Positions 1 to 64,000 of a DNA stretch of 64,000 nt are shown here, piece after piece. The DNA is from Yuukianura sp. NJ FZ-2021 (Eukaryota). The notes below the pieces were generated by a model. The model ran no database searches, was not told the DNA's origin, and worked only from the letters and a program-made list of their open reading frames with translations. The position numbers and the translations under genes were made by a program. Numbering within the stretch: the stretch's first letter is position 1; every line of letters begins with the position of its first letter. The stretch spans positions 3,596,001-3,660,000 of the forward strand of contig CM102289.1 of NCBI GenBank assembly GCA_046563655.1, in the 5' to 3' direction.

Positions 1-1325
1 GTAGGGAAACGGTAATATACGGTCCTTTCCAGCATGCCATTTACCATACAAAGGTGTATTTCTATGTTCAGAATGACTATAATAATAAGTAAGGTCATTC
101 GGAGACTCGAATGTTTCTGTAGCACTCCAGTGCTGATAGAAGAACGGTACTCCAGCTTTCCAGTACCAAATGTTTGTGTTTTTATCCTTAATTCCACCAA
201 ATAACAAGTAAGTGTCAACCAATGGCACGAAATTTTGGACGACCAACTTGTCCTCCTCTGCAGACTCGATCGATGCAAGCGCCCCGCCAAAATCGGCGCA
301 CAGCTCCGTAGCACGCGGCTCGTTTTGCCTTCTGGTCATTAGTCTCAGACATTTGTTGGGAACAGTGCTGCTCAACCAATTTTGTGGGCATACCGCACTT
401 CCGTACTGAGCTGCCAACACTAAAAAGTTAGCTTGATATTAACACAATTAATTGGTAACACATTAAAATAAGTACAAAATCTGAGTAAATATAAAAATCA
501 TAAACTGCACACCTTGACCCAAAAAGCAACAGGGTTGCCCACTGTATTGCGATTTTGTCCAAGAAATGTTAAATTTTGCGAATACTTGAAACCTACTCTT
601 CTCTATGGTACGAAGATTGAAATGTTTTGATTGAAATTCGTTATATACTATTTTATACAAACTCGAATTCAGTATACGCTCATTGGTGTTTTTAAATATC
701 TATTTTAATTAAGTGCAAATTAAGTGCAATAGTTAATTACGTTGCAGAATTTGCGTAATTAAATTGCTCTCAATTCATTTAAATGCGTATACGACTCCAC
801 AATTAAGTCAAATCTTTTGAAGTAAATTCACCGAATATTTTGTTTGTAGCTTTAAAACTGTTTCTTTCATGTTACGTTTATAAACTACGGATTACGGTAC
901 GTAATAGTGGAATTGTTACTAGAACGATTAGGCAAGCATTGGACGGTCTAGAGGCATTACGCTTGAGGATTCTTAGTCTAGAAGTATTAGTCTAGAATAC
1001 TTTGTATCTTTTGCTTAATTCATTCATATAATAATCCAAATTTTGTTTATAAGTTGTTCAGCATGTGTATTAGTACTGTATAAAAATAATCGTACATGTA
1101 TTTTTGCCTGTAATGCGTTCATTACTTTTGAAATGGTATTGCATTCACAATTAATAATTAAAATAACTATAATTTTATAATTACTTTTAAAAATAATATT
1201 TTATTTATGATGCTGCTATAACTCTCACCGTTAGTTTCGATGGCAGAAATTGTAACTGTAAAAAATAGAAATAAAAAGATGGGCTTTGCTAGCAGCGGGA
1301 TTTGATTGGAGAAGAGCAAACGCAT
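1..1325 (-). CDS. Secreted C-type lectin, 3' end outside window; signal exon 1325-1229 probably spliced to CTLD exon 419-1
   Basis: Minus-strand frame 419-1 (missed by ORF track) reads AVCPQNWLSSTVPNKCLRL..ATELCADFGGALASIESAEEDKLV..FGGIKD..WYWKAG..YQHW..GKWH, a typical CTLD. The hydrophobic exon MRLLFSNQIPLLAKPIFLFLFFTVTISAIETN ends in a phase-1 GTGAG donor matching the phase-1 TTTTAG acceptor at 421-420. The join itself is inferred. Confidence 0.75.
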
Positions 1326-3185
1326 TATGGAGTCGAATTTTTTTCTCAAAAAACGTTCGAAATTTTTGGTTAAAGTTGAAATACCAAAGAAATCAAGAAC
1401 TGACCTAAGAGTTGAAGCTGGCATGATGTTATAACCGAAAGGAGATTAGTTTGGTTGTGTAATCTATTCAATTCGGGAGATGAAAACATTGAAATGATAA
1501 GTAAGAGAAAGATTGAGTGGCGTTTGATCCAATTTGATTTCTTCCTAAAATATGTAATCTTTCTATTGTTCTTTTAGAAGATTCCAACCATGACTCACAT
1601 AAAGTCACTTTTCTAAAGCTAAATAAATGAGGTGCACTATTTGTTTTAAACTATTTCGATTTTGAGTTGATAAACAAACATTGGTGGTTCCAAAATTGTA
1701 TCAATTTTCATTGAAATCCTTCTGCATTACTCATTTGCAAATACCCGCCTATCTCATGTCCCACTAGAAGCCAAGCTTTCAAAACATTTCAAATATTCTC
1801 GAGCAATTGAAGTCATTTCTAAATTCCAATTTTGATTTGGATACCATTTTGAAGAGTTTTTGGGAAATAAATTATTTGGAAGGTTATGGAAATACTGTCG
1901 ACTACTTTTTTAAATTATGAAAACATTCAATGTCGATTTGGCTGTGTAAAAATAAAAATTCCAATATCAGAACCATTTCAAAAACAGGTTACGTTTGGTT
2001 ACCGTAAATTCCATATTATTAGAAGCGTGAGCTTAAAATTAGTTTTCGATTTCTGTGGCTCGTTTAGAAACAATAATTTTCCTCACATTTTAAATCGAAA
2101 CTAATTTAATTTTTGTTAAAAATCAGTGTGCTGTATAAATTAAGTATTCTCATCATCGTTTTCGCACATATCCATATCAGATTCTTCCGATCTCTCCGCT
2201 TGTACCGAGAGATCCTCTTCATCGTCACAATCCGACTAAAAACAACGACGACTTCGTTCTTCTCTTCTTTATGGAGAAATGGTGACAAAATTATTTTAAA
2301 ATTTCGCGCGTGAAAAAACGCCGCACCAATTAAAAAACACACTTTTCGCCGATTAAAGCAATGGCTAAAAGTGTTTTTAATTGCAGAAACGTTTATTGCA
2401 GTAAAAGTCAATTTTTCCTAGTTACTCCCGAGTTGCAGTAATTGATTTTTCCTGCAATTAAACTTTGTTTTTCAGCAATTGATTTTGTGTTTTTCTGCAA
2501 TTGCAGCTTGTTTTTTACTATTTAAAAATTTTGTGTTTTACGATTTCAAAGTCTCAAAATTTAGATGCTTCTTTCAAAAGCTCCAGTTTGTTGTTTCATG
2601 ATGTTTCAACTGAAGAATTTTCAGTTTGTGTAAAAATTTATTATCGACTTTAAATGTTGTGTGAGGCTGAGTTCAAGTATTTTCAGTTGGCCCCATTTCC
2701 TGGCCCACGCTTTGTTCATTCCTTTGTTCAGTGGAATGCGAACAATGGACAATTTATCATGGACAAATCTGTACGGCACTGGAAAGGTTACTGTATTTTC
2801 CCGACCTTTGACATAGTGACCTTCGCCATGTCCATCTTGTGTACATTTTTTGCTGTTAAAGTTGCGTTGAATCCTACTTTTATCACGCTCCTTTTCCTAT
2901 CGTGGCCAATTTTGGGATTCAACATTTTGTTGGATTTGGCTAATTTCTACAATGCTCAAGAACCTGCTCAAGTCCTCAACACATTTCTACAACTAAGCGA
3001 AAAATTTTCTCATACAAGGGCAAATCATGTCAAAAACTCACACAAATTCCGAATTTTGAAGAGAAAATTCTCTGTTTGAAAATGTTTACGTAAACTTTTA
3101 AATTTTAGGAATGCCAAAAGGCAGAGGAGTTGTGTTACATGTATCTTATGCTGGAGAAGCCACGTAGTGTTAACTCCACTATCTC
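1131..3185. repeat. Left copy of ~2.05 kb inverted segmental duplication (partner 59429-61484)
   Basis: Reverse complement aligns from AAATGGTATTGCA (1131 / 61484) to GTGTTAACTCCACT(A/G)TCTC (~3185 / 59429); near-identical ORF translations in both copies. Confidence 0.97.
2654..3185 (+). pseudogene. 3'-truncated copy of the chemoreceptor-like gene at 58737-59978
   Basis: Exon 1 nearly identical to 59978-59614; intron donor GT changed to GC (CAAGG/GCAAAT); small deletion in exon 2; homology stops at ~3185. Confidence 0.85.
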
Positions 3186-3189
3186 CCTC

Positions 3190-3304
3190 TGTTGCCATTT
3201 CTGAACTATCGTTGAAAAGTTATTCGGTGACAACTGCAAGGTCATCGTTTGACACGCGATATGCCACCGAGTAACTTTTGAACGATAGTTCAGAAATGGC
3301 AACA
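3190..3304. mobile_element. 115-bp MITE-like palindrome with ~40-bp arms
   Basis: TGTTGCCATTTCTGAACTATCGTTGAAAAGTTATTCGGTG ... CACCGAGTAACTTTTGAACGATAGTTCAGAAATGGCAACA (2 mismatches). Confidence 0.7.
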
Positions 3305-4178
3305 TATATACATTTTCTGAATCATTGGATCAAGAGCTTTCCAACGATATACTACTTGCAGGGGGTCACCATGTGGTCAGGGGGTGACCCATGAAGCCAT
3401 ATTTCTCGTGACTTGAAAACCTGAAAATTTGATGAATGACCTTCAACAACTGGTAAAAATTTCAGCCAAATCTCACCGACTATGTTTTCTTACGTGGTTT
3501 GTGCCATCCTCTTTCTAACAAAAAAATTTAAAGACGTTGGAAAACTTTTTGGGAAAAGAAAAACTTGGAGGTTAAGAGAAATTTTTTTCCCATGAAAACT
3601 GTAGATTTTTGTGGTTCACATCTTTGAGAATTAGGTACGCGCAGAGATGAACTATTAAATGCTTCAGAACTAGTGAAAAGAAATCAAATGTCTTAATTAC
3701 TGAAAAAATCCTAACCTACCAACATCGATTTGACCATGTACTAAAGCATTTTGAATTTGAACTAAAACATCAATTAAGTGATTGAATAGTGATAAAACTT
3801 TTGGTTTTAAAAACTAACTAGGTTTAATACTGTTATGTTAAAACCACCTTGATAAAGCCTCGCCCTAAACCGTGCTACATTCTACCACGATACTACAGTC
3901 GTGGTTTCCCTTGGAAAATTACTTAAAATCCTTACAAACGGGAAATCTTAACGTGGAGGTATGGGAATTAGTTGGAGAAACCAAATTCGGTTTTAAATTA
4001 AGTGAATATCAATTACATATCGTTTAGCGCGGTGTTTTAAATTATGAAATCACAAAAGGAAGCGGGCTTAAACTCCCTATATATACTGGATTTCTACAGG
4101 GAGCTGCTTCAAGTTGGAAATTTTCTTGTAAATTTTCAAGTCCTTTCTCTTCGTCAAACCTAAACTTTTCGCGGCAAC

Positions 4179-4459
4179 ATGAAGGCTGTATTTGTCATTG
4201 CAGTTTTGGCTTTGGGCGTCTTCGCTTTCGTGGAAGCAAATCCCCCAGGTAAGTTTAAATCTACCCCGAATTAACATTAGAAAAAGATCCTGAAAACAAA
4301 AAATGACGGATTTTTTATTCACTTTTAGGTTGCCCCCAATTTGAGCCCCAGAAGTACTGCACCATGAACTTGACGCCAAGCTGCTTCCACCCGCAAAACG
4401 CTTGCCCAGAAGGCAAGGTTTGTTGTGTCAACGGATGTGGACATCACAACTGTTATTAG
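4179..4459 (+). CDS. Small secreted single WAP (four-disulfide core) domain peptide, waprin-like; exons 4179-4248, 4329-4459
   Basis: MKAVFVIAVLALGVFAFVEANPPG-CPQFEPQKYCTMNLTPSCFHPQNACPEGKVCCVNGCGHHNCY*: signal peptide, 8 Cys in WAP spacing, canonical GTAAG/TTTTAG intron, upstream TATA-like motif and downstream AATAAA. Confidence 0.85.
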
Positions 4460-5781
4460 AACACAAATATTTTCAAATGATTGTCATCTCTCGATACACA
4501 ATTGTTTTTGTTTTGAACAGTTAAATAAATTTGAACCAATTAGCGGAAACATCAAAAATGCTTGCGAAGAATCATTATTACATGAGCTGTGCATAATAAG
4601 CCTATTTACGCATGCTGATTTTTTCTAATAAGAAAAATGAATGTCTGTGGAGGCTAAAGTGTTTCCGAGTGCTCAAAGTCATTCGGTTGATATTTTGTGG
4701 TTTTGAAATAAATATATCATAGGAATTAAAATTTTTTGCAACTCTGGATTTTTCTTGTTGACTTTTCTAGCTAAAACTTATTATGTGTAGTGAAACTAGA
4801 AATTTATCCTTTCTCGATGTCGGTTTTGACAATCAGAAACCTCAAACCGTGATTGTTTATGGAAAAGCCCATAAATTAAAATAAATTAAAGTTAATTTGA
4901 TTTAACTCCGATTTCCAGTGCGCGTGTATTTGAGATTGGACTGTTGTGGCCACGCTGACGATGAGTTATTTTTTTTTACCACTAGTTGAAATGAATTGGT
5001 TCAATCCTAACGGGGTTCGATTTTTAATGTAGAGATGTCCTGCAAAATTATCAAATCATCTTAACCAAACTGTCGCCAAAATTCTTCGTGCGTCAACATT
5101 TATGAATAAACTATAAACAGGTTGAGGAGACATTAAATAAATGCCACTATAGCTTCAACTGTAGGAAATCCCTGCATAAGAGGGTTTGCCAAAGTAAAGG
5201 ACGTAAAGGAAACAGTTGCATTCTTGCATTCCATAATCAGCACCCTTCCCAGAAATATTTACTAAAAACTGTCGATATATTTGTTGAAATATTTACTAAA
5301 AAAACGCCTAAACAGTTGTCAAGATATTTACTATTTTTCAAATATTTTTAAAATTTTGATCCTTAAATCTGAAAAATCAAATCTACAGTGAAATTTGTGC
5401 TGAATTGTTCAGAGTTATTGCAGAAGCTTGGCACGTATTCACTTAGGGTAAAATTTGAAATTCTCCAAAGAATAATTCACCCGAGGGAATAGATTAAGAG
5501 GGCATAAAGAAATTTAAATTCCAGAAATTTTAGGTTGAGTTTTGGTTTCAAGAACTTTTTAGGCATTTAAATTAATAGCATGAAAACTTATTCAAGTGTC
5601 AGAATTTAGGTTGAGTAAGTTTAAATCTAGTTCTAGGTTCTTCAAATGTAAGAGCAATTGACGACAAAAGTCTGGAAATTAGTTAAATCCAACTTTTAGG
5701 CGTAGGTTCATGCCACTTTTTTAAACCACAACGAAATTACAAACTTTTTGTTTAAAAACTTGAAAGAAGTAGCTAGAAGCC

Positions 5782-7166
5782 ATGAATATCCTAAACGGCT
5801 TGTTGTTTGTTATTATTCTCCCAGCCGTTTTCTGCAAAAGTCATTCTCTTCATGGAGCCGAAGAAGTGCAGATTTATTCAATTTCGAATTGCTCATAAAA
5901 TCAAATGTCAATTTTTTTTTGTGTTATTTTTAGGGGTACAAGATAACGAAGAACGACGTGAGGCGAGGAGACAAACTAGGCAAAAACAAATTTACAGTTC
6001 TTAGACCAAATAGCTGGAAAATATTTCAACTAAGTTTCTAACAACAAATAAACTTTCTGTTGCTAACTTAATAGATATAATTGATGCCCGAGTTCCCCCT
6101 GAAAAAGATATAAGAATGCCGGATAACCAGGGCGGCGCAACGCAAAATGCAGCAGGCGACAGGACACCTTGGACGGACGCTAACGTCATTTATTTCATTC
6201 CCAAAGGAGTCTTTTGTACGTCCATAGAAGTTGTACAACAATGTGTATAAAAAAACAACCATTTTTTTTTCGTAATTCCTGTATTTACCGGGAAAATTCT
6301 AAAACCTTTAGCTAAAAACGAGACCGCTGCAATAGCTCGCGCCTTTTGTGAAATTGAGACAGTTTCATGTGTTCGCTTTTACCCTATTTTGCACTTACCA
6401 AACGACTACACTGGAAATTACGTTCACTTCCAACGTGGACGTCCTGGCAAATGCAACAGTTACGTTGGTATGATTGGCGGTAGACAGGATTTGAATTTAG
6501 AGCATATGGCCAAACCAGGCGAAACTGGAGCAAAGTGCTTCCGTAGCTTCGGAAACGTCATTCACGAACTCCTGCACGCTATTGGCTCCTGGCATGAACA
6601 CACAAGGAGTGATCGAGACGACTATGTTCATATTGCGAAGTCCGCAGTTATAAACGGTACAAAAAATTTAAAAAGCTATAATAGTGCCTTAGTAAAAAAT
6701 TACGACAGTAGAACATAATTGAGTATGCGCGTAGAGTAGTTTTAGGTTTCGTTCAAAGTTTACTTATTCATTTAGGTTGGATTAACAGCTCATATTTACT
6801 CGTGGTTTCCGAATGTTTCAGAGCCGGCAAGCTACGCTATACAATATCCGCCTGCACAGAATTATGGAAACGAGAATGATTCAAACGCACCAGGTTATGA
6901 TGTGGATTCGATCATGCACTACCCGGAAATTGCAGGAAAGCTAACTGCACGAAACCGCACTTATGCTCGTCGAATGGGACAACGAAAAGTCATCAGCCCC
7001 GTAAGTGCAGAACGTTTATTTCAGAATACAATTTTTGCAATTAAAAAAAAGAGCACCGTGTTCTGAATTCAATATTTGAAACTAATTGCAGAAAGATGCT
7101 CTCAAGCTATGGAGTTGGAATAATTGCGACGATAAGCCAACGCGTGAACTTTCAGAATACTGCTAA
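5782..7166 (+). CDS. Astacin-family (M12A) zinc metalloprotease, multi-exon
   Basis: Signal peptide MNILNGLLFVIILPAVFC; CNSYVG; HELLHAIGSWHEHTRSDRDDYV zinc motif; DSIMHY Met-turn (~6905); MGQRK; ends ELSEYC*. Confidence 0.9.
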
Positions 7167-8281
7167 ACAAGCCGGCTTGACACCTCGCACACCGTATTAT
7201 TTTGTTGTTCAAAATTTTCCTTTTACCAGCGCATTTACGAAAAACCATTCGAATTTTGTCATTGAAATGTTGCTGTTAAATTTTCACATTTTCAAATCTC
7301 ATTGTAAAAAATATTTGGCCGCTTACAAAATCACAGAAACGCTGTCATGCGTACTACTGAACTAATTTTCATACGAAACAGGTTAGGGCGAACCCCCAGC
7401 AAGTACACTAGTATCTATCATACTCTTATTGCAGGATCCCAGTAAGTCCTCTGTGTATCCGCACACAAAGTTCGGCACTTTTGCTCCACTTCCGTGTATC
7501 TACTCCCCGATCTTTTGGCTTCACCCTCTGCTCCTCTTCCTAGCGAGAATCGGAGAAGTGCCGAATACTGCTCCCAATGCAAAAAGCATTGGCACAGGGT
7601 TTTCCCTGTGTTATTTTTTAATCTAAATGATACACAGGCTCTGTCGTATGTGTCCTCTCTACGGGGTCTGGCTAAAAGTCGGATTTCGGATTCCTCGGAT
7701 TTCTATTCACCCTCTGTTCGTATGACAATTTAACTCCTTTTATAAAACACAAGGGTTGAAGTATACTAAATACTAACTAATTGTACCCAATTTTTGTTGG
7801 TCGATTTTTTTGTTAATTTAACGATTGGGATATCGTTTTTTTTTTAAATTAATCCGTCAAACTGGTACGTACGCAACAATTAAGAATCTTTGGCTGGCCG
7901 TAGGCCAGCCAAGATTCTTGTTTTAAATAAAAACCTTACCATTTGACATTGTTTTCTTCAACTTGTCAAGACATTTTTACAGTCCAAGGAATGCGCCGAG
8001 CTTTTTAAATTTATCTTATAACAAATTGTAAAGTTTTTACAATTGTATAAAAATGTTGTTCTTAAAAATTATAAAAAAAAAAAAAAAAGACACACATTTT
8101 TGCACATAGTGGCACCAGGTGACAATTAATAATGATAATTTTACAATACAGAATGTCAACAGATTGAATGAAACTTTAAATTATATTTCCAAATCATAGT
8201 TACTGAATTGTGATTAGTGATTGAATAATTACGTCCTGTCGAAAAGATAGTAAATTATATAAATCACTGGATAGCATTTAA

Positions 8282-10246
8282 TTAGTGGCATTGGTTGTGT
8301 GCCATGCCACAGAGTTTGATTGGACCTCCATTGTATTTCTCAATCTTTTCCATGATTGTGTCTTCCAGCTGCAAAGATAAACCAAGTGTGAGTGTCAAAA
8401 TTACTTTTGTAACAAACACGTTTCAACTACTGAATGTAAACTTTTCTCATAATAAGGAATTGTACGATTACATAAAATCTGCTTCGCATAATTATACTAA
8501 CTTTGGCGTCCATAGCTGGACAACGACTCTTAATTGCCCAAAGCAGCGATGATCCAGAGTCGTGTTTAACGCAAATGGCCCACAAACTCCATGTCTTTCC
8601 ATGGTCCGTTTCCACAATCTTTTCTTCAGTGTCAACTGAAACGTGGTGTAAAATGTATAGCCAAAATGTTCAATTTTTTTTTTTTAAATAACTTACATTC
8701 CCCGCTTTCTATGTGGGGTAGATGGATGTTTTTATTGAATTTGAGGCAGTTGGCAAACATTCCATCATCGTCACCAGCAGTCAAGTTGAAGGATTGTGTA
8801 TTTGTGATATGTGTTTTTCCATTCAATCGGAAGCTGCGAGGTAAATAAACTTCTTGCAAAGACGATGTAAATAAGTATCGTCAGATCAGTTATAGAAAGT
8901 TCCCGCGCAGGATATTGGTGACTAGACCTCTGATATGGTTAGAGGTCACTTGAGGTCAAAGAACATTCGGAATTTTAGTCCTCGCGTCGTCAAACATACA
9001 TCCCCGGAAACCATTTCCGCATCGGTCCATCCGTTTCCGTATTGTAAAGAAAGCATAACCGTAACCTTTGGCACTATTGTGCAGACAGGCAGACGGACAG
9101 ACAGACAGACAGACAGCCAGACTTGGAAGAAAACATAAAGTAGGTCATGCTTCCCCGACTAGGACGAGGGACGCCATTTTGCAACTCCATCGTCTGTATC
9201 TCTGGAAACGTAGATCAAAGCTCAAGGTCATTTTTACAAAAGTTGTTCAGCACAATGAGATACACAACTTTTGTAGAGGTCATTTTTTCGATTTCCGTCA
9301 ATAGAGTACTTGACCTTGACCTTTGGCCCGGACCTGGACAACTTCCGGTCAAGCTGGACACTGATTATACACCCCTGGTACATGTGAACCGCAACTGCGA
9401 AGACAGATTGAAAATCGGTCCAGTGGTTCTGGAGTTATAGGCGCGAATAGCATGAGCCACGCCATAATGCAACTTCTAAGGCCTATATCTCCAGAGCCCA
9501 CGGTCAGAGGTCAAGGTCACCTATACAAAAGTTGTTCGTCTCGATGAGACGGACAACTTTTATAAGGGTGACTTTCCCGATTTCCGTCAAAAATGTATTT
9601 GACCTTGACCTTTGACCCGAACCTGGACAACTTCCGGTCAAGCTGGACACCGATTAATCATCCCTGGACAATGTCAAGTTCATCTGTAAAAACAGATTGA
9701 AAATCGGTCCAGCGGTTCCAGAGATGTTGTGGCTAGTATACGGACGGCCGGACAGACAGACGGACAGACAGACGGACAGACAGACGGACAGACAGACGGA
9801 CAGACAGACGGACATTACGATCCCTAAAAGTATCTGACGATACTTAATAATTGCAAAAAGTTTCAACTTTTTTTTTAGCAATCACTATAAAAACTTACTG
9901 ATGGACCATATCAGCAATGTTTTGAGGTTTGCCGACTTCTCTGTACATAAAGATCTCCGAGCAATCCATTTTAAATTTCTTCTTGACTTCCTTTGGGTAC
10001 GGCCCTTTTCGAATTAGATACCAATGTCCCATGAGCTAAAAGTGTACAACTCTCATTTACTTTTTTGAGCTATCTTTGGAATACAAGTTTAACGAACTGG
10101 CCAATTCTATTAGTATCATCAACGTTTACGTCGTTTATTTTGATCTCCTTTGGAATCTTGTCCAAGGACAACTTGCAATGCTCAAACACGGAGCTCTTTG
10201 CTTCTATAACTACCAACAACGCTAGCAGTACAAGGATGACCTTCAT
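8282..10246 (-). CDS. Lipocalin / apolipoprotein-D-like secreted protein, apparent 1-nt frameshift near 8620
   Basis: Signal peptide; LMGHWYLI (GxW motif); IVETDHGKTWSLWAIC and WAIKSR resemble lipocalin SCR2/SCR3; five exons; intron 2 holds a transposon. Confidence 0.65.
9178..9730. repeat. Two ~288-bp diverged tandem units inside the element
   Basis: Shared blocks TACAAAAGTTGTTC, TTGACCTTGACCTTTG, CCTGGACAACTTCCGGTCAAGCTGGACAC, ACAGATTGAAAATCGGTCCAG. Confidence 0.9.
9742..9814. repeat. (GGACAGACAGAC)n microsatellite
   Basis: Direct reading; a second GACA tract lies at ~9083-9122. Confidence 0.95.
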
Positions 10247-11090
10247 TTTACTCCTTCGTTCACAACAAAATATTTGAACTGTTTTTTGAAAGGAAACTAA
10301 AACTGAACTGGAGCTAAAGTTCGGCCAAATTTTTATAGCCATTCATTCCAACACTAAATCAAACAAGCGTTCCGCTTGTTTCAGAACAATGGAACTGATG
10401 GATTAGCTATGGAAGTCGTTTCGGCAATTGAGTCATAAATTCTTTATGTTACGGGTTGAATGAAAACCTTGATTTTGAAATTAAAGCCCTCTATCACTGC
10501 ACCACTTCAAAAAGTAGTAAGTTTTTGAATTTAATGCTAATATTTGAGATTTTTTGAAAAGCATTATAAAGCAGAGCACCTAGGAACGCGCAGTTTTACA
10601 ATTACTTCAAATATTATTGCTGCCGTCGGCTATATAATTAAACTGAGCATTGTCTAAGATATGTCATCATTACAAAACAATTCCGTGTACTTACACGCTC
10701 ATAAATTACTTAAGTTAAAAATTATACAAATACAACATGCGTTATGTACAATGCCGCTAAAAAAAGTATTCCAGAAAAAATAAGGTAACATGAAAGCAGT
10801 TTTTCAATGAAAACCGAAAATCCCAACATCCGGGAAAACCACGCAAGGACATCCAGGAATTAAAGTTGTAAATCTGAAACTGGTGGTTTGTTGTTTTGAA
10901 AATTATGACTGTTAAATACTTTCTACTTCTTGGTGAAAAATTCTGCGGTTACTTTTTGCTCCATTTGCTCGTATTTCGTCTTAACAACATTTAGAACTAG
11001 ATTGCCACATTCAACATTTTACTACAACGAATTTGGTGAATTGTCATTACATTTGTTCATTACGTTCATTAGAAAATTAAGTTCTGAGAC

Positions 11091-14000
11091 ATGCTTCGCT
11101 TTGAAATTATTTTTGTTCTTCTTCAGTACCTGAGTTACGGAAGCTCTTATACTCTTAAAATAGAAGGCGACCTTGGTAATGTGTTTCCGATTGCCCCATC
11201 TTATGATGGAAACAGAACCATATATTTTTTGAATCTTCACGGCCAACATCCTCTCCACTACGTCAAAGATGTTCGCAAGTTTTGTTTTTGCGGCAACGGC
11301 AGTTTCTCCATTCTGCCTGTTGTCGACATGCCGAGAAAAAGTGACGTAGAAATACTCAGAGCTGTTTCATCCGGTAGCAGCGGAGAGTTTGTGGGTGACA
11401 TTTACTTTTTAACCATCTCTGCAGATTTATTCAAATTTACGGCAAAAACACAAGAACTAAGTGTTATTTCCAGTGTGTCATACCCCATTGAAAAATTCCT
11501 ACCGTCGATCTCTAATCTTGTGGTGTCGGATTCGCGCGTTTACTTTATTGGTATTGAAAATTACCTTGGTCGGTACCATCTAATGCGTATCGATATTTCA
11601 ACAAATAAAACGGAAATCGTGAGTCTCTTTCCGCCTAAACTTCAGCTATACTGGATCAGAACTCTGCTTGTTTCAGATTCACAGAAGAACTTATACGTGT
11701 TTGGTGATTTTGATGGAAAAGTGGTGAGAGTGATAATGCTAGGTTACATTCGATTTGAGTTACTCAAACTCAGAACATCCATCAACACATACTATTGCAA
11801 CCTTCTTCAAGTTAAGGACATGGTTGCTTTTTTTGATGGATGGGATTTACGTACAATTCATTTGAAAAAAGAAGCTGAAGTCTTGGACGCGGCAGACAAA
11901 ACCGCTGGCCATGACACAATAAGCGGAACTGTGTATGCCAAAAACATGAATAAAATATTTGTGTTTGTTTTACCAGAAGTGGAATCAACCTGGAATATTG
12001 CGAACAATTTCTCACTTGCAAGTATAGAATTACTATGTAAGGACTTAATGGAAACAATTTTGATACAAAGTAAACATAGGGTTTTGTGAACTTTAATACG
12101 ACTTCTTTTGTTCCTGTGACTGTCCAAAAAAAGTGTTGTAGCACAAACTGATATAATACAATCAGAATTCATAAAACACTAACTACATACGATAAAATTC
12201 AAAATACACTGATAATTTTTTTAATATTCTGTGTTTTTGGAAATAGGTGGCGAGCTATCGGAGGAAACAGGGGAGACGCACTTAAAAACAGAAGGTGAAA
12301 ACATTACTTTAAAGTGCAAAGTTCCAAAAAGCCCGAAGTCGTTTATACACTGGTCAACAAGTAAAAATCGAACATTCGATGGGCAAGTGCTGGAATACCA
12401 CCATAAGTACCTCTTCATACAAAATATTTCACGCGGATTTAGCTCATATACATGTAATATTGAAAATTTCTGTGGGAACGAGACTCGCCTTTTAAGCATA
12501 TCCGCTAGGCGTAAGTTCATTAAATATACCAATAAATTTATTTTCGAATTCAAATTCAGTTAGCCGACGTGTGTGTGGCTTTTCAAAATAGTTTGTGGAT
12601 TTGCTAAATACATTATAAATCGTTATGAATTTTTTTCAGCTAACACACCCAAACCGGATACATTTACTACAACTGAACCCAAATCCAATTCACCCGTTTT
12701 AATCGTCATTACCTTGGTTGTTTTGTTTGTTCTAATTGCGTCCATCTCGACAGCAGTGTTCCTCTTCGTGAAGTACAAGGTAAATGGACGTGTCTCGGCA
12801 ATGCTGCGAGTTGCTAATTCGAGAAATTTTGAAAACCATAACTTTGGATATCTTTATCACAAAAATGAACACTGTCGTTTCAGAGAAATAATGCAGGCAT
12901 AAAAGTTGGAAAAGCAGAAATAGATGAGTTCAAGCTAGGACAACTTCCTTCGACAGCCAAAAGCGAAGATAAAAGTGAAATTGAGCAACACACATACTCA
13001 CAACCGTACGACGTTGCTTACGAATTAGACTTAAACGATCTGCTGATTCGTAAGTAACTTTTTTTTTATTAAAGGCATAACGACAACACGCAGTGATTTT
13101 TTCTAAAAGCAGAACAAGATTTTGTGCTCGGAGAAGGTCAATTTGGAATCGTGTACAAAGGACTGGTACAAGAACGCGGAAAACTTGAATTGGCGGCATT
13201 CAAGACAACGCGACCTAGCGAAGATAAGGAATCTGCACGCCGCGGATTACAAAGTCTCTTACGTGAACTGAAACTCATGATTTACATTGGGCATCACCCT
13301 AACATTACTCGACTCATTGGAGCGAATACAGCTCAATTGAAAAGAGGAGTTGCCTACATTGTACTTGAATATTGTTCTAAGGGAAGCCTGGAAACGCTGC
13401 TCAAAGGAACTAAACATTCAACGGCAAGCGATATTGCAATCAATCACGAGTAAGAAATTTCATCTATTCCAATTTTTTATGATTTTAAAACAGAAAAACA
13501 ATTTAATACATTTTAAATTTTTGAGAAGCGAGAACACGGAAACTGTTACACCGACAATGCAGTGTGATTGGGCACTTCAAATTGCAAGGGGAATGGAATA
13601 TCTAGCACAAAAGAAGGTATTTAGAATTTTGGCGGGAAGTTGTAAATATGTGACAGTGTCTTATTCAAGGTAATCCATTCTGACTTGGCCTGTCGAAATG
13701 TGCTTGTGACCTCTGACTTTTCCATCCGTATCAATGACTTTGGCCTCTCCCGACGGTTAGAGAATTACTCAAATTATGTAAAAACTGGAAGTGAACCGTT
13801 ACCATGGCGATGGATGGCTCCGGAGTCTCTGGAATGTCGGAACTTCTCAACTCAGTCCGACGTGTGGTCTTACGGAGTAACTTTGTGGGAAATTTATTCC
13901 ATGGGCAGAACTCCATACTCTGGTCAGATATGGTCCAAAGACTTTGTACAACAACTCAAGCGTGCCGAATTTCTGGAACATCCAGAGCATACGCCAGATG

Positions 14001-14217
14001 AAATGTTCGTATATTTATAGTATATCCAAAAAATCTGTGTAACTTTTCCAACAAATTATTTAAACATCAAAATTTAACAGCACGAATTAATTTTTTTAGT
14101 TACGATATAATGAAGAACTGCTGGGCTCTGGAAACGTCCCAAAGGCCGAGCTTTGAAGAACTTGCGCGTTTCTTCCAAGAAATTAGTTACAAAAACCATA
14201 ATATTGTATACATTTAG
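11091..14217 (+). CDS. Receptor tyrosine kinase (PVR/VEGFR-like kinase) with beta-propeller-like + single Ig ectodomain
   Basis: Signal peptide; phase-1 splice 12036/12247 joins the ~315-aa first exon to an Ig exon (ITLKC..IHW..YTC); TM VLIVITLVVLFVLIASISTAVFLFV; QPYD..YEL; GEGQFGIV; HSDLACRN; DFG; LPWRWMAPE; SDVWSYGV; CW..RPSF. Confidence 0.88.
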
Positions 14218-15091
14218 GCGTTGTACATTGTATGCATCTAGGTTTTTCATTTATTTTTTTCACTTCATTTATTTCAACATTTTTATAATCACGAACTATT
14301 TTTTAATTGCGAAGTACATCTTCCTTGAAAAAAAAAACCTCACGTTCTCTCAACTTTCTTATAAACCAGCAACTGAACATTCCAAAGCAACCTCAATTAT
14401 ACTTTGAAAGAACAATTGTTCAGAAGTAGGGGAAGAAGATTGCTCAACGCAATTGAAATTTCAGTATATATTCAGTTCAATTGCGCCGATTGTGAATATA
14501 ATAAAATCTCCAATACTTGTCGTTGAGACATTTCATGAGTGACCTGAATGTTCCTTGTACATTGACTGTGCACGTGGAGCATGAAAATAATTTATCGACG
14601 TGCATGTTTTTTTTGGATCAATAATACCAATTTGGATCAAATAATAAGTACTTTTTTTCTCTTTTTTTTCGGATTGGAAAAAAAATTTGGATCCCTTTTC
14701 ATGTCTGCCATGTAAATTATGTTGCGATGAATATAAAATATCTTATCCCAAATGTAACAGGTTTGGCAGTTGTCCAAATTTATAATTTTCAGAAAACACC
14801 GGCAATGATGTTTATCAGATACATGTATCCAGTAGAGTCTCCTACAAACCTAGGCAGAGTGACATATAACAGAAGGATTCAATTTTTTGTTTGATGTTAC
14901 CGCTCTTCGATTCTAATCAGAAACATCCACTTTTACCACGCTACATTTTAAATGTTAATTTTAAAAAGAAACGGCAAGGTCTTGCCCAAAGCCATCATTT
15001 AGAAAGTTACTACAATAGTCTACAGACAGAAATCCTACAAAACGTTTCAGTTTAGCACGGTCATATTGCTGGTAAACCAGAATTCTTAAGC

Positions 15092-16429
15092 ATGATATCA
15101 ACTACGGCCTTGAAACATTTACAGCGCTTACAACTAGGCAACCGTATTTCCCTGACATCCCTATGCATCAGCGTGGCTCCACACGTGCACAACGTTGCTG
15201 TTGCATACCGTTCCATAAACAAAAGGCAGAGAGCGATTGTTGTTGGCACATTTCTGGCACTTATTTTAGCCTGTCTTGCTGTAATAATTACGTACGATTT
15301 GACGACAGTGAACCCATTGGCATATCGTATCGTCGGGTTTAGCATAGGATTGCTTCTTGCCATCGGTATCGTCATACTCACCGTTGCATACACTGCTGAG
15401 GAATTTCTCATTGCCATTCTCTCCAACGCAACAAAAATGTACTCAAGTAATGGTAATCATTTAGCACCAACCAATACAACCTGACTTAATGCATTAGTTT
15501 TTATCTGGTAATCATTTTCATTAGTTATGTTTATGTTCCATGGAATTTAGCATCACTTTCCGTGGTCAATACGAAGGAAGATGATCGTACCATGCTTCTG
15601 AACTACTTATTTGCATTTTTTATCACCATATCAGTAGCGAATCCAATACCAATAATTGCGTTGATAGAACTCGATTTTCATGTATTTACCGTTCTCGGAT
15701 ATTCTTTCGTAACAGAAATTTGCCATGCACAACTATACTATCCCATTCTTGCGCTATTTTTTTCAATTGAAATTTTGATCTTTTCAACGGTAACATTCTA
15801 CGCCTACAAACTGCTCACTATTACCATAGTCGCATTTAGCATCTGGATGAGTGTACTTGAAAATGCAAAAATGTAAGAACTTCCATTTACCAAACAGTGT
15901 AAGACATTGAACTTCATAAATTGTAGCTAATTTTAAAAATATTCATTTGTTTCACATTTTCAGATACGTCACTACTTACACTGACATAGATACAAAAGCT
16001 GTTATAAAACTGCTTCGCGAATACACCATTACCGTTATTCATTTTACCGCAGAAATGAAAGAATGGGTTGGACTCCTTGTTGCGATTTTGACTACCTTCT
16101 CATCAATGTTATTCTTTTGTTTGTGGTTCTGCTATGAAATATGTGAATCTATCATTACTTTGTATGGAGTTATCATGTTGTTTGGGGCACTGTTCCTACT
16201 ACGTGAAATTTGTACTTACTCTGCAATGGTTGGCATGATTGGAACCAAACTCAGGGAATCATTGAGAGCACAAAAACTAACGCCATATGAACGGAAGTTA
16301 GTCCGAAGTTACCGCCCTGTAAACATCCCAATTAGTTCATTCAATGCTATTGGGTGGAAAACTTTCCCGTATTTGCTGAGTGATCTCATCATTCTCCCGT
16401 CGATTAACTTGTTCTTTGCATTTCGCTAG
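15092..16429 (+). CDS. Multi-pass membrane protein, arthropod gustatory/odorant chemoreceptor-like (3 exons)
   Basis: Three consecutive hydrophobic ORFs giving ~7 TM segments and ~380 aa; basic loop (ERKLVRSYRPVNI) before the final TM, as in the gene at 58737. Confidence 0.6.
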
Positions 16430-16716
16430 TAGCCCTGTCGCTTTCCAAAATTAAATCAAGGTTGCATATAGCAGATACTCTGCAACCTGTCAAGTGCACA
16501 TTATCAATATCTAGCCATATACATAAGTACAAAATTACATTACATCATGTAGTCAAAAGTTACATATTAAATTTAACCTGCATGTTACTACATTTTATTA
16601 CTCAAATACACGTTACTATTCTAAGTTTAATTTTCAATGTGTTGTACTGCGTTGCTTATCATCGACAAGATGTTGCCGCAGAGAATGCACTCTATGCTGC
16701 ACTGCCTCGATATTAC

Positions 16717-17972
16717 TCATATCTTGTCGTAGAACTCCTTAATGGTCTTCAATACAAAGCATGGAATAATTCTGAAAATTAAAAAAAAAATTAGAAAATG
16801 GTCTTTTCTTTATTAATTTAAGACTTTTGAGCTAAATTCTTTACGATTTAATTAACACCATAAACCGGACGCCCCAACAATTAATTAAAAAGTTTTCGTT
16901 GCTCAAAATGGCATCCATCATTTCCTCTACAACTGGCTCAGGCTCTCTGATTGGCAGCAGTAGAGACGATTTCCAGGGCTTGAAGTCTTTGCCCTGATGC
17001 TGTATCAAAGGTGTCCGGCACAGGTATGGACAGATGACTGTTGTTGTAATTTTTGCATCAGGGTACGCAACCTAACATACTCATGAATTATAGAAAGACC
17101 AAGTATTTTTTAAAACTGCGTTTTTTTATTTTTTTAGCGTTTCACGCGTTACCATTTTCCTGTGCATGGTACAAATATTACCTTTAATTGTTTCGTCAAC
17201 GATTCATGTAGCCCGATTACTGCATATTTTGTTGCACAGTATACAGGAATTCTTGGAGATCCAAAAAGTCCTGCCGCAGAAGCCATTGTCACAATGTGTC
17301 CGGATCCCGCCGAGATCATTGCGGGGAGAAATGCTTTTATTGTCTTAACCAAATCGAAATTTATATTTAAAATGTTTAACTATTTTTACTTGCATCAACT
17401 CCACATGTTATTAAAAAAGAAGTCAGGAAATTAATTCTGTACCCGAAAATGTGCCAGAACATTGACTTGAAACATGTTTTCGGCAACTTCGTCCTCAACG
17501 TCGACAAAATTTGTGTCACACCCAATTCCAGCATTGTTTATCAGAATATCGATTTTGCCCACTTCAGCTTGGACTTTAGCAGCCGCTGCATAAACTTGTT
17601 CTCCAGAAGACACGTCAACTACGTACGAAAAGCAGGTTCCGCCTCCTCTTTTAATTATTTCCACAGTTTCTGCCAAACCTAATTTTTTACGCTGTCATTT
17701 TCTTGCAATTTAAATAATTAATTAATAATTGAAGCAAGATTAAACCCAACAGATTTATTGACATCCCAAATTACAACAATGGCTTCATGGCGCAACGCGA
17801 ATTTTGTCGCTAGCAAACGGCCGAACCCGGAGGCATTTCCTGTGATCAGGATAATTTGGTTTTTGACATTTTTCTGAACAAATCTTTTTGGAAGCAAGCA
17901 AAGAACAACTGTGTAGATGATGGCCACTGGGAACAGCAAAAATCCAGTGACGAGATTCGTTATAGTTGACAT
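16717..17972 (-). CDS. Short-chain dehydrogenase/reductase (SDR16C / retinol dehydrogenase / 17bHSD11-like)
   Basis: N-terminal membrane anchor, ITGNASGFG, DILINNAG, GHIVTMASAAG, YCATK, TTVICPY. Confidence 0.9.
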
Positions 17973-19239
17973 CCTGAAAATGGAATGAGCATAAAATGGT
18001 TTCACAGACAGGAATATCCAATAAATGAAATTAGTGCAAGGATAGCCTTCGATTCTGAAATAAACTGGTAGTTTTACAGTTCTTTTTTTGTGAATTTATG
18101 AACTACGACAATTAAACCTCGTATGCATAACTTCGATTGTTACTAACGTACGGACATCTGCCAACTTTAAAACTTCCCCCTCCCGTTTAAAAATATAGGA
18201 TCACGGTAACCTAACCTAAACAATAGTAAACCTGATTTAAAAATTAGGCTTTTTGTTAACAAAAATAGATCTGGAAGTTTAAAAATAAATTGGGATCAAC
18301 TTGACAATAAATTGTGCTCGATTCTTTCTTACATGCATTTTTGAAAAAGAATTCCAAGATGTAGGAAAAGTTAGCGCACAAACAGTATTAATCGTCAAAT
18401 GACAAAAGCGTTACATTTTTTGAAATAATCTTTGTCACAGAATTTGTATGGTTATTACGTCCATAAATTTCAGTGTTGATATGCATGCCTATTTTTATAC
18501 ATAAATTACAACAAAATTATGTTTCAGTTGTTACCTTGCCCCAAACTTTATCATGGTTGATGTCTGACATCGGATAATGCTCGTAATGGCATATGCCTTT
18601 ATATAATTCATGGGACAAAAAATTCTCTTATGATGATTTCGAATAAATTTCATTTTTGACGTTATTAAGTGTGCCCGCTTTAGTTTTTGTACTTAAAAAT
18701 TTTAGAGTCAAGGTCCCGACAAAATGGGAAACGGGTCAACGAATTTTTTTTGCTCCAAACGTTCAAATCGTTTGAAATATGATAAAACGAGAATAAAAGA
18801 AAAAAAAATATTCGATGAGAAAATCTGTAGGAACCAATTTGATGCCGATAAAACATAAGTCAGCAATTTAGTCATACAAAGTTATGGAACATGCTCTTAT
18901 GCTTATGCTTTATGGTCACATGCTACTCGTACGTAGCACTGTATAATACTTACCAAGGTTATCTCTGACTTGTGTTTTATAATAAATTCTACCCTTTCAT
19001 TTAATCACAAAACCAAAACCGCGAGTAGTGTTTGGAAATCCTCGTTATTGTCAAGGTCAGCAGAGGTCATTTTTTGCACAAAGCTTTGCAAGTGAAGTTT
19101 TCATGTTATTGTTCAAGTTCATCTTCAACTTATTTTTTCATCAAATACATCAGTCGACGTCATCACTTCACTTGAACTGTCATTTTGCATTAAACATCGC
19201 CGTTCTTGGCCCACACATTTCAACTTCACCATTATTGTA

Positions 19240-21579
19240 ATGATTTCTGCTGTGTATTTGGTGTTATTTTTCCTGTTCTTATATCTTTTTCGGACTGTTT
19301 TGCACAAATCTAATTACAAATGGCCTCCAGGTAACATTTTCCTTCCAAATTATTCCAGTCAACTTTTATTAAATTACATTCCAAATGGTTCATCTGAGTA
19401 AAATTAAGTAATGTTGAATGACATATTACAGGTCCTATGCAGTTGCCGTTCATTGGATCAATTATTTCGGTCATTTGGGCTGACTGTCGCAACCCCGCTC
19501 TAGCCTTTGTCAAATTGAGCAAGAAATACGGACCAATCTTTAGTCTTAAACTTGGAACAGTTAACACGGGTTAAGTCAAAGTTGAAAGTAAGGTTTAAAT
19601 TAATTCGAAAATAATACATAAAAAAAATACTCTACAGTGGTGGTGAGCAGCCACAAACTTCTATTCGAAGTGCAATCATCGGATAAGTTGTTGTCTCGTA
19701 TTGACACAGATGACGTCTGGCTACTTGAAAAAAGTGACCAACTTCCACTTGGTATAGACATTATTGCAATAAATCCAAAAACTGGTTCAACTTTTAAAAA
19801 AAATGCAAATAGTATTAACATTCTGATTGATAAATTATAGGTATTTTGTTCGGTTTACCTGAATATGGTATGAAGACTAGGTGGATGGTACAGAAAATGT
19901 TCCGCGAGTTTGGATTTCACTCGAGTTACCATACCGAATTAATAGTTCTTGAAGAAATTGTTGAGTTTTGTGACTCACTTAAGCGGGGCATGACCAACGG
20001 CCAAATTTGTTTAAAAATGAAAGACCAATTTTTGCCGGTGTTCTACAACACCATTTGGAATTTGTTAACGCGGAAAAAGTGTACTTCAGACGACACTCGT
20101 TTTCAACAAAACGCCATTAACGACGTGCTGAGTTTTGTCAATTCCGGAGCAATTAGCGGGAGTTTGGGAATTCTTTTTCCGGAGCTAGTCAAAATGTTTC
20201 CAAATGTCACCGGGTACACCAAATATCAAGTTTTTTGTGAAACATGGCGACAAAATACGAGGGTAATAAGTCAAAGTTGAAATTCTGAAACATTTTGAAT
20301 AAAAATTGGAGTTAATTGATTTTATCTGTGCAAGGACGCCGTGGCTCATCATCGGAGGAATACAAATTCTGCTGCGCCTGACAACTTTTTAGATTCATTT
20401 TTAGAAAAGGTAGAAGTCACAGGGACACCCACAAATCCCTTAGATTCAATTTACACAGGTACCTTACTTCAAAAATATTTGAATCGTATATATTACTACC
20501 TGAGTATAAACTCTTTAACTGTAAAAGGCTTAGTAAATTCAAACAAAAGAGAAAACACAATTTTTTTATATATTAGAGCAGAACCTTATAGCAACTGTGC
20601 AGGATCTAATTGCCGGTGGAACCGACACGCAGGCGAGTTTTATGAATTTTTTTATTCGCTACCTGCTTCAAAACCCACAAATTCAAGAGGAATTGTATGC
20701 GGAAGTGGATCTGGTCTTCGGAAACTCGAATCCCGTCAACGTCGATGACATAATCAAGTATATGAGAAAAAACTAAGTTATACAACGTAACTTAGCTAGG
20801 TTCCCTAACCTAGGTTACGGAATCTATTTTTTATCTAATTTAACCTAATATTTTGAAAACTTTTGTCATTTTAGGTTGACCCGCACTCAAGCGTTTATTT
20901 ACGAAGTTCTCCGGTAAAGAAACAATGTTTTAATTTTAAATTAAAAATGTTAAACAACGTTAAAATTAAAAAAAAGAAAAAGTGTCAGGATTTCGATTTA
21001 ATTGGATTTTCTTGTGGATGTTGATTTTTAGGCACGCTAGCATCGTCCCTATATCTCCAAGAAAGTTATTGGATGATTGGGAGGTAAACGGCTACCGAAT
21101 TCCAAAGGTTAGATAACTCAACCTCAATTTAAAAAAAAATGTTTTAAAACATTAATTGGAAATGCAGGGTACGTTTGTTGCCATCAACTTGTATGGAATT
21201 AGTAGAGACGAAGAGGTTTGGGAGGATGCAGAGACGTTCAATCCTAAAAGATTTCTCTCTCCGGAAAACAAACTCATCAATACCGACAAAATATTTGCTT
21301 TTGGATTTGGTAAATGTTAACGAATACAACGTTTAATTTCAAAATTTGGAAAATTAGTTTCTCAAACGAGTTTTTTTTTTGAATATTTGTTTAGGAAAGA
21401 GACGGTGCATAGGGGAGTCTCTTGCGAAGACAAATTTGATGCTTATAATCGCCACTTTGGTCCAGCAATTTAGTTTCCACGTGGATCCAGCGTACGGAGT
21501 TCCTTCGGACGAAGTTGTAGTTGGACTTGGACGAGAAGCAGCTCCTTACCACGTAGTTATTAAAGCAAGGCAACATTAA
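19240..21579 (+). CDS. Cytochrome P450, CYP2 clan (paralogue A)
   Basis: PPGP after TM anchor; DLIAGGTDT I-helix; EVLR; FNPKRF; FGFGKRRCIGE heme motif across introns. Confidence 0.93.
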
Positions 21580-22206
21580 GACTAATTTTTAAATCAGAAA
21601 GTGCATTCTCCAACAAAAGTTAAAAAAAAAAATATGTGGCTGTTGTTTCCCAACTTTTGTTGTTTTTTTTTTGCTTAAACTTCAAGGTAAAATCCAACAC
21701 TAGGATATAATCTTTGTATTTGCTTATTCCAAGGCAAACTGATCTTCCTTTGCATTTGCAGTTCTACAAAAAAAAACAACTTTGACTTAGGAATTACTAA
21801 AAGTCGTAAAGCATGCTTGGAGAAACTTAACAAAAGCTGATACTCCCGAGGTCGACTTCTTTTTTGGAAATGAAATATGCAAATTCAATTTAACACAATT
21901 GTTGCACTCGAACTTACATTTTGTATTAATACGACGTCGCCTTTTGCGATTCCAGCATCTAAACTTTAGAACTGCAATCCTGTGGCACTGCAAATTAATT
22001 ATCACTTTAGCATTACTTATCTGTAACACATAAAAAAACACCTCATTGTGGATAACCACTAGCTCCGAGGTCAACAAGGCTACTTTTTGTATATAAAAGC
22101 AAGTTGGTTATGCTAACGATAAGTTTTGCAACATAATTAAACATTCACACTGTACTATCTTTGTGACTTAGCAGTTCTTGGCAACGCCATAACCTTAGCA
22201 TACAAA

Positions 22207-24730
22207 ATGCATTTCTTACTGCAGTTCTTCATATTTTTGCTGTTTTTATATATCTTTTGGAATGTTTTGAGCAAATCCAAGTACAAGTTGCCGCCAGGTA
22301 CTTAATTTTGTTTTACACATTCTTACATCTCAAGATTATTGAAATAATTTTGAAATAATTTCTTTTAAATATTTCCAAGGTCCTATGCAGTTACCATTGA
22401 TTGGATCAATGATTTCCGTACTTTGGGCGGACTCTAAAAACCCCATGCAAGCTTTCGTGAAGATGAGCAAAACGTATGGACCAATCTTCAGTCTCAAACT
22501 GGGATCTGTTACAACTGGTTAAACTAAAATTTTTAATTAAAATTCATATTCAAATTGCGACAATTAAAGTTTAAAACGTAAAATTTCTCTGCAGTTGTCC
22601 TGAGCAGCCATGAACTTTTATCCAGGGTGCAATTTTCAGACAAGTTGTTGGTGCGTTTTGACATGGACGACGTCTGGGTGCTTGAAAAAAGCGCTCAGCT
22701 TCCAATTGGTATGAGTTTCAATTGACAAAACTACAAAAAGGAAGAAATCTTACAAAGTTTATGAGCGATTATCACAATTGTTCATTAAAATGACAGGGCT
22801 TATGCTCAGTTTTAATGAGTTTTGGGTCAAAACTCGTTCGATGCTACAAAAAACTTTGCACCAATGCGGATTTCATTCCAGTTCCAAAATTGAAGCAACA
22901 GTTCTTGATGAAATTGCTGACTTTTGTGAATCACTTCAACAACGCATGACAAATGGACAAGTTTCTTTGAAAATTGAAACTCAGTTTTCTGAATTAGTTT
23001 TTAATAGTATTTGGAAGTTACTGACTGGGAAAAAGTTCACTTCGGAAGATACATCCAGTCGGCAAGCTATTTTCACTTCCATGAAAGATTTTGTCAGTTC
23101 CGGAAGCTATGGCGCCATGTCAGCTATGCTCTTCCCGAAACTAATAAAACTATTTCCAAATCTTACGGGTTACACTAAATATAAACGGAGCTGCGAAATG
23201 TGGCGGAAACAGACAGACGTAAATATTATTACAAAATTTCGCCGTTAAAAACACAATGTCCCTTTTTAAAAAATATGTTTATTTCAGGATATTGTGGCGC
23301 AGCATATTAAAACCACAAATCCGGAAACAGAACCAGACAACTTTCTAAACATATTTTTAGCGAAACTGGATGCCAAAGATTCGCACGAGAATCCTATGAA
23401 TTCCGTTTATACAAGTAAGTCAAAAATATTAATCGATCAGTTCAGTTTTTGAAAATAAAATTCCTATTTCAAAATCTTAATTTCTTTTCGAATTTTATAA
23501 ACACGAACTAATCTCCTATAAGCCAGGAAGCAACTTGGTAGCAGTTGTGCAAGATCTTTTTGGTGCTGGAATTGACACGCAGTCAAATTTCCCAAAATTT
23601 TTTATTCGCTACTTACTACAAAATCCACTGGTTCAAGACCAAATTTATGCCGAAGTAGATCAAGTTCTAGGAAAGTCTCAGTGTGCAAGTGTCGATGACA
23701 TACCCAAGTACGTTTCTGTTCTATTTTGTTCAATTTTTTTATCCAAGGTTCCTTAACAACAAAAAGATTTTCTTTAAAAAGTTGGGTGCTACCTCGCTTG
23801 TTGACAGAAAAACGAAAAAAAAACAAAAATTGGTACCAATTTTAGTTCCAATCCAAAAATTGCTACCAATTCGTATTCAAAATTTAAAAAATTCGGCTGT
23901 ATATTGTTATGACAACGTCGGCCGTATCGTGCCCTGAAATGAAAACACAATTTTTTGCAAAAGCAAAAGAACATGAGGTATTACCCAACCTGTTAAAAAA
24001 ATCAATATGAACAAACCTTGTTTTTTAATGTAGTTAATAGTTTTTTTTCAAATGGTTAGGTTGATTTACACTCAAGCGGTTATGTACGAAGTCCTTAGGT
24101 GAGTATTTATCTACTTCGTGCTTACTTTTGCTAAGACATGATTTGAAAGTTCATTTTCAATTTACATCAGGCTCAGCAGCCTTGTACCTGTTTCCCCTAG
24201 AAAATTAATAGATGACTGGGAAGTTAATGGCTTCCTTATCCCAAAGGTTAGTGACACGTTTTAAAAGCCCTGTTTTAAAAAGTGCCTTACTTTTAATGAC
24301 GCCTTTTAACACAGGGTACACTAGTAGCAGTCAACATTTTTGGAATTGACAGAGACGAAACAGTATGGAAGAACGCAGAAACGTTCAGCCCCGAAAGATT
24401 TCTTTCCCCGCAACGCAAACTCATAAATACCGAGAAAATATTTTCTTTCGGATACGGTATGCATCGATGACTTTGCCTCTGAATTGCTGAAAAATGTTTA
24501 ATTTAAAGAAAACTTTCATAATGATTGTGTTTTTAAACTCTCTAGGAAAAAGAAATTGCATAGGAGAGCACCTTGCGAAAACCAATTTGATGCTGTTAAT
24601 AGCAACTTTGGTTCAGAAATTCAGTTTCCATGTTGATCCAGCATTTGGAACTCCAGCAGACGAAAATATTCTCGGACTATCGCGAGACCCAGCTCCCTTC
24701 AACGTAGTTATTAAAGCTAGACAAATGTGA
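22207..24730 (+). CDS. Cytochrome P450, CYP2 clan (paralogue B)
   Basis: Same exon structure as A; DLFGAGIDT; EVLR; FSPERF; FGYGKRNCIGE. Confidence 0.93.
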
Positions 24731-25001
24731 AAGCAGTTTTAAAAGTACAAGCAATTATTGATCCGCCAATCTTTAATTTTCTTGTCGTAGTGCCAATGTT
24801 AATGTTTTTTCTTGAAGTTTTTTTTAGTAGTAATACAAACATCATTGTTCATTTCCATGTGGAGTAAACGCAGTGCCTATTTAGGTTTGAATTTATTCTT
24901 GTATGGCCTATTCCTAACGGCATTAACTTGTAAAATTCACTTTGCCAAAGTTTGAGAACCTTGAAAAATTACTTCTCATTTGGAGTTTGAGTTTTATGAG
25001 T

Positions 25002-26693
25002 TTAGAACTTTTCCATATACTGGATTGTCGTTTTATACAAGAGTTCGTAAGCATCAATTGCCGAAACAAAATCGAAGTGATTGAATTCCGGCAGAGGAAC
25101 GCGGTAGTTCCGGACCCGGTTAGGTAAAAGTTTTGAAAAGTTATCCACATCCTATAGTTACAAAAGAAATGATTTCAAATCTTTTAAAAATTTAAAAATT
25201 ACATGTCAAATAAGTGTTTTTGTTTTGAAGTTTTACGGTTGGATCTGCCAGCCAATCGTTTTCACCCCAGTAAAGCGCAATTGGTGCAGTCATCTTCGTC
25301 GTGTCAAAATTCGGCGGAAAAACGTCCAAAAGTCCCCGGTCAAATTCAGCAAATCTACCAGAGTTGATTACTTGTCCATAGTGGATGAACGTCTTCACTG
25401 AAGTACTGTCAGGAAAGTGAGCAACAACCATTGGCAACTTCGTCTTCACAAAATAAACAAAATCAAAATGCCAAAAATCAAATTTCAAAATAATTACAAA
25501 CTTTTCAAGGCTAATTTTGTCCATATTTTTCTCTTAATGGTATTTACATCATTCATTTGACTCTCATCAAATCCACCAATAACGAAAAATACGTTTGCGC
25601 ACAAATTTCGTGCCACCATTGGTTGGCTACAAACGACCGGTCCAACGTTGTTGATCGCCTTCAATAGAACATCAGGCAGTTGTTTTCCGGCACCAAGATC
25701 AGTAACGATGTCACCTCCCTACAAAGCACCAAAGTAAAATTTTGATGAAATATTCTTTCGAACACTTCCCTTTTAAAATTTTTGAATCTTTACGTTAGTT
25801 ATAGTGGCAACTTCTGCAATGGGTCCGAGTGCCCTCAAAGGACTCCTCATGTGAGACATGAAAGCGACTGGGGCGAAGGCGCTCATCAAACAAATTTTTG
25901 AATTGTATTCCGGCTTTTTGGCGGCCATTACGAAAAATTGTGTAGTTCCCATAGAGTGACCGATGTAATGAACACATCTCTTGGTAAAATTATTTTGACG
26001 CAGAATATAATCAATGCCTGCTGGAATGTCATATTCACCCATTTCCTGCCAACTATAAAAATCAAAGCAGTTAAAAAAATTGAAAATGTGTGACGTTTTT
26101 TATAAAAATTTTACCTAAATTTCCAAAATGCGGGATCATTTTGCGTCAAGTTTACGTGCTTCAGAGAATAGCTTGTTCCACGGGCATTTCCTAGCCAAAC
26201 ATCATATCCTTCCTCCGCCAGTAAAAATGCTAAGGAATACAAAGGTTTTACACATTTAAAAGTTATATAACCTAAAAATATATTTAAGTCATGTTATATG
26301 TATATAGTAAAACACAGTTACGTAGAATGTGGTTGTCGTTTTGAAGGAACCAGTCGAAAGATGTTCCCAAGAGACCGTGTTGCAGAAGAACTGCTCCCCT
26401 CGTGGTAATATTTGTATTCTTCCCATGTGGAATGCGGTAGTACGTCAGAATGTAACTGTCTTCCGTTTGTATTTCATGGGTCTCTGCCGTATAGCCCCGC
26501 GAAATGATCAACTGAACCTTTAAAGTATATAATTTACAGTTATTAAAATACATTTATATTAATTGAACCAGTCAGTATTTAGAAATATTACCGTATTACG
26601 ATGTACATCGGGATCTTCAGCAGTACTTGCTGCGACAAAAATCTGAAATGTGAAGCACACGAGCAGGGCTCCTCGCGAAGTATAAAAATTCAT
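25002..26693 (-). CDS. Acid lipase (gastric/lysosomal lipase, insect lipase-3 family)
   Basis: Signal peptide; LLQHGLL; GYDVWLGNARG; YIGHSMG nucleophile; ENDWLAD; FNHFDF. Confidence 0.93.
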
Positions 26694-27834
26694 TTCGAAA
26701 TAGTTTTGAAGAGTGCAGTGTAATCAAAAGACGTTAACGTAGCTTGAAAACAAAAGTCTTTTTGAAAACGTTGAGTAGGAAAGGAAGTCTCTGTGCAAAA
26801 TTGAGCAGAGTCAAGGAGTGAGCTTAATGTTTTTCTGTGTCCCCTTTTATAGGGTCCAGCTACGAGCAGTTGTTATCAGAAATTGTAATTACTTTGTTTG
26901 TGTTCTGTTCTACAAAGTTTTAACTTTGTCACGGACAGAAATTACTTTAGTTGAATTGATCGAATTTAAACTGAAATGTAGTGACAATGACTATTTTTGT
27001 ATTCTAGTAAGGCCCAAAAGAAAAACAAAGATTTCACAACTAGAAGAAAAAATATGTTGGCTTAGCTGCTGTGGTTGACTTCAGTACAACAGTAACTAAA
27101 TTCCATTTTGAAAAAAAGGCTGATAGTTGCTGTAAAATTCTTGTCGGGTTGATTTCTTTTTAAGTTAAACCGTGAATTGCTCCACTAATTTGTATTAAAC
27201 CAAAATATTTCTCGCTCACGCCCCTGGCGTTTTAAAAATAACATTTACCTAAACCCTATTCATAAAAATTCTGTTTAGGTTAGGTTTACAAGGGCAAGTC
27301 TTGCAAAGTGGACGACACAAGCTTTAATTTTGTGAACCGCATATTCCCAATTTTTGAAATGCAACATTCCTATTTATTTATTTATATTTTATTCATTTAT
27401 ATTATTTACAAGTACAATTTATATCACTAGTTGAATTAGGTACAGTTCCTTCTCAGGTACAGAACAAAATAATTGTTTTAGTTTTAACACAAGTCTTGGT
27501 CGAAGAAAACCAGAATTGCATCCCCTGTATCCACCAGCACCATCTTCGTATCAATTCTTCCAATCGGTGGCCACAATGATATTGTTAGGTTAGACGAATA
27601 ATTCGAGATCCTTTCAATTATTGAAAGGATCTCTTTTCAAAATTATGTTGCGTATTCAGCAGATCAACCACTCGACAGTCACAACTATGGCATTGGTTGT
27701 AAAATCATGTTTTTGGCGAGGGTACTTGGTTGGGCTCAATTTCGGTAAGGTAGGCTCGGTTGGTTAAACTATCCGGTTACAACTGATCCAGTAATGTTTT
27801 GATCGTCGATTGGTTGCACTGATTTGTTCGTATT

Positions 27835-30800
27835 TCATTTAATAATTTTCAGAGTGGGGAGTTGAGGGGGATCGTCTTCAAAGGGGGGTTCTTTGATGAT
27901 GTCAAAACAACAACTGAGATTACCCAGATGATCCCTGAGGTCGTGACTTAGAGCGAATAGGAGAAGGGGGATGATACAAGTGAGGACGTAGCCAGTAACC
28001 CCTGACACGTCATTGTAATACTGAAGGTCAACCACCAGCTCCCCTGGCAACAAATCCTTCGGCAAGTCAAGGGGCAAGCGTAGAAATCCAGAAGGGAGCC
28101 AACATGTAATGAAAATGGAAAAGAAGATGCAACTATTTCGCATCAGGCGAACTCTCCTATCGGGTCCCGAACTGAAGATGGACTGAAAATGAACAAAATA
28201 CGTGTTACATGATTTCAGAGGTCTTCGAGCGCAAATGTCGTTTGTCACTGGAAATGCCAGTACATCGGATGTCACTAAAGAAGTTAGATTACAGGACTCC
28301 TGTAACGGAAGTAAAGCTGTCAACTTAGAAGTTGTAATAATGTGTCTGTTGGTTCTAGTTAACGAACCATGTAACCTTGTTCAAAGTAATTATTTTCAAA
28401 GTAAACATGAAACGGTTAAAAAAAATCTAAATTCAAACTTTCTCAAGACAAAACGAAAAACAACAAGGTCAAGCAAATTCTGCTCGATGAACAAGAAAGC
28501 ACATTGTTTCACAAAACTAGCGTCTGAGCTCACCTGAGAACGAAGAATGAATTTCATCTTGGAACGAATCTTCCATATTCCTGAAAGTACAAATACAATT
28601 ATTTCTCTCTGAAATTTTTATTAGAAGTTTAACTCATTGTAAAAATTGATAGCGGTACGTCACGCATCATCAAATATATATGTCTCCAATCAAGTGTATG
28701 CCAAGTAATTACTTGGCTTATAAGCATTTAAATTATACATAGTTTTGAATTGTAATATTTTGTTGATCCGAAAAGTTTTGATGCAATCACTGTTGAACTT
28801 TGTAGAAGGAAGGTAATTTCAATCACTAAAGAAATCATTGGAATTGTGAGCCCCAGAAAGTCTTAAGGATGAGCGACGGATAATTATTGTTTCTCGGAAA
28901 TTCGGGGAAACTTTTCTTCCACAACTTTCTCCGAAAGCCTAAAAATATAGTTTCAAGACTATAAGACAAGACAAAGTTTTTATTACACCACTCTTCCAAT
29001 GAAATATCAACAAAAACTTGTTTTCCTTTCCCTCGATGAGTTCCGAAAAGAAATTTAACTTAAAAAACTAACAAAGTGAAACTTTAGTTTTTTTTCTCCT
29101 TGGTTAAAGTTTCTTATTACATGAAACATTTAAGGCAGAGAGCTCATCAGGATTGGGATTCTGAGAAACGACTTTCATCATTTTGATGGTAATTGCTGCT
29201 TCCGCTCGAAAATTCAAATCAATTTTGGCGGGAAGACACGAAACAGACAGGAGCATATGTTCTGCTAATGGGGTACATAATTTATACACGTTTTAGCATT
29301 AATACATCTAGAAATCTGTTGCATTTGATACCCAATGATGCCACAACCAGCCCAGTTTTTAGCGCCAAAGTGTCAAATAAACGCAAAATAAACCTTCAAA
29401 TTGAAGTTGTTTGCTTTTGTAATGAAAAACTTGAAAATACAATAAACTATGATCAATTGGCGAAATCAAAATAAACACGGGAAAATCAAGTTAACTGGCA
29501 TGTTTTGAGACTTTCACTCTGGAAGACGTTAGGCGTAATAATTTACTTCCTGTTTGAGCTTTCCCTTGCCCTTCAACCTTTTGACGTCCTCAACGGATCT
29601 ATCTTAAACACACAATGTCAAAAGCTACTTGATTCGTTGCTTTGACTGTGCATGGCATGAAGAATGCTCGTGTCAATCATCTTCTAAAGCTAGGTTAGCA
29701 TAATCTGACAAAACATATCCTGAAACACAATTTTAAAAGAAGAGGTCAAAGGTCACACTCACCCCTGAACATAATGAGGACTGGAAGGAGGTGAACGAGG
29801 AGAAACAGAGAGAGGCTGTACATAATCTGGGCACCGCTATTTGTCCAAGCCTGAAATTTGGAAGGCAAAAATATAAAAGAACTGACTTCTTTTAAATTAC
29901 TGTTTTCATAGTTTAGAAAAGTTTATTTTAAAATAGCGTCGAACTATTCCGGAATAAATTAAGAATTTGTTAGGTATTTCAAAACAGACTTTTTAAAGCA
30001 TTAAAAGTAATTGGTAGGACACTAGGCCAATTCAAATAAACTGATGATTGATTTGTAAAAAGTTAAAAAGTTTTTGTTTAACTTCCCTCACAGTTATGTA
30101 ATTGATTTGAGTACGTTACCTCTATGCAGTGCTTAGCTCTTAATGGGTTTTCGCGCGAAGACGACATTGTTTCTTCGACTGAACCTGCGAGACCGAGTGG
30201 AATCATGAGGACGCTTGACGCCACCCAGATCAGCACAATCTGTACAGAAATTGCAATTCCACTTCGGTGACTCAGCGGATTCGCTACGATGTGATTCCGA
30301 TCAGTGCATATAGCAATGGTCGTAAACGACAAAATGGTGACTGGCAAACCTACACAAATGGACAAGTATGCACAACTGCACAGAGAGTTTGTTTGCATTT
30401 GTAGTACATTTGATTTTGTGAATACAAACAAACTATTAATATTTAATGAAGTTCCTAATGCAGTAATTAGTAATTACTTTGACTTACGACCAAACATTAA
30501 GTACAGTTGGCAGAGACTAAGGCCGTATGGCCAAGCTGAGAGGAGACTTCGGTAGACGACAGCAAAAGCTCCAAAGATGATGTAAAACAGAGATCCCACG
30601 GAGAGGTTGGCAATCATATAATTCGTCTTTCTATTGGCATTATATTTACATAATAAAACATGCTACTTAAAAATATGAATTATAATGTATTTAGACTATG
30701 TGATTGTTTACTTTTGCTATTCAAATTGAATTACTTTTCACGAGAGAAAGGTTAGAAAAGCAACTTTCTATGAATGATCTAGGATGTTAGACTAAACTAG

Positions 30801-31256
30801 GAAGAGTTTTTACTTCCCCTTTTTTCTGACCTGTCAGAAATTGCAATCTTTTTAATTACTGGAATGGATTTAAAAGATTCAAACAGGAAGAACTCGAATC
30901 CAAAATAAAAATTTCATTCTTGAAATTACCGCAAAAAGCGAATTTCCTAAAGCAATTTTAGAACGTTGAATTCGTCAGATTAAAATTATTCAGAGAGATC
31001 TTCATACTTATATAACTTAAAACTTTATTATTTATAGTACTTACGATTAGTTTTTAACTTAATGGTTTTTAGTTTTTTTTAGTAATTTTTTTAAATATTA
31101 TACTTACATTCTAAATTTTCTTGATCCCATAATAACTGCGAGAATGATACAATTTCCAGTGAACCCAATAACAGACGCAACGGTGAAAACTCCCAGGATC
31201 CCGGTAGAAGGTCGGTCTAAAATTTCCAACTTGAGGTTAACACTACTGTTGTCCAT
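27835..31256 (-). CDS. Class A (rhodopsin-like) GPCR, divergent neuropeptide-receptor-like, 6 exons
   Basis: TM1 GFTGNCII; TNYMIANLS; WPYGLSLC; TDRN; IWVAS..MIP; HLLP; short exon ~28534-28581; FITCWLP; TM7 TCIIPLLLF. Confidence 0.8.
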
Positions 31257-31687
31257 TATAAAAAACTACTTCTTTTTCAAAAATTTATGAGAAGAAGGTT
31301 TACTAATAAAACTAACTTGTTAACCTAACCTCGTATGGTTACTTATTAATCCTATTGTTTCCACTTTGGAGCTTAGGCAAGAAGCAGAAGCGCAAATGTT
31401 GACTGAATCTTCAGATATCTGAAGAGAAGCGATTGGGATTTCTCTGAAAGTGAAAGCTTGCGTGATGGTGTCTGAGATCATAAGTTGAAGACACCGCCCC
31501 CTACATTATATCAAATCACGTTTCGCTAGATTCCCACTTTTTGATATTTTATTCAAGAAATTTGAGGTGTTTTTGTTTAGTCGCAGTTACAAATTAACGC
31601 AAAACTTAACTACTTAAAATGTGAAAGTACCTTGTAAAATGCTTCCAAAGAAAATTGTATTTTTTCCCCAATTTAAAAAAAAAAACC

Positions 31688-33950
31688 TTAGTAGAAGGGT
31701 GTCAACTTGACAACAAATGGGATTGGTGTCATAGTGAGGGACGGAACGCCAAGTTCTAGCGACGGTTCACGTCCTTCAACAGCTTCCATAGAAAATCTAC
31801 TTACGACACTTGTAGTGAGCATAAACAAAGCAATCATTCCCATGTTTTCACCAGGACAGTATCTCGCTCCTCAGAAATTGAAAAAAAAACACGTTTTGAA
31901 AAACTTAAAAAAAATTGTTCGCTCTTTGAAGAAATTGTATGTACCAATTCCAAAATGTTGGAGTCTGTCCATCTTTGAGTTGTCGAATGTCCCATCCGGT
32001 AGAAGAAGTCTTTCTGGACGAAACACTTCTGGATCCCTCCAATACTTTCTATCGTGAAACATCGAATACATGTTGGCAAACATCATAGTTCCTTTCGGGA
32101 TGTTGTACCCCCCAACCTCAATGTCATCAGTCACCATTCGAGGAGTCCAAACAGTAATGTACGGAGCATGTCTCATCACCTCGAGTATAACTGCTTTTGT
32201 GTAGTGCATTCTGACAAAAAAAAAACAATTCAGAAATTTAATAATTCTGATACCTATAGGTATAGAGTATACTCTAACATGCATAAATAAATTTTAATAA
32301 GTTGGTTTTATGTAAATACTCTGCCATGAGGCTGGAAGGAAACGGAATGTCGCCACCGTGCATGTGCCGCTCCAATTCTACACGCACTTTCCTTTGAACT
32401 TCTGGATACAATGTTAAGTAGTACAGTATCCAAGTGGAGGCGGTGGCTGTCGTATCTGAGCCACCAAGAAACAAATCCATGAGGGTCAGGATGAATTGAT
32501 CCTCTAAAGACAACAAAAAGTATATTATCATAATTAAAGTAAAATGGTTCAAAAAAATAACTTATTATTCAAATTCGTAATAAATCTGTATTCAACTGGC
32601 CATTGAAAATTGTGTCTTGTTCCCCTTTACGACTTCCAATTTCGTCCAAATACGCTTCAATGAAGCTCTCTGGTTCCGTTCGTCCTTCTCCTTCTCGTTT
32701 TTGCTTAGCTTCTTCTACCAACTCCTGCATGAGAAAGCAAAAGTAAGATTGTCATTATTATCCACTACACAATGGCTACCTTCTGGCTTGCTGGAGGCCA
32801 ACAATTTGAAAATTTCAGAAACTATTTTTATTTATTTATTTATTATTTTTTTCATAAGGCTCTCTTTGGGCCCTAAGCCCATAGAACCTAACTATTTTTA
32901 TACGAGACGAGCTTTATGAAATTCTTGTTTGCAGGCTTACCCAAATGAATTCTTTGACATCTCGATGAATGTTGTAATGTTCTCGGTACCCACTCCATAC
33001 AGGAAATATTTTGAGAAATGGGAACGTACTCAGCAGATTTTTGGTTGTCAGGGATTCAAATATACGTTGGCTCAGTTGAAGGTGGCGCTTGATCTTTGAG
33101 CTATGCGGGTCAAACCGATAGCCGCCAACTGATGCCCAGAGAATGTTAATGGTACAACCTGCGATACGGTTGACGTCCACTTCCCACACACCGGCAGATC
33201 CTTTGATCTTGATTTCAACTTCATCAAGAAGGTCTTTGACCTCATGATGAATAGTTTCGTCCATCGTGTACCTCTTACCAAATCCAAACTGACGCAGAAG
33301 TTCATAGTGTACTTCTTCTGTTGGTGCCACACATCGCCATATGAAAAGATAATTCCTGTACAATATAGGTATATTATTTTATTAATATATAAATAAATAA
33401 TGAAATAAAGATCATGTTTTTATTTGCTGTACATAATTCTTTTGTTCATAATACTTTTGTGACATACCTAAATTTTTATAATCGTTTCGTTGTTCAAAAT
33501 AATCAAACCGGAATCTTTCCGTGTTCGTCTCCTTTCGACGGTATAAGTCCTTCATCATTTCAAAATCCGACACAACCACTGAAAGTTCAAAATAAAAATT
33601 TAATAAGTTCAAAATATGAAAAGTGAAGTTTTGTAAAAGCTACCTGCGTAGTGAACACCGAAACCTAGCGACATAATTCCACCGTATTTTTTTGCAAGGC
33701 CGCTCATCTGTAGATGGGGGTATTTTGAGTTTTCCATGAACATTGCCGGAAGACTTCCAACAATCGGCCATCGAACGGGACCTACGTAAGGAAAATTCAC
33801 AAAATTGCTTTCTTTTTTCTTCAATTTTTCAATTTTGAAAATTTTCCCTTTATTACCCGGTGGTAGGTTTTGTTTTCTACCAAAACTTTGTTTGAACTTC
33901 CAAGCAAGAAGGCATGTCAAAATGAAAACTAATGCAACTACGTACATCAT
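31688..33950 (-). CDS. Cytochrome P450, CYP2 clan (distinct from paralogues A-C)
   Basis: LPPGP; DLFLGGSDTT; EVMR; FRPERL; FGIGARYCPGE. Confidence 0.92.
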
Positions 33951-35340
33951 TGTGGCTTGGGATGCTTCCCTGGAACTAACCTATCCTAACCTGAAGTGAA
34001 CTAAAAACTGAACTTTTGTATACTTCGCATTTTTTTTTATTTCCGACAATAATTTTTAGTAAATCTTGATTACACCAGGGGTGCCACCTTGATAACCTTG
34101 GAATTGGCATTTTGTGGATCCTTTATTGTCTATTGTATCCTTTGTTCAGTTATGGGTGGCTTTTGTTTCTTTCGACCTTGTTTACCAAGACCGACGTTGA
34201 AGTTGTTTTTAGCATCGTTACATAAATCAAGGTTGGTAAACAAAATTGTTTTGCTTGAACCGGTTCGTAAGTTTGTAAATTTTGTTAAAAAACTAACAAA
34301 ATTGTTAGGTTAGGTTAGTTTTCTTTTTTGTGGCAATGAGTTGAACGTAATTTAAATGGCATTAGCTAGGTTACCTCAGCCTGCTATTTCGTTGCAACAA
34401 GGAACATGGATAAATCACGTTGAGTTTATTTCACCCTGGACAATTAACGTTCGTTTGTAATAAGCTTGCGTTTTTCACTTCTAAGATATTCATCAAGTGC
34501 TCAGAGAATGTCACCGATCGCTCAGGGAAAGCTATACACATTCCAAAATTTCATTTATGAAGGGCTCCTAAATCTTTATCTTAGGTTTGTTTTCAATTCC
34601 TCCCAATGGCTTTCTCCGACCGGTCGATGACTATCTCCTAACCTCACTTAACATATTTCACATAAAATGCGTCGTCTTTACTATAAAAATGTAAATCTCA
34701 GTGCTTTGAATTTCATGATCTTCACAGCTTAACTGAAGTTTAAACTTAATTTTAAAGTTGTGATATGGGCAGTATTGTCATAACTATAAACACTCACGGA
34801 GTTAAAATGAAATTGTAAACAAATGAATTAAATTAACGACATCAATTTTTTTTTTGTATTCTTGAAAAATATGATTTTACTATGTACAGAGTATCTTTTC
34901 TTTTTGTTAAACACGGTCTGGCTTTTTCTGCTTCCACGTGGCAAAAAGTTACGATCAAACGCAGCTTTTTTTTTCTCAGCCATTTCTTGTGCAAATGCTT
35001 TCGGCATTTAAAGCACTCTTCTCAGAAAGTTTTTTAATGATAACCTAACCTAAAAAGAAAATTTGAATTAGTGTGTCATTATCAATTTGTTACCATGATA
35101 TCAGTACCAATGTAAAGTACAGTGACGCGGCATACAAAAAAAATGAGTCCCAAAGGTCGACAGGCATTTTGGAAAGAAAGAAAACTGAAAAAAAGAATAG
35201 TCTGATACATAAAGGTCAGCAGATTATCATTGTCTGCTCAAAGACTAATTTAAATAAATTCACTAGTTACTTTTAGTTACTAGTTGTGGTCTCATTTTAG
35301 AAATCGAAAGTCCTAACTTCACGACAACTGTAGCAATACG

Positions 35341-38036
35341 ATGATTATTTTACTGCAGTTTTTGTTGTTTTTGATATTTTTATATATTTTTTGCAACTTT
35401 TCTAAAAAATCCAAGTATAGATGGCCACCAGGTAAAAAATTTGAATTCAAAAATATTTGCTATGACGATTGTGTCTGAAGCAATAATGCTCGTTGTTTTA
35501 GAACCTATTCTATATATTTTTCTTTATATAGCATTTATTTGTATCAATATCTATTAACATTTATATAATATATTTATTTAAATATCAAAAATATTTTTTA
35601 TCAGGGCCGGTGCAGTTACCAGTAATTGGCTCCGTTATTTCGGTGCTGCTAGCGGACGTTCGCAAACCTTGGACGGCATTTGCAAAACTGAGTAGAAAGT
35701 ATGGGTCCATTTTCACGGTTAAAATTGGATCAGTTAGAATGGGTAAAACAAATTTAATATCTTTTTTAATATCTAAGTTGTATCTTTCATCACAGTTCGC
35801 GACAATAAAAATTTAAAAAAAAAAAAATCTTTTTTAACAGTCAATACAAATGGTTTTCTTTTTAAAAGTGAATTTATTTGTTACAGTTGTGGTAAGCAGT
35901 CATGCTCTTCTATCCAAAATAGAATTTTCAGATAAGTTGTTGAGCCATGTTGACACCAACGACGTCTGGCTACTGGAGAAAAGTGATCAAATTCCACTTG
36001 GTAAGCTTTAACAACATTTCAAAACAATATCAAAAGCTCGCAATCAAATTTAAAAAGAAAATTTGCGAATAGCAATAAAATAAATCATTGCATAAGTACA
36101 GAATCCAACCACATGACAAAAGAAATTAAAACTGCTACGCATAAAATTTTCAAAACCAAACGTAGCCACTAAAATTAATTCCCCAAATATCTAAACACTG
36201 CATAATAAAAAAAGTTACGATTAACATAACACACATCCGTTTTTTCTAAATCCAGGACTCCTGTTTAGTATTCCGGAATTCTGGAACACCACGCGGTCGA
36301 TGGTGCAGAAAACTTTGCACCAGTTTGGTTTTCACACAAAATCCAAAATTGAAGTGGCAATTGTAGAAGAAATTGCGGAATTCTGCGAGTCATTAAAACA
36401 ACGCATGACAAATGGTCAAATTTGTTTAGAAATGAGGAGTGAATTTATTGAAGTTTTTTACAATATTGTTTGGACATTGCTCTCCGGGAAAAAATGTACG
36501 TTAGAAGATGCTCCAGTGAGGAAAAATCAAATTACCGCAATGCTCGACTTTGTCAGCTGCGGAAATGCTAGCGGAAAAGCAGCAATCATATTTCCAATAC
36601 TAATTAAAATGCTCCCAAATCTGATGGGTTACACTAAACTTAAGGATTGCTGTCAACGGTGGAGGGAAGTTATTGGCGTAATATATTTACTAAATATGTT
36701 ACACTTATAAATTTCTAAAATTCAAGGCAATTTTTGCTAATGGTTGTTTTTGTTTAAACTGTGATTTTCAGAAAACTGTTGCACAACAACGCAAAACTAG
36801 AAATACTGACCTTGAACCAAATAATTTTCTGGATACATTTTTATCCAAAATTGACGCAACTGTGTCTCCAAACAATGTTTTGGACACAATTTACACTGGT
36901 ATAAATTTTATATATTTACATTGTAAACATTTCCAAATGTAGTATATTGCAACTACACATAATCTGTAAATAATATATACTGTAATACACTTACAAATAC
37001 CTATAAAGAGATTTTAATATTCGTTTTTTGTTTACACTTTATCAGAGGCCAACCTGGTAGCAACTTTGCAAGACCTCATCGTAGGTGGAACTGATACACA
37101 ATCTGTTTCCATAAATTTTTTCGTTCGCTACTTGCTCCAAAATCCGGAAGTTCAAGAGGAGCTGTATGCAGAAGTGGATCAAGTACTCGGGAAATCTCGT
37201 TATGTCAATGTTGATGACATCCCTAAGTAAGCATAATTGTTTACCTTATGCAAATTATGTAAGTATTATAAGTCTAGTAAAGAATTGTTATTGTTTAATG
37301 TTTTGTCTTTGACATTAGTTTGGTATATACTCAAGCAGTGGTGACCGAGCTTCTTAGGTAATGCAGCGATATTGTGACAACTAATATTGTACTGTACAGT
37401 TTCTCAAAACTATTCCGGTTGAGCGGCTTAATGTGAAAAATTTTTCTAGGATTGTTTCTGCCGTACCAATTGCTCCAAGGAAGCTATTGGATGACTGGGA
37501 ATTCGATGGTTTTCTAATTCCAAAAGTTGGTGTTTTCAACTAGAAGAAATTCTATATAATATATTAAAAGTAATTTAGTGAAATACTTTCAAATACAGGG
37601 CACTTTCATAGCCTTGAGCATTTGGGGAGCTAATAGAGACGAAACGGTTTGGAAGAATGCCGAGACGTTCAACCCAAGGAGATTCTTGTCACCAGACAAC
37701 AAACTGATCAACACAGAAAAATTATTTACTTTTGGATTTGGTAATTGCGCATAAATTTACTCAAAAAGTTCATAACACTACTATTTTCTCAGTATGCCAA
37801 CCCAAATATCAATGTATTTGAGTTTTGCAAAAATGAAATCGTGAAAATTTTTAGGGAAAAGACGATGCATAGGAGAAACCCTTGCAAAAACAAATTTGAT
37901 GCTGGTAGTACCAACGCTGGTTCAGCGCTTCAGTTTTCATGTAGATACGGCATATGGAGTACCTTCTGATGGAGATGTACATGGATTTTCACGAGATACG
38001 ACGCCATACAATGTAATCATTAAAGCAAGACAATAA
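35341..38036 (+). CDS. Cytochrome P450, CYP2 clan (paralogue C)
   Basis: Same exon layout as A/B; DLIVGGTDT; ELLR; FNPRRF; FGFGKRRCIGE; ends IKARQ*. Confidence 0.93.
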
Positions 38037-38329
38037 TTACTGTAATGTGTTGAAAACGTACTAAATGTTGGAAAAACAATGTTGGGCGTGCAATGTGAGT
38101 AGATGTACTTGTAGGATTAGAAACTATTGTTGTGTCCATTATGATTGCTTGAACAAGGAGTATATCCAAGTCTAAGTTAATTTGAATTTTCCCATTCTAT
38201 CAGTAGCATTCAACTCAACTTTTAAAAAACTAGTGAATAAATTGTCTCTAAACTGTTTTCAACTATGCTGATGTTATAAATATTAATTTTATTCAAAACT
38301 ATTTGAAAAATTCTAATTTAGAACAAGAT

Positions 38330-40063
38330 TTAGATGAGTTCCAATTCTGAGTTGACGTCTCCATACTTTTGGCGATACGTGTAGTAAAGATTACGAAGTT
38401 CATCTATATACTGCGCATGTACTTGGTCTACATACTCCACAGTAGGATGGCTTTGTTGAACCACTTCAATAGGCGAGCCAACTAAAAAAATTGCATTTGA
38501 TAACTAAGAAAACAAGAAAAAAACTTTTTTCAACTGACCAACAGTTGTGATTGGATGACGACGAGGGAGAATGCCAAAACCGTTCTGGAATATGCCGCGT
38601 CCATACCAAAGTGGAAATGGAACGCCAAACCACTTGAGACAAGTTTCTTGCAGGGCCCTAGCCCAGGAACCCTCTGGATTTGATATTTGAGAATAAGTTT
38701 CCGTTTCACCGAAACTGTAGACAGGAACGACAGGAGCCCTTGGGAATAATATTTCTCATTAAAAAAAAGCAATTCAAAAGCCCTAATTCTACTGCTTTTT
38801 AGAACATACCCGTTCTGTATGGCAAGCCTGATAAAACCTTTTCGTGTCTTTAAATACAACTTGTTAATACCAGGACGAGAGAAGATTGCTGCACTAAGAC
38901 AAAGTTACACTTTGGAAAAACTTTAAAATGGTTGCAATTTTTTAGTAAGCATAAGTACAATTACTTTGCAATTTCAGTAGCTTTATTGATGCCAATTACC
39001 TTCTCTTGATCCTCCTGGCAAAATTAATACCATGTTTCCCCCACCTGCCTTTTGAAGCAGAACGGAAATGCTTTCAGCATTCACGGAACACCCTCCTAGT
39101 AAATTTTTTTTTAAACTTGTTGATTGAGATTTGCAATTTTTTTGCCTTTACCACTCCCTTCCTATCTGCAATTACACTAGGAAAATTACCCATGAAGAGC
39201 AGGATTTCTCGAAATACTGGAAGAAAGAAGAGCAGGTCAAAGGTCAAGAAACTTGTTTTTAGTCCAGGGAAAACTAAATGAGCATCAGTTCCATCTGTCA
39301 CTAAAGTTCCCGTGATTCCTGAAAATATGCAGTTTCAATCATATTTACAGCACAAAACTTTTCTGAAAACAGATAAACTCAAAATTAATTCCTACTGCGT
39401 AAGTAGAAAACTATTTTTTTTAATCAATTACAACAGCTTTACTTAAAATTCGTTACCTGTTGCAAATACTCCATGCGGGTGACATGCTGCTAAATAATTC
39501 CTACTTGGATCCAAATCTACAGTTTTGACTAAGCTCAGTGGAAAGTACTTGGCGTACCACTTAGGAATTGGAAGCCTCCATCGACAGCTCCATCTACAAA
39601 AAAGTGCTAATTCAACCTGTCTAAAACCGTTTTAAATCAAGGTCAATGATCTTTTAACACTACCTGCGCCCTCCTTTCCTCCCAATGTCGAGGTCACTGT
39701 ATATCCAAGTGAGGTACGCTGCTACTATGTACCAATACTTTGTAAAGAAAAGAACGTAGAGTGTAAAGCAAACTCCGATTGGAACAAGAAGCCACATCAA
39801 CGCCCAAACGAGGAGGGCAATCTGTGAACAGGAATTTAAATTTCAAATTCAAATTACCGCCAAATTCAAAAATTTCGTTTTTAAATTCAAAACCGTACGG
39901 TTTCTCTCTTCCGGGACCAAGCATTACATATTGGGTCAAAAGTCAGCAGGCTGAAAAGTGAAAAAACACTGCGTTTTTTAAAGAAATGTATTAATTATAA
40001 ATTGTTATTATAGTTTTATAAATATTCTACATTGAAATGTTCTAACCTCTTGAGTATACCCAT
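38330..40063 (-). CDS. DGAT2/MOGAT-family acyltransferase, copy 1
   Basis: [55 protein letters not shown]. Confidence 0.9.
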
Positions 40064-40698
40064 GATGACAGTTGCCGTGTACTATCTCTTCCGCTGTAAA
40101 TTTTGAATTCAATTTTTTTTCAATTCAGAAATTTAACATGCAGCAAACTTATGTGTAGTTTGGGTTTCCCTGCATTGTTTCACATGTTTTTGCGTTAAAA
40201 TTCGTACAAAGTATGATTTTAATGATATGAGACAGTTCTCAACTACTATTGTTCCCAGCACAAGGTTAAGTGAATGGCAATGAAACCAAGAAAAAATCAA
40301 ACCAGTTTTAAGGTAACGCTACAGCAGCAGATTGAATTTTGTGTCCCGTAAGTATACTGCATTCTCACATGACTCACTGCGCCACTAATTAAACTTCGCC
40401 GGTATTTAAATTTTTCCCACCCTACAAGCAAGCGAACGAAACTTGTTTTCCCACCAATGCAATACCGTCTTTTTGAAAAATAAACCATATTTTAAAAAAA
40501 AGACAATTAGGGGTCATAGGTTAAACAATTTTGATGTGACCATCACGAATCACGATTGTTTTAACAAGAAGTGTATCCGACTCCAAGTTAATTTTAATTT
40601 TCGCATTCCTTCAGTAGCATTCCATCATGTCAACTTTTAAAATACTACTAGCAACGTTTTAAGGAAACATCGACAATTCCAGCTTAGACGGAACATCT

Positions 40699-42438
40699 TT
40701 AGTTGATTTCCAATTCGGAGTTGACGTCTCCATACTTTTGGCGATGCGTGTAGTAAAGATTACGAAGTTCATCTATATACTGCGCATGTACTTGGTCTAC
40801 ATACTCTGTAGTAGGATGGCTTTGTTGAACCACTTCAATAGGCGAGCCAACTAAACAAACCGCATTTGATAACTAAGCAAACAACAACAAAATATTTTTT
40901 TAACTGACCAACAGTTGTGATTGGATGACGACGAGGGAGAATTCCAAACCCGTTTTGAAAAATGCCGCGTCCATACCAGAGCGGGAATGGAAGACCAGAC
41001 CATTTAACACAAGTTTCTTGAATGGCCCTAGCCCAGGACACCTCTGGATTTAATACCTGAGAAAAAGTTTCTGTTTCACGGAAGCTGTACACAGGAACGA
41101 CAGGAGCCCTTAAGAATATATCGCGTCAACAAAAAACACGAATTGAAAAGCAAATTCCGTATTTCTACTGTTTTTTAAAATATACCCGTTTTGTATGGCT
41201 ACTCTGATAAAGCCTTTTCGTTTTTTTAAGTACAACTTGTTAGTTCCAGGACGAGATAAGATTGCTGCTCTACGACAAAGTTAAGCTCTCAACTACGAAA
41301 TTGAGCAAAGTGCTTAATTTCTTTAAAGCAAAAAAAAAATATTATGCGCTATTTAATAACTTATTGAGGCGAGATTCGATTACCCTCCCTAGCACCTCCT
41401 GGCACTATTATGGCGAGGTTCCCTCCTCCTTCCTTTTGAAGCAGAACGGAAATGCTTTCAGCATTCACCGAACATCCTCCTGTAATGTGTTTCTTGTGAA
41501 ATGAAATTTTGTTTGTTTCAGATTTGAATCTTTTCGATTGAATTTTACCAAGATGTATAAAAACAATTACCCAAAAAAAGCAGGATTTCTCGAAATATTG
41601 GAACGAAGAAGAGCAGGTCAAAGGTAAAAAATTTTGTTTTTAGGCCAGGGAAAACTAAATGAGCATCAGTTCCATCTGTAATTAAAGTTCCCGTGACGCC
41701 TGAAAATAACTTAAGGTTATAGCATACTTCAAACAAAAGGCAGAAAATCAAAACTAAAATTTCTGTGTCTTGGTTTTAAATCAATCAATAGCAACTTTAC
41801 TTAAAATTAGTTACCTGTTACAAGTACGCCATGCGGGTGGCAGGCTGCTAAATAATTTCTACTTGGATCCAAATCTACGGTTTTGACTAAGCTCAATGGA
41901 AAGTACTTTGCATACCACTTAGGAAATGGAAGCCTCCACCTGCAGCTCCATCTAAATCAGTATTAATTACTCATGCTTTTCGTAAAACCGATTCAAATCA
42001 AAGGTCAACGACCTTTTGAAATCTACCTTCGACCTCCTCTCCTCCCAATTTCAAGGTCATTGTACACCCAAGTGAGGTACACTGCTGCTATGTACCAATA
42101 CTGAGTAAAGAAAAGAACATACAATGTAACCCAAATTCCAGTCGAACCAAGAAGCATCATCAACTCCCACACAAGGATGCCAATCTGCGTAGAGGAATTT
42201 AAATTTCAGATTCGAATTACCGCGGAATCCGATTTCTTTTTAACACAACGCCGTACGGTTTCTCTTTTCCGAAGCCAAGGAGTACATATTGGGTCAAATG
42301 TCAGCACACTAAAAGATGCAAAGATACTTTGTATATTAAATAACTATTGCAGTATTTTATTATTAAATTATGAAAATTATTTTTATATTTTTATTAACAT
42401 TTTACAGTGAAATTTTCTAACCTGTTGAGTATACCCAT
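40699..42438 (-). CDS. DGAT2/MOGAT-family acyltransferase, copy 2 (tandem duplicate)
   Basis: Same exons and HPHG motif; upstream non-coding DNA also duplicated (~40140-40520 vs ~42530-42890). Confidence 0.9.
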
Positions 42439-43202
42439 GATCAAAGTTATTAGAGCAGTAATATCCTTATCAATGTATAATAATTTTTTTTTAAACTAGA
42501 AAAGGCTGGAATAAACTTCTTTGAAACTTTTGGTTTTCCCTGCTTGTTTCACATGTTTGGAGTTAAAAGCCGTGCAAAGTATGATTTAATGATACGAGAC
42601 AAACGACTATTTTTGTTTCCAGCTCAAGGTTAAGTGAATGGCATTGAAGCCAAGAAAAAAATGAAACCAGTTTTATGGTTAGGCTACAACAGCAGATTTA
42701 ATTTTGTGATCACGAAACTCCATGCAATTTCCGCATGACTCACTGCGTCCCTAATTAAATTTCGCCTGTATTTAAATTTTTCCCACCCTGCAAGTAAGCG
42801 TACGCAACTTAGTCCCACCAACATCATCCTGTTAAGAAACAAAGTATATCTTTGAGGGAAACAAAGACAGCTAGGGGTCCTAGCGTAAACAATTTTATTT
42901 AAAGCGCATAAACTAAATGATAGAAATGAAATGATAGAAATAGGCTAAATGGTTATTGTATAGGAATGAGGCCATTTGGCAATTAGTTTATAATTGACAT
43001 TTTCACACAATCTTATTAGCATATTAAACCGAAGGAATTCTTTATTTGTTTGAGTTATTGTTAAACAATTCACGAAAATTTGAAACAGGACTGATGAAGT
43101 ACGGGTGGACATTTCGAGTTTTATTTTCAAATAATTTTTGAAAACCGTAAATATTCCGCATAAATTATCGGATTTAGTTTATGTTTCAGCACAAAACACG
43201 AT

Positions 43203-44271
43203 TTAGCTGGAACACCAATAACCTGTAAACCAGTTTTTGATGTTAGATTTTTTTCAATTCCAATTCTGAGTAATTTCTTGAAAAACTTACTGTCGTAGCA
43301 GGTATCCTCCTCTATGAGATTTCGGAACCAAGACTGATCCCACGCTTCATCTTCGTGCAAATAGCCACCTAGGCTTTTTGGTAGAATTTCTCGTGGTACA
43401 ATCTTGTCCAATCCGTCGCTGCCTCTGTGAAACGTTATTCTTTGACGTATTTTATAGGAATAGAACTTTGATGCAATTTTAAAAATTGGCCAAAACAGCC
43501 GTGATACGCTAAGATAATGAATGCCACCAATTCGCAGAGGAAAAGTATCCTGTTGATGTATCAAAAACTTGACATACATTCGAAAGACATTTTTTTTGAT
43601 TTTTTTGAAACTACATAAAACCGAAACTAAATTTAACTTTCATTAGTAACTTTATTTATTTTTATACCGTGCCCAGCTTCGAGGCGAACTGGATTGCAGA
43701 GTACGTAAGGGCTCTGGCATGTTTAAACGACAGACCGGATAAATCCACGATGCCTTTTCCTCCATGAATTTGGATGTCCTTGTCCTTAAGCGCTTCTTCA
43801 GTGCAAAATGCAATTGCTAACATCAGTTTTTCCAAGGATACTTCACGTGGATCCCAGTTTTGAAAGGACACGCAGAGTACTCTGACATTGTTCACGTGAC
43901 TTTTCAGGAGTTTGAGTGCGCCGGAGTTAAAAATGTGAGTAAATTCTGAAGCTCGGATTCCTTTGAACAAGTCACTTCTAGTCTGAATGGAATCGTAGTA
44001 TTTACATATGGCGCTAATTGCGCTCTCGACGTTGTACTTTTTGGCGCGTATGAATTTTGCCAAAAATTCAAAATCAGTTCGTGGAGATATACCGTCTATA
44101 TTTTCTAGAAACGAAGAAAGTTAAGTTGATTTGAGTTAAAAAAATATATAAATACTTTTCTAAAATAACGAAGAGGTTCGGTTTACCAAATATTTGCTGC
44201 CTGACGATTTCTACCAAATCATTCAAATTTTCTTCAGATGCACTGGTACAACTTTTTGAAAACTTGCTCAT
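43203..44271 (-). CDS. CRAL-TRIO (alpha-tocopherol transfer protein/clavesin-like) 1
   Basis: FLAKFIRAKKYNVE; QIHG; VDLSG; FPLRIGGIHY; LPKSLGG. Confidence 0.9.
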
Positions 44272-45340
44272 TTCTCAAATTTTTACGTATACGTTTAGTT
44301 AAGTGCTTTTAAATTCTCATAAATCTGCGTAATTTTCTCGTTTTCTGCCAAGATTTGGTACAAATTTAACTGTGGCGAACTTAATTTTATATGGACTGAA
44401 AGAATTTGCTACAAAAGAAATATAACTGAAAGCTCCGCAAGTTCCAGTGGGAAAAACTTGGCTTCAATATTATCACCTCGTCATCGTAACAACAGTATTA
44501 ACCGTCTAAACTCAAATGCTAATTTACCGCGCAGTGATTAAAAATTTTACCTAACAAGGTATAATTTCAAAAGTTCCCAGCGATCTCAGCGATATACGTC
44601 TAGCGTCAGTGGTTTTAGTTCACTTCGTTAAATTTTTATCTAATTCTTCACAGTATTTAGATCTTTTCCTGAGAAAACACGATTTAACTTAAAAAAAATG
44701 ATTTTTTTTTCAATGTTCCAGGGTGTAGAAAAATTAAGCCATAGACCCAAAATAATTGCAACTCTCAACGTTTATTAGAATGTCTATAATTTTTGTGCTT
44801 CATTATGGCAAATTCCAGGTTTCCATTCCATAGATAGACAGCAAAAACTTGCTGATTGTATTGTTGAGAAATGAAAAAATAATGAAAATCTGCATAAAAC
44901 AAATGAATAATGACATCACATCCTGTTCATATCGGCAGACTATACTAAATAAATGTTATGCCAATCGTATAACAGTGCGGCAGCGAACTTCACAAAACAT
45001 TGGTGAGCGACCTTCTTGCCGTTTTGGAAAGTGCATCTCTCATTGCTCCATTTGTTGGAATAGCTGGGCTGCCAATAACCTACAACAAAGAGAAAAATTA
45101 TTGCTTTATTTAGGTATTTTACATAAATCGGATAAATAATTTACAATAATACTTATAAAATCGTACTGTCGTAAGTATTCTTTTCAAAAAGATTTGCAAA
45201 AATAGACTTATCACGCTTTATCTTCATCGTCTTCATTCACGTCAATTGTTTCGTCGGACCTGCTTCGAAAATGCCAACATATCACCAATGAATGATCAAA
45301 TTGTGTTCATAACGGAAATTAATCAAATTGATAGGTATAC

Positions 45341-46426
45341 TCACATCGGTTTCCAATAACCTAAAGAAAAATAAGGTACGTTTGAACAGAATAGTTTGTT
45401 ATAATTTGTCACAATAAATGCAAATCATTGATATTTTTTGAACTTAGAGTCTCACTGTCGTAGCATGCATCCTTTTCCACGAGGTTTTGTAAAACGTACT
45501 GATCCAATGCTTCATCTTCTTCCAATTCGCCACCTAGCCTTTTTGGCAATACTTCCTGCGGTACATAATCATCCAATCCCGTGTGCTCTTTATGAAGGGT
45601 TAATCTTTCACGCAGTTTTCGAGGAAAAAAGCTTGATGCAATTTTAAAAATTGGCAAGAATATCAATGGCGTATTTACATAATGAATCCCGGCAATACGT
45701 ACAGGGTATGTGTCCTACGTCAAGATACAAGAAGAAAAAAACAAGAAACAAGTTGAAATGGACGGAAAATTTTCAATCGTGTTAGCATTTTGGATTCTTT
45801 TTTAATTACCAAAATCAGTTTCACAGCAAACTTGACACCGGAATAGCTGAGTGCTCTCACATGCTTAAATGATAGCTCAGATAAATCAATAATGGCCTTG
45901 ATTCCGTAGATTTGAAACGTATGATCCAGCAAGGCCTCTTCAAGGTAAAATGCAGATCCTAATATAAACTGCTCTAAGGAAATGTCACATGGATCCCACT
46001 TATTCATGGACACTAAAATTACTGTGACCTTGTCCACATCGCCTTTGAGGATCTGAAACGATCCGGACTCAAATAGGCGCGAAAAATCAGAGACTCGAAT
46101 TCCTTTGAACAGGTCACTTCTAGTTTCGATTGATTTGTAGTATTTACAGATGGCACCAACAGCTTCTTCAGCTCTGTACTTTTTTGCACGGATGAATTTC
46201 GCCAAAAATTCGAAATCAGTTCGAGGCGTTGTGGTATCAATCTTTTCTGTAAAAAAATCAAAATCTCGGATGTGTAGGTTTGAATATTCCTGAAAACTGT
46301 TTTTAAAACAAATTACTAATTATCGTAAGAAATAAGTATACCCAAAATTTGCAACCTAACAAATTCCACCAGTTGATCCAAGTTCCTTTCTCCACGGTCA
46401 ATATTAGTGGTAGTTGCTGAGGTCAT
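45341..46426 (-). CDS. CRAL-TRIO protein 2
   Basis: As above; YPVRIAGIHYVN; LPKRLGG; ends SYWKPM*. Confidence 0.9.
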
Positions 46427-47417
46427 GACTCGCTAGCTAAAGGTACTAGGTAACTAATTCGACATTTTTTATAAGGACGTTTTTAATAACCAACTTAACA
46501 GTGTAAAAAGAGAACTAATGCTAATGGAAACCAGGTAAAACCTGTTACACAACTGATAATTGAGCCACTAAATTTTATTGCGGAAAGTGGTGCGAAAAAC
46601 TTCAATGAAAAACTTTGTTAAAATAATATTGGCGTAAAGCTACCAAAAGGTTAGGTTTGACTTTACTAATCATTAATGGGGCTCCCACAATATTACAAAG
46701 CCTTTAGATACTAAGTCATTTGCAGATCTGTATTTTGTAATGTGTGTTTGCTCCAGAAGTGACAAGAATTGCGCAAAAACGCTTATCACTATCAGCCATC
46801 TACTAAAGCACTATGGGTTAGTCAAATTTAAACATAAAAATGTAATAATAATTTTTTCGTTCCGGTACACAACTCTCATCAACAGAAACGCAATTAAATT
46901 TGGTGTTAATCTTTGATTTTCAGAGTTCAGAACAGTACATACTTCACAATTTCTTCCACTAACCATTTCATGGCGGTACTTTGGATTGTTTATTTACATT
47001 TAAAAGGCTACACTTATTGTACTGACAAATAAACGGTTGTAAACCGGTGTACGTAAGTAGCGGAACATGGCTGCTGGTCGGCCAGACAGACAAGGTGGAG
47101 TCATAAAGTAGCTTCAGCCACTTAATAAATTACTGCAGAAGATCTGTATTGTGAATTGGGATACTCACTTGCCTTGATCCCAATCCAGCAAAACATTGAG
47201 GACAACACGGCATGAAATGTCACAGTTTTGTGTTTGTGACTTTCATGATTTTATAAACTTAGCTTATTCTCAACTGTTACAAAATGAAAGCGACAATTGG
47301 ATTACTACAGGTACAACATAATGCAAAAATTTAAAACAACTCCTGGCAGAAGAATGCACTCGTGTTTGTCAGCCAAACACGAAATGAATGATGCTTTCTT
47401 TTGTTTATCGTAGTGTG

Positions 47418-48466
47418 TCATTCCTTCGCGTTTGCGGGCTTCCAATAGCCTGAAAACAGTCGCAAAACTTTTTACTCTTCTTTTTCATTTTGAAATTTTT
47501 TTAAAAATCTTACTGTCATAACAAGGATTTTGTTGCATGAGATTTAAAAGCACCGAGTTGTCCCACGCCTCATCTCCTTCCATCAGTCCACCTAAATGTT
47601 TTGGAAGCAACTCCGGTGAAATAAATTCCAGCAATGTTTTCATATCGGAATGAAACTTGATCCTGTCACGAATTTTTTTCGGAAGAAATTTTAAGACCAT
47701 TGTATAAATTGGCCAAAATATTGATGGGGTATTAACAAAATGAATTCCGGCAACTCGTAGTGGATAAGTTCTCTACAAAAGGAACTGAAAATTAAATTCT
47801 TGAGTGGCTTTTTTAAACAAAAAAAAATGAAAGTTTTTGGTTTTTTACCAAGCTATAATTCATGAAGAACATTAAGTGCTTATAGGTCAACTGTCTGACA
47901 TGGCCGAACGAGAATCCAGACAAATCTATGATTGCCACGCCACCATGAATTTGAAACATTGGATTCTTAATATCCTCTTCAAAGACAAATACCGAAGACA
48001 GCATCAATGTTTCTAGAGATACTTTCCTTGGATCCCAAAGGTCAATGGAGAAACACAACAGAGGTACATTGTTAATTCGACCTTTGAGGTGTCTCACAGG
48101 CCCTGATTTGTATACAGATTCAAACTGCGCCGCTGTAATTCCCTCTAACTTGTCAAGGTTAGATTGAATCCCATTGTAGTATCTCTGGATCGAACAAATG
48201 GCAGCTTCTACGTTGTACTCCTTTACACGAATGAATTTTGCCAAAAATTCAAAATCTGTTCGTGTCTTTAGAACAGAATCGGTTTCTATCAAAAATGGCA
48301 ATAGGAAATACTGTTTTTAGTTTTTAAATACAGTACTAAACCGGTTTCTTAATCGTAACCTTTTAGTTTATCTATTTCGTATTTCACCTTGCAGTCGATT
48401 TTTGGCAGTTTCGACCAGTTGCTCTAGTTCTGTTTCCAAGTTTTGCGCCCCCATTTGTATTGCCAT
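47418..48466 (-). CDS. CRAL-TRIO protein 3
   Basis: FLAKFIRVKEYNVE; QIHGGVAIIDLSG; RDRIKFH; LPKHLGG. Confidence 0.9.
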
Positions 48467-49041
48467 GTTGTTCTAAACAATGAAACTTATGATGTGACTT
48501 GTGCTTCGAGCGCAACTAGTTAATTTTGTTTTGCATTAATTGAGATGGTGGCTTCGGGTTAAATTACTCTAAAAAAAACGTGGGAAAGTGAGAAAGCGAT
48601 CAACCCAACTTTTAGTTCTTTTTACAAGAATTCCGAAGGCCATTGGACAATTCTGTCGAAAAAGGTAGTTTTTGTCTGAAACTTACTTATATTGAAATTG
48701 ATGAAAGATAACTAAAAAAGTAACTCGTACTTCTAATTCTCGTTAAGACAATAATTAAACTTCCTTTTTCAAATAGAAAAATGCCAATTTTTTTTGTTTC
48801 ATTTCGCGATCCGCCCGTATTTGACGGGGTCCAAACGATCTCCATTATAAGAAATGGGCGGCCATTAGTCAATTCCCAGTACAAGGTGCATGGAAAATCT
48901 AAAAATAAACTCTCCCCAAAACGCGAAAAACAAAACGTATAACTTGTAAACTCGTATAAATAAATGTGGATATGATACTTTTCAAAAATCAGATTTTCAT
49001 TTTAAATATTAATGCAGCATTATCCGCTTCAATTATACCGA

Positions 49042-49138
49042 TAAATAAACTTCTTGCAAAGCCAGTATAAGTAAGTATCGTCAGATCAATTATAGAGAAT
49101 TCCCATACAGAATATTGCTGACCTTTACCTCCGATATT
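49042..49138 (-). mobile_element. Terminal remnant of the element at 8842-9848
   Basis: TAAATAAACTTCTTGCAAAG..TAAGTATCGTCAGATCA.TTATAGA matches 8842-8935. Confidence 0.75.
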
Positions 49139-49819
49139 GATACTGCAATAATTGTAATAATCTACGAATAATTGCAATAACTAGGTTTATTATAATTTCT
49201 ACATTTTTTGCACATCATTTATTTCAACTAAAAACATTTAAATAAATTCTGGTTCTGTAAATAGACAACAAAGCTTGCTTGATTTATTGTGTGTAGTGCT
49301 GTGCATTAGTGCAATCAAAATCGGAATAAAACAAATAAGTAAATGAGAATGAACTCACAAAACCTGTTCACCATCAACATACTAAATGCTATACTATACT
49401 GGAATGTTTCGCCAATCGTACGACGCTGTAATAGCCTAGCGAACTTCAAAAATAAAGTGTTTCAAATTTTGAAAAGCCCATTCCTCACGTTCTATAGTTT
49501 CATTTGTTGAAGTACCTAGTTGGGCTACCCCACTATAAAAAAAAATAGTGCTCTACGTTAGTTTATATTTTACATAAACCCAGATATTTAATTTAAATTA
49601 CAATAATAACTTATTGTAATTATAAGGATACAATCGTATTGTCTTAACGAGTGTTTTTTGCTGCAAGATGTGCAAACACAGGCTGATTCCACACCTCATC
49701 TTGCGTCGTTCAAGTCAATTGTTGCGTCGGAGCTGTTCCAGAAATGTCAAAAGATCAAGAGTGAATATTCTGCTGAAATGGTGTTCCTAAACTGAAACTA
49801 ACGAAATCGGTCGGTATAC

Positions 49820-50962
49820 CTACGTCGCTTTCCAATAACCTAAAAGAAAACAAGATTATGTGAGAAAACTAGCTTCTCATAGTAAATTCAATTGGAAATT
49901 ATAGAAATTTTTTGAAATAAAAAAAAATTAAAGTCTCACTGTCGTAGCATGTATCCTTTTCCATCAGATTTCGTAACACATGCGAATCCCATGCTTCATC
50001 TTCTTCCAATTCGCCACCTAGACTTTTTGGCAATACCTCCTGAGGTACATAATTTTCCAATCCTATGTGATCTCTATGAACCGTTAACCTTTCACGGAGT
50101 TTTTGTGGAAAAAAACTTGATGAAATTTTAAAAATTGGTAAGAATATCAATGGAGCATTTACATGATGAATTCCAGCAATTCGGACAGGGTAGGTGTCCT
50201 ATAAGTATCAAATAAAAAAAAACAAGGTATAGATGTTAAAATTGATGAAAAATTTCAATAGTACTTTCATTACTCAACATTGTGTGTGTTTTTTTTGTAA
50301 TTACCACAACCAGTTTCACAGCAAACTTGATGCTGGAGTAGCTGAGTGCTCTCACATGTTTAAATGATAGCCCAGACAGATCAATGATGGCCTTGGCTCC
50401 GTGGATTTGGAAAGTAGGATCCAGTAATGCTTCTTCAATGTAAAATGCGGATGCTAATATCAACTGCTCTAAGGAGATGTCACACGGATCCCACTTATTC
50501 ATGGACATTAGAACCACGGTGACCTTGTCCGCGTCACCTTTGAGGATCTGAAGCGCGCCGGACTCAAATAGGCGCGAAAAATCAGAGACTCGAATTCCTT
50601 TGAATACGTCACTTCTAGTTTGGATTGATTTGTAGTATTTACAGATGGCGCCAACAGCCTCTTCAGCTCTGTACTTTTTTGCACGGATGAATTTCGCCAA
50701 AAATTCGAAGTCAGTTCGAGGCGTTGTGAAATCAATCTTCTCTTTAAAAAATCAAAATCCAAGAAGTGTAGTTTTGAATATTCCTGAAAACTGTTTTTAA
50801 AAACAAATTAGAAATATAAGTTATACCCAAAATTTGTGACCTAACAAATTCCACCAGTTGATCCAAGTTCGCTTCTTCGCTCTCAACGGTAGTGCTAGTT
50901 GCTGAGGTCATGACTCGAACCTTAGGTGCACTAGCCCCCTTTTTAGTCTTTTTTCTTGGCAT
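49820..50962 (-). CDS. CRAL-TRIO protein 4 (recent duplicate of 2)
   Basis: Near-identical translation to protein 2; flanks also similar; Lys-rich N-terminal extension. Confidence 0.9.
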
Positions 50963-52062
50963 GGAACCTTTCTAAACAACCAACTTAACAGTGAAAAAAG
51001 AGAATTACAAGACAGCTGAAGTGCTTTAACACAACTGATAATTGAGTGGAAAGTGTTGCAAAAAACTTCAGTGCAAAACTTTAGTAAAAAAAAACTTTAG
51101 AGGTGCAAAAAAATTCAGCCACTCAGGCTCCGGATGATGTGCTCTCACAGAGCATTTTCTGCTGGACTCACTCACATATCTAGGAGACAAAAATTGTGCA
51201 AAAACACTTACTATCAGTGAACTACTAAAGCAACCATCAGTTAATCAAATGATCCAAAGCATAGACATTTAATTAGATTTTTTGCGTCGCTAACAATATA
51301 AAGCAAAATCTCATCAACGGAAATTATTAAACTACCAGGTCCAACGTCCAACTAGTAGGTCCCATGCCATTGGTTCCACTAAATTAGTAGGAAATAAAAT
51401 GGTTAAAAAATTGATTCGAAAACCTAACCTAAATACACCGTGAACCTAATGTTTTTGCACCAATTCCGTTTTGAACTAAATGGCGTTCTTCCGTCTACAA
51501 TTTTGGTTAGAAATCAGAAAATTCAAACTTCATCTCGTTCAATTCTTTTAAGTTTACAAGAAGTAAACTTAAAAATATGAAAAGCTTGTCTGCCTTTCAG
51601 TGGATTCGTCAAGAACTTATTTTTCCCTCGCTGTTTAAAATTTCCCTTGGCGGGAATTTAGTTGGAAACCTTTATGTGTTTGTTTTTGTTCTTTCTTTTG
51701 CCTGTCTTTTGTCTTTTCTTGTCGTGTGTCGCTCGTTTTTTGTAAAGAACCTTTTTCACTTTAGTATTTTTGCTCTGTCGTTTTGACGTTCTTTACATTT
51801 ATATTTTCAGTTGATTAATTTGGTATTCTACACTAAACAAGCGGATATACGAAAGGTAACAACCGAACAAGTTCTTCGGGATACGTAGTTTTGTTATTAT
51901 CGTAGTAACTGGGCGATTTCAATTTTTATTTTATTCCATAAGAAATGTGATGTTAAATTTGAAGTTGCACGGTTCAACTTAATTTTTGATGGTAGGTAAA
52001 TGCTTGAATTTCAAAGTCATATTTTAATTTGTGTTTGTGTGTGTATTCTAGAAAAATTCAAC

Positions 52063-52764
52063 ATGAGCGATTGGAAAACAGCTCTGGAAAACGCGGCTAA
52101 AGAATTTGCAATGCCGGATCCGGAACGATTCCATCCGGAACACGTGATTCCCCCAATTGAAAATTATGATATAAAAAACCTCATTTTGACCGCCAAGGCT
52201 AAGGACTCACCCTTTGTCAAACAAGCGTACACGGCTGCTCGTAAAGACTTCATCTCATTTATTAAGGCTTACAATTCCAAATTGCTACCGAAATGGGCCT
52301 ATGGAGACGATCAGCGAGCCCTGGTTGCCAATCTACGTCAGAAGTGGACCGAGTTCAGCGATGTATTTCCATCTTTGGGCTTCGAAACTGGACCGGACGG
52401 GTCACCGGATCCCATTGCACTCGTTCACAAACTAATTGAAATCGGAGAAGCATTTGATCTGAGACTCAGCAGTTCCGATGTTTGGATGAAGTATTCGAGG
52501 AGTGCCCAGAGTCTTATGGCTAAGATGCAAGATTACTGTTTCGACAACCTGTGAGTAGAAAATCACCTCTCTTTTAGGATAGTAATGGGTTGTCATTCTA
52601 AGATTTTTATCGCTGTATTTTTTAGCTACTTCAGTATGCGAAAGGCAGGACAGTTACAATTTCCTGGAGAGCTACCGCGGGAGCAGCAGCAGATGTCGTC
52701 GTACTCTGAATCGTTCGATCCAACCAGTCCATTCTTCGGTATTCATCAGGGATTCCATAACTGA
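52063..52764 (+). CDS. Uncharacterised ~208-aa soluble protein (2 coding exons)
   Basis: Long GC-elevated ORF from MSDWKTAL; CT/GTGAGT donor at ~52550 and TTTAG acceptor at 52625 keep the frame to TGA; no family recognised. Confidence 0.7.
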
Positions 52765-53624
52765 AGACCTCAAGACTGATTGTTCCTGTTCCTAAAAAGA
52801 AAACGATTCTCAGATGTAACTTAAATAATCCTCTGCCAATTGATACTGATACAGTTTGTCATTAATTCCTGTACAATTTACATAATTCGACCAGGCGTAA
52901 TAGATTGTTTTTTTTATGCAAAAGTTACGTAAAGCTTGGTTACGTAAGCGTAGCGGCACAGCCATGCTCATATTTGTTGTGAATTTTTTCGAAGAGTTAC
53001 TATTACTAAGCAAAGCACAAGTAAAAACTAATCGTAAGTTTTACGTCTTCAATACCCGACTGGAACGCTGGATAAGCCCTGAATTTATTATTCCCAGGCA
53101 ATTGAATTAGTCCTACATGTAAACCTAGACTAACACCAGCAAAAACATAAGCGTAACAAACCAAAAACATAACCTACATAATCTGCAAATCATAACATAA
53201 CTACCACTGAACTCGTTGAACCATCTAGTATTTTATAGCACATTCTAGTTCCGATTTGCAATAATTTTAGTAGATTTTACATTAAGAATTGGACAATTTA
53301 TTTTATTTTCTTAATATTTGTAGATTAACCGTAAAACATTTGATCCTTTCCTTTCGATTTCTTCAAGAAAATGAAGAATTTATACTCTAGCAATCAGTTC
53401 AATTACGTAAGTGTCACTTATGTAATTGAACTAATACAATGACGTGGAAGCGGTTCAACGCAACGCAAAAACTCAAAAAAATGTACTCGTATGTCATGCA
53501 TTTAGTTCTAAAATCCATGACAGTTTTCAGTTTAGTGTAAATCGCAACCAAAACAACTAACATTATAAGAAAAATGGCTGCCCACAAAGAGACATATGCT
53601 TACTTGTATTAATTTCGGCATGAC

Positions 53625-56130
<2,506 letters not shown>

Positions 56131-56216
56131 CGTTCCGGTTCCGGTAGACCCTCGAGTCGAAAGTCTCGACGATGACGAGCAGGAGACTTCCAAGATGCAA
56201 GGTGTCTGGATCGGAA

Positions 56217-56492
56217 GTATGCTAGTGACGACGATGGGAGTTGGAAAAGACGACTGAGCAACTTGATGAAAATCAGAATCAGATTAACAACGGTTTTCTA
56301 CAGGAATAGACATGTTCAAAACCGTATAAAACATGAGCCGTGGTTAACAATTTGGTCCGATTCCGCCACGCTGCGCTAGTATTATGCTCCATACAGTTCC
56401 GTAGAGACAACTAGTGTATTGCCGTGGATGTATGCTAGTGACGATGGGAGTTGGAAAAGACGACTGAGCAACTTGATGAAAATCAGATTAAC
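56217..56492. repeat. ~63-72-bp direct duplication (56217-56288 / 56430-56492) flanking the inverted copy
   Basis: GTATGCTAGTGACGA(CGA)TGGGAGTTGGAAAAGACGACTGAGCAACTTGATGAAAATCAG..ATTAAC occurs twice. Confidence 0.95.
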
Positions 56493-56543
56493 TTACTTTA
56501 AATAGATTAACCTAACCTAGCACATACACTGATGAAAGTTTTA

Positions 56544-56650
56544 AGTTCTGTTCATGCAAATGAGAGGCCTGGTTTTTTAACTTCGGTTACATGCCTCCTG
56601 TGTTACCTGTTATCGCGAAAAACCGGCCCCTCATTTGCATGAACAGAACT
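56544..56650. mobile_element. 107-bp MITE-like palindrome
   Basis: Perfect 21-bp arms AGTTCTGTTCATGCAAATGAG / CTCATTTGCATGAACAGAACT, extending imperfectly to ~34 bp; TA near both ends. Confidence 0.7.
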
Positions 56651-56740
56651 GTATTACCCTAAACTTACTTTTAAATTAAAATTCTCGAAAAATTCCCGAA
56701 ATTCTCGAAAATATCTGCACCGTGTGAATTTGTAGGTAAT

Positions 56741-58356
56741 TAGACATCGGCGTCTTTGTAACCCGGCTTCCGATAGCCTGAAACGACAAAGTTTCTGTCC
56801 TTCATTAAGTTTTTTCTGTTAATTTAATTTTTGTTTTTGAAAAATTACTGTCATTAACATTAACATGGATTTGGTTCGATGATGCATGAGGAAACGGGTT
56901 TGTCCCATGCAATGTAATCATCCATCACTCCACCTACCTTTTTTGGCAGCAGTTCCGTCCGGTGAAATAAAGTCCAGCAACGTTTACATATCGGGATTAA
57001 GTTTTATCCTGTCACGGATCTTCTTTGGAAAGAATACTATTGCAATTGCATAAATTGCCCAAAATATTGTTGGAATATTTACAAGACGAATTTCTGCAAT
57101 GCGAAGTGGCAAAACTTCCTTGAATATAGAAAAACAATAATATTAATTCAGATTTACTTTTTCAATAAAAACTTTTTGAAATTTAGAAATGTTTCTTACG
57201 AAAACCATTTTCGCAGCGAACTTCATACCACGAAGTCAACTGTCTAAACCTGGGCGAATGACAGCCCGACCAATCAAGAATTGCTACGCCAACATGAATT
57301 TGAAAATTTTTGTCCGAGTATTTGCTCGAAAAGACATGCTGAAGCCTATGGGGGGAGATTTGCTGATAAACTACAGGATTTTTTCCGCAACAGGAATCCC
57401 AAAAAACGGGCAATTCCTATTGCGGAAAATGCTGTTGCGTAAAATCGTGACACTTATTTTCTGTTGCGAAAAATCCTGACAGTTGTTACACTCCTTTGTC
57501 CCCTTTTTCAAAAACACAAAATTCCTTTTTAGTTAAGATTCGATTTCAAGGGTCCAGTTTCATTCCGGATTCCCTTTGAGTAAGATCTTAAGTAACTACA
57601 GTGAAAGTGTTCTAAGCATAACAACAGTCATCTTCTCTTGCGAAAAATCCTGACAGTCATTTTCTGTTGCGAAAAATCCTGACAGTCATTTTCTGTTGCG
57701 AAAAATCCTCACCGTCATTTGCTGTTACGAAAAATCCTGGTAGGTATTTTATATTGCGAAAAATGCTGACGTCTTATTTCTGTTGCGAAAAATGTCGACA
57801 GTCAATTCCTACTGCAAAAAAAAAAATGAGCCAATCCCATGTAGAAAATTCTGAGGTCCTCACTTTCTGTTGCAAAAAAAAAAATTCGAGATGTGTTTTT
57901 GACACCAGGAATCGAGACGTGTTTTCGACCAGGAAGGTTCGTCCACGTTACCAAGAGATGGCGTGCACTGCACCAAATTGACGATTATTTCGCATGTACA
58001 ATATGTAGAAGGTATGGGTCATATAAAGCAGGTGAAAAAATCCTCGCAATTTACTGAAAAACTTGATTTTTTACTTGTACTTCAATTTTATTGATTTAGA
58101 ACAACATTGATCTTGTTAAAAATTCGCGATACAATAATTTTGATAGATTTACGGAAATCTTTGAATTACATACCCCTCAACATGCCCCATATTATCGACA
58201 ATTATCGATAACGGCGGAAAAATTTCGATAATTATCAATAATTATCAAGAGTGAATCTCGATAATGCGACCCCTACTACTACCTTTCATTTCTGACAGCG
58301 TCAATCAGTCTGTCCAGTTCCGTTTCTAGATTCTGAGCGTTTCAATTTAGTGTCAT
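56741..58356 (-). pseudogene. CRAL-TRIO pseudogene (closest to protein 3), interrupted by a minisatellite
   Basis: Exon 1 MTLN*NAQNLETELDRL (58356-58282); NFQIHVGVAILDWSG (~57300); LPLRIAEI..KKIRDRIKLNPDM* with frameshifts (57121-56850); last exon at ~56778. Confidence 0.8.
57374..57900. repeat. 29-bp minisatellite (TGACAGTCATTTTCTGTTGCGAAAAATCC)n, probably inside a MITE-like insertion
   Basis: Tandem degenerate units at ~57410-57485 and ~57625-57880; one inverted unit at ~57374-57398. Confidence 0.85.
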
Positions 58357-58736
58357 GTTGGCGTAAATTTTGCTTTGCTGGAAGTGATTTGCATACTAGG
58401 ACAAATTAAGGATCGTATGGGAACAAAATACTGAAAAAATCCTGCAATTAACTTACGTTAATGGTATTACTGCATTATTTTTTATTTCATCATTATCATC
58501 ACTATAGTAAACATATGTAGGTAGACTCTCCGTTGAATGACCACGGAGCACTTTTGGACTTGGAGGAGCACCACTTCTGGAAAATCTCATCTACTTCAAA
58601 AAAAATACCTCCTTATCTCAGCAACAACATAAGCCAGAAGTTAAAAACTTAAAAAAAGAGTACACCGAAATGAGTTCTTAGGCAATTTACATAATTTGCT
58701 TTTGTGTTGAATTGTCGAAACCAATTTTTTTTATAA

Positions 58737-59978
58737 TTAGCTTAGCCTTCTGTACATAACTAGGAAAGTCATCATGTTGGCTAAAACTGCGCCAATGATT
58801 CCCATAGTTTCTCCCATTTCAATTTTGAATTGGAGTGAACCAGCCAATCCAATTGGACGGACAGATTTGAATTTGGCGCGCCAATATTTTCTAAGAAATT
58901 TGTTTTTGAAAGTTGGCGCATATCCACTCCATGCCTTCATCTTCTGCCACTTATCAAGGCATTGTGTAGAGTAGTCACAGATCATTTCACCCTTCTTGAT
59001 CATTGCCAAAATTGCACATGAAATGAATACATTTTGAATTGTGAGCACAAGGTAGAAAGACTTGAGGTTTCTGTTAATGCAAAGTGCGGTTCCACTGGAG
59101 ATGAACCAGATGAGGAAGTACTTCAAAGTAACCAACACAGATCCAAAAACATTGTTGAAAATGTTCAACAAGATGTTGACTTCTGCGTACTTCCTGAAGC
59201 CTTCTTGAGGACCACATTTAATCAGGGTTTGTAGCATGGTAGAGTAGGCCGTTGTCAGGGCAACCAGTTCGACTCCCTTCAGGAACCATTTGACTTCAGT
59301 GAGGCACAGGAACACTCCCACGAAGAGAAGGCTAATGTATGTCAACGCTAGAATTACAAAGTCCGGGAGGATTCCAAAAAGTACTACAGAATTAAACGCG
59401 CCAAGAAATAAACCGAAATCGGTATTGAGAGACAGTGGAGTTAACACTGATACGAAAACGGCACACGCGGCGTCTCCAGCATAAGATGCATGGACCACAA
59501 CTGCTCTGCCTTTTGGTATTCCTAAAATTTAAAAATTCTTGTGAAAATTTCTAAACAGAAAACTGTAGTTCCAAAATTCTAAATTTCTGTAAGTTTTTGA
59601 ACATGATTTACCCTTGTATGAGTAAATTTTTTCGCTTAGTTGTAGAAAAGTGTTGAGGACTTGAACAGTTTCTTGAGCATTGTAGAAATTAGCCAAATCC
59701 AACAAAATGTTGAATCCTAAAATTGGCCACGATAGGAAAAGGAGCGTGATAAAAGTAGGATTCAACGCAACTTTAACTGCAAAAAATGTACACAACATCG
59801 ACGTGGCGAAGGTCACTATGTCAAAGGTCAGGAAAACACAAAAACTTTTCCAGTGCTTCACAGATTTGTCCATGATAAATTGTCCATTTTTCGCATTCCA
59901 CTGAACAAAGGAATGGAACAAAGCGTGGGCCAGGAAATGGGCCAACTGAAAATACTTGAACTCAGCCTCACACAACAT
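58737..59978 (-). CDS. Arthropod gustatory/odorant chemoreceptor-like 7TM protein (2 exons), intact
   Basis: Two hydrophobic ORFs joined by a GTAAAT..TTTTAG intron; YAEVNILLNIFNNVFG and basic loop KFKSVRPI before the final TM. Confidence 0.7.
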
Positions 59979-61484
59979 TTAAAGTCGATAATAAATTTTT
60001 ACGCAAGCTGAAAATTCTTCAGTAGAAACATCATGAAACAAGAAACTGGAGCTTTTGAAAGAAGCATCTAAATTTTGAGACTTTGAAATCGTAAAACACA
60101 AAATTTTTAAATAGTAAAAAACAAGCTGAAATTGCAGAAAAACACAAAATCAATTGCTGAAAAACAAAGTTTAATTGCAGGAAAAATCAATTACTGCAAC
60201 TTGGGAGTAACTAGGAAAAATTGACTTTTACTGCAATAAACGTTTCTGCAATTAAAAACACTTTTCGCCATTGCTTTAATCGGCGAAAAGTGTGTTTTTT
60301 AATTGGTGCGGCGTTTTTTAACGCGCGAAATTTTAAAATAATTTTGTCACCATTTCTCCATAAAGAAGAGAAGAACGAAGTCGTCGTTGTTTTTAGTCGG
60401 ATTGTGACGATGAAGCGGATCTCTCGGTACAAGCGAAGAGATCCGAAGAATCTGATATTGATATGTGCGAAAACGATGATGAGAATACTTAATTTATACA
60501 GCACACTGATTTTTAACAAAAATTAAATTAGTTTCGATTTAAAATGTGAGGAAAATTATTGTTTCTAAACGAGCCACAGAAATCGAAAACTAATTTTAAG
60601 CTCACGCTTCTAATAATATGGAATTTACGGTAACCAAACGTAACCTGTTTTTGAAATGGTTCGGATATTGGAATTTTTATTTTTACACAGCCACATCGAC
60701 ATTGAATGTTCTCATAATTTAAAAAAGTAGTCGAAAGTATTTCCATAACCTTCCAAATAATTTATTTCCCAAAAACTCTTCAAAATGGTATCCAATTTGG
60801 AATTTAGAAATGACTTCAATTGCCCGAGAATATTTGAAATGCTGTGAAAGCTTGGCTTTTAGTGGAACATGAGATAGGCGGGTATTTGCAAATGAGTAAT
60901 GCAGAAGGATTTCATGAAAATTGATCCAATTTTGAAACCACCAATGTTTGTTTATAATATCGAAATATAAAACAAATAGTTCACCTGATTTATTTAGCTT
61001 TAGAAAAGTGGCTTTATGTGAGTCATGGTTGGAATCTTCTAAAAGAACAATAGAAAGATTACATATTTTAGGAAGAAATCAAATTGGATCAAACGCCACT
61101 CAATCTTTCTCTTACTTATCATGTCAACGTTTTCATCTCCCGAATTGAATAGATTACACAACCAAACTAATCTCCTTTCGGTTATAACATCATGCCAGCT
61201 TCAACTCTTAGGTCAGTTCTTGATTTCTTTGGTATTTCAACTTAAACAAAAATTTCGAACGTTTTTCGAGAAAAACATTGGACTCCATAATGCGTTTCCT
61301 CTTCTCCAATCAAATCCCGCTGCTAGCAAAGCCCATCTTTTTATTTTTATTTTTTGCAGTTACAATTTCTGCCATCGAAACCAACGGTAAGAGTTATAGC
61401 AGCATCATAAATAAAATATTATTTTTAAAAGTAATTATAAAATTATAGTTATTTTAATTATTAATTGTGTATGCAATACCATTT
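59429..61484. repeat. Right copy of ~2.05 kb inverted segmental duplication
   Basis: Reverse complement of 1131-3185. Confidence 0.97.
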
Positions 61485-63449
61485 ATCATCTGTTATATAA
61501 AATTAGCGTTATTTGTTATTTGTAGAAGTTAAGCTCAACCTTCTGTTCAGCGGAACATATGCCACCTACTTCTTGAGCTCAGAAGCGGTAAACTTTAAAA
61601 CTGAAATGTTATAAAATTCAACATTTTACATTTTTGTTTGTTAATTTGTCTTTAGACCGATGCAATCACGGCCCAGGAGACATGCAGAGCAAACAATAAA
61701 GCACTGAAACTCCTTTCAATTGAAAATGACGAAGAATTTGAAGAAATTTTACCATTTCTTACTAAAACAATTGGTTAGACAAAACCTGAGATGAAAATAG
61801 ACATGTATTTTGACTTGTTTTCTGTGCGCAGGCGTTGAGGACATTTGGACAAGTGGAGTAGAAACAATTTTTCAAGATTCCGCAGACTTTCTTTGGTCCA
61901 GCGTTGCGCAGCCTCTGAGGTATACCAATTTTGCACCAACTCTGGAAGAGCTCCTGCATGGTAACCATGGGCGACAGCGTCGTGGAGTACATGGCGTCTA
62001 CCCTAATTGTTCTTGCGACAACGAGTGCACGGAGACACCGTCTTGCGACCGTTTTGACTGCACTGTAACTGGAGAGATTTGCGCCGCAGAAGAACCAATA
62101 TGTTCCGAACCGGGCGAGCCAGACTGTTTCCTTATTGATCCCCTACCAAATTGCACCGTGACGTGTCCCGAATGCACAATCAAACGCGGAAAATGCGAAG
62201 TAGGTTAAACTTTTTTCTAGTAAAAACCTTACAACGTTAAAAAGTGAAATTTGATTTCAGAAATACTCAAGTTCTCAGAAATTCCAAAAGCAATAACTAA
62301 GATTTTTAATTTTTTTGTATTCATAAAATTCTCTTTACAATTTGAATTTTCAGTTGATTCAGCCAGTTTGCACAGTAACAGGAACGCCAAATTGCACAAC
62401 GACTACGTCGACAGATTGCACATTAATTCCTCCGGAATACGAAGTCGTACCAGGCAAATGTTCGTTGATCCAGCAACCCTGCGCCGTTACGAAGCCAGAA
62501 GAACCGTGCAACCGCCCTGTCAACTGTACTTTTCAATACAATCCAAGCTGCGAAGCGGGTCACAATCGACCGGTTTTTGGAAGTTCAAATTCAGAATACA
62601 ATCTGCCAAAGAACTGCTCCATGAATTGTCCAGGCGGCCGATGCTCAAATCCGTGTCCCATCAACGACAAGTGCTGTAGAGTATTCAACTGCGTTCCTGA
62701 TTTGATTTGCCAGGCTCCACCAGGTGAAAAATCAAATCAAAAAAATTTTGTTTAAATTTTTAGTTGCTAAAAGTATAATTTCCAACTTTAGTCGTTTGCC
62801 CTCCGCCAATCTATCACTGTCTCCCCGCTGAACTCGTGAAAATCAGTGAAGAGAGACTTGACTGCGGTGAACAAGAAACTGTTTGTGACTCGCCGACTGT
62901 AGAGTGTACTAAGGTTTGTAACATTTGAAATGAATACCGAAATCGAACAAATTGTTAAATGAGTAGTACTTAATTAGTTAAAATATGTTATTAAAAAAGG
63001 TTCAAAAGAAATGCGAAGAAGATGTCATAACCTGTCCACCGCCAAAAACCGTTTGCACTCCTGCTGTTTCACATTGTACCCGACGTAAGTAATGTTTCAA
63101 CAATGTTTTTTACCACCCAAGATTTAGAACTAACTTTTGCACAATAACTTACACTTGATTTGTAGCCAATTTGAGCTGCTCAAAACCAATTGTCAACTGC
63201 CAGAAGCCTACGATCGACTGCCCGCCTCTCCCAACGTGTGAGATACCGCCCAGTTGCTATAGTAACCAGGGGTATCTGACTAGCTCCGATTGCAACTGTC
63301 GCCAAAAACGAGAAATCAAAGACAAAGGAGCTCTGGTGGCTGCCAAATGTGTGTCACTTAAGAAATCCATGGGATACAAATGGGTTGTTGAAGAGTGTAA
63401 CAAGGCCAACTACTTTATTTGTGAAGAGGCTCATTCAGTTTTCTTTTAA
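61290..63449 (+). CDS. Secreted split C-type lectin with ~309-aa Cys-rich insert; exons 61290-61386, 61526-61587, 61656-61773, 61832-62199, 62354-62723, 62792-62913, 63000-63084, 63166-63449
   Basis: All seven introns are GT-AG and phase-compatible; CTLD N-half (YFLS..AQETC..LLSIENDEE..IWTSG..FLWSS..YTNFA) and C-half (KCVSL..KWVVEEC..NYFICE) are separated by RQRR-[Cys-rich]-RQKR. Confidence 0.88.
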
Positions 63450-64000
63450 GTTTTCAACGAATAAAAATTTTTAGACTCTAAAAATTTTAACACTTTTAAG
63501 CATGTAAATTCCAAAAAAAAACAAACAAATATTTAGTCTGTTAGCCTAGTGCAAATAAAAAATATATAAAAAATTGAATTTATTCCTACGTTATAAATCC
63601 TACGTTTAGATAATCAATTCTAGGACTCTGCCCAGAGTCCATTTTCATTTGGAAAAATTTTCCAAACCAGCCTCTTCATTATGAACTATTTTCTTTTCAT
63701 CGCAGACCGGGCATGCAAAAACCTATACTTTTATAATAAATAACGCAAAAGGAATCAGTTCAAGGATAAATTCTGTTAAAGAAATTTGTTATGAAATATA
63801 ACTATAGCTATAACTACAACAATAATTATAAATAAAACAATTTTTTAACTGAATTTCATTTTAGGAACAAGTTTTTTTTTCAATTTATCATTCTGATAAA
63901 AATGTGAATAGATTATGAGGGAATCATATCGATTCCCAAGAAATCCGATACACTAAGAGGCTTGATTTACGTTACTCATCTGTAGATGGGCAAAATCCAG

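Follow-up and report, generated by a model that had tools for sequence, protein, structure and literature searches.

Few extracellular scaffolds are used as widely as the C-type lectin-like domain (CTLD), whose long loop is the site at which ligand binding evolves. The gene described here, on the forward strand of a 64,000-nucleotide stretch of contig CM102289.1 of Yuukianura sp. NJ FZ-2021 (the window), shares with this superfamily the four canonical Cys, the WIGL-, W-x-W- and Y-x-N-W/F-type motifs before the loop, the CV..W..C..F-C-E order after it and the layout of a short-form domain, predicted to be secreted, and it stands closest to the compact/non-Ca2+ CTLDs. It differs from them in that 309 aa with 44 Cys occupy the place of the long loop, with convertase motifs at both ends. 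Proinsulin and relaxin mature into two disulfide-held chains after a connecting segment flanked by basic sites has been excised by convertases once the bonds have formed; compared with them by analogy, the connecting segment here would be a large folded Cys-rich module and the chains would assemble into a lectin fold, with no sequence relationship. From legume lectin, ricin-type and PawS1-type precursors an internal segment of the lectin or carrier is cut out after folding, the PawS1-type peptide being buried in a carrier protein. These too would be analogues only, as their folds differ, the protease is asparaginyl endopeptidase and the route is the plant vacuolar pathway. In Hydra NOWA, a secreted structural protein, a CTLD is combined with minicollagen-type Cys-rich domains in the form of many short repeats; these follow the CTLD instead of being nested in it, their Cys follow another pattern, and similarity to the present protein was not detected.

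Enumeration of GT/AG combinations gave four open models, which differ solely at the exon 1 donor and the exon 2 acceptor, by 1-3 residues, and the one with the best donor was chosen. Its eight exons (61290-61386, 61526-61587, 61656-61773, 61832-62199, 62354-62723, 62792-62913, 63000-63084 and 63166-63449, + strand, GT..AG introns) form a single open frame of 501 aa with 48 Cys, spanning 61290-63449, in which a hydrophobic leader, the CTLD N-part, RQRR, the 309-aa insert, RQKR and the CTLD C-part follow one another. The GC content is 36-51% in the exons versus 18-36% in the introns. Exon 1 (61290..61386), delimited by enumeration and hydropathy, carries the ATG and a 32-aa hydrophobic leader and ends in a phase-1 donor; the hydrophobic core at aa 14-27 has a mean Kyte-Doolittle value of 1.9, compared with 1.05 for the best later 19-residue mean, and a hydropathy scan of the 501 aa found no second hydrophobic span downstream. 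Exon 2 (61526..61587) would encode the first CTLD strand (..YFLSSEA), and exon 3 (61656..61773) the helix-1 Cys (C1, aa 63), LLSIE and helix 2. The first part of exon 4 (61832..61971) contains IWTSG, FLW and YTNFAP, followed by the N linker, and leads to the furin-consensus site RQRR (61972..61983, aa 140-143). The insert-coding region (61984..63299) comprises the rest of exon 4, exons 5-7, the start of exon 8 and introns 4-7. It is followed by the second furin-consensus site, RQKR (63300..63311, aa 453-456), and by the C linker, the CTLD C-part (C2 in KCVSL, C3 in EEC, C4 in FICE) and the stop codon (63312..63449), with an AATAAA polyadenylation-type signal 11 nt after the stop (63460..63465). 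The eight-exon frame, the signal peptide and the positions of the two furin sites proposed in the first-pass annotation are recovered, the signal peptide as a leader of signal type. Exons 1 and 2, which lie beyond the coverage of the homologue discussed below, are predicted from splice logic, exon 2 from its splice sites and open frame. The gene is probably real and its product probably a secreted precursor, secretion being predicted from the leader; the gene is of invertebrate type.

The insert contains 44 Cys, 43 Pro and 28 Thr among its 309 aa, in agreement with the initial estimate of 309 aa with about 44 Cys, together with six N-x-S/T sequons and one EPD. Its Cys spacing is mostly C-x6-C, that is, a period of 7, with C-x-C at either end. 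No match to the insert was obtained in Pfam, among PDB sequences or in the Atlas; exon 5 by itself gave one irrelevant match in the PDB sequence search (E=1) and nothing usable in the ESM Atlas, and a word-indexed protein search with exon 4 and exon 5, in which longer proteins were requested, returned none. Beetle beta-helical antifreeze proteins, which are built from 12-residue T-C-T-x-S-x-x-C-x-x-A-x repeats, resemble the insert in their regular Cys spacing with C-T-x-T strands, a look-alike lead only. Membership of that family was rejected on the period of 7 versus 12, the richness in Pro and the absence of a PDB sequence match.

Outside the insert there are only four Cys, at aa 63 (AQETC), 469 (KCVSL), 485 (EEC) and 493 (FICE), and they match in order and context CTLD C1-C4, whose places are helix 1, strand 3, the stretch after strand 4 and strand 5; the first precedes the insert and the other three follow it. 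Pfam Lectin_C (PF00059) aligned with the C-part at E=0.0017 and 19.5 bits over profile positions 80-106 of 107, below the gathering cut-off of 22.6 bits in scans of exon-sized pieces, and all seven PDB sequence matches to the C-part were CTLD proteins, matched at their C-terminal ends. For the N-part in exon 4, the equivalent stretch of mosGCTL-3, a C-type lectin of mosquito, was the sole PDB sequence match (E 0.29); mosGCTL-3 also matches the N and C stretches collinearly (profile A4). Exon 3 alone gave no CTLD match in Pfam or the PDB sequence search, where its two matches were unrelated, and neither the N-part pieces nor the whole homologue was assigned to any Pfam family. BLASTP of the N-half against the other CTLD in the window produced a collinear alignment that was not significant (E=0.23), and a complex prediction with three CTLD pieces (exon 3, the N-part of exon 4 and the C-part) as separate chains, run without controls, scored 0.29 against a mark of 0.34, a neutral result. 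A CTLD is indicated by its four canonical Cys together with the order of the motifs and these sub-threshold matches; for the N-half in particular it is the motifs and the one weak PDB match that point to this identity. Ca2+-dependent carbohydrate-recognition domains carry, within the long loop and strand 4, an EPN or QPD tripeptide and a WND motif. The CTLD parts of this protein and of its homologue contain neither EPN, QPD nor WND, and the protein should therefore not be classed as a sugar-binding C-type lectin. Several features first read from the DNA hold good: the Cys contexts and motif order bear out a break in the CTLD where the long loop would be, the lack of EPN, QPD and WND is true of the CTLD parts (the EPD being inside the insert), and the helix-1 and FICE Cys (aa 63 and aa 493) are on opposite sides of the insert.

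A HMMER search of 1.84 billion protein representatives identified one true relative, P0002, a protein of 439 aa predicted independently on another contig. Its sequence is identical to the query at 172 of 388 aligned positions (44%), with 42 Cys aligned, and its order is collinear: a YTNFA-type strand, at the start of P0002 and aligned with the first part of exon 4, is followed by the insert and by KCVS..YKW..EEC..NYFICE; the first ~100 residues are missing. The CTLD C-part, with 20 of 27 positions identical, is the best-conserved segment between the two proteins. The first 12 Cys spacings are the same in both, and both inserts start and end with C-x-C. The other HMMER match at E<=0.001, P0001, a repeat protein of 935 aa, aligned over 12 short stretches and was rejected as spurious. 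When P0002 and all exon pieces were placed in one multi-row alignment (A1), the heptad repeats threw it out of register, and it was excluded. A word-indexed protein search with P0002 returned itself alone, JGI metagenome, viral and prokaryote genome contigs yielded no relative, and the ESM Atlas gave weak leads (0.76) to arthropod clusters named "C-type lectin (fragment)". The conservation evidence is thin, since it comes from one homologous lineage. AlphaFold2 modelling of P0002, run with no alignment and on a chain lacking those first residues, reached a mean pLDDT of 38.4 and a pTM of 0.20, too low for the model to be used; residues 121-171 were modelled as short strands every 7 residues, at a pLDDT of 53-69 only.

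The placement of the basic motifs is not random. RQRR and RQKR are the sole two R-x-x-R motifs of the 501-aa chain and they flank the insert, as do RNPR and RYKR, the sole two of P0002; both pairs have the form of furin/proprotein-convertase substrates (R-x-K/R-R or minimal R-x-x-R). For a protein of such composition the expectation is 0.043 R-x-[KR]-R sites; 13 of 20000 shuffles had at least two, and none of 20000 had one full site in each linker (analytic estimate 1.75e-6). RQKR aligns column for column with RYKR, which is likewise a full consensus. The N-side motif of P0002 has only the minimal R-x-x-R form, its P2 residue is Pro, and it falls within a 14-residue indel, unaligned with RQRR. 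Conservation of both furin sites, a check proposed at the outset, holds in that each P0002 linker has a basic motif, and falls short on the N side, where the motif is minimal and displaced. The linkers themselves have drifted: one retains identity at 6 of 23 positions and contains 14 gap columns, while the other retains it at 4 of 15 and contains 8. Retention of the layout and of one basic motif per linker despite this drift and these indels supports processing at the boundaries. Furin-type convertases probably cut there, as far as can be judged from the motifs.

We propose, tentatively and at a little under an even chance, that the gene encodes a secreted nested-domain CTLD precursor that carries its Cys-rich insert in the place of the long loop and is cut at both linkers. 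In this precursor, the long-loop region of a compact C-type lectin-like domain would have been exchanged for a disulfide-rich module of ~310 aa that is rich in Pro and Thr, folds independently, is made of short strand-turn units, mostly C-x6-C, and is bounded by C-x-C. The insert would be entered after the YTNFAP strand and left before the C2 strand; in CTLDs the end of the one and the start of the other are neighbouring points, so the lectin fold can close round the foot of the insert. The two CTLD parts would be linked by the canonical C1-C4 disulfide, and the most likely course is that a furin/Kex2-type convertase would cut both linkers in the late secretory pathway. The products would then be a compact CTLD of two disulfide-linked chains (~115 + 45 aa) and, apart from it, a Cys-rich polypeptide. 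That the CTLD might act as a folding clamp is speculation. A further step, which we regard as doubtful, is that this is an undescribed kind of precursor, in which a large disulfide-rich polypeptide would be made as the loop within a lectin domain, whose fold would hold the two ends together while ~22 disulfides form, and would then be excised by convertase cuts in both linkers. The insert could then form a ladder of strands and turns, or a solenoid, with C-T-x-T faces, a two-chain compact CTLD would remain, and either or both products might be active; this would be the logic of proinsulin at the scale of a whole domain.

It is possible, if somewhat unlikely, that the insert is never released, and that in the secreted protein, whether one chain or several cut chains still associated, the CTLD scaffold presents the Cys-rich module in place of the ligand-binding loop, for example in a structural or adhesive matrix, the basic motifs being exposed linker residues without a release function. 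The conserved layout in P0002 would suit such a role, and an insert rich in Cys, Pro and Thr with six sequons is typical of extracellular structural modules. The weak N-side motif of P0002 also points this way, as does the odd number of Cys in its insert (45), which implies a possible disulfide elsewhere, so that clean release of the insert is not guaranteed. Retention leaves unexplained, however, why the sole R-x-x-R motifs of both proteins fall in both linkers amid drift and indels. Very unlikely, in our judgement, is a gene-model artefact or isoform, in which the insert is left out of the mature mRNA or different transcripts contain the CTLD parts and the Cys-rich exons. A donor-like site (G|GTAACC) does occur after 61960, before RQRR, and four in-frame AGs occur at 63313-63331, after RQKR, and such a cryptic pair would leave an in-frame compact CTLD of 174-180 aa; but these acceptors are purine-rich and without a pyrimidine tract. 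Moreover, the Cys-rich exons have neither a start codon nor a leader, both CTLD/insert junctions fall within exons (4 and 8) and keep the frame, and P0002, an independent prediction, unites the two CTLD parts and the insert in a single protein.

Another reading, which we consider highly improbable, is that the flanks resemble a CTLD by chance or convergence and that the product is a Cys-rich secreted protein with unrelated extensions. Each individual E-value is above 0.001, no piece reaches the Pfam gathering score, a Pfam match is lacking for exon 3 and the N-part, and the PDB matches of exon 3 are unrelated, all of which speaks for this reading. Nevertheless, the seven C-part matches and the sole N-part match in the PDB are CTLDs at the equivalent position, the order of the four Cys and of the motifs is that of the family, and it is the C-part that the two homologues have conserved best.

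If the nested-precursor reading is true, it would represent a new mode of domain nesting, with a loop turned into a 300-residue disulfide-rich domain with flanking cleavage motifs, and possibly a new maturation route for large Cys-rich secreted proteins; if the sites are uncut, the nested architecture would still be unusual, mainly of interest to family specialists. The first-pass annotation had not recognised the layout from any described family, and a description of a CTLD interrupted by such an insert was not found in the literature consulted, which included part of PMC514892; a matching layout occurs in one other database protein, P0002.

The 5' end of the gene lies in a recent 2-kb inverted duplication. 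One arm (59465..61484, no strand assigned) pairs with 3165-1131 at 94.8% over 2038 bp, and contains, from the present gene, exon 1 and 98 bp of intron 1, along with the first exon of the upstream gene and the sequence between the two genes. Five DNA-type sequencing runs from two studies contain 35-87% of the sampled words.

The first-pass annotation had described a C-type lectin-like domain (CTLD) that is split by a Cys-rich insert and carries two basic sites, and our analysis confirms this overall observation. The gene concerned, at window 61290-63449 (+), has the appearance of an animal gene, with introns that are short and AT-rich. Enumeration of every GT/AG pair near the visible frame breaks gave four open models, distinguished from one another by just 1-3 residues where exon 1 meets exon 2, and the model with the best donor was chosen. 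Its exons (61290-61386, 61526-61587, 61656-61773, 61832-62199, 62354-62723, 62792-62913, 63000-63084 and 63166-63449, all +) have a GC content of 36-51%, whereas the seven introns (58-154 bp) are at 18-36%, and an AATAAA lies 11 nt past the stop codon. The predicted protein comprises 501 aa with 48 Cys; its N-terminus is a hydrophobic leader (mean Kyte-Doolittle value of 1.9 over aa 14-27), downstream of which hydropathy analysis found no membrane-type span. RQRR and RQKR are encoded at precisely the positions first assigned to them, 61972-61983 and 63300-63311, and the insert between them has exactly the 309 aa and 44 Cys originally counted, together with 43 Pro and 28 Thr. C-x6-C is the predominant Cys spacing, with the highest regularity in the final third; C-x-C is present at each end of the insert, and five of the six sequons are of the form N-C-S/T.

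Only four Cys lie outside the insert (aa 63, 469, 485 and 493), and they fit the canonical CTLD cysteines C1-C4. The motifs A-x-E-x-C, LLSIE, IWTSG, FLW and YTNFAP precede the insert and KCVSL, YKW..EEC and NYFICE follow it, in the same order as in a short-form CTLD. Pfam and PDB sequence scoring was performed on exon-sized pieces of the protein. The part of the CTLD after the insert (C-part) alone aligned with positions 80-106 of the 107 in Pfam Lectin_C, under the 22.6-bit cut-off (E=0.0017, 19.5 bits), and all seven of its matches among PDB sequences (E<=10) were CTLD proteins, namely PLA2 receptor, factor IX/X-binding proteins, botrocetin, convulxin, NKG2-D and an IgY receptor, each aligned through its C-terminal end. 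The 50-aa portion of the N-part, before the insert, that belongs to exon 4 had a single PDB match, to the equivalent W..Y-T-N-W-A stretch of the mosquito lectin mosGCTL-3 (E 0.29). When a profile of the two homologues was aligned with mosGCTL-3, the N and C stretches matched it collinearly, separated by just a few residues of that lectin; the insertion point is therefore exactly at the CTLD long loop, as had been proposed. On the opposing side, exon 3 and the N-part had no match in Pfam, exon 3 matched two PDB sequences, both of unrelated proteins, and none of these individual searches gave an E-value <0.001 for a CTLD. It is highly probable that the flanking segments are a CTLD, and very improbable that they are not a CTLD at all. 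EPN, QPD and WND motifs are absent, in agreement with the first-pass annotation, so the protein should not be termed a sugar-binding C-type lectin.

Word-indexed protein searches with exons 4 and 5 as queries recovered no relatives. An exhaustive HMMER search of exon 4 against 1.84 billion representatives gave two matches at E<=0.001, of which P0001 (935 aa with ~57-residue repeats; E=1e-9) is spurious, probably a compositional false positive, with 12 short stretches matched. The other, P0002 (439 aa, without an annotated name; P0003 is a one-residue variant, and the source contigs are 2.6-2.7 kb), has the same layout, namely the end of a CTLD N-part (..YIW..SYTNFA), a 341-aa insert with 45 Cys, and KCVSM..GYKW..EEC..NYFICE. 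It shares 172 identical residues with the spliced protein over 388 aligned positions (44%), and 42 Cys fall in register; the initial 12 Cys spacings are the same, and C-x-C terminates both inserts. P0002 begins midway through the CTLD N-part, at an internal Met, from which we infer an ORF-based gene call truncated by an upstream intron or stop. Full-length P0002 matched no Pfam family, and its predicted fold alone had a pLDDT of 38.4. Scans of metagenome contigs from JGI, of viral contigs and of contigs from prokaryote genomes added no relatives, and an Atlas search gave weak leads only, to arthropod CTLD fragments. Searches of literature listings outside subscription journals, along with PMC514892, brought up no paper on a CTLD that a Cys-rich domain interrupts or that convertase sites bracket.

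A protein with the composition of the split protein would be expected to contain 0.043 R-x-[KR]-R sites. Among 20000 shuffles, 801 contained at least one site and 13 contained two or more, and in none did both linkers (the short stretches carrying the basic motifs) have a site; the analytic chance estimate for that outcome is 1.75e-6. The only two R-x-x-R motifs in each whole protein bracket the insert (RQRR and RQKR in the split gene, RNPR and RYKR in P0002), and RQKR is aligned with RYKR in every column. The linkers around these sites are the parts least conserved with P0002 (6/23 identical with 14 gap columns on the N side, 4/15 with 8 gap columns on the C side), compared with 20/27 for the CTLD C-part and 57/113 for the last third of the insert. 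Weak linker conservation beside kept motifs fits selection acting on the motifs themselves, although two lineages are a thin sample and the N-side RNPR of P0002 is a minimal form with Pro at P2, lying within a 14-residue indel and unaligned with RQRR. These comparisons lend indirect support to processing at the two basic sites.

Beyond what is observed directly, namely the layout, the fact that it is conserved and where the motifs lie, we infer every step of the most likely mechanism. In it, the leader would direct the chain into the ER and the insert would fold as an independent disulfide-rich module, whose termini could be pinned together by the conserved C-x-C pairs. The entry and exit points of the CTLD long loop are adjacent, so the CTLD could close around the base of the insert; a disulfide would then form between C1 in the N-part and C4 in the C-part, and a furin/Kex2-type convertase would cleave both linkers. 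The products would be a compact two-chain CTLD and a separate Cys-rich polypeptide, probably N-glycosylated. The CTLD might act as a 'folding clamp' for a cargo, or the insert might be a giant connecting peptide of a two-chain CTLD. It is possible, if rather unlikely, that the nested domain instead stays in place and is simply presented by the CTLD; the odd Cys count of the P0002 insert warns that a covalent partner may be retained. An insert-free isoform, or an artefact of the gene model, is very improbable. On paper, one splice could delete the whole insert, from a donor-like G|GTAACC after 61960 (+), just 5' of RQRR, to any of four AG at 63313-63331, just past RQKR, all mutually in frame, leaving a compact CTLD of 174-180 aa. 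However, these cryptic acceptors are purine-rich and weak-looking, without a pyrimidine tract, and P0002 contains the insert. Exon skipping alone is unable to remove the insert, because both CTLD/insert junctions are in frame within exons 4 and 8; by length, only exons 5+6 or 6+7 can be dropped in frame.

An inverted duplication of 2038 bp (94.8% identical) relates window 59465-61484 to 3165-1131 and spans exon 1 of the split gene, its promoter region and 98 bp of intron 1. The second copy of exon 1, at 1324-1228 (-), is identical in 30/32 residues and is splice-compatible, in phase, with a conventional long-form CTLD ORF at 438-1 (-), which falls slightly under the Lectin_C cut-off (E=2e-4, 22.4 bits). 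A leader exon that was duplicated recently is therefore common to two different CTLD genes, one at either end of the window. The second gene (1-1324, -) extends past the window start, and its visible part has no Cys-rich insert. Judged by sequence identity, the duplication is much younger than the split architecture, which is 44% identical between the two homologues. Intron 1 measures 139 bp in the split gene versus about 800 bp in the second CTLD gene, which is at most a hint that the original copy is the one in the split gene.

The duplication also copies the intergenic region and the 149-aa first exon of an unassigned, multi-span-looking gene (59529-59978, -; 2654-3079, +). The hydrophobic long ORFs of 263 and 149 aa within 58737-59978 (-) and 2654-3079 (+) matched no Pfam family at E<=0.01 and may represent a lineage-specific membrane receptor family. 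Elsewhere in the window, roughly four ORFs that resemble one another are arrayed in tandem at 43127-50751 (-) and share the motif TDFEFLAKFIR.K.Y, and the one tested (45720-46319, -) matched CRAL/TRIO (E=1e-6). Cytochrome-P450-like ORFs occur at 19834-23248 and 36225-36710 (+) and at 31871-33980 (-); that at 22715-23248 (+) matched p450 (E=8e-10), and the remainder were assigned by eye from the ORF list. A receptor-kinase-like gene at 11088-14020 (+) includes a 333-aa ORF with a weak Rol-3 beta-propeller match under the cut-off (E=0.0038), followed by ORFs with kinase-like motifs as judged by eye, and 6251-6718 (+) is an exon of an astacin-family metalloprotease (Pfam E=3e-22).

Follow-up and report, generated by a model that had tools for sequence, protein, structure and literature searches.

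A conserved cysteine-rich insert with mirror-like spacing inside a predicted lectin-like protein of Yuukianura sp., and a possible disulfide ladder

What structure is formed by a long, cysteine-rich segment that interrupts a domain of a putatively secreted protein, and whose Cys spacing reads much the same from either end? The question is raised by a gene near the end of a 64,000-nucleotide stretch of the Yuukianura sp. NJ FZ-2021 assembly (contig CM102289.1, positions 3,596,001 to 3,660,000; hereafter the window, with coordinates counted from its first letter and all gene features on the forward strand). The original prediction for this locus was that the two arms of the insert zip into an antiparallel, two-stranded beta-ribbon cross-linked rung by rung, with a compact knob at its tip. 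Here we describe the gene, its relatives and the domain that carries the insert, and weigh a disulfide ladder against other ways in which so many Cys could be bonded.

The gene (61290..63449), modeled from the window sequence, comprises 8 exons encoding 501 aa, and all seven of its introns are of the GT..AG type. Only two relatives of its product were found among 1.84 billion proteins: a contiguous 439-aa protein (P0002), which reads through the equivalents of window exons 4-8, and a syntenic orthologue on a metagenome contig (L001), in which the exon structure is matched. Exon 1 (61290..61386) holds the start codon and a hydrophobic, signal-peptide-like N-terminus; exon 2 (61526..61587) has its homologous exon at 3610-3671 of L001; and exon 3 (61656..61773), 64% identical to L001 across 39 aa, contains aa 63, the one Cys that the lectin-like domain has on the N side of the insert. 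The middle of that domain, the first border motif of the insert and the proximal part of its N-terminal arm are encoded by exon 4 (61832..62199). Exon 5 (62354..62723) continues through the distal N arm and the central block to the start of the C-terminal arm, and is 67% identical to P0001, which corresponds to L001 4392-4865. Exon 6 (62792..62913) and exon 7 (63000..63084), the latter encoding exactly four C-x6-C cells, have counterparts in L001 at 4919-5040 and 5113-5197, respectively, and exon 8 (63166..63449) ends the protein with the proximal C arm, the second border motif, the C-terminal lectin-like strands and the stop codon. The gene encodes a signal peptide followed by a C-type-lectin-like domain that is split by a Cys-rich insert, and its product, as a lectin-like protein with a signal peptide, is probably secreted.

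The insert occupies 61984..63299, a genomic span that includes 4 introns and is not one open reading frame, being assembled from parts of exons 4-8; spliced, it amounts to 309 aa with 44 Cys, in a protein rich in Cys, Pro and Thr. It opens with CSC, in codons starting at 61984, and closes with C-N-C at 63291-63299, as had been read from the DNA originally. Directly before it lies RQRR (61972..61983) and directly after it RQKR (63300..63311). The corresponding motifs are RARR and RGKR in L001, and RNPR and RYKR in P0002, so that all six border sites read R-x-x-R and five of the six R-x-[KR]-R. Each of the three proteins contains exactly two R-x-x-R motifs, both at the insert borders. Motif, secretory protein and shared position among orthologues thus coincide at both borders, marking them as candidate furin-type sites.

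Within the insert, an N arm (62008..62551, aa 152-281) of 130 residues with 20 Cys, rich in Thr, Glu and Pro and with a net charge of -12, is separated from a Pro-rich C arm (62675..63299, aa 323-452), also of 130 residues and with 19 Cys, by a central block (62552..62674, aa 282-322), the 'knob' of the original prediction, in which a 21-aa Cys-free loop precedes 5 closely spaced Cys. The arms had been described as mostly C-x6-C, which holds in that 16 of 43 Cys-Cys intervals are exactly 6 residues and 28 of 43 are 5-8 residues long; nine successive C-x6-C intervals form a run in the C arm, and 10 of its 13 six-residue cells contain Pro. Each arm also has the single double-length Cys-free gap ascribed to it, of 13 aa in the N arm (62420..62458) and 14 aa in the C arm (62821..62862). 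The earlier count of 14 Cys per arm outside these gaps, plus one extra, is reproduced if the three Cys of CTVTCPEC (62152..62175) are included, giving 15 in the N arm and 14 in the C arm. These three lie within 8 residues, one of them exceeding the mirror register, and contain the only C-x-x-C of the protein, which is kept in all three orthologues (CPEC in the window and in L001, CPPC in P0002).

Conservation of this module is extensive. Substitution at synonymous sites has reached saturation between the window and L001 (pS 0.7-0.9), yet the two share 33 of 33 Cys columns in the arms and 10 of 12 in the central block; apart from the double-gap Cys of P0002 discussed below, it is solely in the central block that Cys positions differ among the orthologues. 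Identity to L001 is 62% in the N arm and 74% in the C arm, the most conserved part of the protein, compared with 60-64% in the lectin-like parts; for non-Cys residues the figures are 56% and 70% in the arms and 57-63% in the host domain. The arms do not vary independently in length, each consisting of 19 cells in three of three orthologues with no change of repeat number in either. Further searches returned no additional members: none of 35 candidates was confirmed when exon 5 was searched against longer proteins, P0002 as query retrieved nothing but itself among 451 candidates, a profile of the family matched P0002 alone among 1350 candidates, none of 301 matches from a pattern scan of metagenomes was confirmed, and a search of the ESM Atlas with the P0002 insert gave no usable match. 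One further candidate orthologue (L002) was rejected as a 14-aa chance match. Full-length multiple alignments built from exon fragments were left out, being misaligned because the repeats attract each other. Judged from these comparisons, the insert belongs to a previously undescribed family under strong purifying selection, with three known sequences and without relatives in Pfam or the PDB.

The host domain resembles the C-type lectin fold. In that fold, one early Cys and three within the last ~35 residues form two disulfides. Leaving the insert aside, the window protein has four Cys and no more, at aa 63, 469, 485 and 493, in just this C-type-lectin-like pattern, the last three falling in the 45-aa C-terminal part of the domain (63312..63446); L001 retains all four and P0002 the last three. 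The Pfam family PF00059 (Lectin_C) was scanned exon by exon because the domain is split by introns and insert, and matched exon 8 of the window (15.4 bits, E 0.033, profile positions 78-106 of 107) and of L001 (16.8 bits, E 0.012), both scores lying below the curated cut-off of 22.6 bits. Exons 3 and 4 had no Pfam match at E <= 1, and neither did the whole of P0002 at E <= 10. Solved structures give weak matches, the best of them to C-type lectin folds and in positions consistent with the order of the fold: for the first 50 aa of exon 4 the sole PDB match is mosGCTL-3, a C-type lectin from mosquito (residues 94-127 of 186, E 0.29), and exon 8 matches a lectin domain of the PLA2 receptor (E 0.25) and residues 100-128 of 129 of factor IX-binding protein A (E 0.83). 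Exon 3 alone gave two unrelated PDB matches and no lectin, and a profile comparison of the N-terminal part with a neighboring lectin paralogue gave nothing. In the aligned sequences the calcium- and sugar-binding tripeptides of true C-type lectins are kept neither before the insert nor after the conserved Trp of the C-terminal part, and the domain is therefore best called lectin-like, rather than a demonstrated lectin.

From this arrangement we infer a disulfide connectivity, a cleavage and a role of the lectin-like domain as a folding clamp, as follows. The conserved 309-aa, 44-Cys module would sit inside a secreted C-type-lectin-like domain, inserted between a part resembling the middle of the domain and its last ~45 residues. 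Since the insert starts and ends at one point of the host domain, the chain would have to go out and back, with the outgoing N arm (20 Cys) running alongside the returning C arm (19 Cys) in antiparallel orientation. Counting inward from the two ends, each Cys of the N arm would then bond the Cys of equal rank in the C arm, the first rungs joining the two C-x-C motifs at the base; at the far end the hairpin would close as a block of ~40 aa containing a long loop and 5-6 Cys set close together. The lectin-like domain may hold both ends together while the ladder forms; cutting at the two border sites would free the hairpin, and what is left of the lectin-like domain would be two chains joined by a disulfide of their own, between Cys 63 and Cys 493, which we take to be paired as is canonical for the lectin fold. 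We put the central claim, antiparallel arms cross-linked by inter-arm disulfide rungs, at a little short of an even chance. The longer scenario, in which a ~20-rung hairpin rod is built on the lectin-fold 'clamp' and then cut free at the furin-type sites, is doubtful.

One element of the original prediction is doubtful in its original form. In a beta-strand, Cys that recur every 7 residues point alternately to one face and the other, and a regular two-stranded beta-ribbon is unlikely because of this period and of the proline-rich C arm (the 10 of 13 cells noted above). The rungs do not follow the odd-number spacing of C-x-C or C-x3-C; C-x6-C is dominant, and C-x-C occurs on both arms only at the base. 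Each cell between rungs (6 + 6 residues) would more likely be a small turn- or proline-kinked ring. The register of the ladder, moreover, holds only with one Cys of CTVTCPEC omitted, and that Cys lacks a nearby partner. Since the P0002 insert has 45 Cys, an odd number, and the central block of the window has 5, the scheme implies unpaired or intermolecular Cys. That such spare Cys polymerize the insert into a fiber, as first proposed, is speculation.

How far does the spacing itself speak for pairing between the arms? Compared simply index by index, the intervals show no significant mirror match (p = 0.13), and the insert halves agree better when read in the same order (p = 0.009) than in this crude mirror. 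When the intervals are aligned with one extra Cys allowed and the mirror arrangement is compared with shuffles, the window gives p = 0.008, L001 0.061 and P0002 0.002; as the proteins are orthologues, the three values are not independent. The mirror alignment outscores the same-order alignment in each of them (14 vs 9 in the window, 10 vs 6 in L001 and 23 vs 20 in P0002), while the same-order scores also exceed their shuffle means (5.1, 4.3 and 13.7, respectively). The layout is most easily seen in P0002, where the intervals from the base inward are 1, 3, 5, 4, 13 intervals of 6-8, 5 and 5 in the N arm, and 1, 14, 5, 5, 13 intervals of 6, 5 and 5 in the C arm. Net charges of cells opposed in the mirror register are anticorrelated, with r = -0.54 in the window, -0.38 in L001 and -0.39 in P0002 (permutation p = 0.010, 0.063 and 0.061). 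In the window, shift 0 is the most negative among 26 registers; in L001 and P0002 some other shift is equally or more negative, and the anticorrelation is borderline. Taken together, spacing statistics and charge complementarity lend modest support to the ladder, and the homologues provide the stronger evidence.

That evidence is a coupled change. In P0002 the double gap of each arm is interrupted midway by a Cys, and the window and L001 lack both of these; conserved anchors frame each site in the alignment. If the triple is taken as a single rung, both sites fall on rung 15 from the base of their arm. Gain and loss of Cys in step between the arms was the covariation expected under the original prediction, and this pair is the one positive case. 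A single random loss in each 20-Cys arm would hit the same rung with a chance of roughly 1/20, or roughly 1/10 once freedom in treating the triple is allowed. The change supports pairing between the arms; it represents one evolutionary event, and rests on three sequences of which two, the window and L001, are in the same state.

The coupled change also bears on the main rival, in which each arm is built from a row of small local modules, with the four Cys of a module joined by two disulfides (1-3 and 2-4). The insert would then be a fiber-like loop running out and back with its ends anchored, and the mirror look a by-product of two similar arrays. Tandem modules of this kind do form fibers elsewhere: avian CREMP (by NMR) and Drosophila Dumpy DPY are fibers of 1-3/2-4 modules, and the Chironomus silk protein Sp185 is predicted to be one, according to PMC12723725, which gives the DPY module spacing as CX5CX5CX4C. 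Like the window protein these three are secreted and very Cys-rich, with short, regular spacing and an extended form. Two of them are arthropod extracellular proteins, and the silk proteins reportedly show extreme Cys conservation. The 20 Cys of the P0002 C arm would divide into five 4-Cys units, exon 7 encodes exactly four cells, and the same-order spacing comparison is above chance as well. On the other hand, loss of one Cys from each arm would strand two partner Cys without a bond, both still kept in two species that diverged deeply, and local modules give no reason for both losses to fall on the same rung. The uniform C-x6-C differs from a 4-Cys pattern with unequal spacing, inspection of the cell table by eye reveals no 2- or 4-cell periodicity, and neither arm varies in repeat number among the three species. 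No Pfam family matches the insert (E <= 1 for the insert-bearing exon translations, E <= 10 for P0002). DPY, CREMP and Sp185 are open-ended local 4-Cys arrays and are not known to sit in a host domain or to have a mirror layout or bracketing cleavage sites, whereas the window insert combines uniform C-x6-C with a Cys pair that covaries between arms. We regard local modules as unlikely, and as the first alternative to be kept in mind beside inter-arm rungs.

A second alternative is that the Cys serve mainly as intermolecular cross-links in an insoluble extracellular material such as cuticle, egg envelope, cement or silk, with no fixed pairing inside the molecule, so that symmetry and coupled loss would be coincidental. 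The odd number of Cys in the P0002 insert, the extra, conserved Cys triple and the Cys/Pro/Thr-rich composition of a secreted protein would all suit such a material. It is nevertheless unusual for a mere spacer that the non-Cys residues of the arms are as well conserved as given above relative to those of the host; the number and spacing of arm Cys are frozen; and the coincidence of the two losses has a roughly estimated probability of 5-10%. We consider cross-linking of this kind improbable as the main use of the Cys, compared with rungs between the arms.

Structure prediction was uninformative overall, and no model shows the anti-diagonal expected under the original prediction. An AlphaFold2 model of P0002 made without an alignment is unreliable (mean pLDDT 38.4, pTM 0.20), and one of window exon 5 with a 3-row alignment is unusable (mean pLDDT 33.1). 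A complex prediction of the P0002 N arm (62-190) with its C arm (243-380), run without the family alignments, reached an ipSAE of 0.06 against a mark of 0.34 and speaks neither for nor against pairing. Moderate confidence is reached in just one stretch of any model, P0002 residues 121-171 (pLDDT 53-69), which is modeled as local strands of 3-5 residues with a 7-residue period and no arm-to-arm pairing. Such local structure in the N arm, in a model of low confidence, would be in keeping with local two-disulfide modules, and these strands also favor a third alternative, in which each arm is a beta-solenoid or beta-meander of its own with turns pinned by neighboring Cys. The C-T-x-T repeats of the N arm would then form a flat Thr surface, loosely like insect antifreeze beta-helices; indeed, 5 of 6 consecutive cells of the P0002 N arm start in a T-x-T-like manner and have turn-forming pairs (RG, RD, PG, KG). 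The disulfide-braced insect antifreeze beta-helix has a 12-residue Thr/Cys repeat, however, and the present arms have a period of 7; nothing comparable is seen in the Pro-rich C arm; the P0002 model is poor overall (mean pLDDT 38); and bonding between neighboring Cys leaves the loss of a single Cys per arm unexplained. Searched against solved structures at E <= 10, P0002 has no sequence match except one irrelevant one, and none to antifreeze beta-helix chains. A solenoid in each arm thus seems highly improbable.

If the arms are indeed joined by rungs, the nearest likeness in connectivity would be to the theta-defensins, protegrins, tachyplesins and gomesin, in which antiparallel strands are braced by parallel disulfide rungs. 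These cystine-ladder beta-hairpin peptides share the connectivity proposed here, with otherwise different dimensions: they are shorter than 40 residues, and their 2-3 rungs follow one another every 2 or 4 residues along regular beta-strands, whereas the proposed ladder would have ~19-20 rungs, 7 residues apart, on 130-residue arms, and shows no sequence relation to them. The original prediction invoked the bovine ultralong CDR-H3, which sends an outgoing and a returning strand from its host domain to a small disulfide-rich knob. That stalk is a plain beta-ribbon without rungs, about ten times shorter, carried by an immunoglobulin domain and not excised, and the likeness is an analogy only. A precedent for the position of the insert may be found in C-type lectin-like domains with elaborated long loops, where extra sequence is likewise placed where the fold tolerates variation, and the host domain of the window protein resembles the PF00059 fold in its Cys pattern and in the motif of its C-terminal strands. 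We know of no C-type lectin-like domain with a 300-residue Cys-rich insert or with internal furin-type sites, and a literature search, with subscription journals largely outside it, found neither a lectin domain with such an insert nor a long cystine ladder.

The border sites invite comparison with proinsulin, which loses an internal segment through cleavage at dibasic sites and whose outer parts remain linked by disulfides. In the window protein, too, two convertase-type sites bracket an internal segment, and the flanks could stay joined through Cys 63 and Cys 493. Unlike that of proinsulin, the internal piece is the larger and better conserved part of the protein and is disulfide-rich, and its cleavage is predicted from the motifs. 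Should the full scenario be true, the domain would be put to a new use, as a removable folding jig from which the finished product is later excised. The ladder, if real, would be by far the longest cystine ladder known and a new protein architecture, and would offer an encoded route to a long, covalently braced, protease-resistant rod made of a single chain, of interest for the design of scaffolds and display stalks and for arthropod extracellular materials. The insert may act as a structural rod, a binding scaffold or something else. Even on a conservative reading, the locus presents a new family with a domain-in-domain layout and paired candidate processing sites.

The beginning of the gene lies in an inverted duplication within the window. 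A segment at 59465..61484 is one arm of it, with its partner at 1131-3165, the two being 94.8% identical over 2038 bp; this segment includes the promoter region of the gene and reaches through exon 1 into the first part of intron 1.

The window (~35% G+C) is eukaryotic, with short GT..AG introns. From reading positions 61000-64000 and joining exons by coordinates, we obtained a lectin-like gene of eight exons (61290-61386, 61526-61587, 61656-61773, 61832-62199, 62354-62723, 62792-62913, 63000-63084 and 63166-63449, all on the + strand) that encodes 501 aa and has GT..AG borders at 7/7 introns; the exon joins hold in one frame in a relative as well, because P0002, a 439-aa protein, is contiguous over the equivalents of exons 4-8. 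The insert is exactly the segment between two furin-type motifs on the + strand, RQRR (61972-61983), whose next codon opens it at 61984, and RQKR (63300-63311), which follows its final codon, ending at 63299. It comprises 309 aa and 44 Cys in parts of five exons, opens with C-S-C and closes with C-N-C. Sixteen of the 43 Cys-to-Cys intervals are six residues exactly and 28 are five to eight, with a run of nine consecutive C-x6-C intervals in the returning half (C arm). The arms, as delimited here, are 130 residues each and are interrupted by Cys-free gaps of 13 aa (outgoing N arm) and 14 aa (C arm), with 15 Cys ahead of the N gap, including the triple in CTVTCPEC, and 14 beyond the C gap. On re-count, the earlier description of these ends, spacings, gaps and Cys numbers is accurate, and the observation is confirmed.

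An exhaustive phmmer search with exon 5 against 1,835,955,588 representative proteins (E <= 0.001) returned two matches, P0001 (158 aa, 67% identity) and P0002 (45%), and three word-based protein searches found no further relatives. P0001 lies on L001, a metagenome contig of 5928 bp carrying a complete orthologue (521 aa); its eight-exon structure is unchanged, and the gene upstream of it is the one found in the window, likewise oriented. Comparison of window and L001 shows saturation at synonymous sites (pS 0.7-0.9, pN 0.19-0.25), with amino acid identities of 62% (N arm), 64% (centre), 74% (C arm), and 64% and 60% (lectin-like parts); constraint on the insert is at least as strong as on its host domain. 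A candidate second orthologue, L002 1010-1051 on a 1667-bp sediment-metagenome contig, was rejected as a 14-aa chance match or chimera, being identical to the L001 knob at 13/14 aa and sharing nothing else with it.

Ahead of the insert are a hydrophobic N-terminus and ~110 residues with one Cys, and after it 45 residues with three. Scanned piecewise rather than as one unit, the host gave a sub-threshold match of its C-terminal piece to the last strands of Pfam Lectin_C (E 0.033 in the window, 0.012 in L001); that piece has two PDB matches in all, both C-type lectin folds, and the 50 residues directly before RQRR have a single one, to mid-domain positions of a mosquito C-type lectin. Sequence search with exon 3 by itself gave no lectin evidence, and profile comparison of the N part with a neighbouring paralogue found nothing. 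We read this as a probable C-type-lectin-like domain, split ahead of its last ~45 residues. What we take to be the classical sugar/calcium motifs are absent from the aligned window, L001 and P0002 sequences. R-x-x-R occurs exactly twice per protein in these three, always at the insert borders, and takes the form R-x-[KR]-R at 5/6 border sites, from which we infer that a proprotein convertase probably cuts the insert out. C-type lectin folds usually have a first-to-last Cys disulfide; if it forms here, the two lectin-like pieces could remain joined after cutting. Given the border motifs and these possibly disulfide-joined pieces, the host might serve as a clamp bringing the insert's ends together. 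As to function, the sequence points no further than to a strongly constrained, secreted module, presumably processed and braced by disulfides.

The spacing by itself is modest evidence for mirror symmetry. A strict index-by-index mirror comparison of intervals was not significant (p = 0.13), and was outscored by same-order comparison of the two halves (p = 0.009). When interval alignment tolerated the one extra Cys, mirror order exceeded shuffles (p = 0.008 in the window, 0.061 in L001, 0.002 in P0002), with mirror/same-order scores of 14/9, 10/6 and 23/20, respectively; same-order scores were likewise above shuffle means, and the three orthologues tested are not independent sequences.

In a three-way alignment, arm Cys match one to one, the gap pair excepted. 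All 33 arm Cys columns are common to window and L001 (33/33), and Cys variation is confined to the central block (10/12 columns common). P0002 has a mid-gap Cys in both the N arm and the C arm, and window and L001 have neither. Both gap sites are anchored on each side by conserved motifs, and both are Cys 15 of their own arm from the base when the CTVTCPEC triple is taken as one rung. With both gaps filled, P0002 intervals run, base inward, 1, 3, 5, 4, thirteen of 6-8, 5, 5 in the N arm and 1, 14, 5, 5, thirteen of 6, 5, 5 in the C arm. Covariation of Cys gains and losses between arms, an expectation of the original prediction, thus has one positive case; independent variation in arm length, which was to refute it, was not seen, with 19 inter-Cys cells per arm in 3/3 orthologues. 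The coupled change is one evolutionary event, for which we roughly estimate a 5-10% chance of same-rung coincidence. The main rival reading takes the arms as tandem local modules like DPY, CREMP and Sp185, two-disulfide fibre modules that are the nearest described systems; 1-3/2-4 connectivity is established by NMR for CREMP and predicted by AF3 for Sp185 (PMC12723725). Such modules differ from the insert in spacing, are open-ended, and are without a host domain or cleavage sites; they also leave the coupled Cys loss unexplained.

A secondary line of support for the mirror register is that net charges of cells opposed in it are anticorrelated (r = -0.54 in the window, -0.38 in L001, -0.39 in P0002; permutation p = 0.010, 0.063 and 0.061). 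Among 26 registers scanned, register 0 was the most negative for the window, and for L001 and P0002 a neighbouring shift was equal or better.

The reading of the insert as a hairpin ladder, with antiparallel arms joined by inter-arm disulfide rungs, is partly supported, and we hold it as a serious possibility a little short of probable. The mirror register holds only with one Cys of CTVTCPEC (62152-62175) left out, and under the ladder reading that Cys lies far from any spare partner. The triple holds the protein's only C-x-x-C in 3/3 orthologues (CPEC in window and L001, CPPC in P0002); this motif, at the sole break in the register, might form a local disulfide or a redox-active one. Because the P0002 insert has 45 Cys, and the window central block five under the ladder scheme, some Cys have to be unpaired or linked between molecules. 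With a 7-residue period, successive Cys face opposite sides of a beta-strand, and Pro makes up 15% of the C arm; kinked or turn-containing cells are therefore expected, not a flat ribbon, and turn-forming pairs are present in P0002 N-arm cells 10-15. The regular beta-ribbon first proposed is doubtful, period and Pro-rich arm fitting it poorly. Structure prediction was uninformative, with AlphaFold2 models averaging pLDDT 38 (P0002) and 33 (exon 5); the sole region above 50, P0002 121-171, is modelled as short local strands that recur every 7 residues.

At the tip (62675-62700), each of the three orthologues has one Cys at a different, nearby position, with no change in the local Cys number. 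In the window this Cys is the latter of a CC pair; L001 has it eight residues further downstream and P0002 two residues upstream. It looks like a sliding partner within the knob. At five of the window protein's six N-x-S/T sequons (aa 151, 199, 228, 272 and 302; exons 4-5) the middle residue is a ladder Cys (N-C-S/T). L001 retains three of these and P0002 some; attachment of a glycan would compete there with disulfide formation.

Cystine-ladder peptides have the connectivity proposed here for the insert, but are tiny, with odd-spaced rungs; the likeness to bovine CDR-H3 is one of analogy. The literature covered, with most subscription journals outside its scope, describes neither a lectin domain carrying an insert of this kind nor a long ladder.

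Elsewhere in the window, an inverted duplication (1131-3165 and 59465-61484; 94.8% identical over 2038 bp) takes in the intergenic region together with the 5' part of a 7TM-like gene and, from the lectin-like gene, the promoter, exon 1 and the first stretch of intron 1. In the left-hand copy, the sequence past exon 1 leads into a different, ordinary C-type lectin ORF (1-438, minus strand; Lectin_C E 2e-4), so that one recently duplicated signal-peptide exon is common to two distinct lectin genes. ORFs at 58737-59978 (-) and 2654-3079 (+) resemble a multi-pass membrane protein; the gene they belong to had no Pfam match at E <= 0.1 and is kept on L001 (954-2158, 50-57% identity), its orientation to the lectin-like gene unchanged. 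At least four CRAL-TRIO-like ORFs lie in tandem at 43100-50800 (-); the one examined (45720-46319) matches Pfam CRAL_TRIO (E 1e-6), with mostly arthropod Atlas neighbours. From this result, and with CRAL-TRIO and astacin genes near the lectin-like gene, the source looks arthropod-like. An exon of an astacin-family metalloprotease lies at 6251-6718 (+; Pfam E 3e-22).
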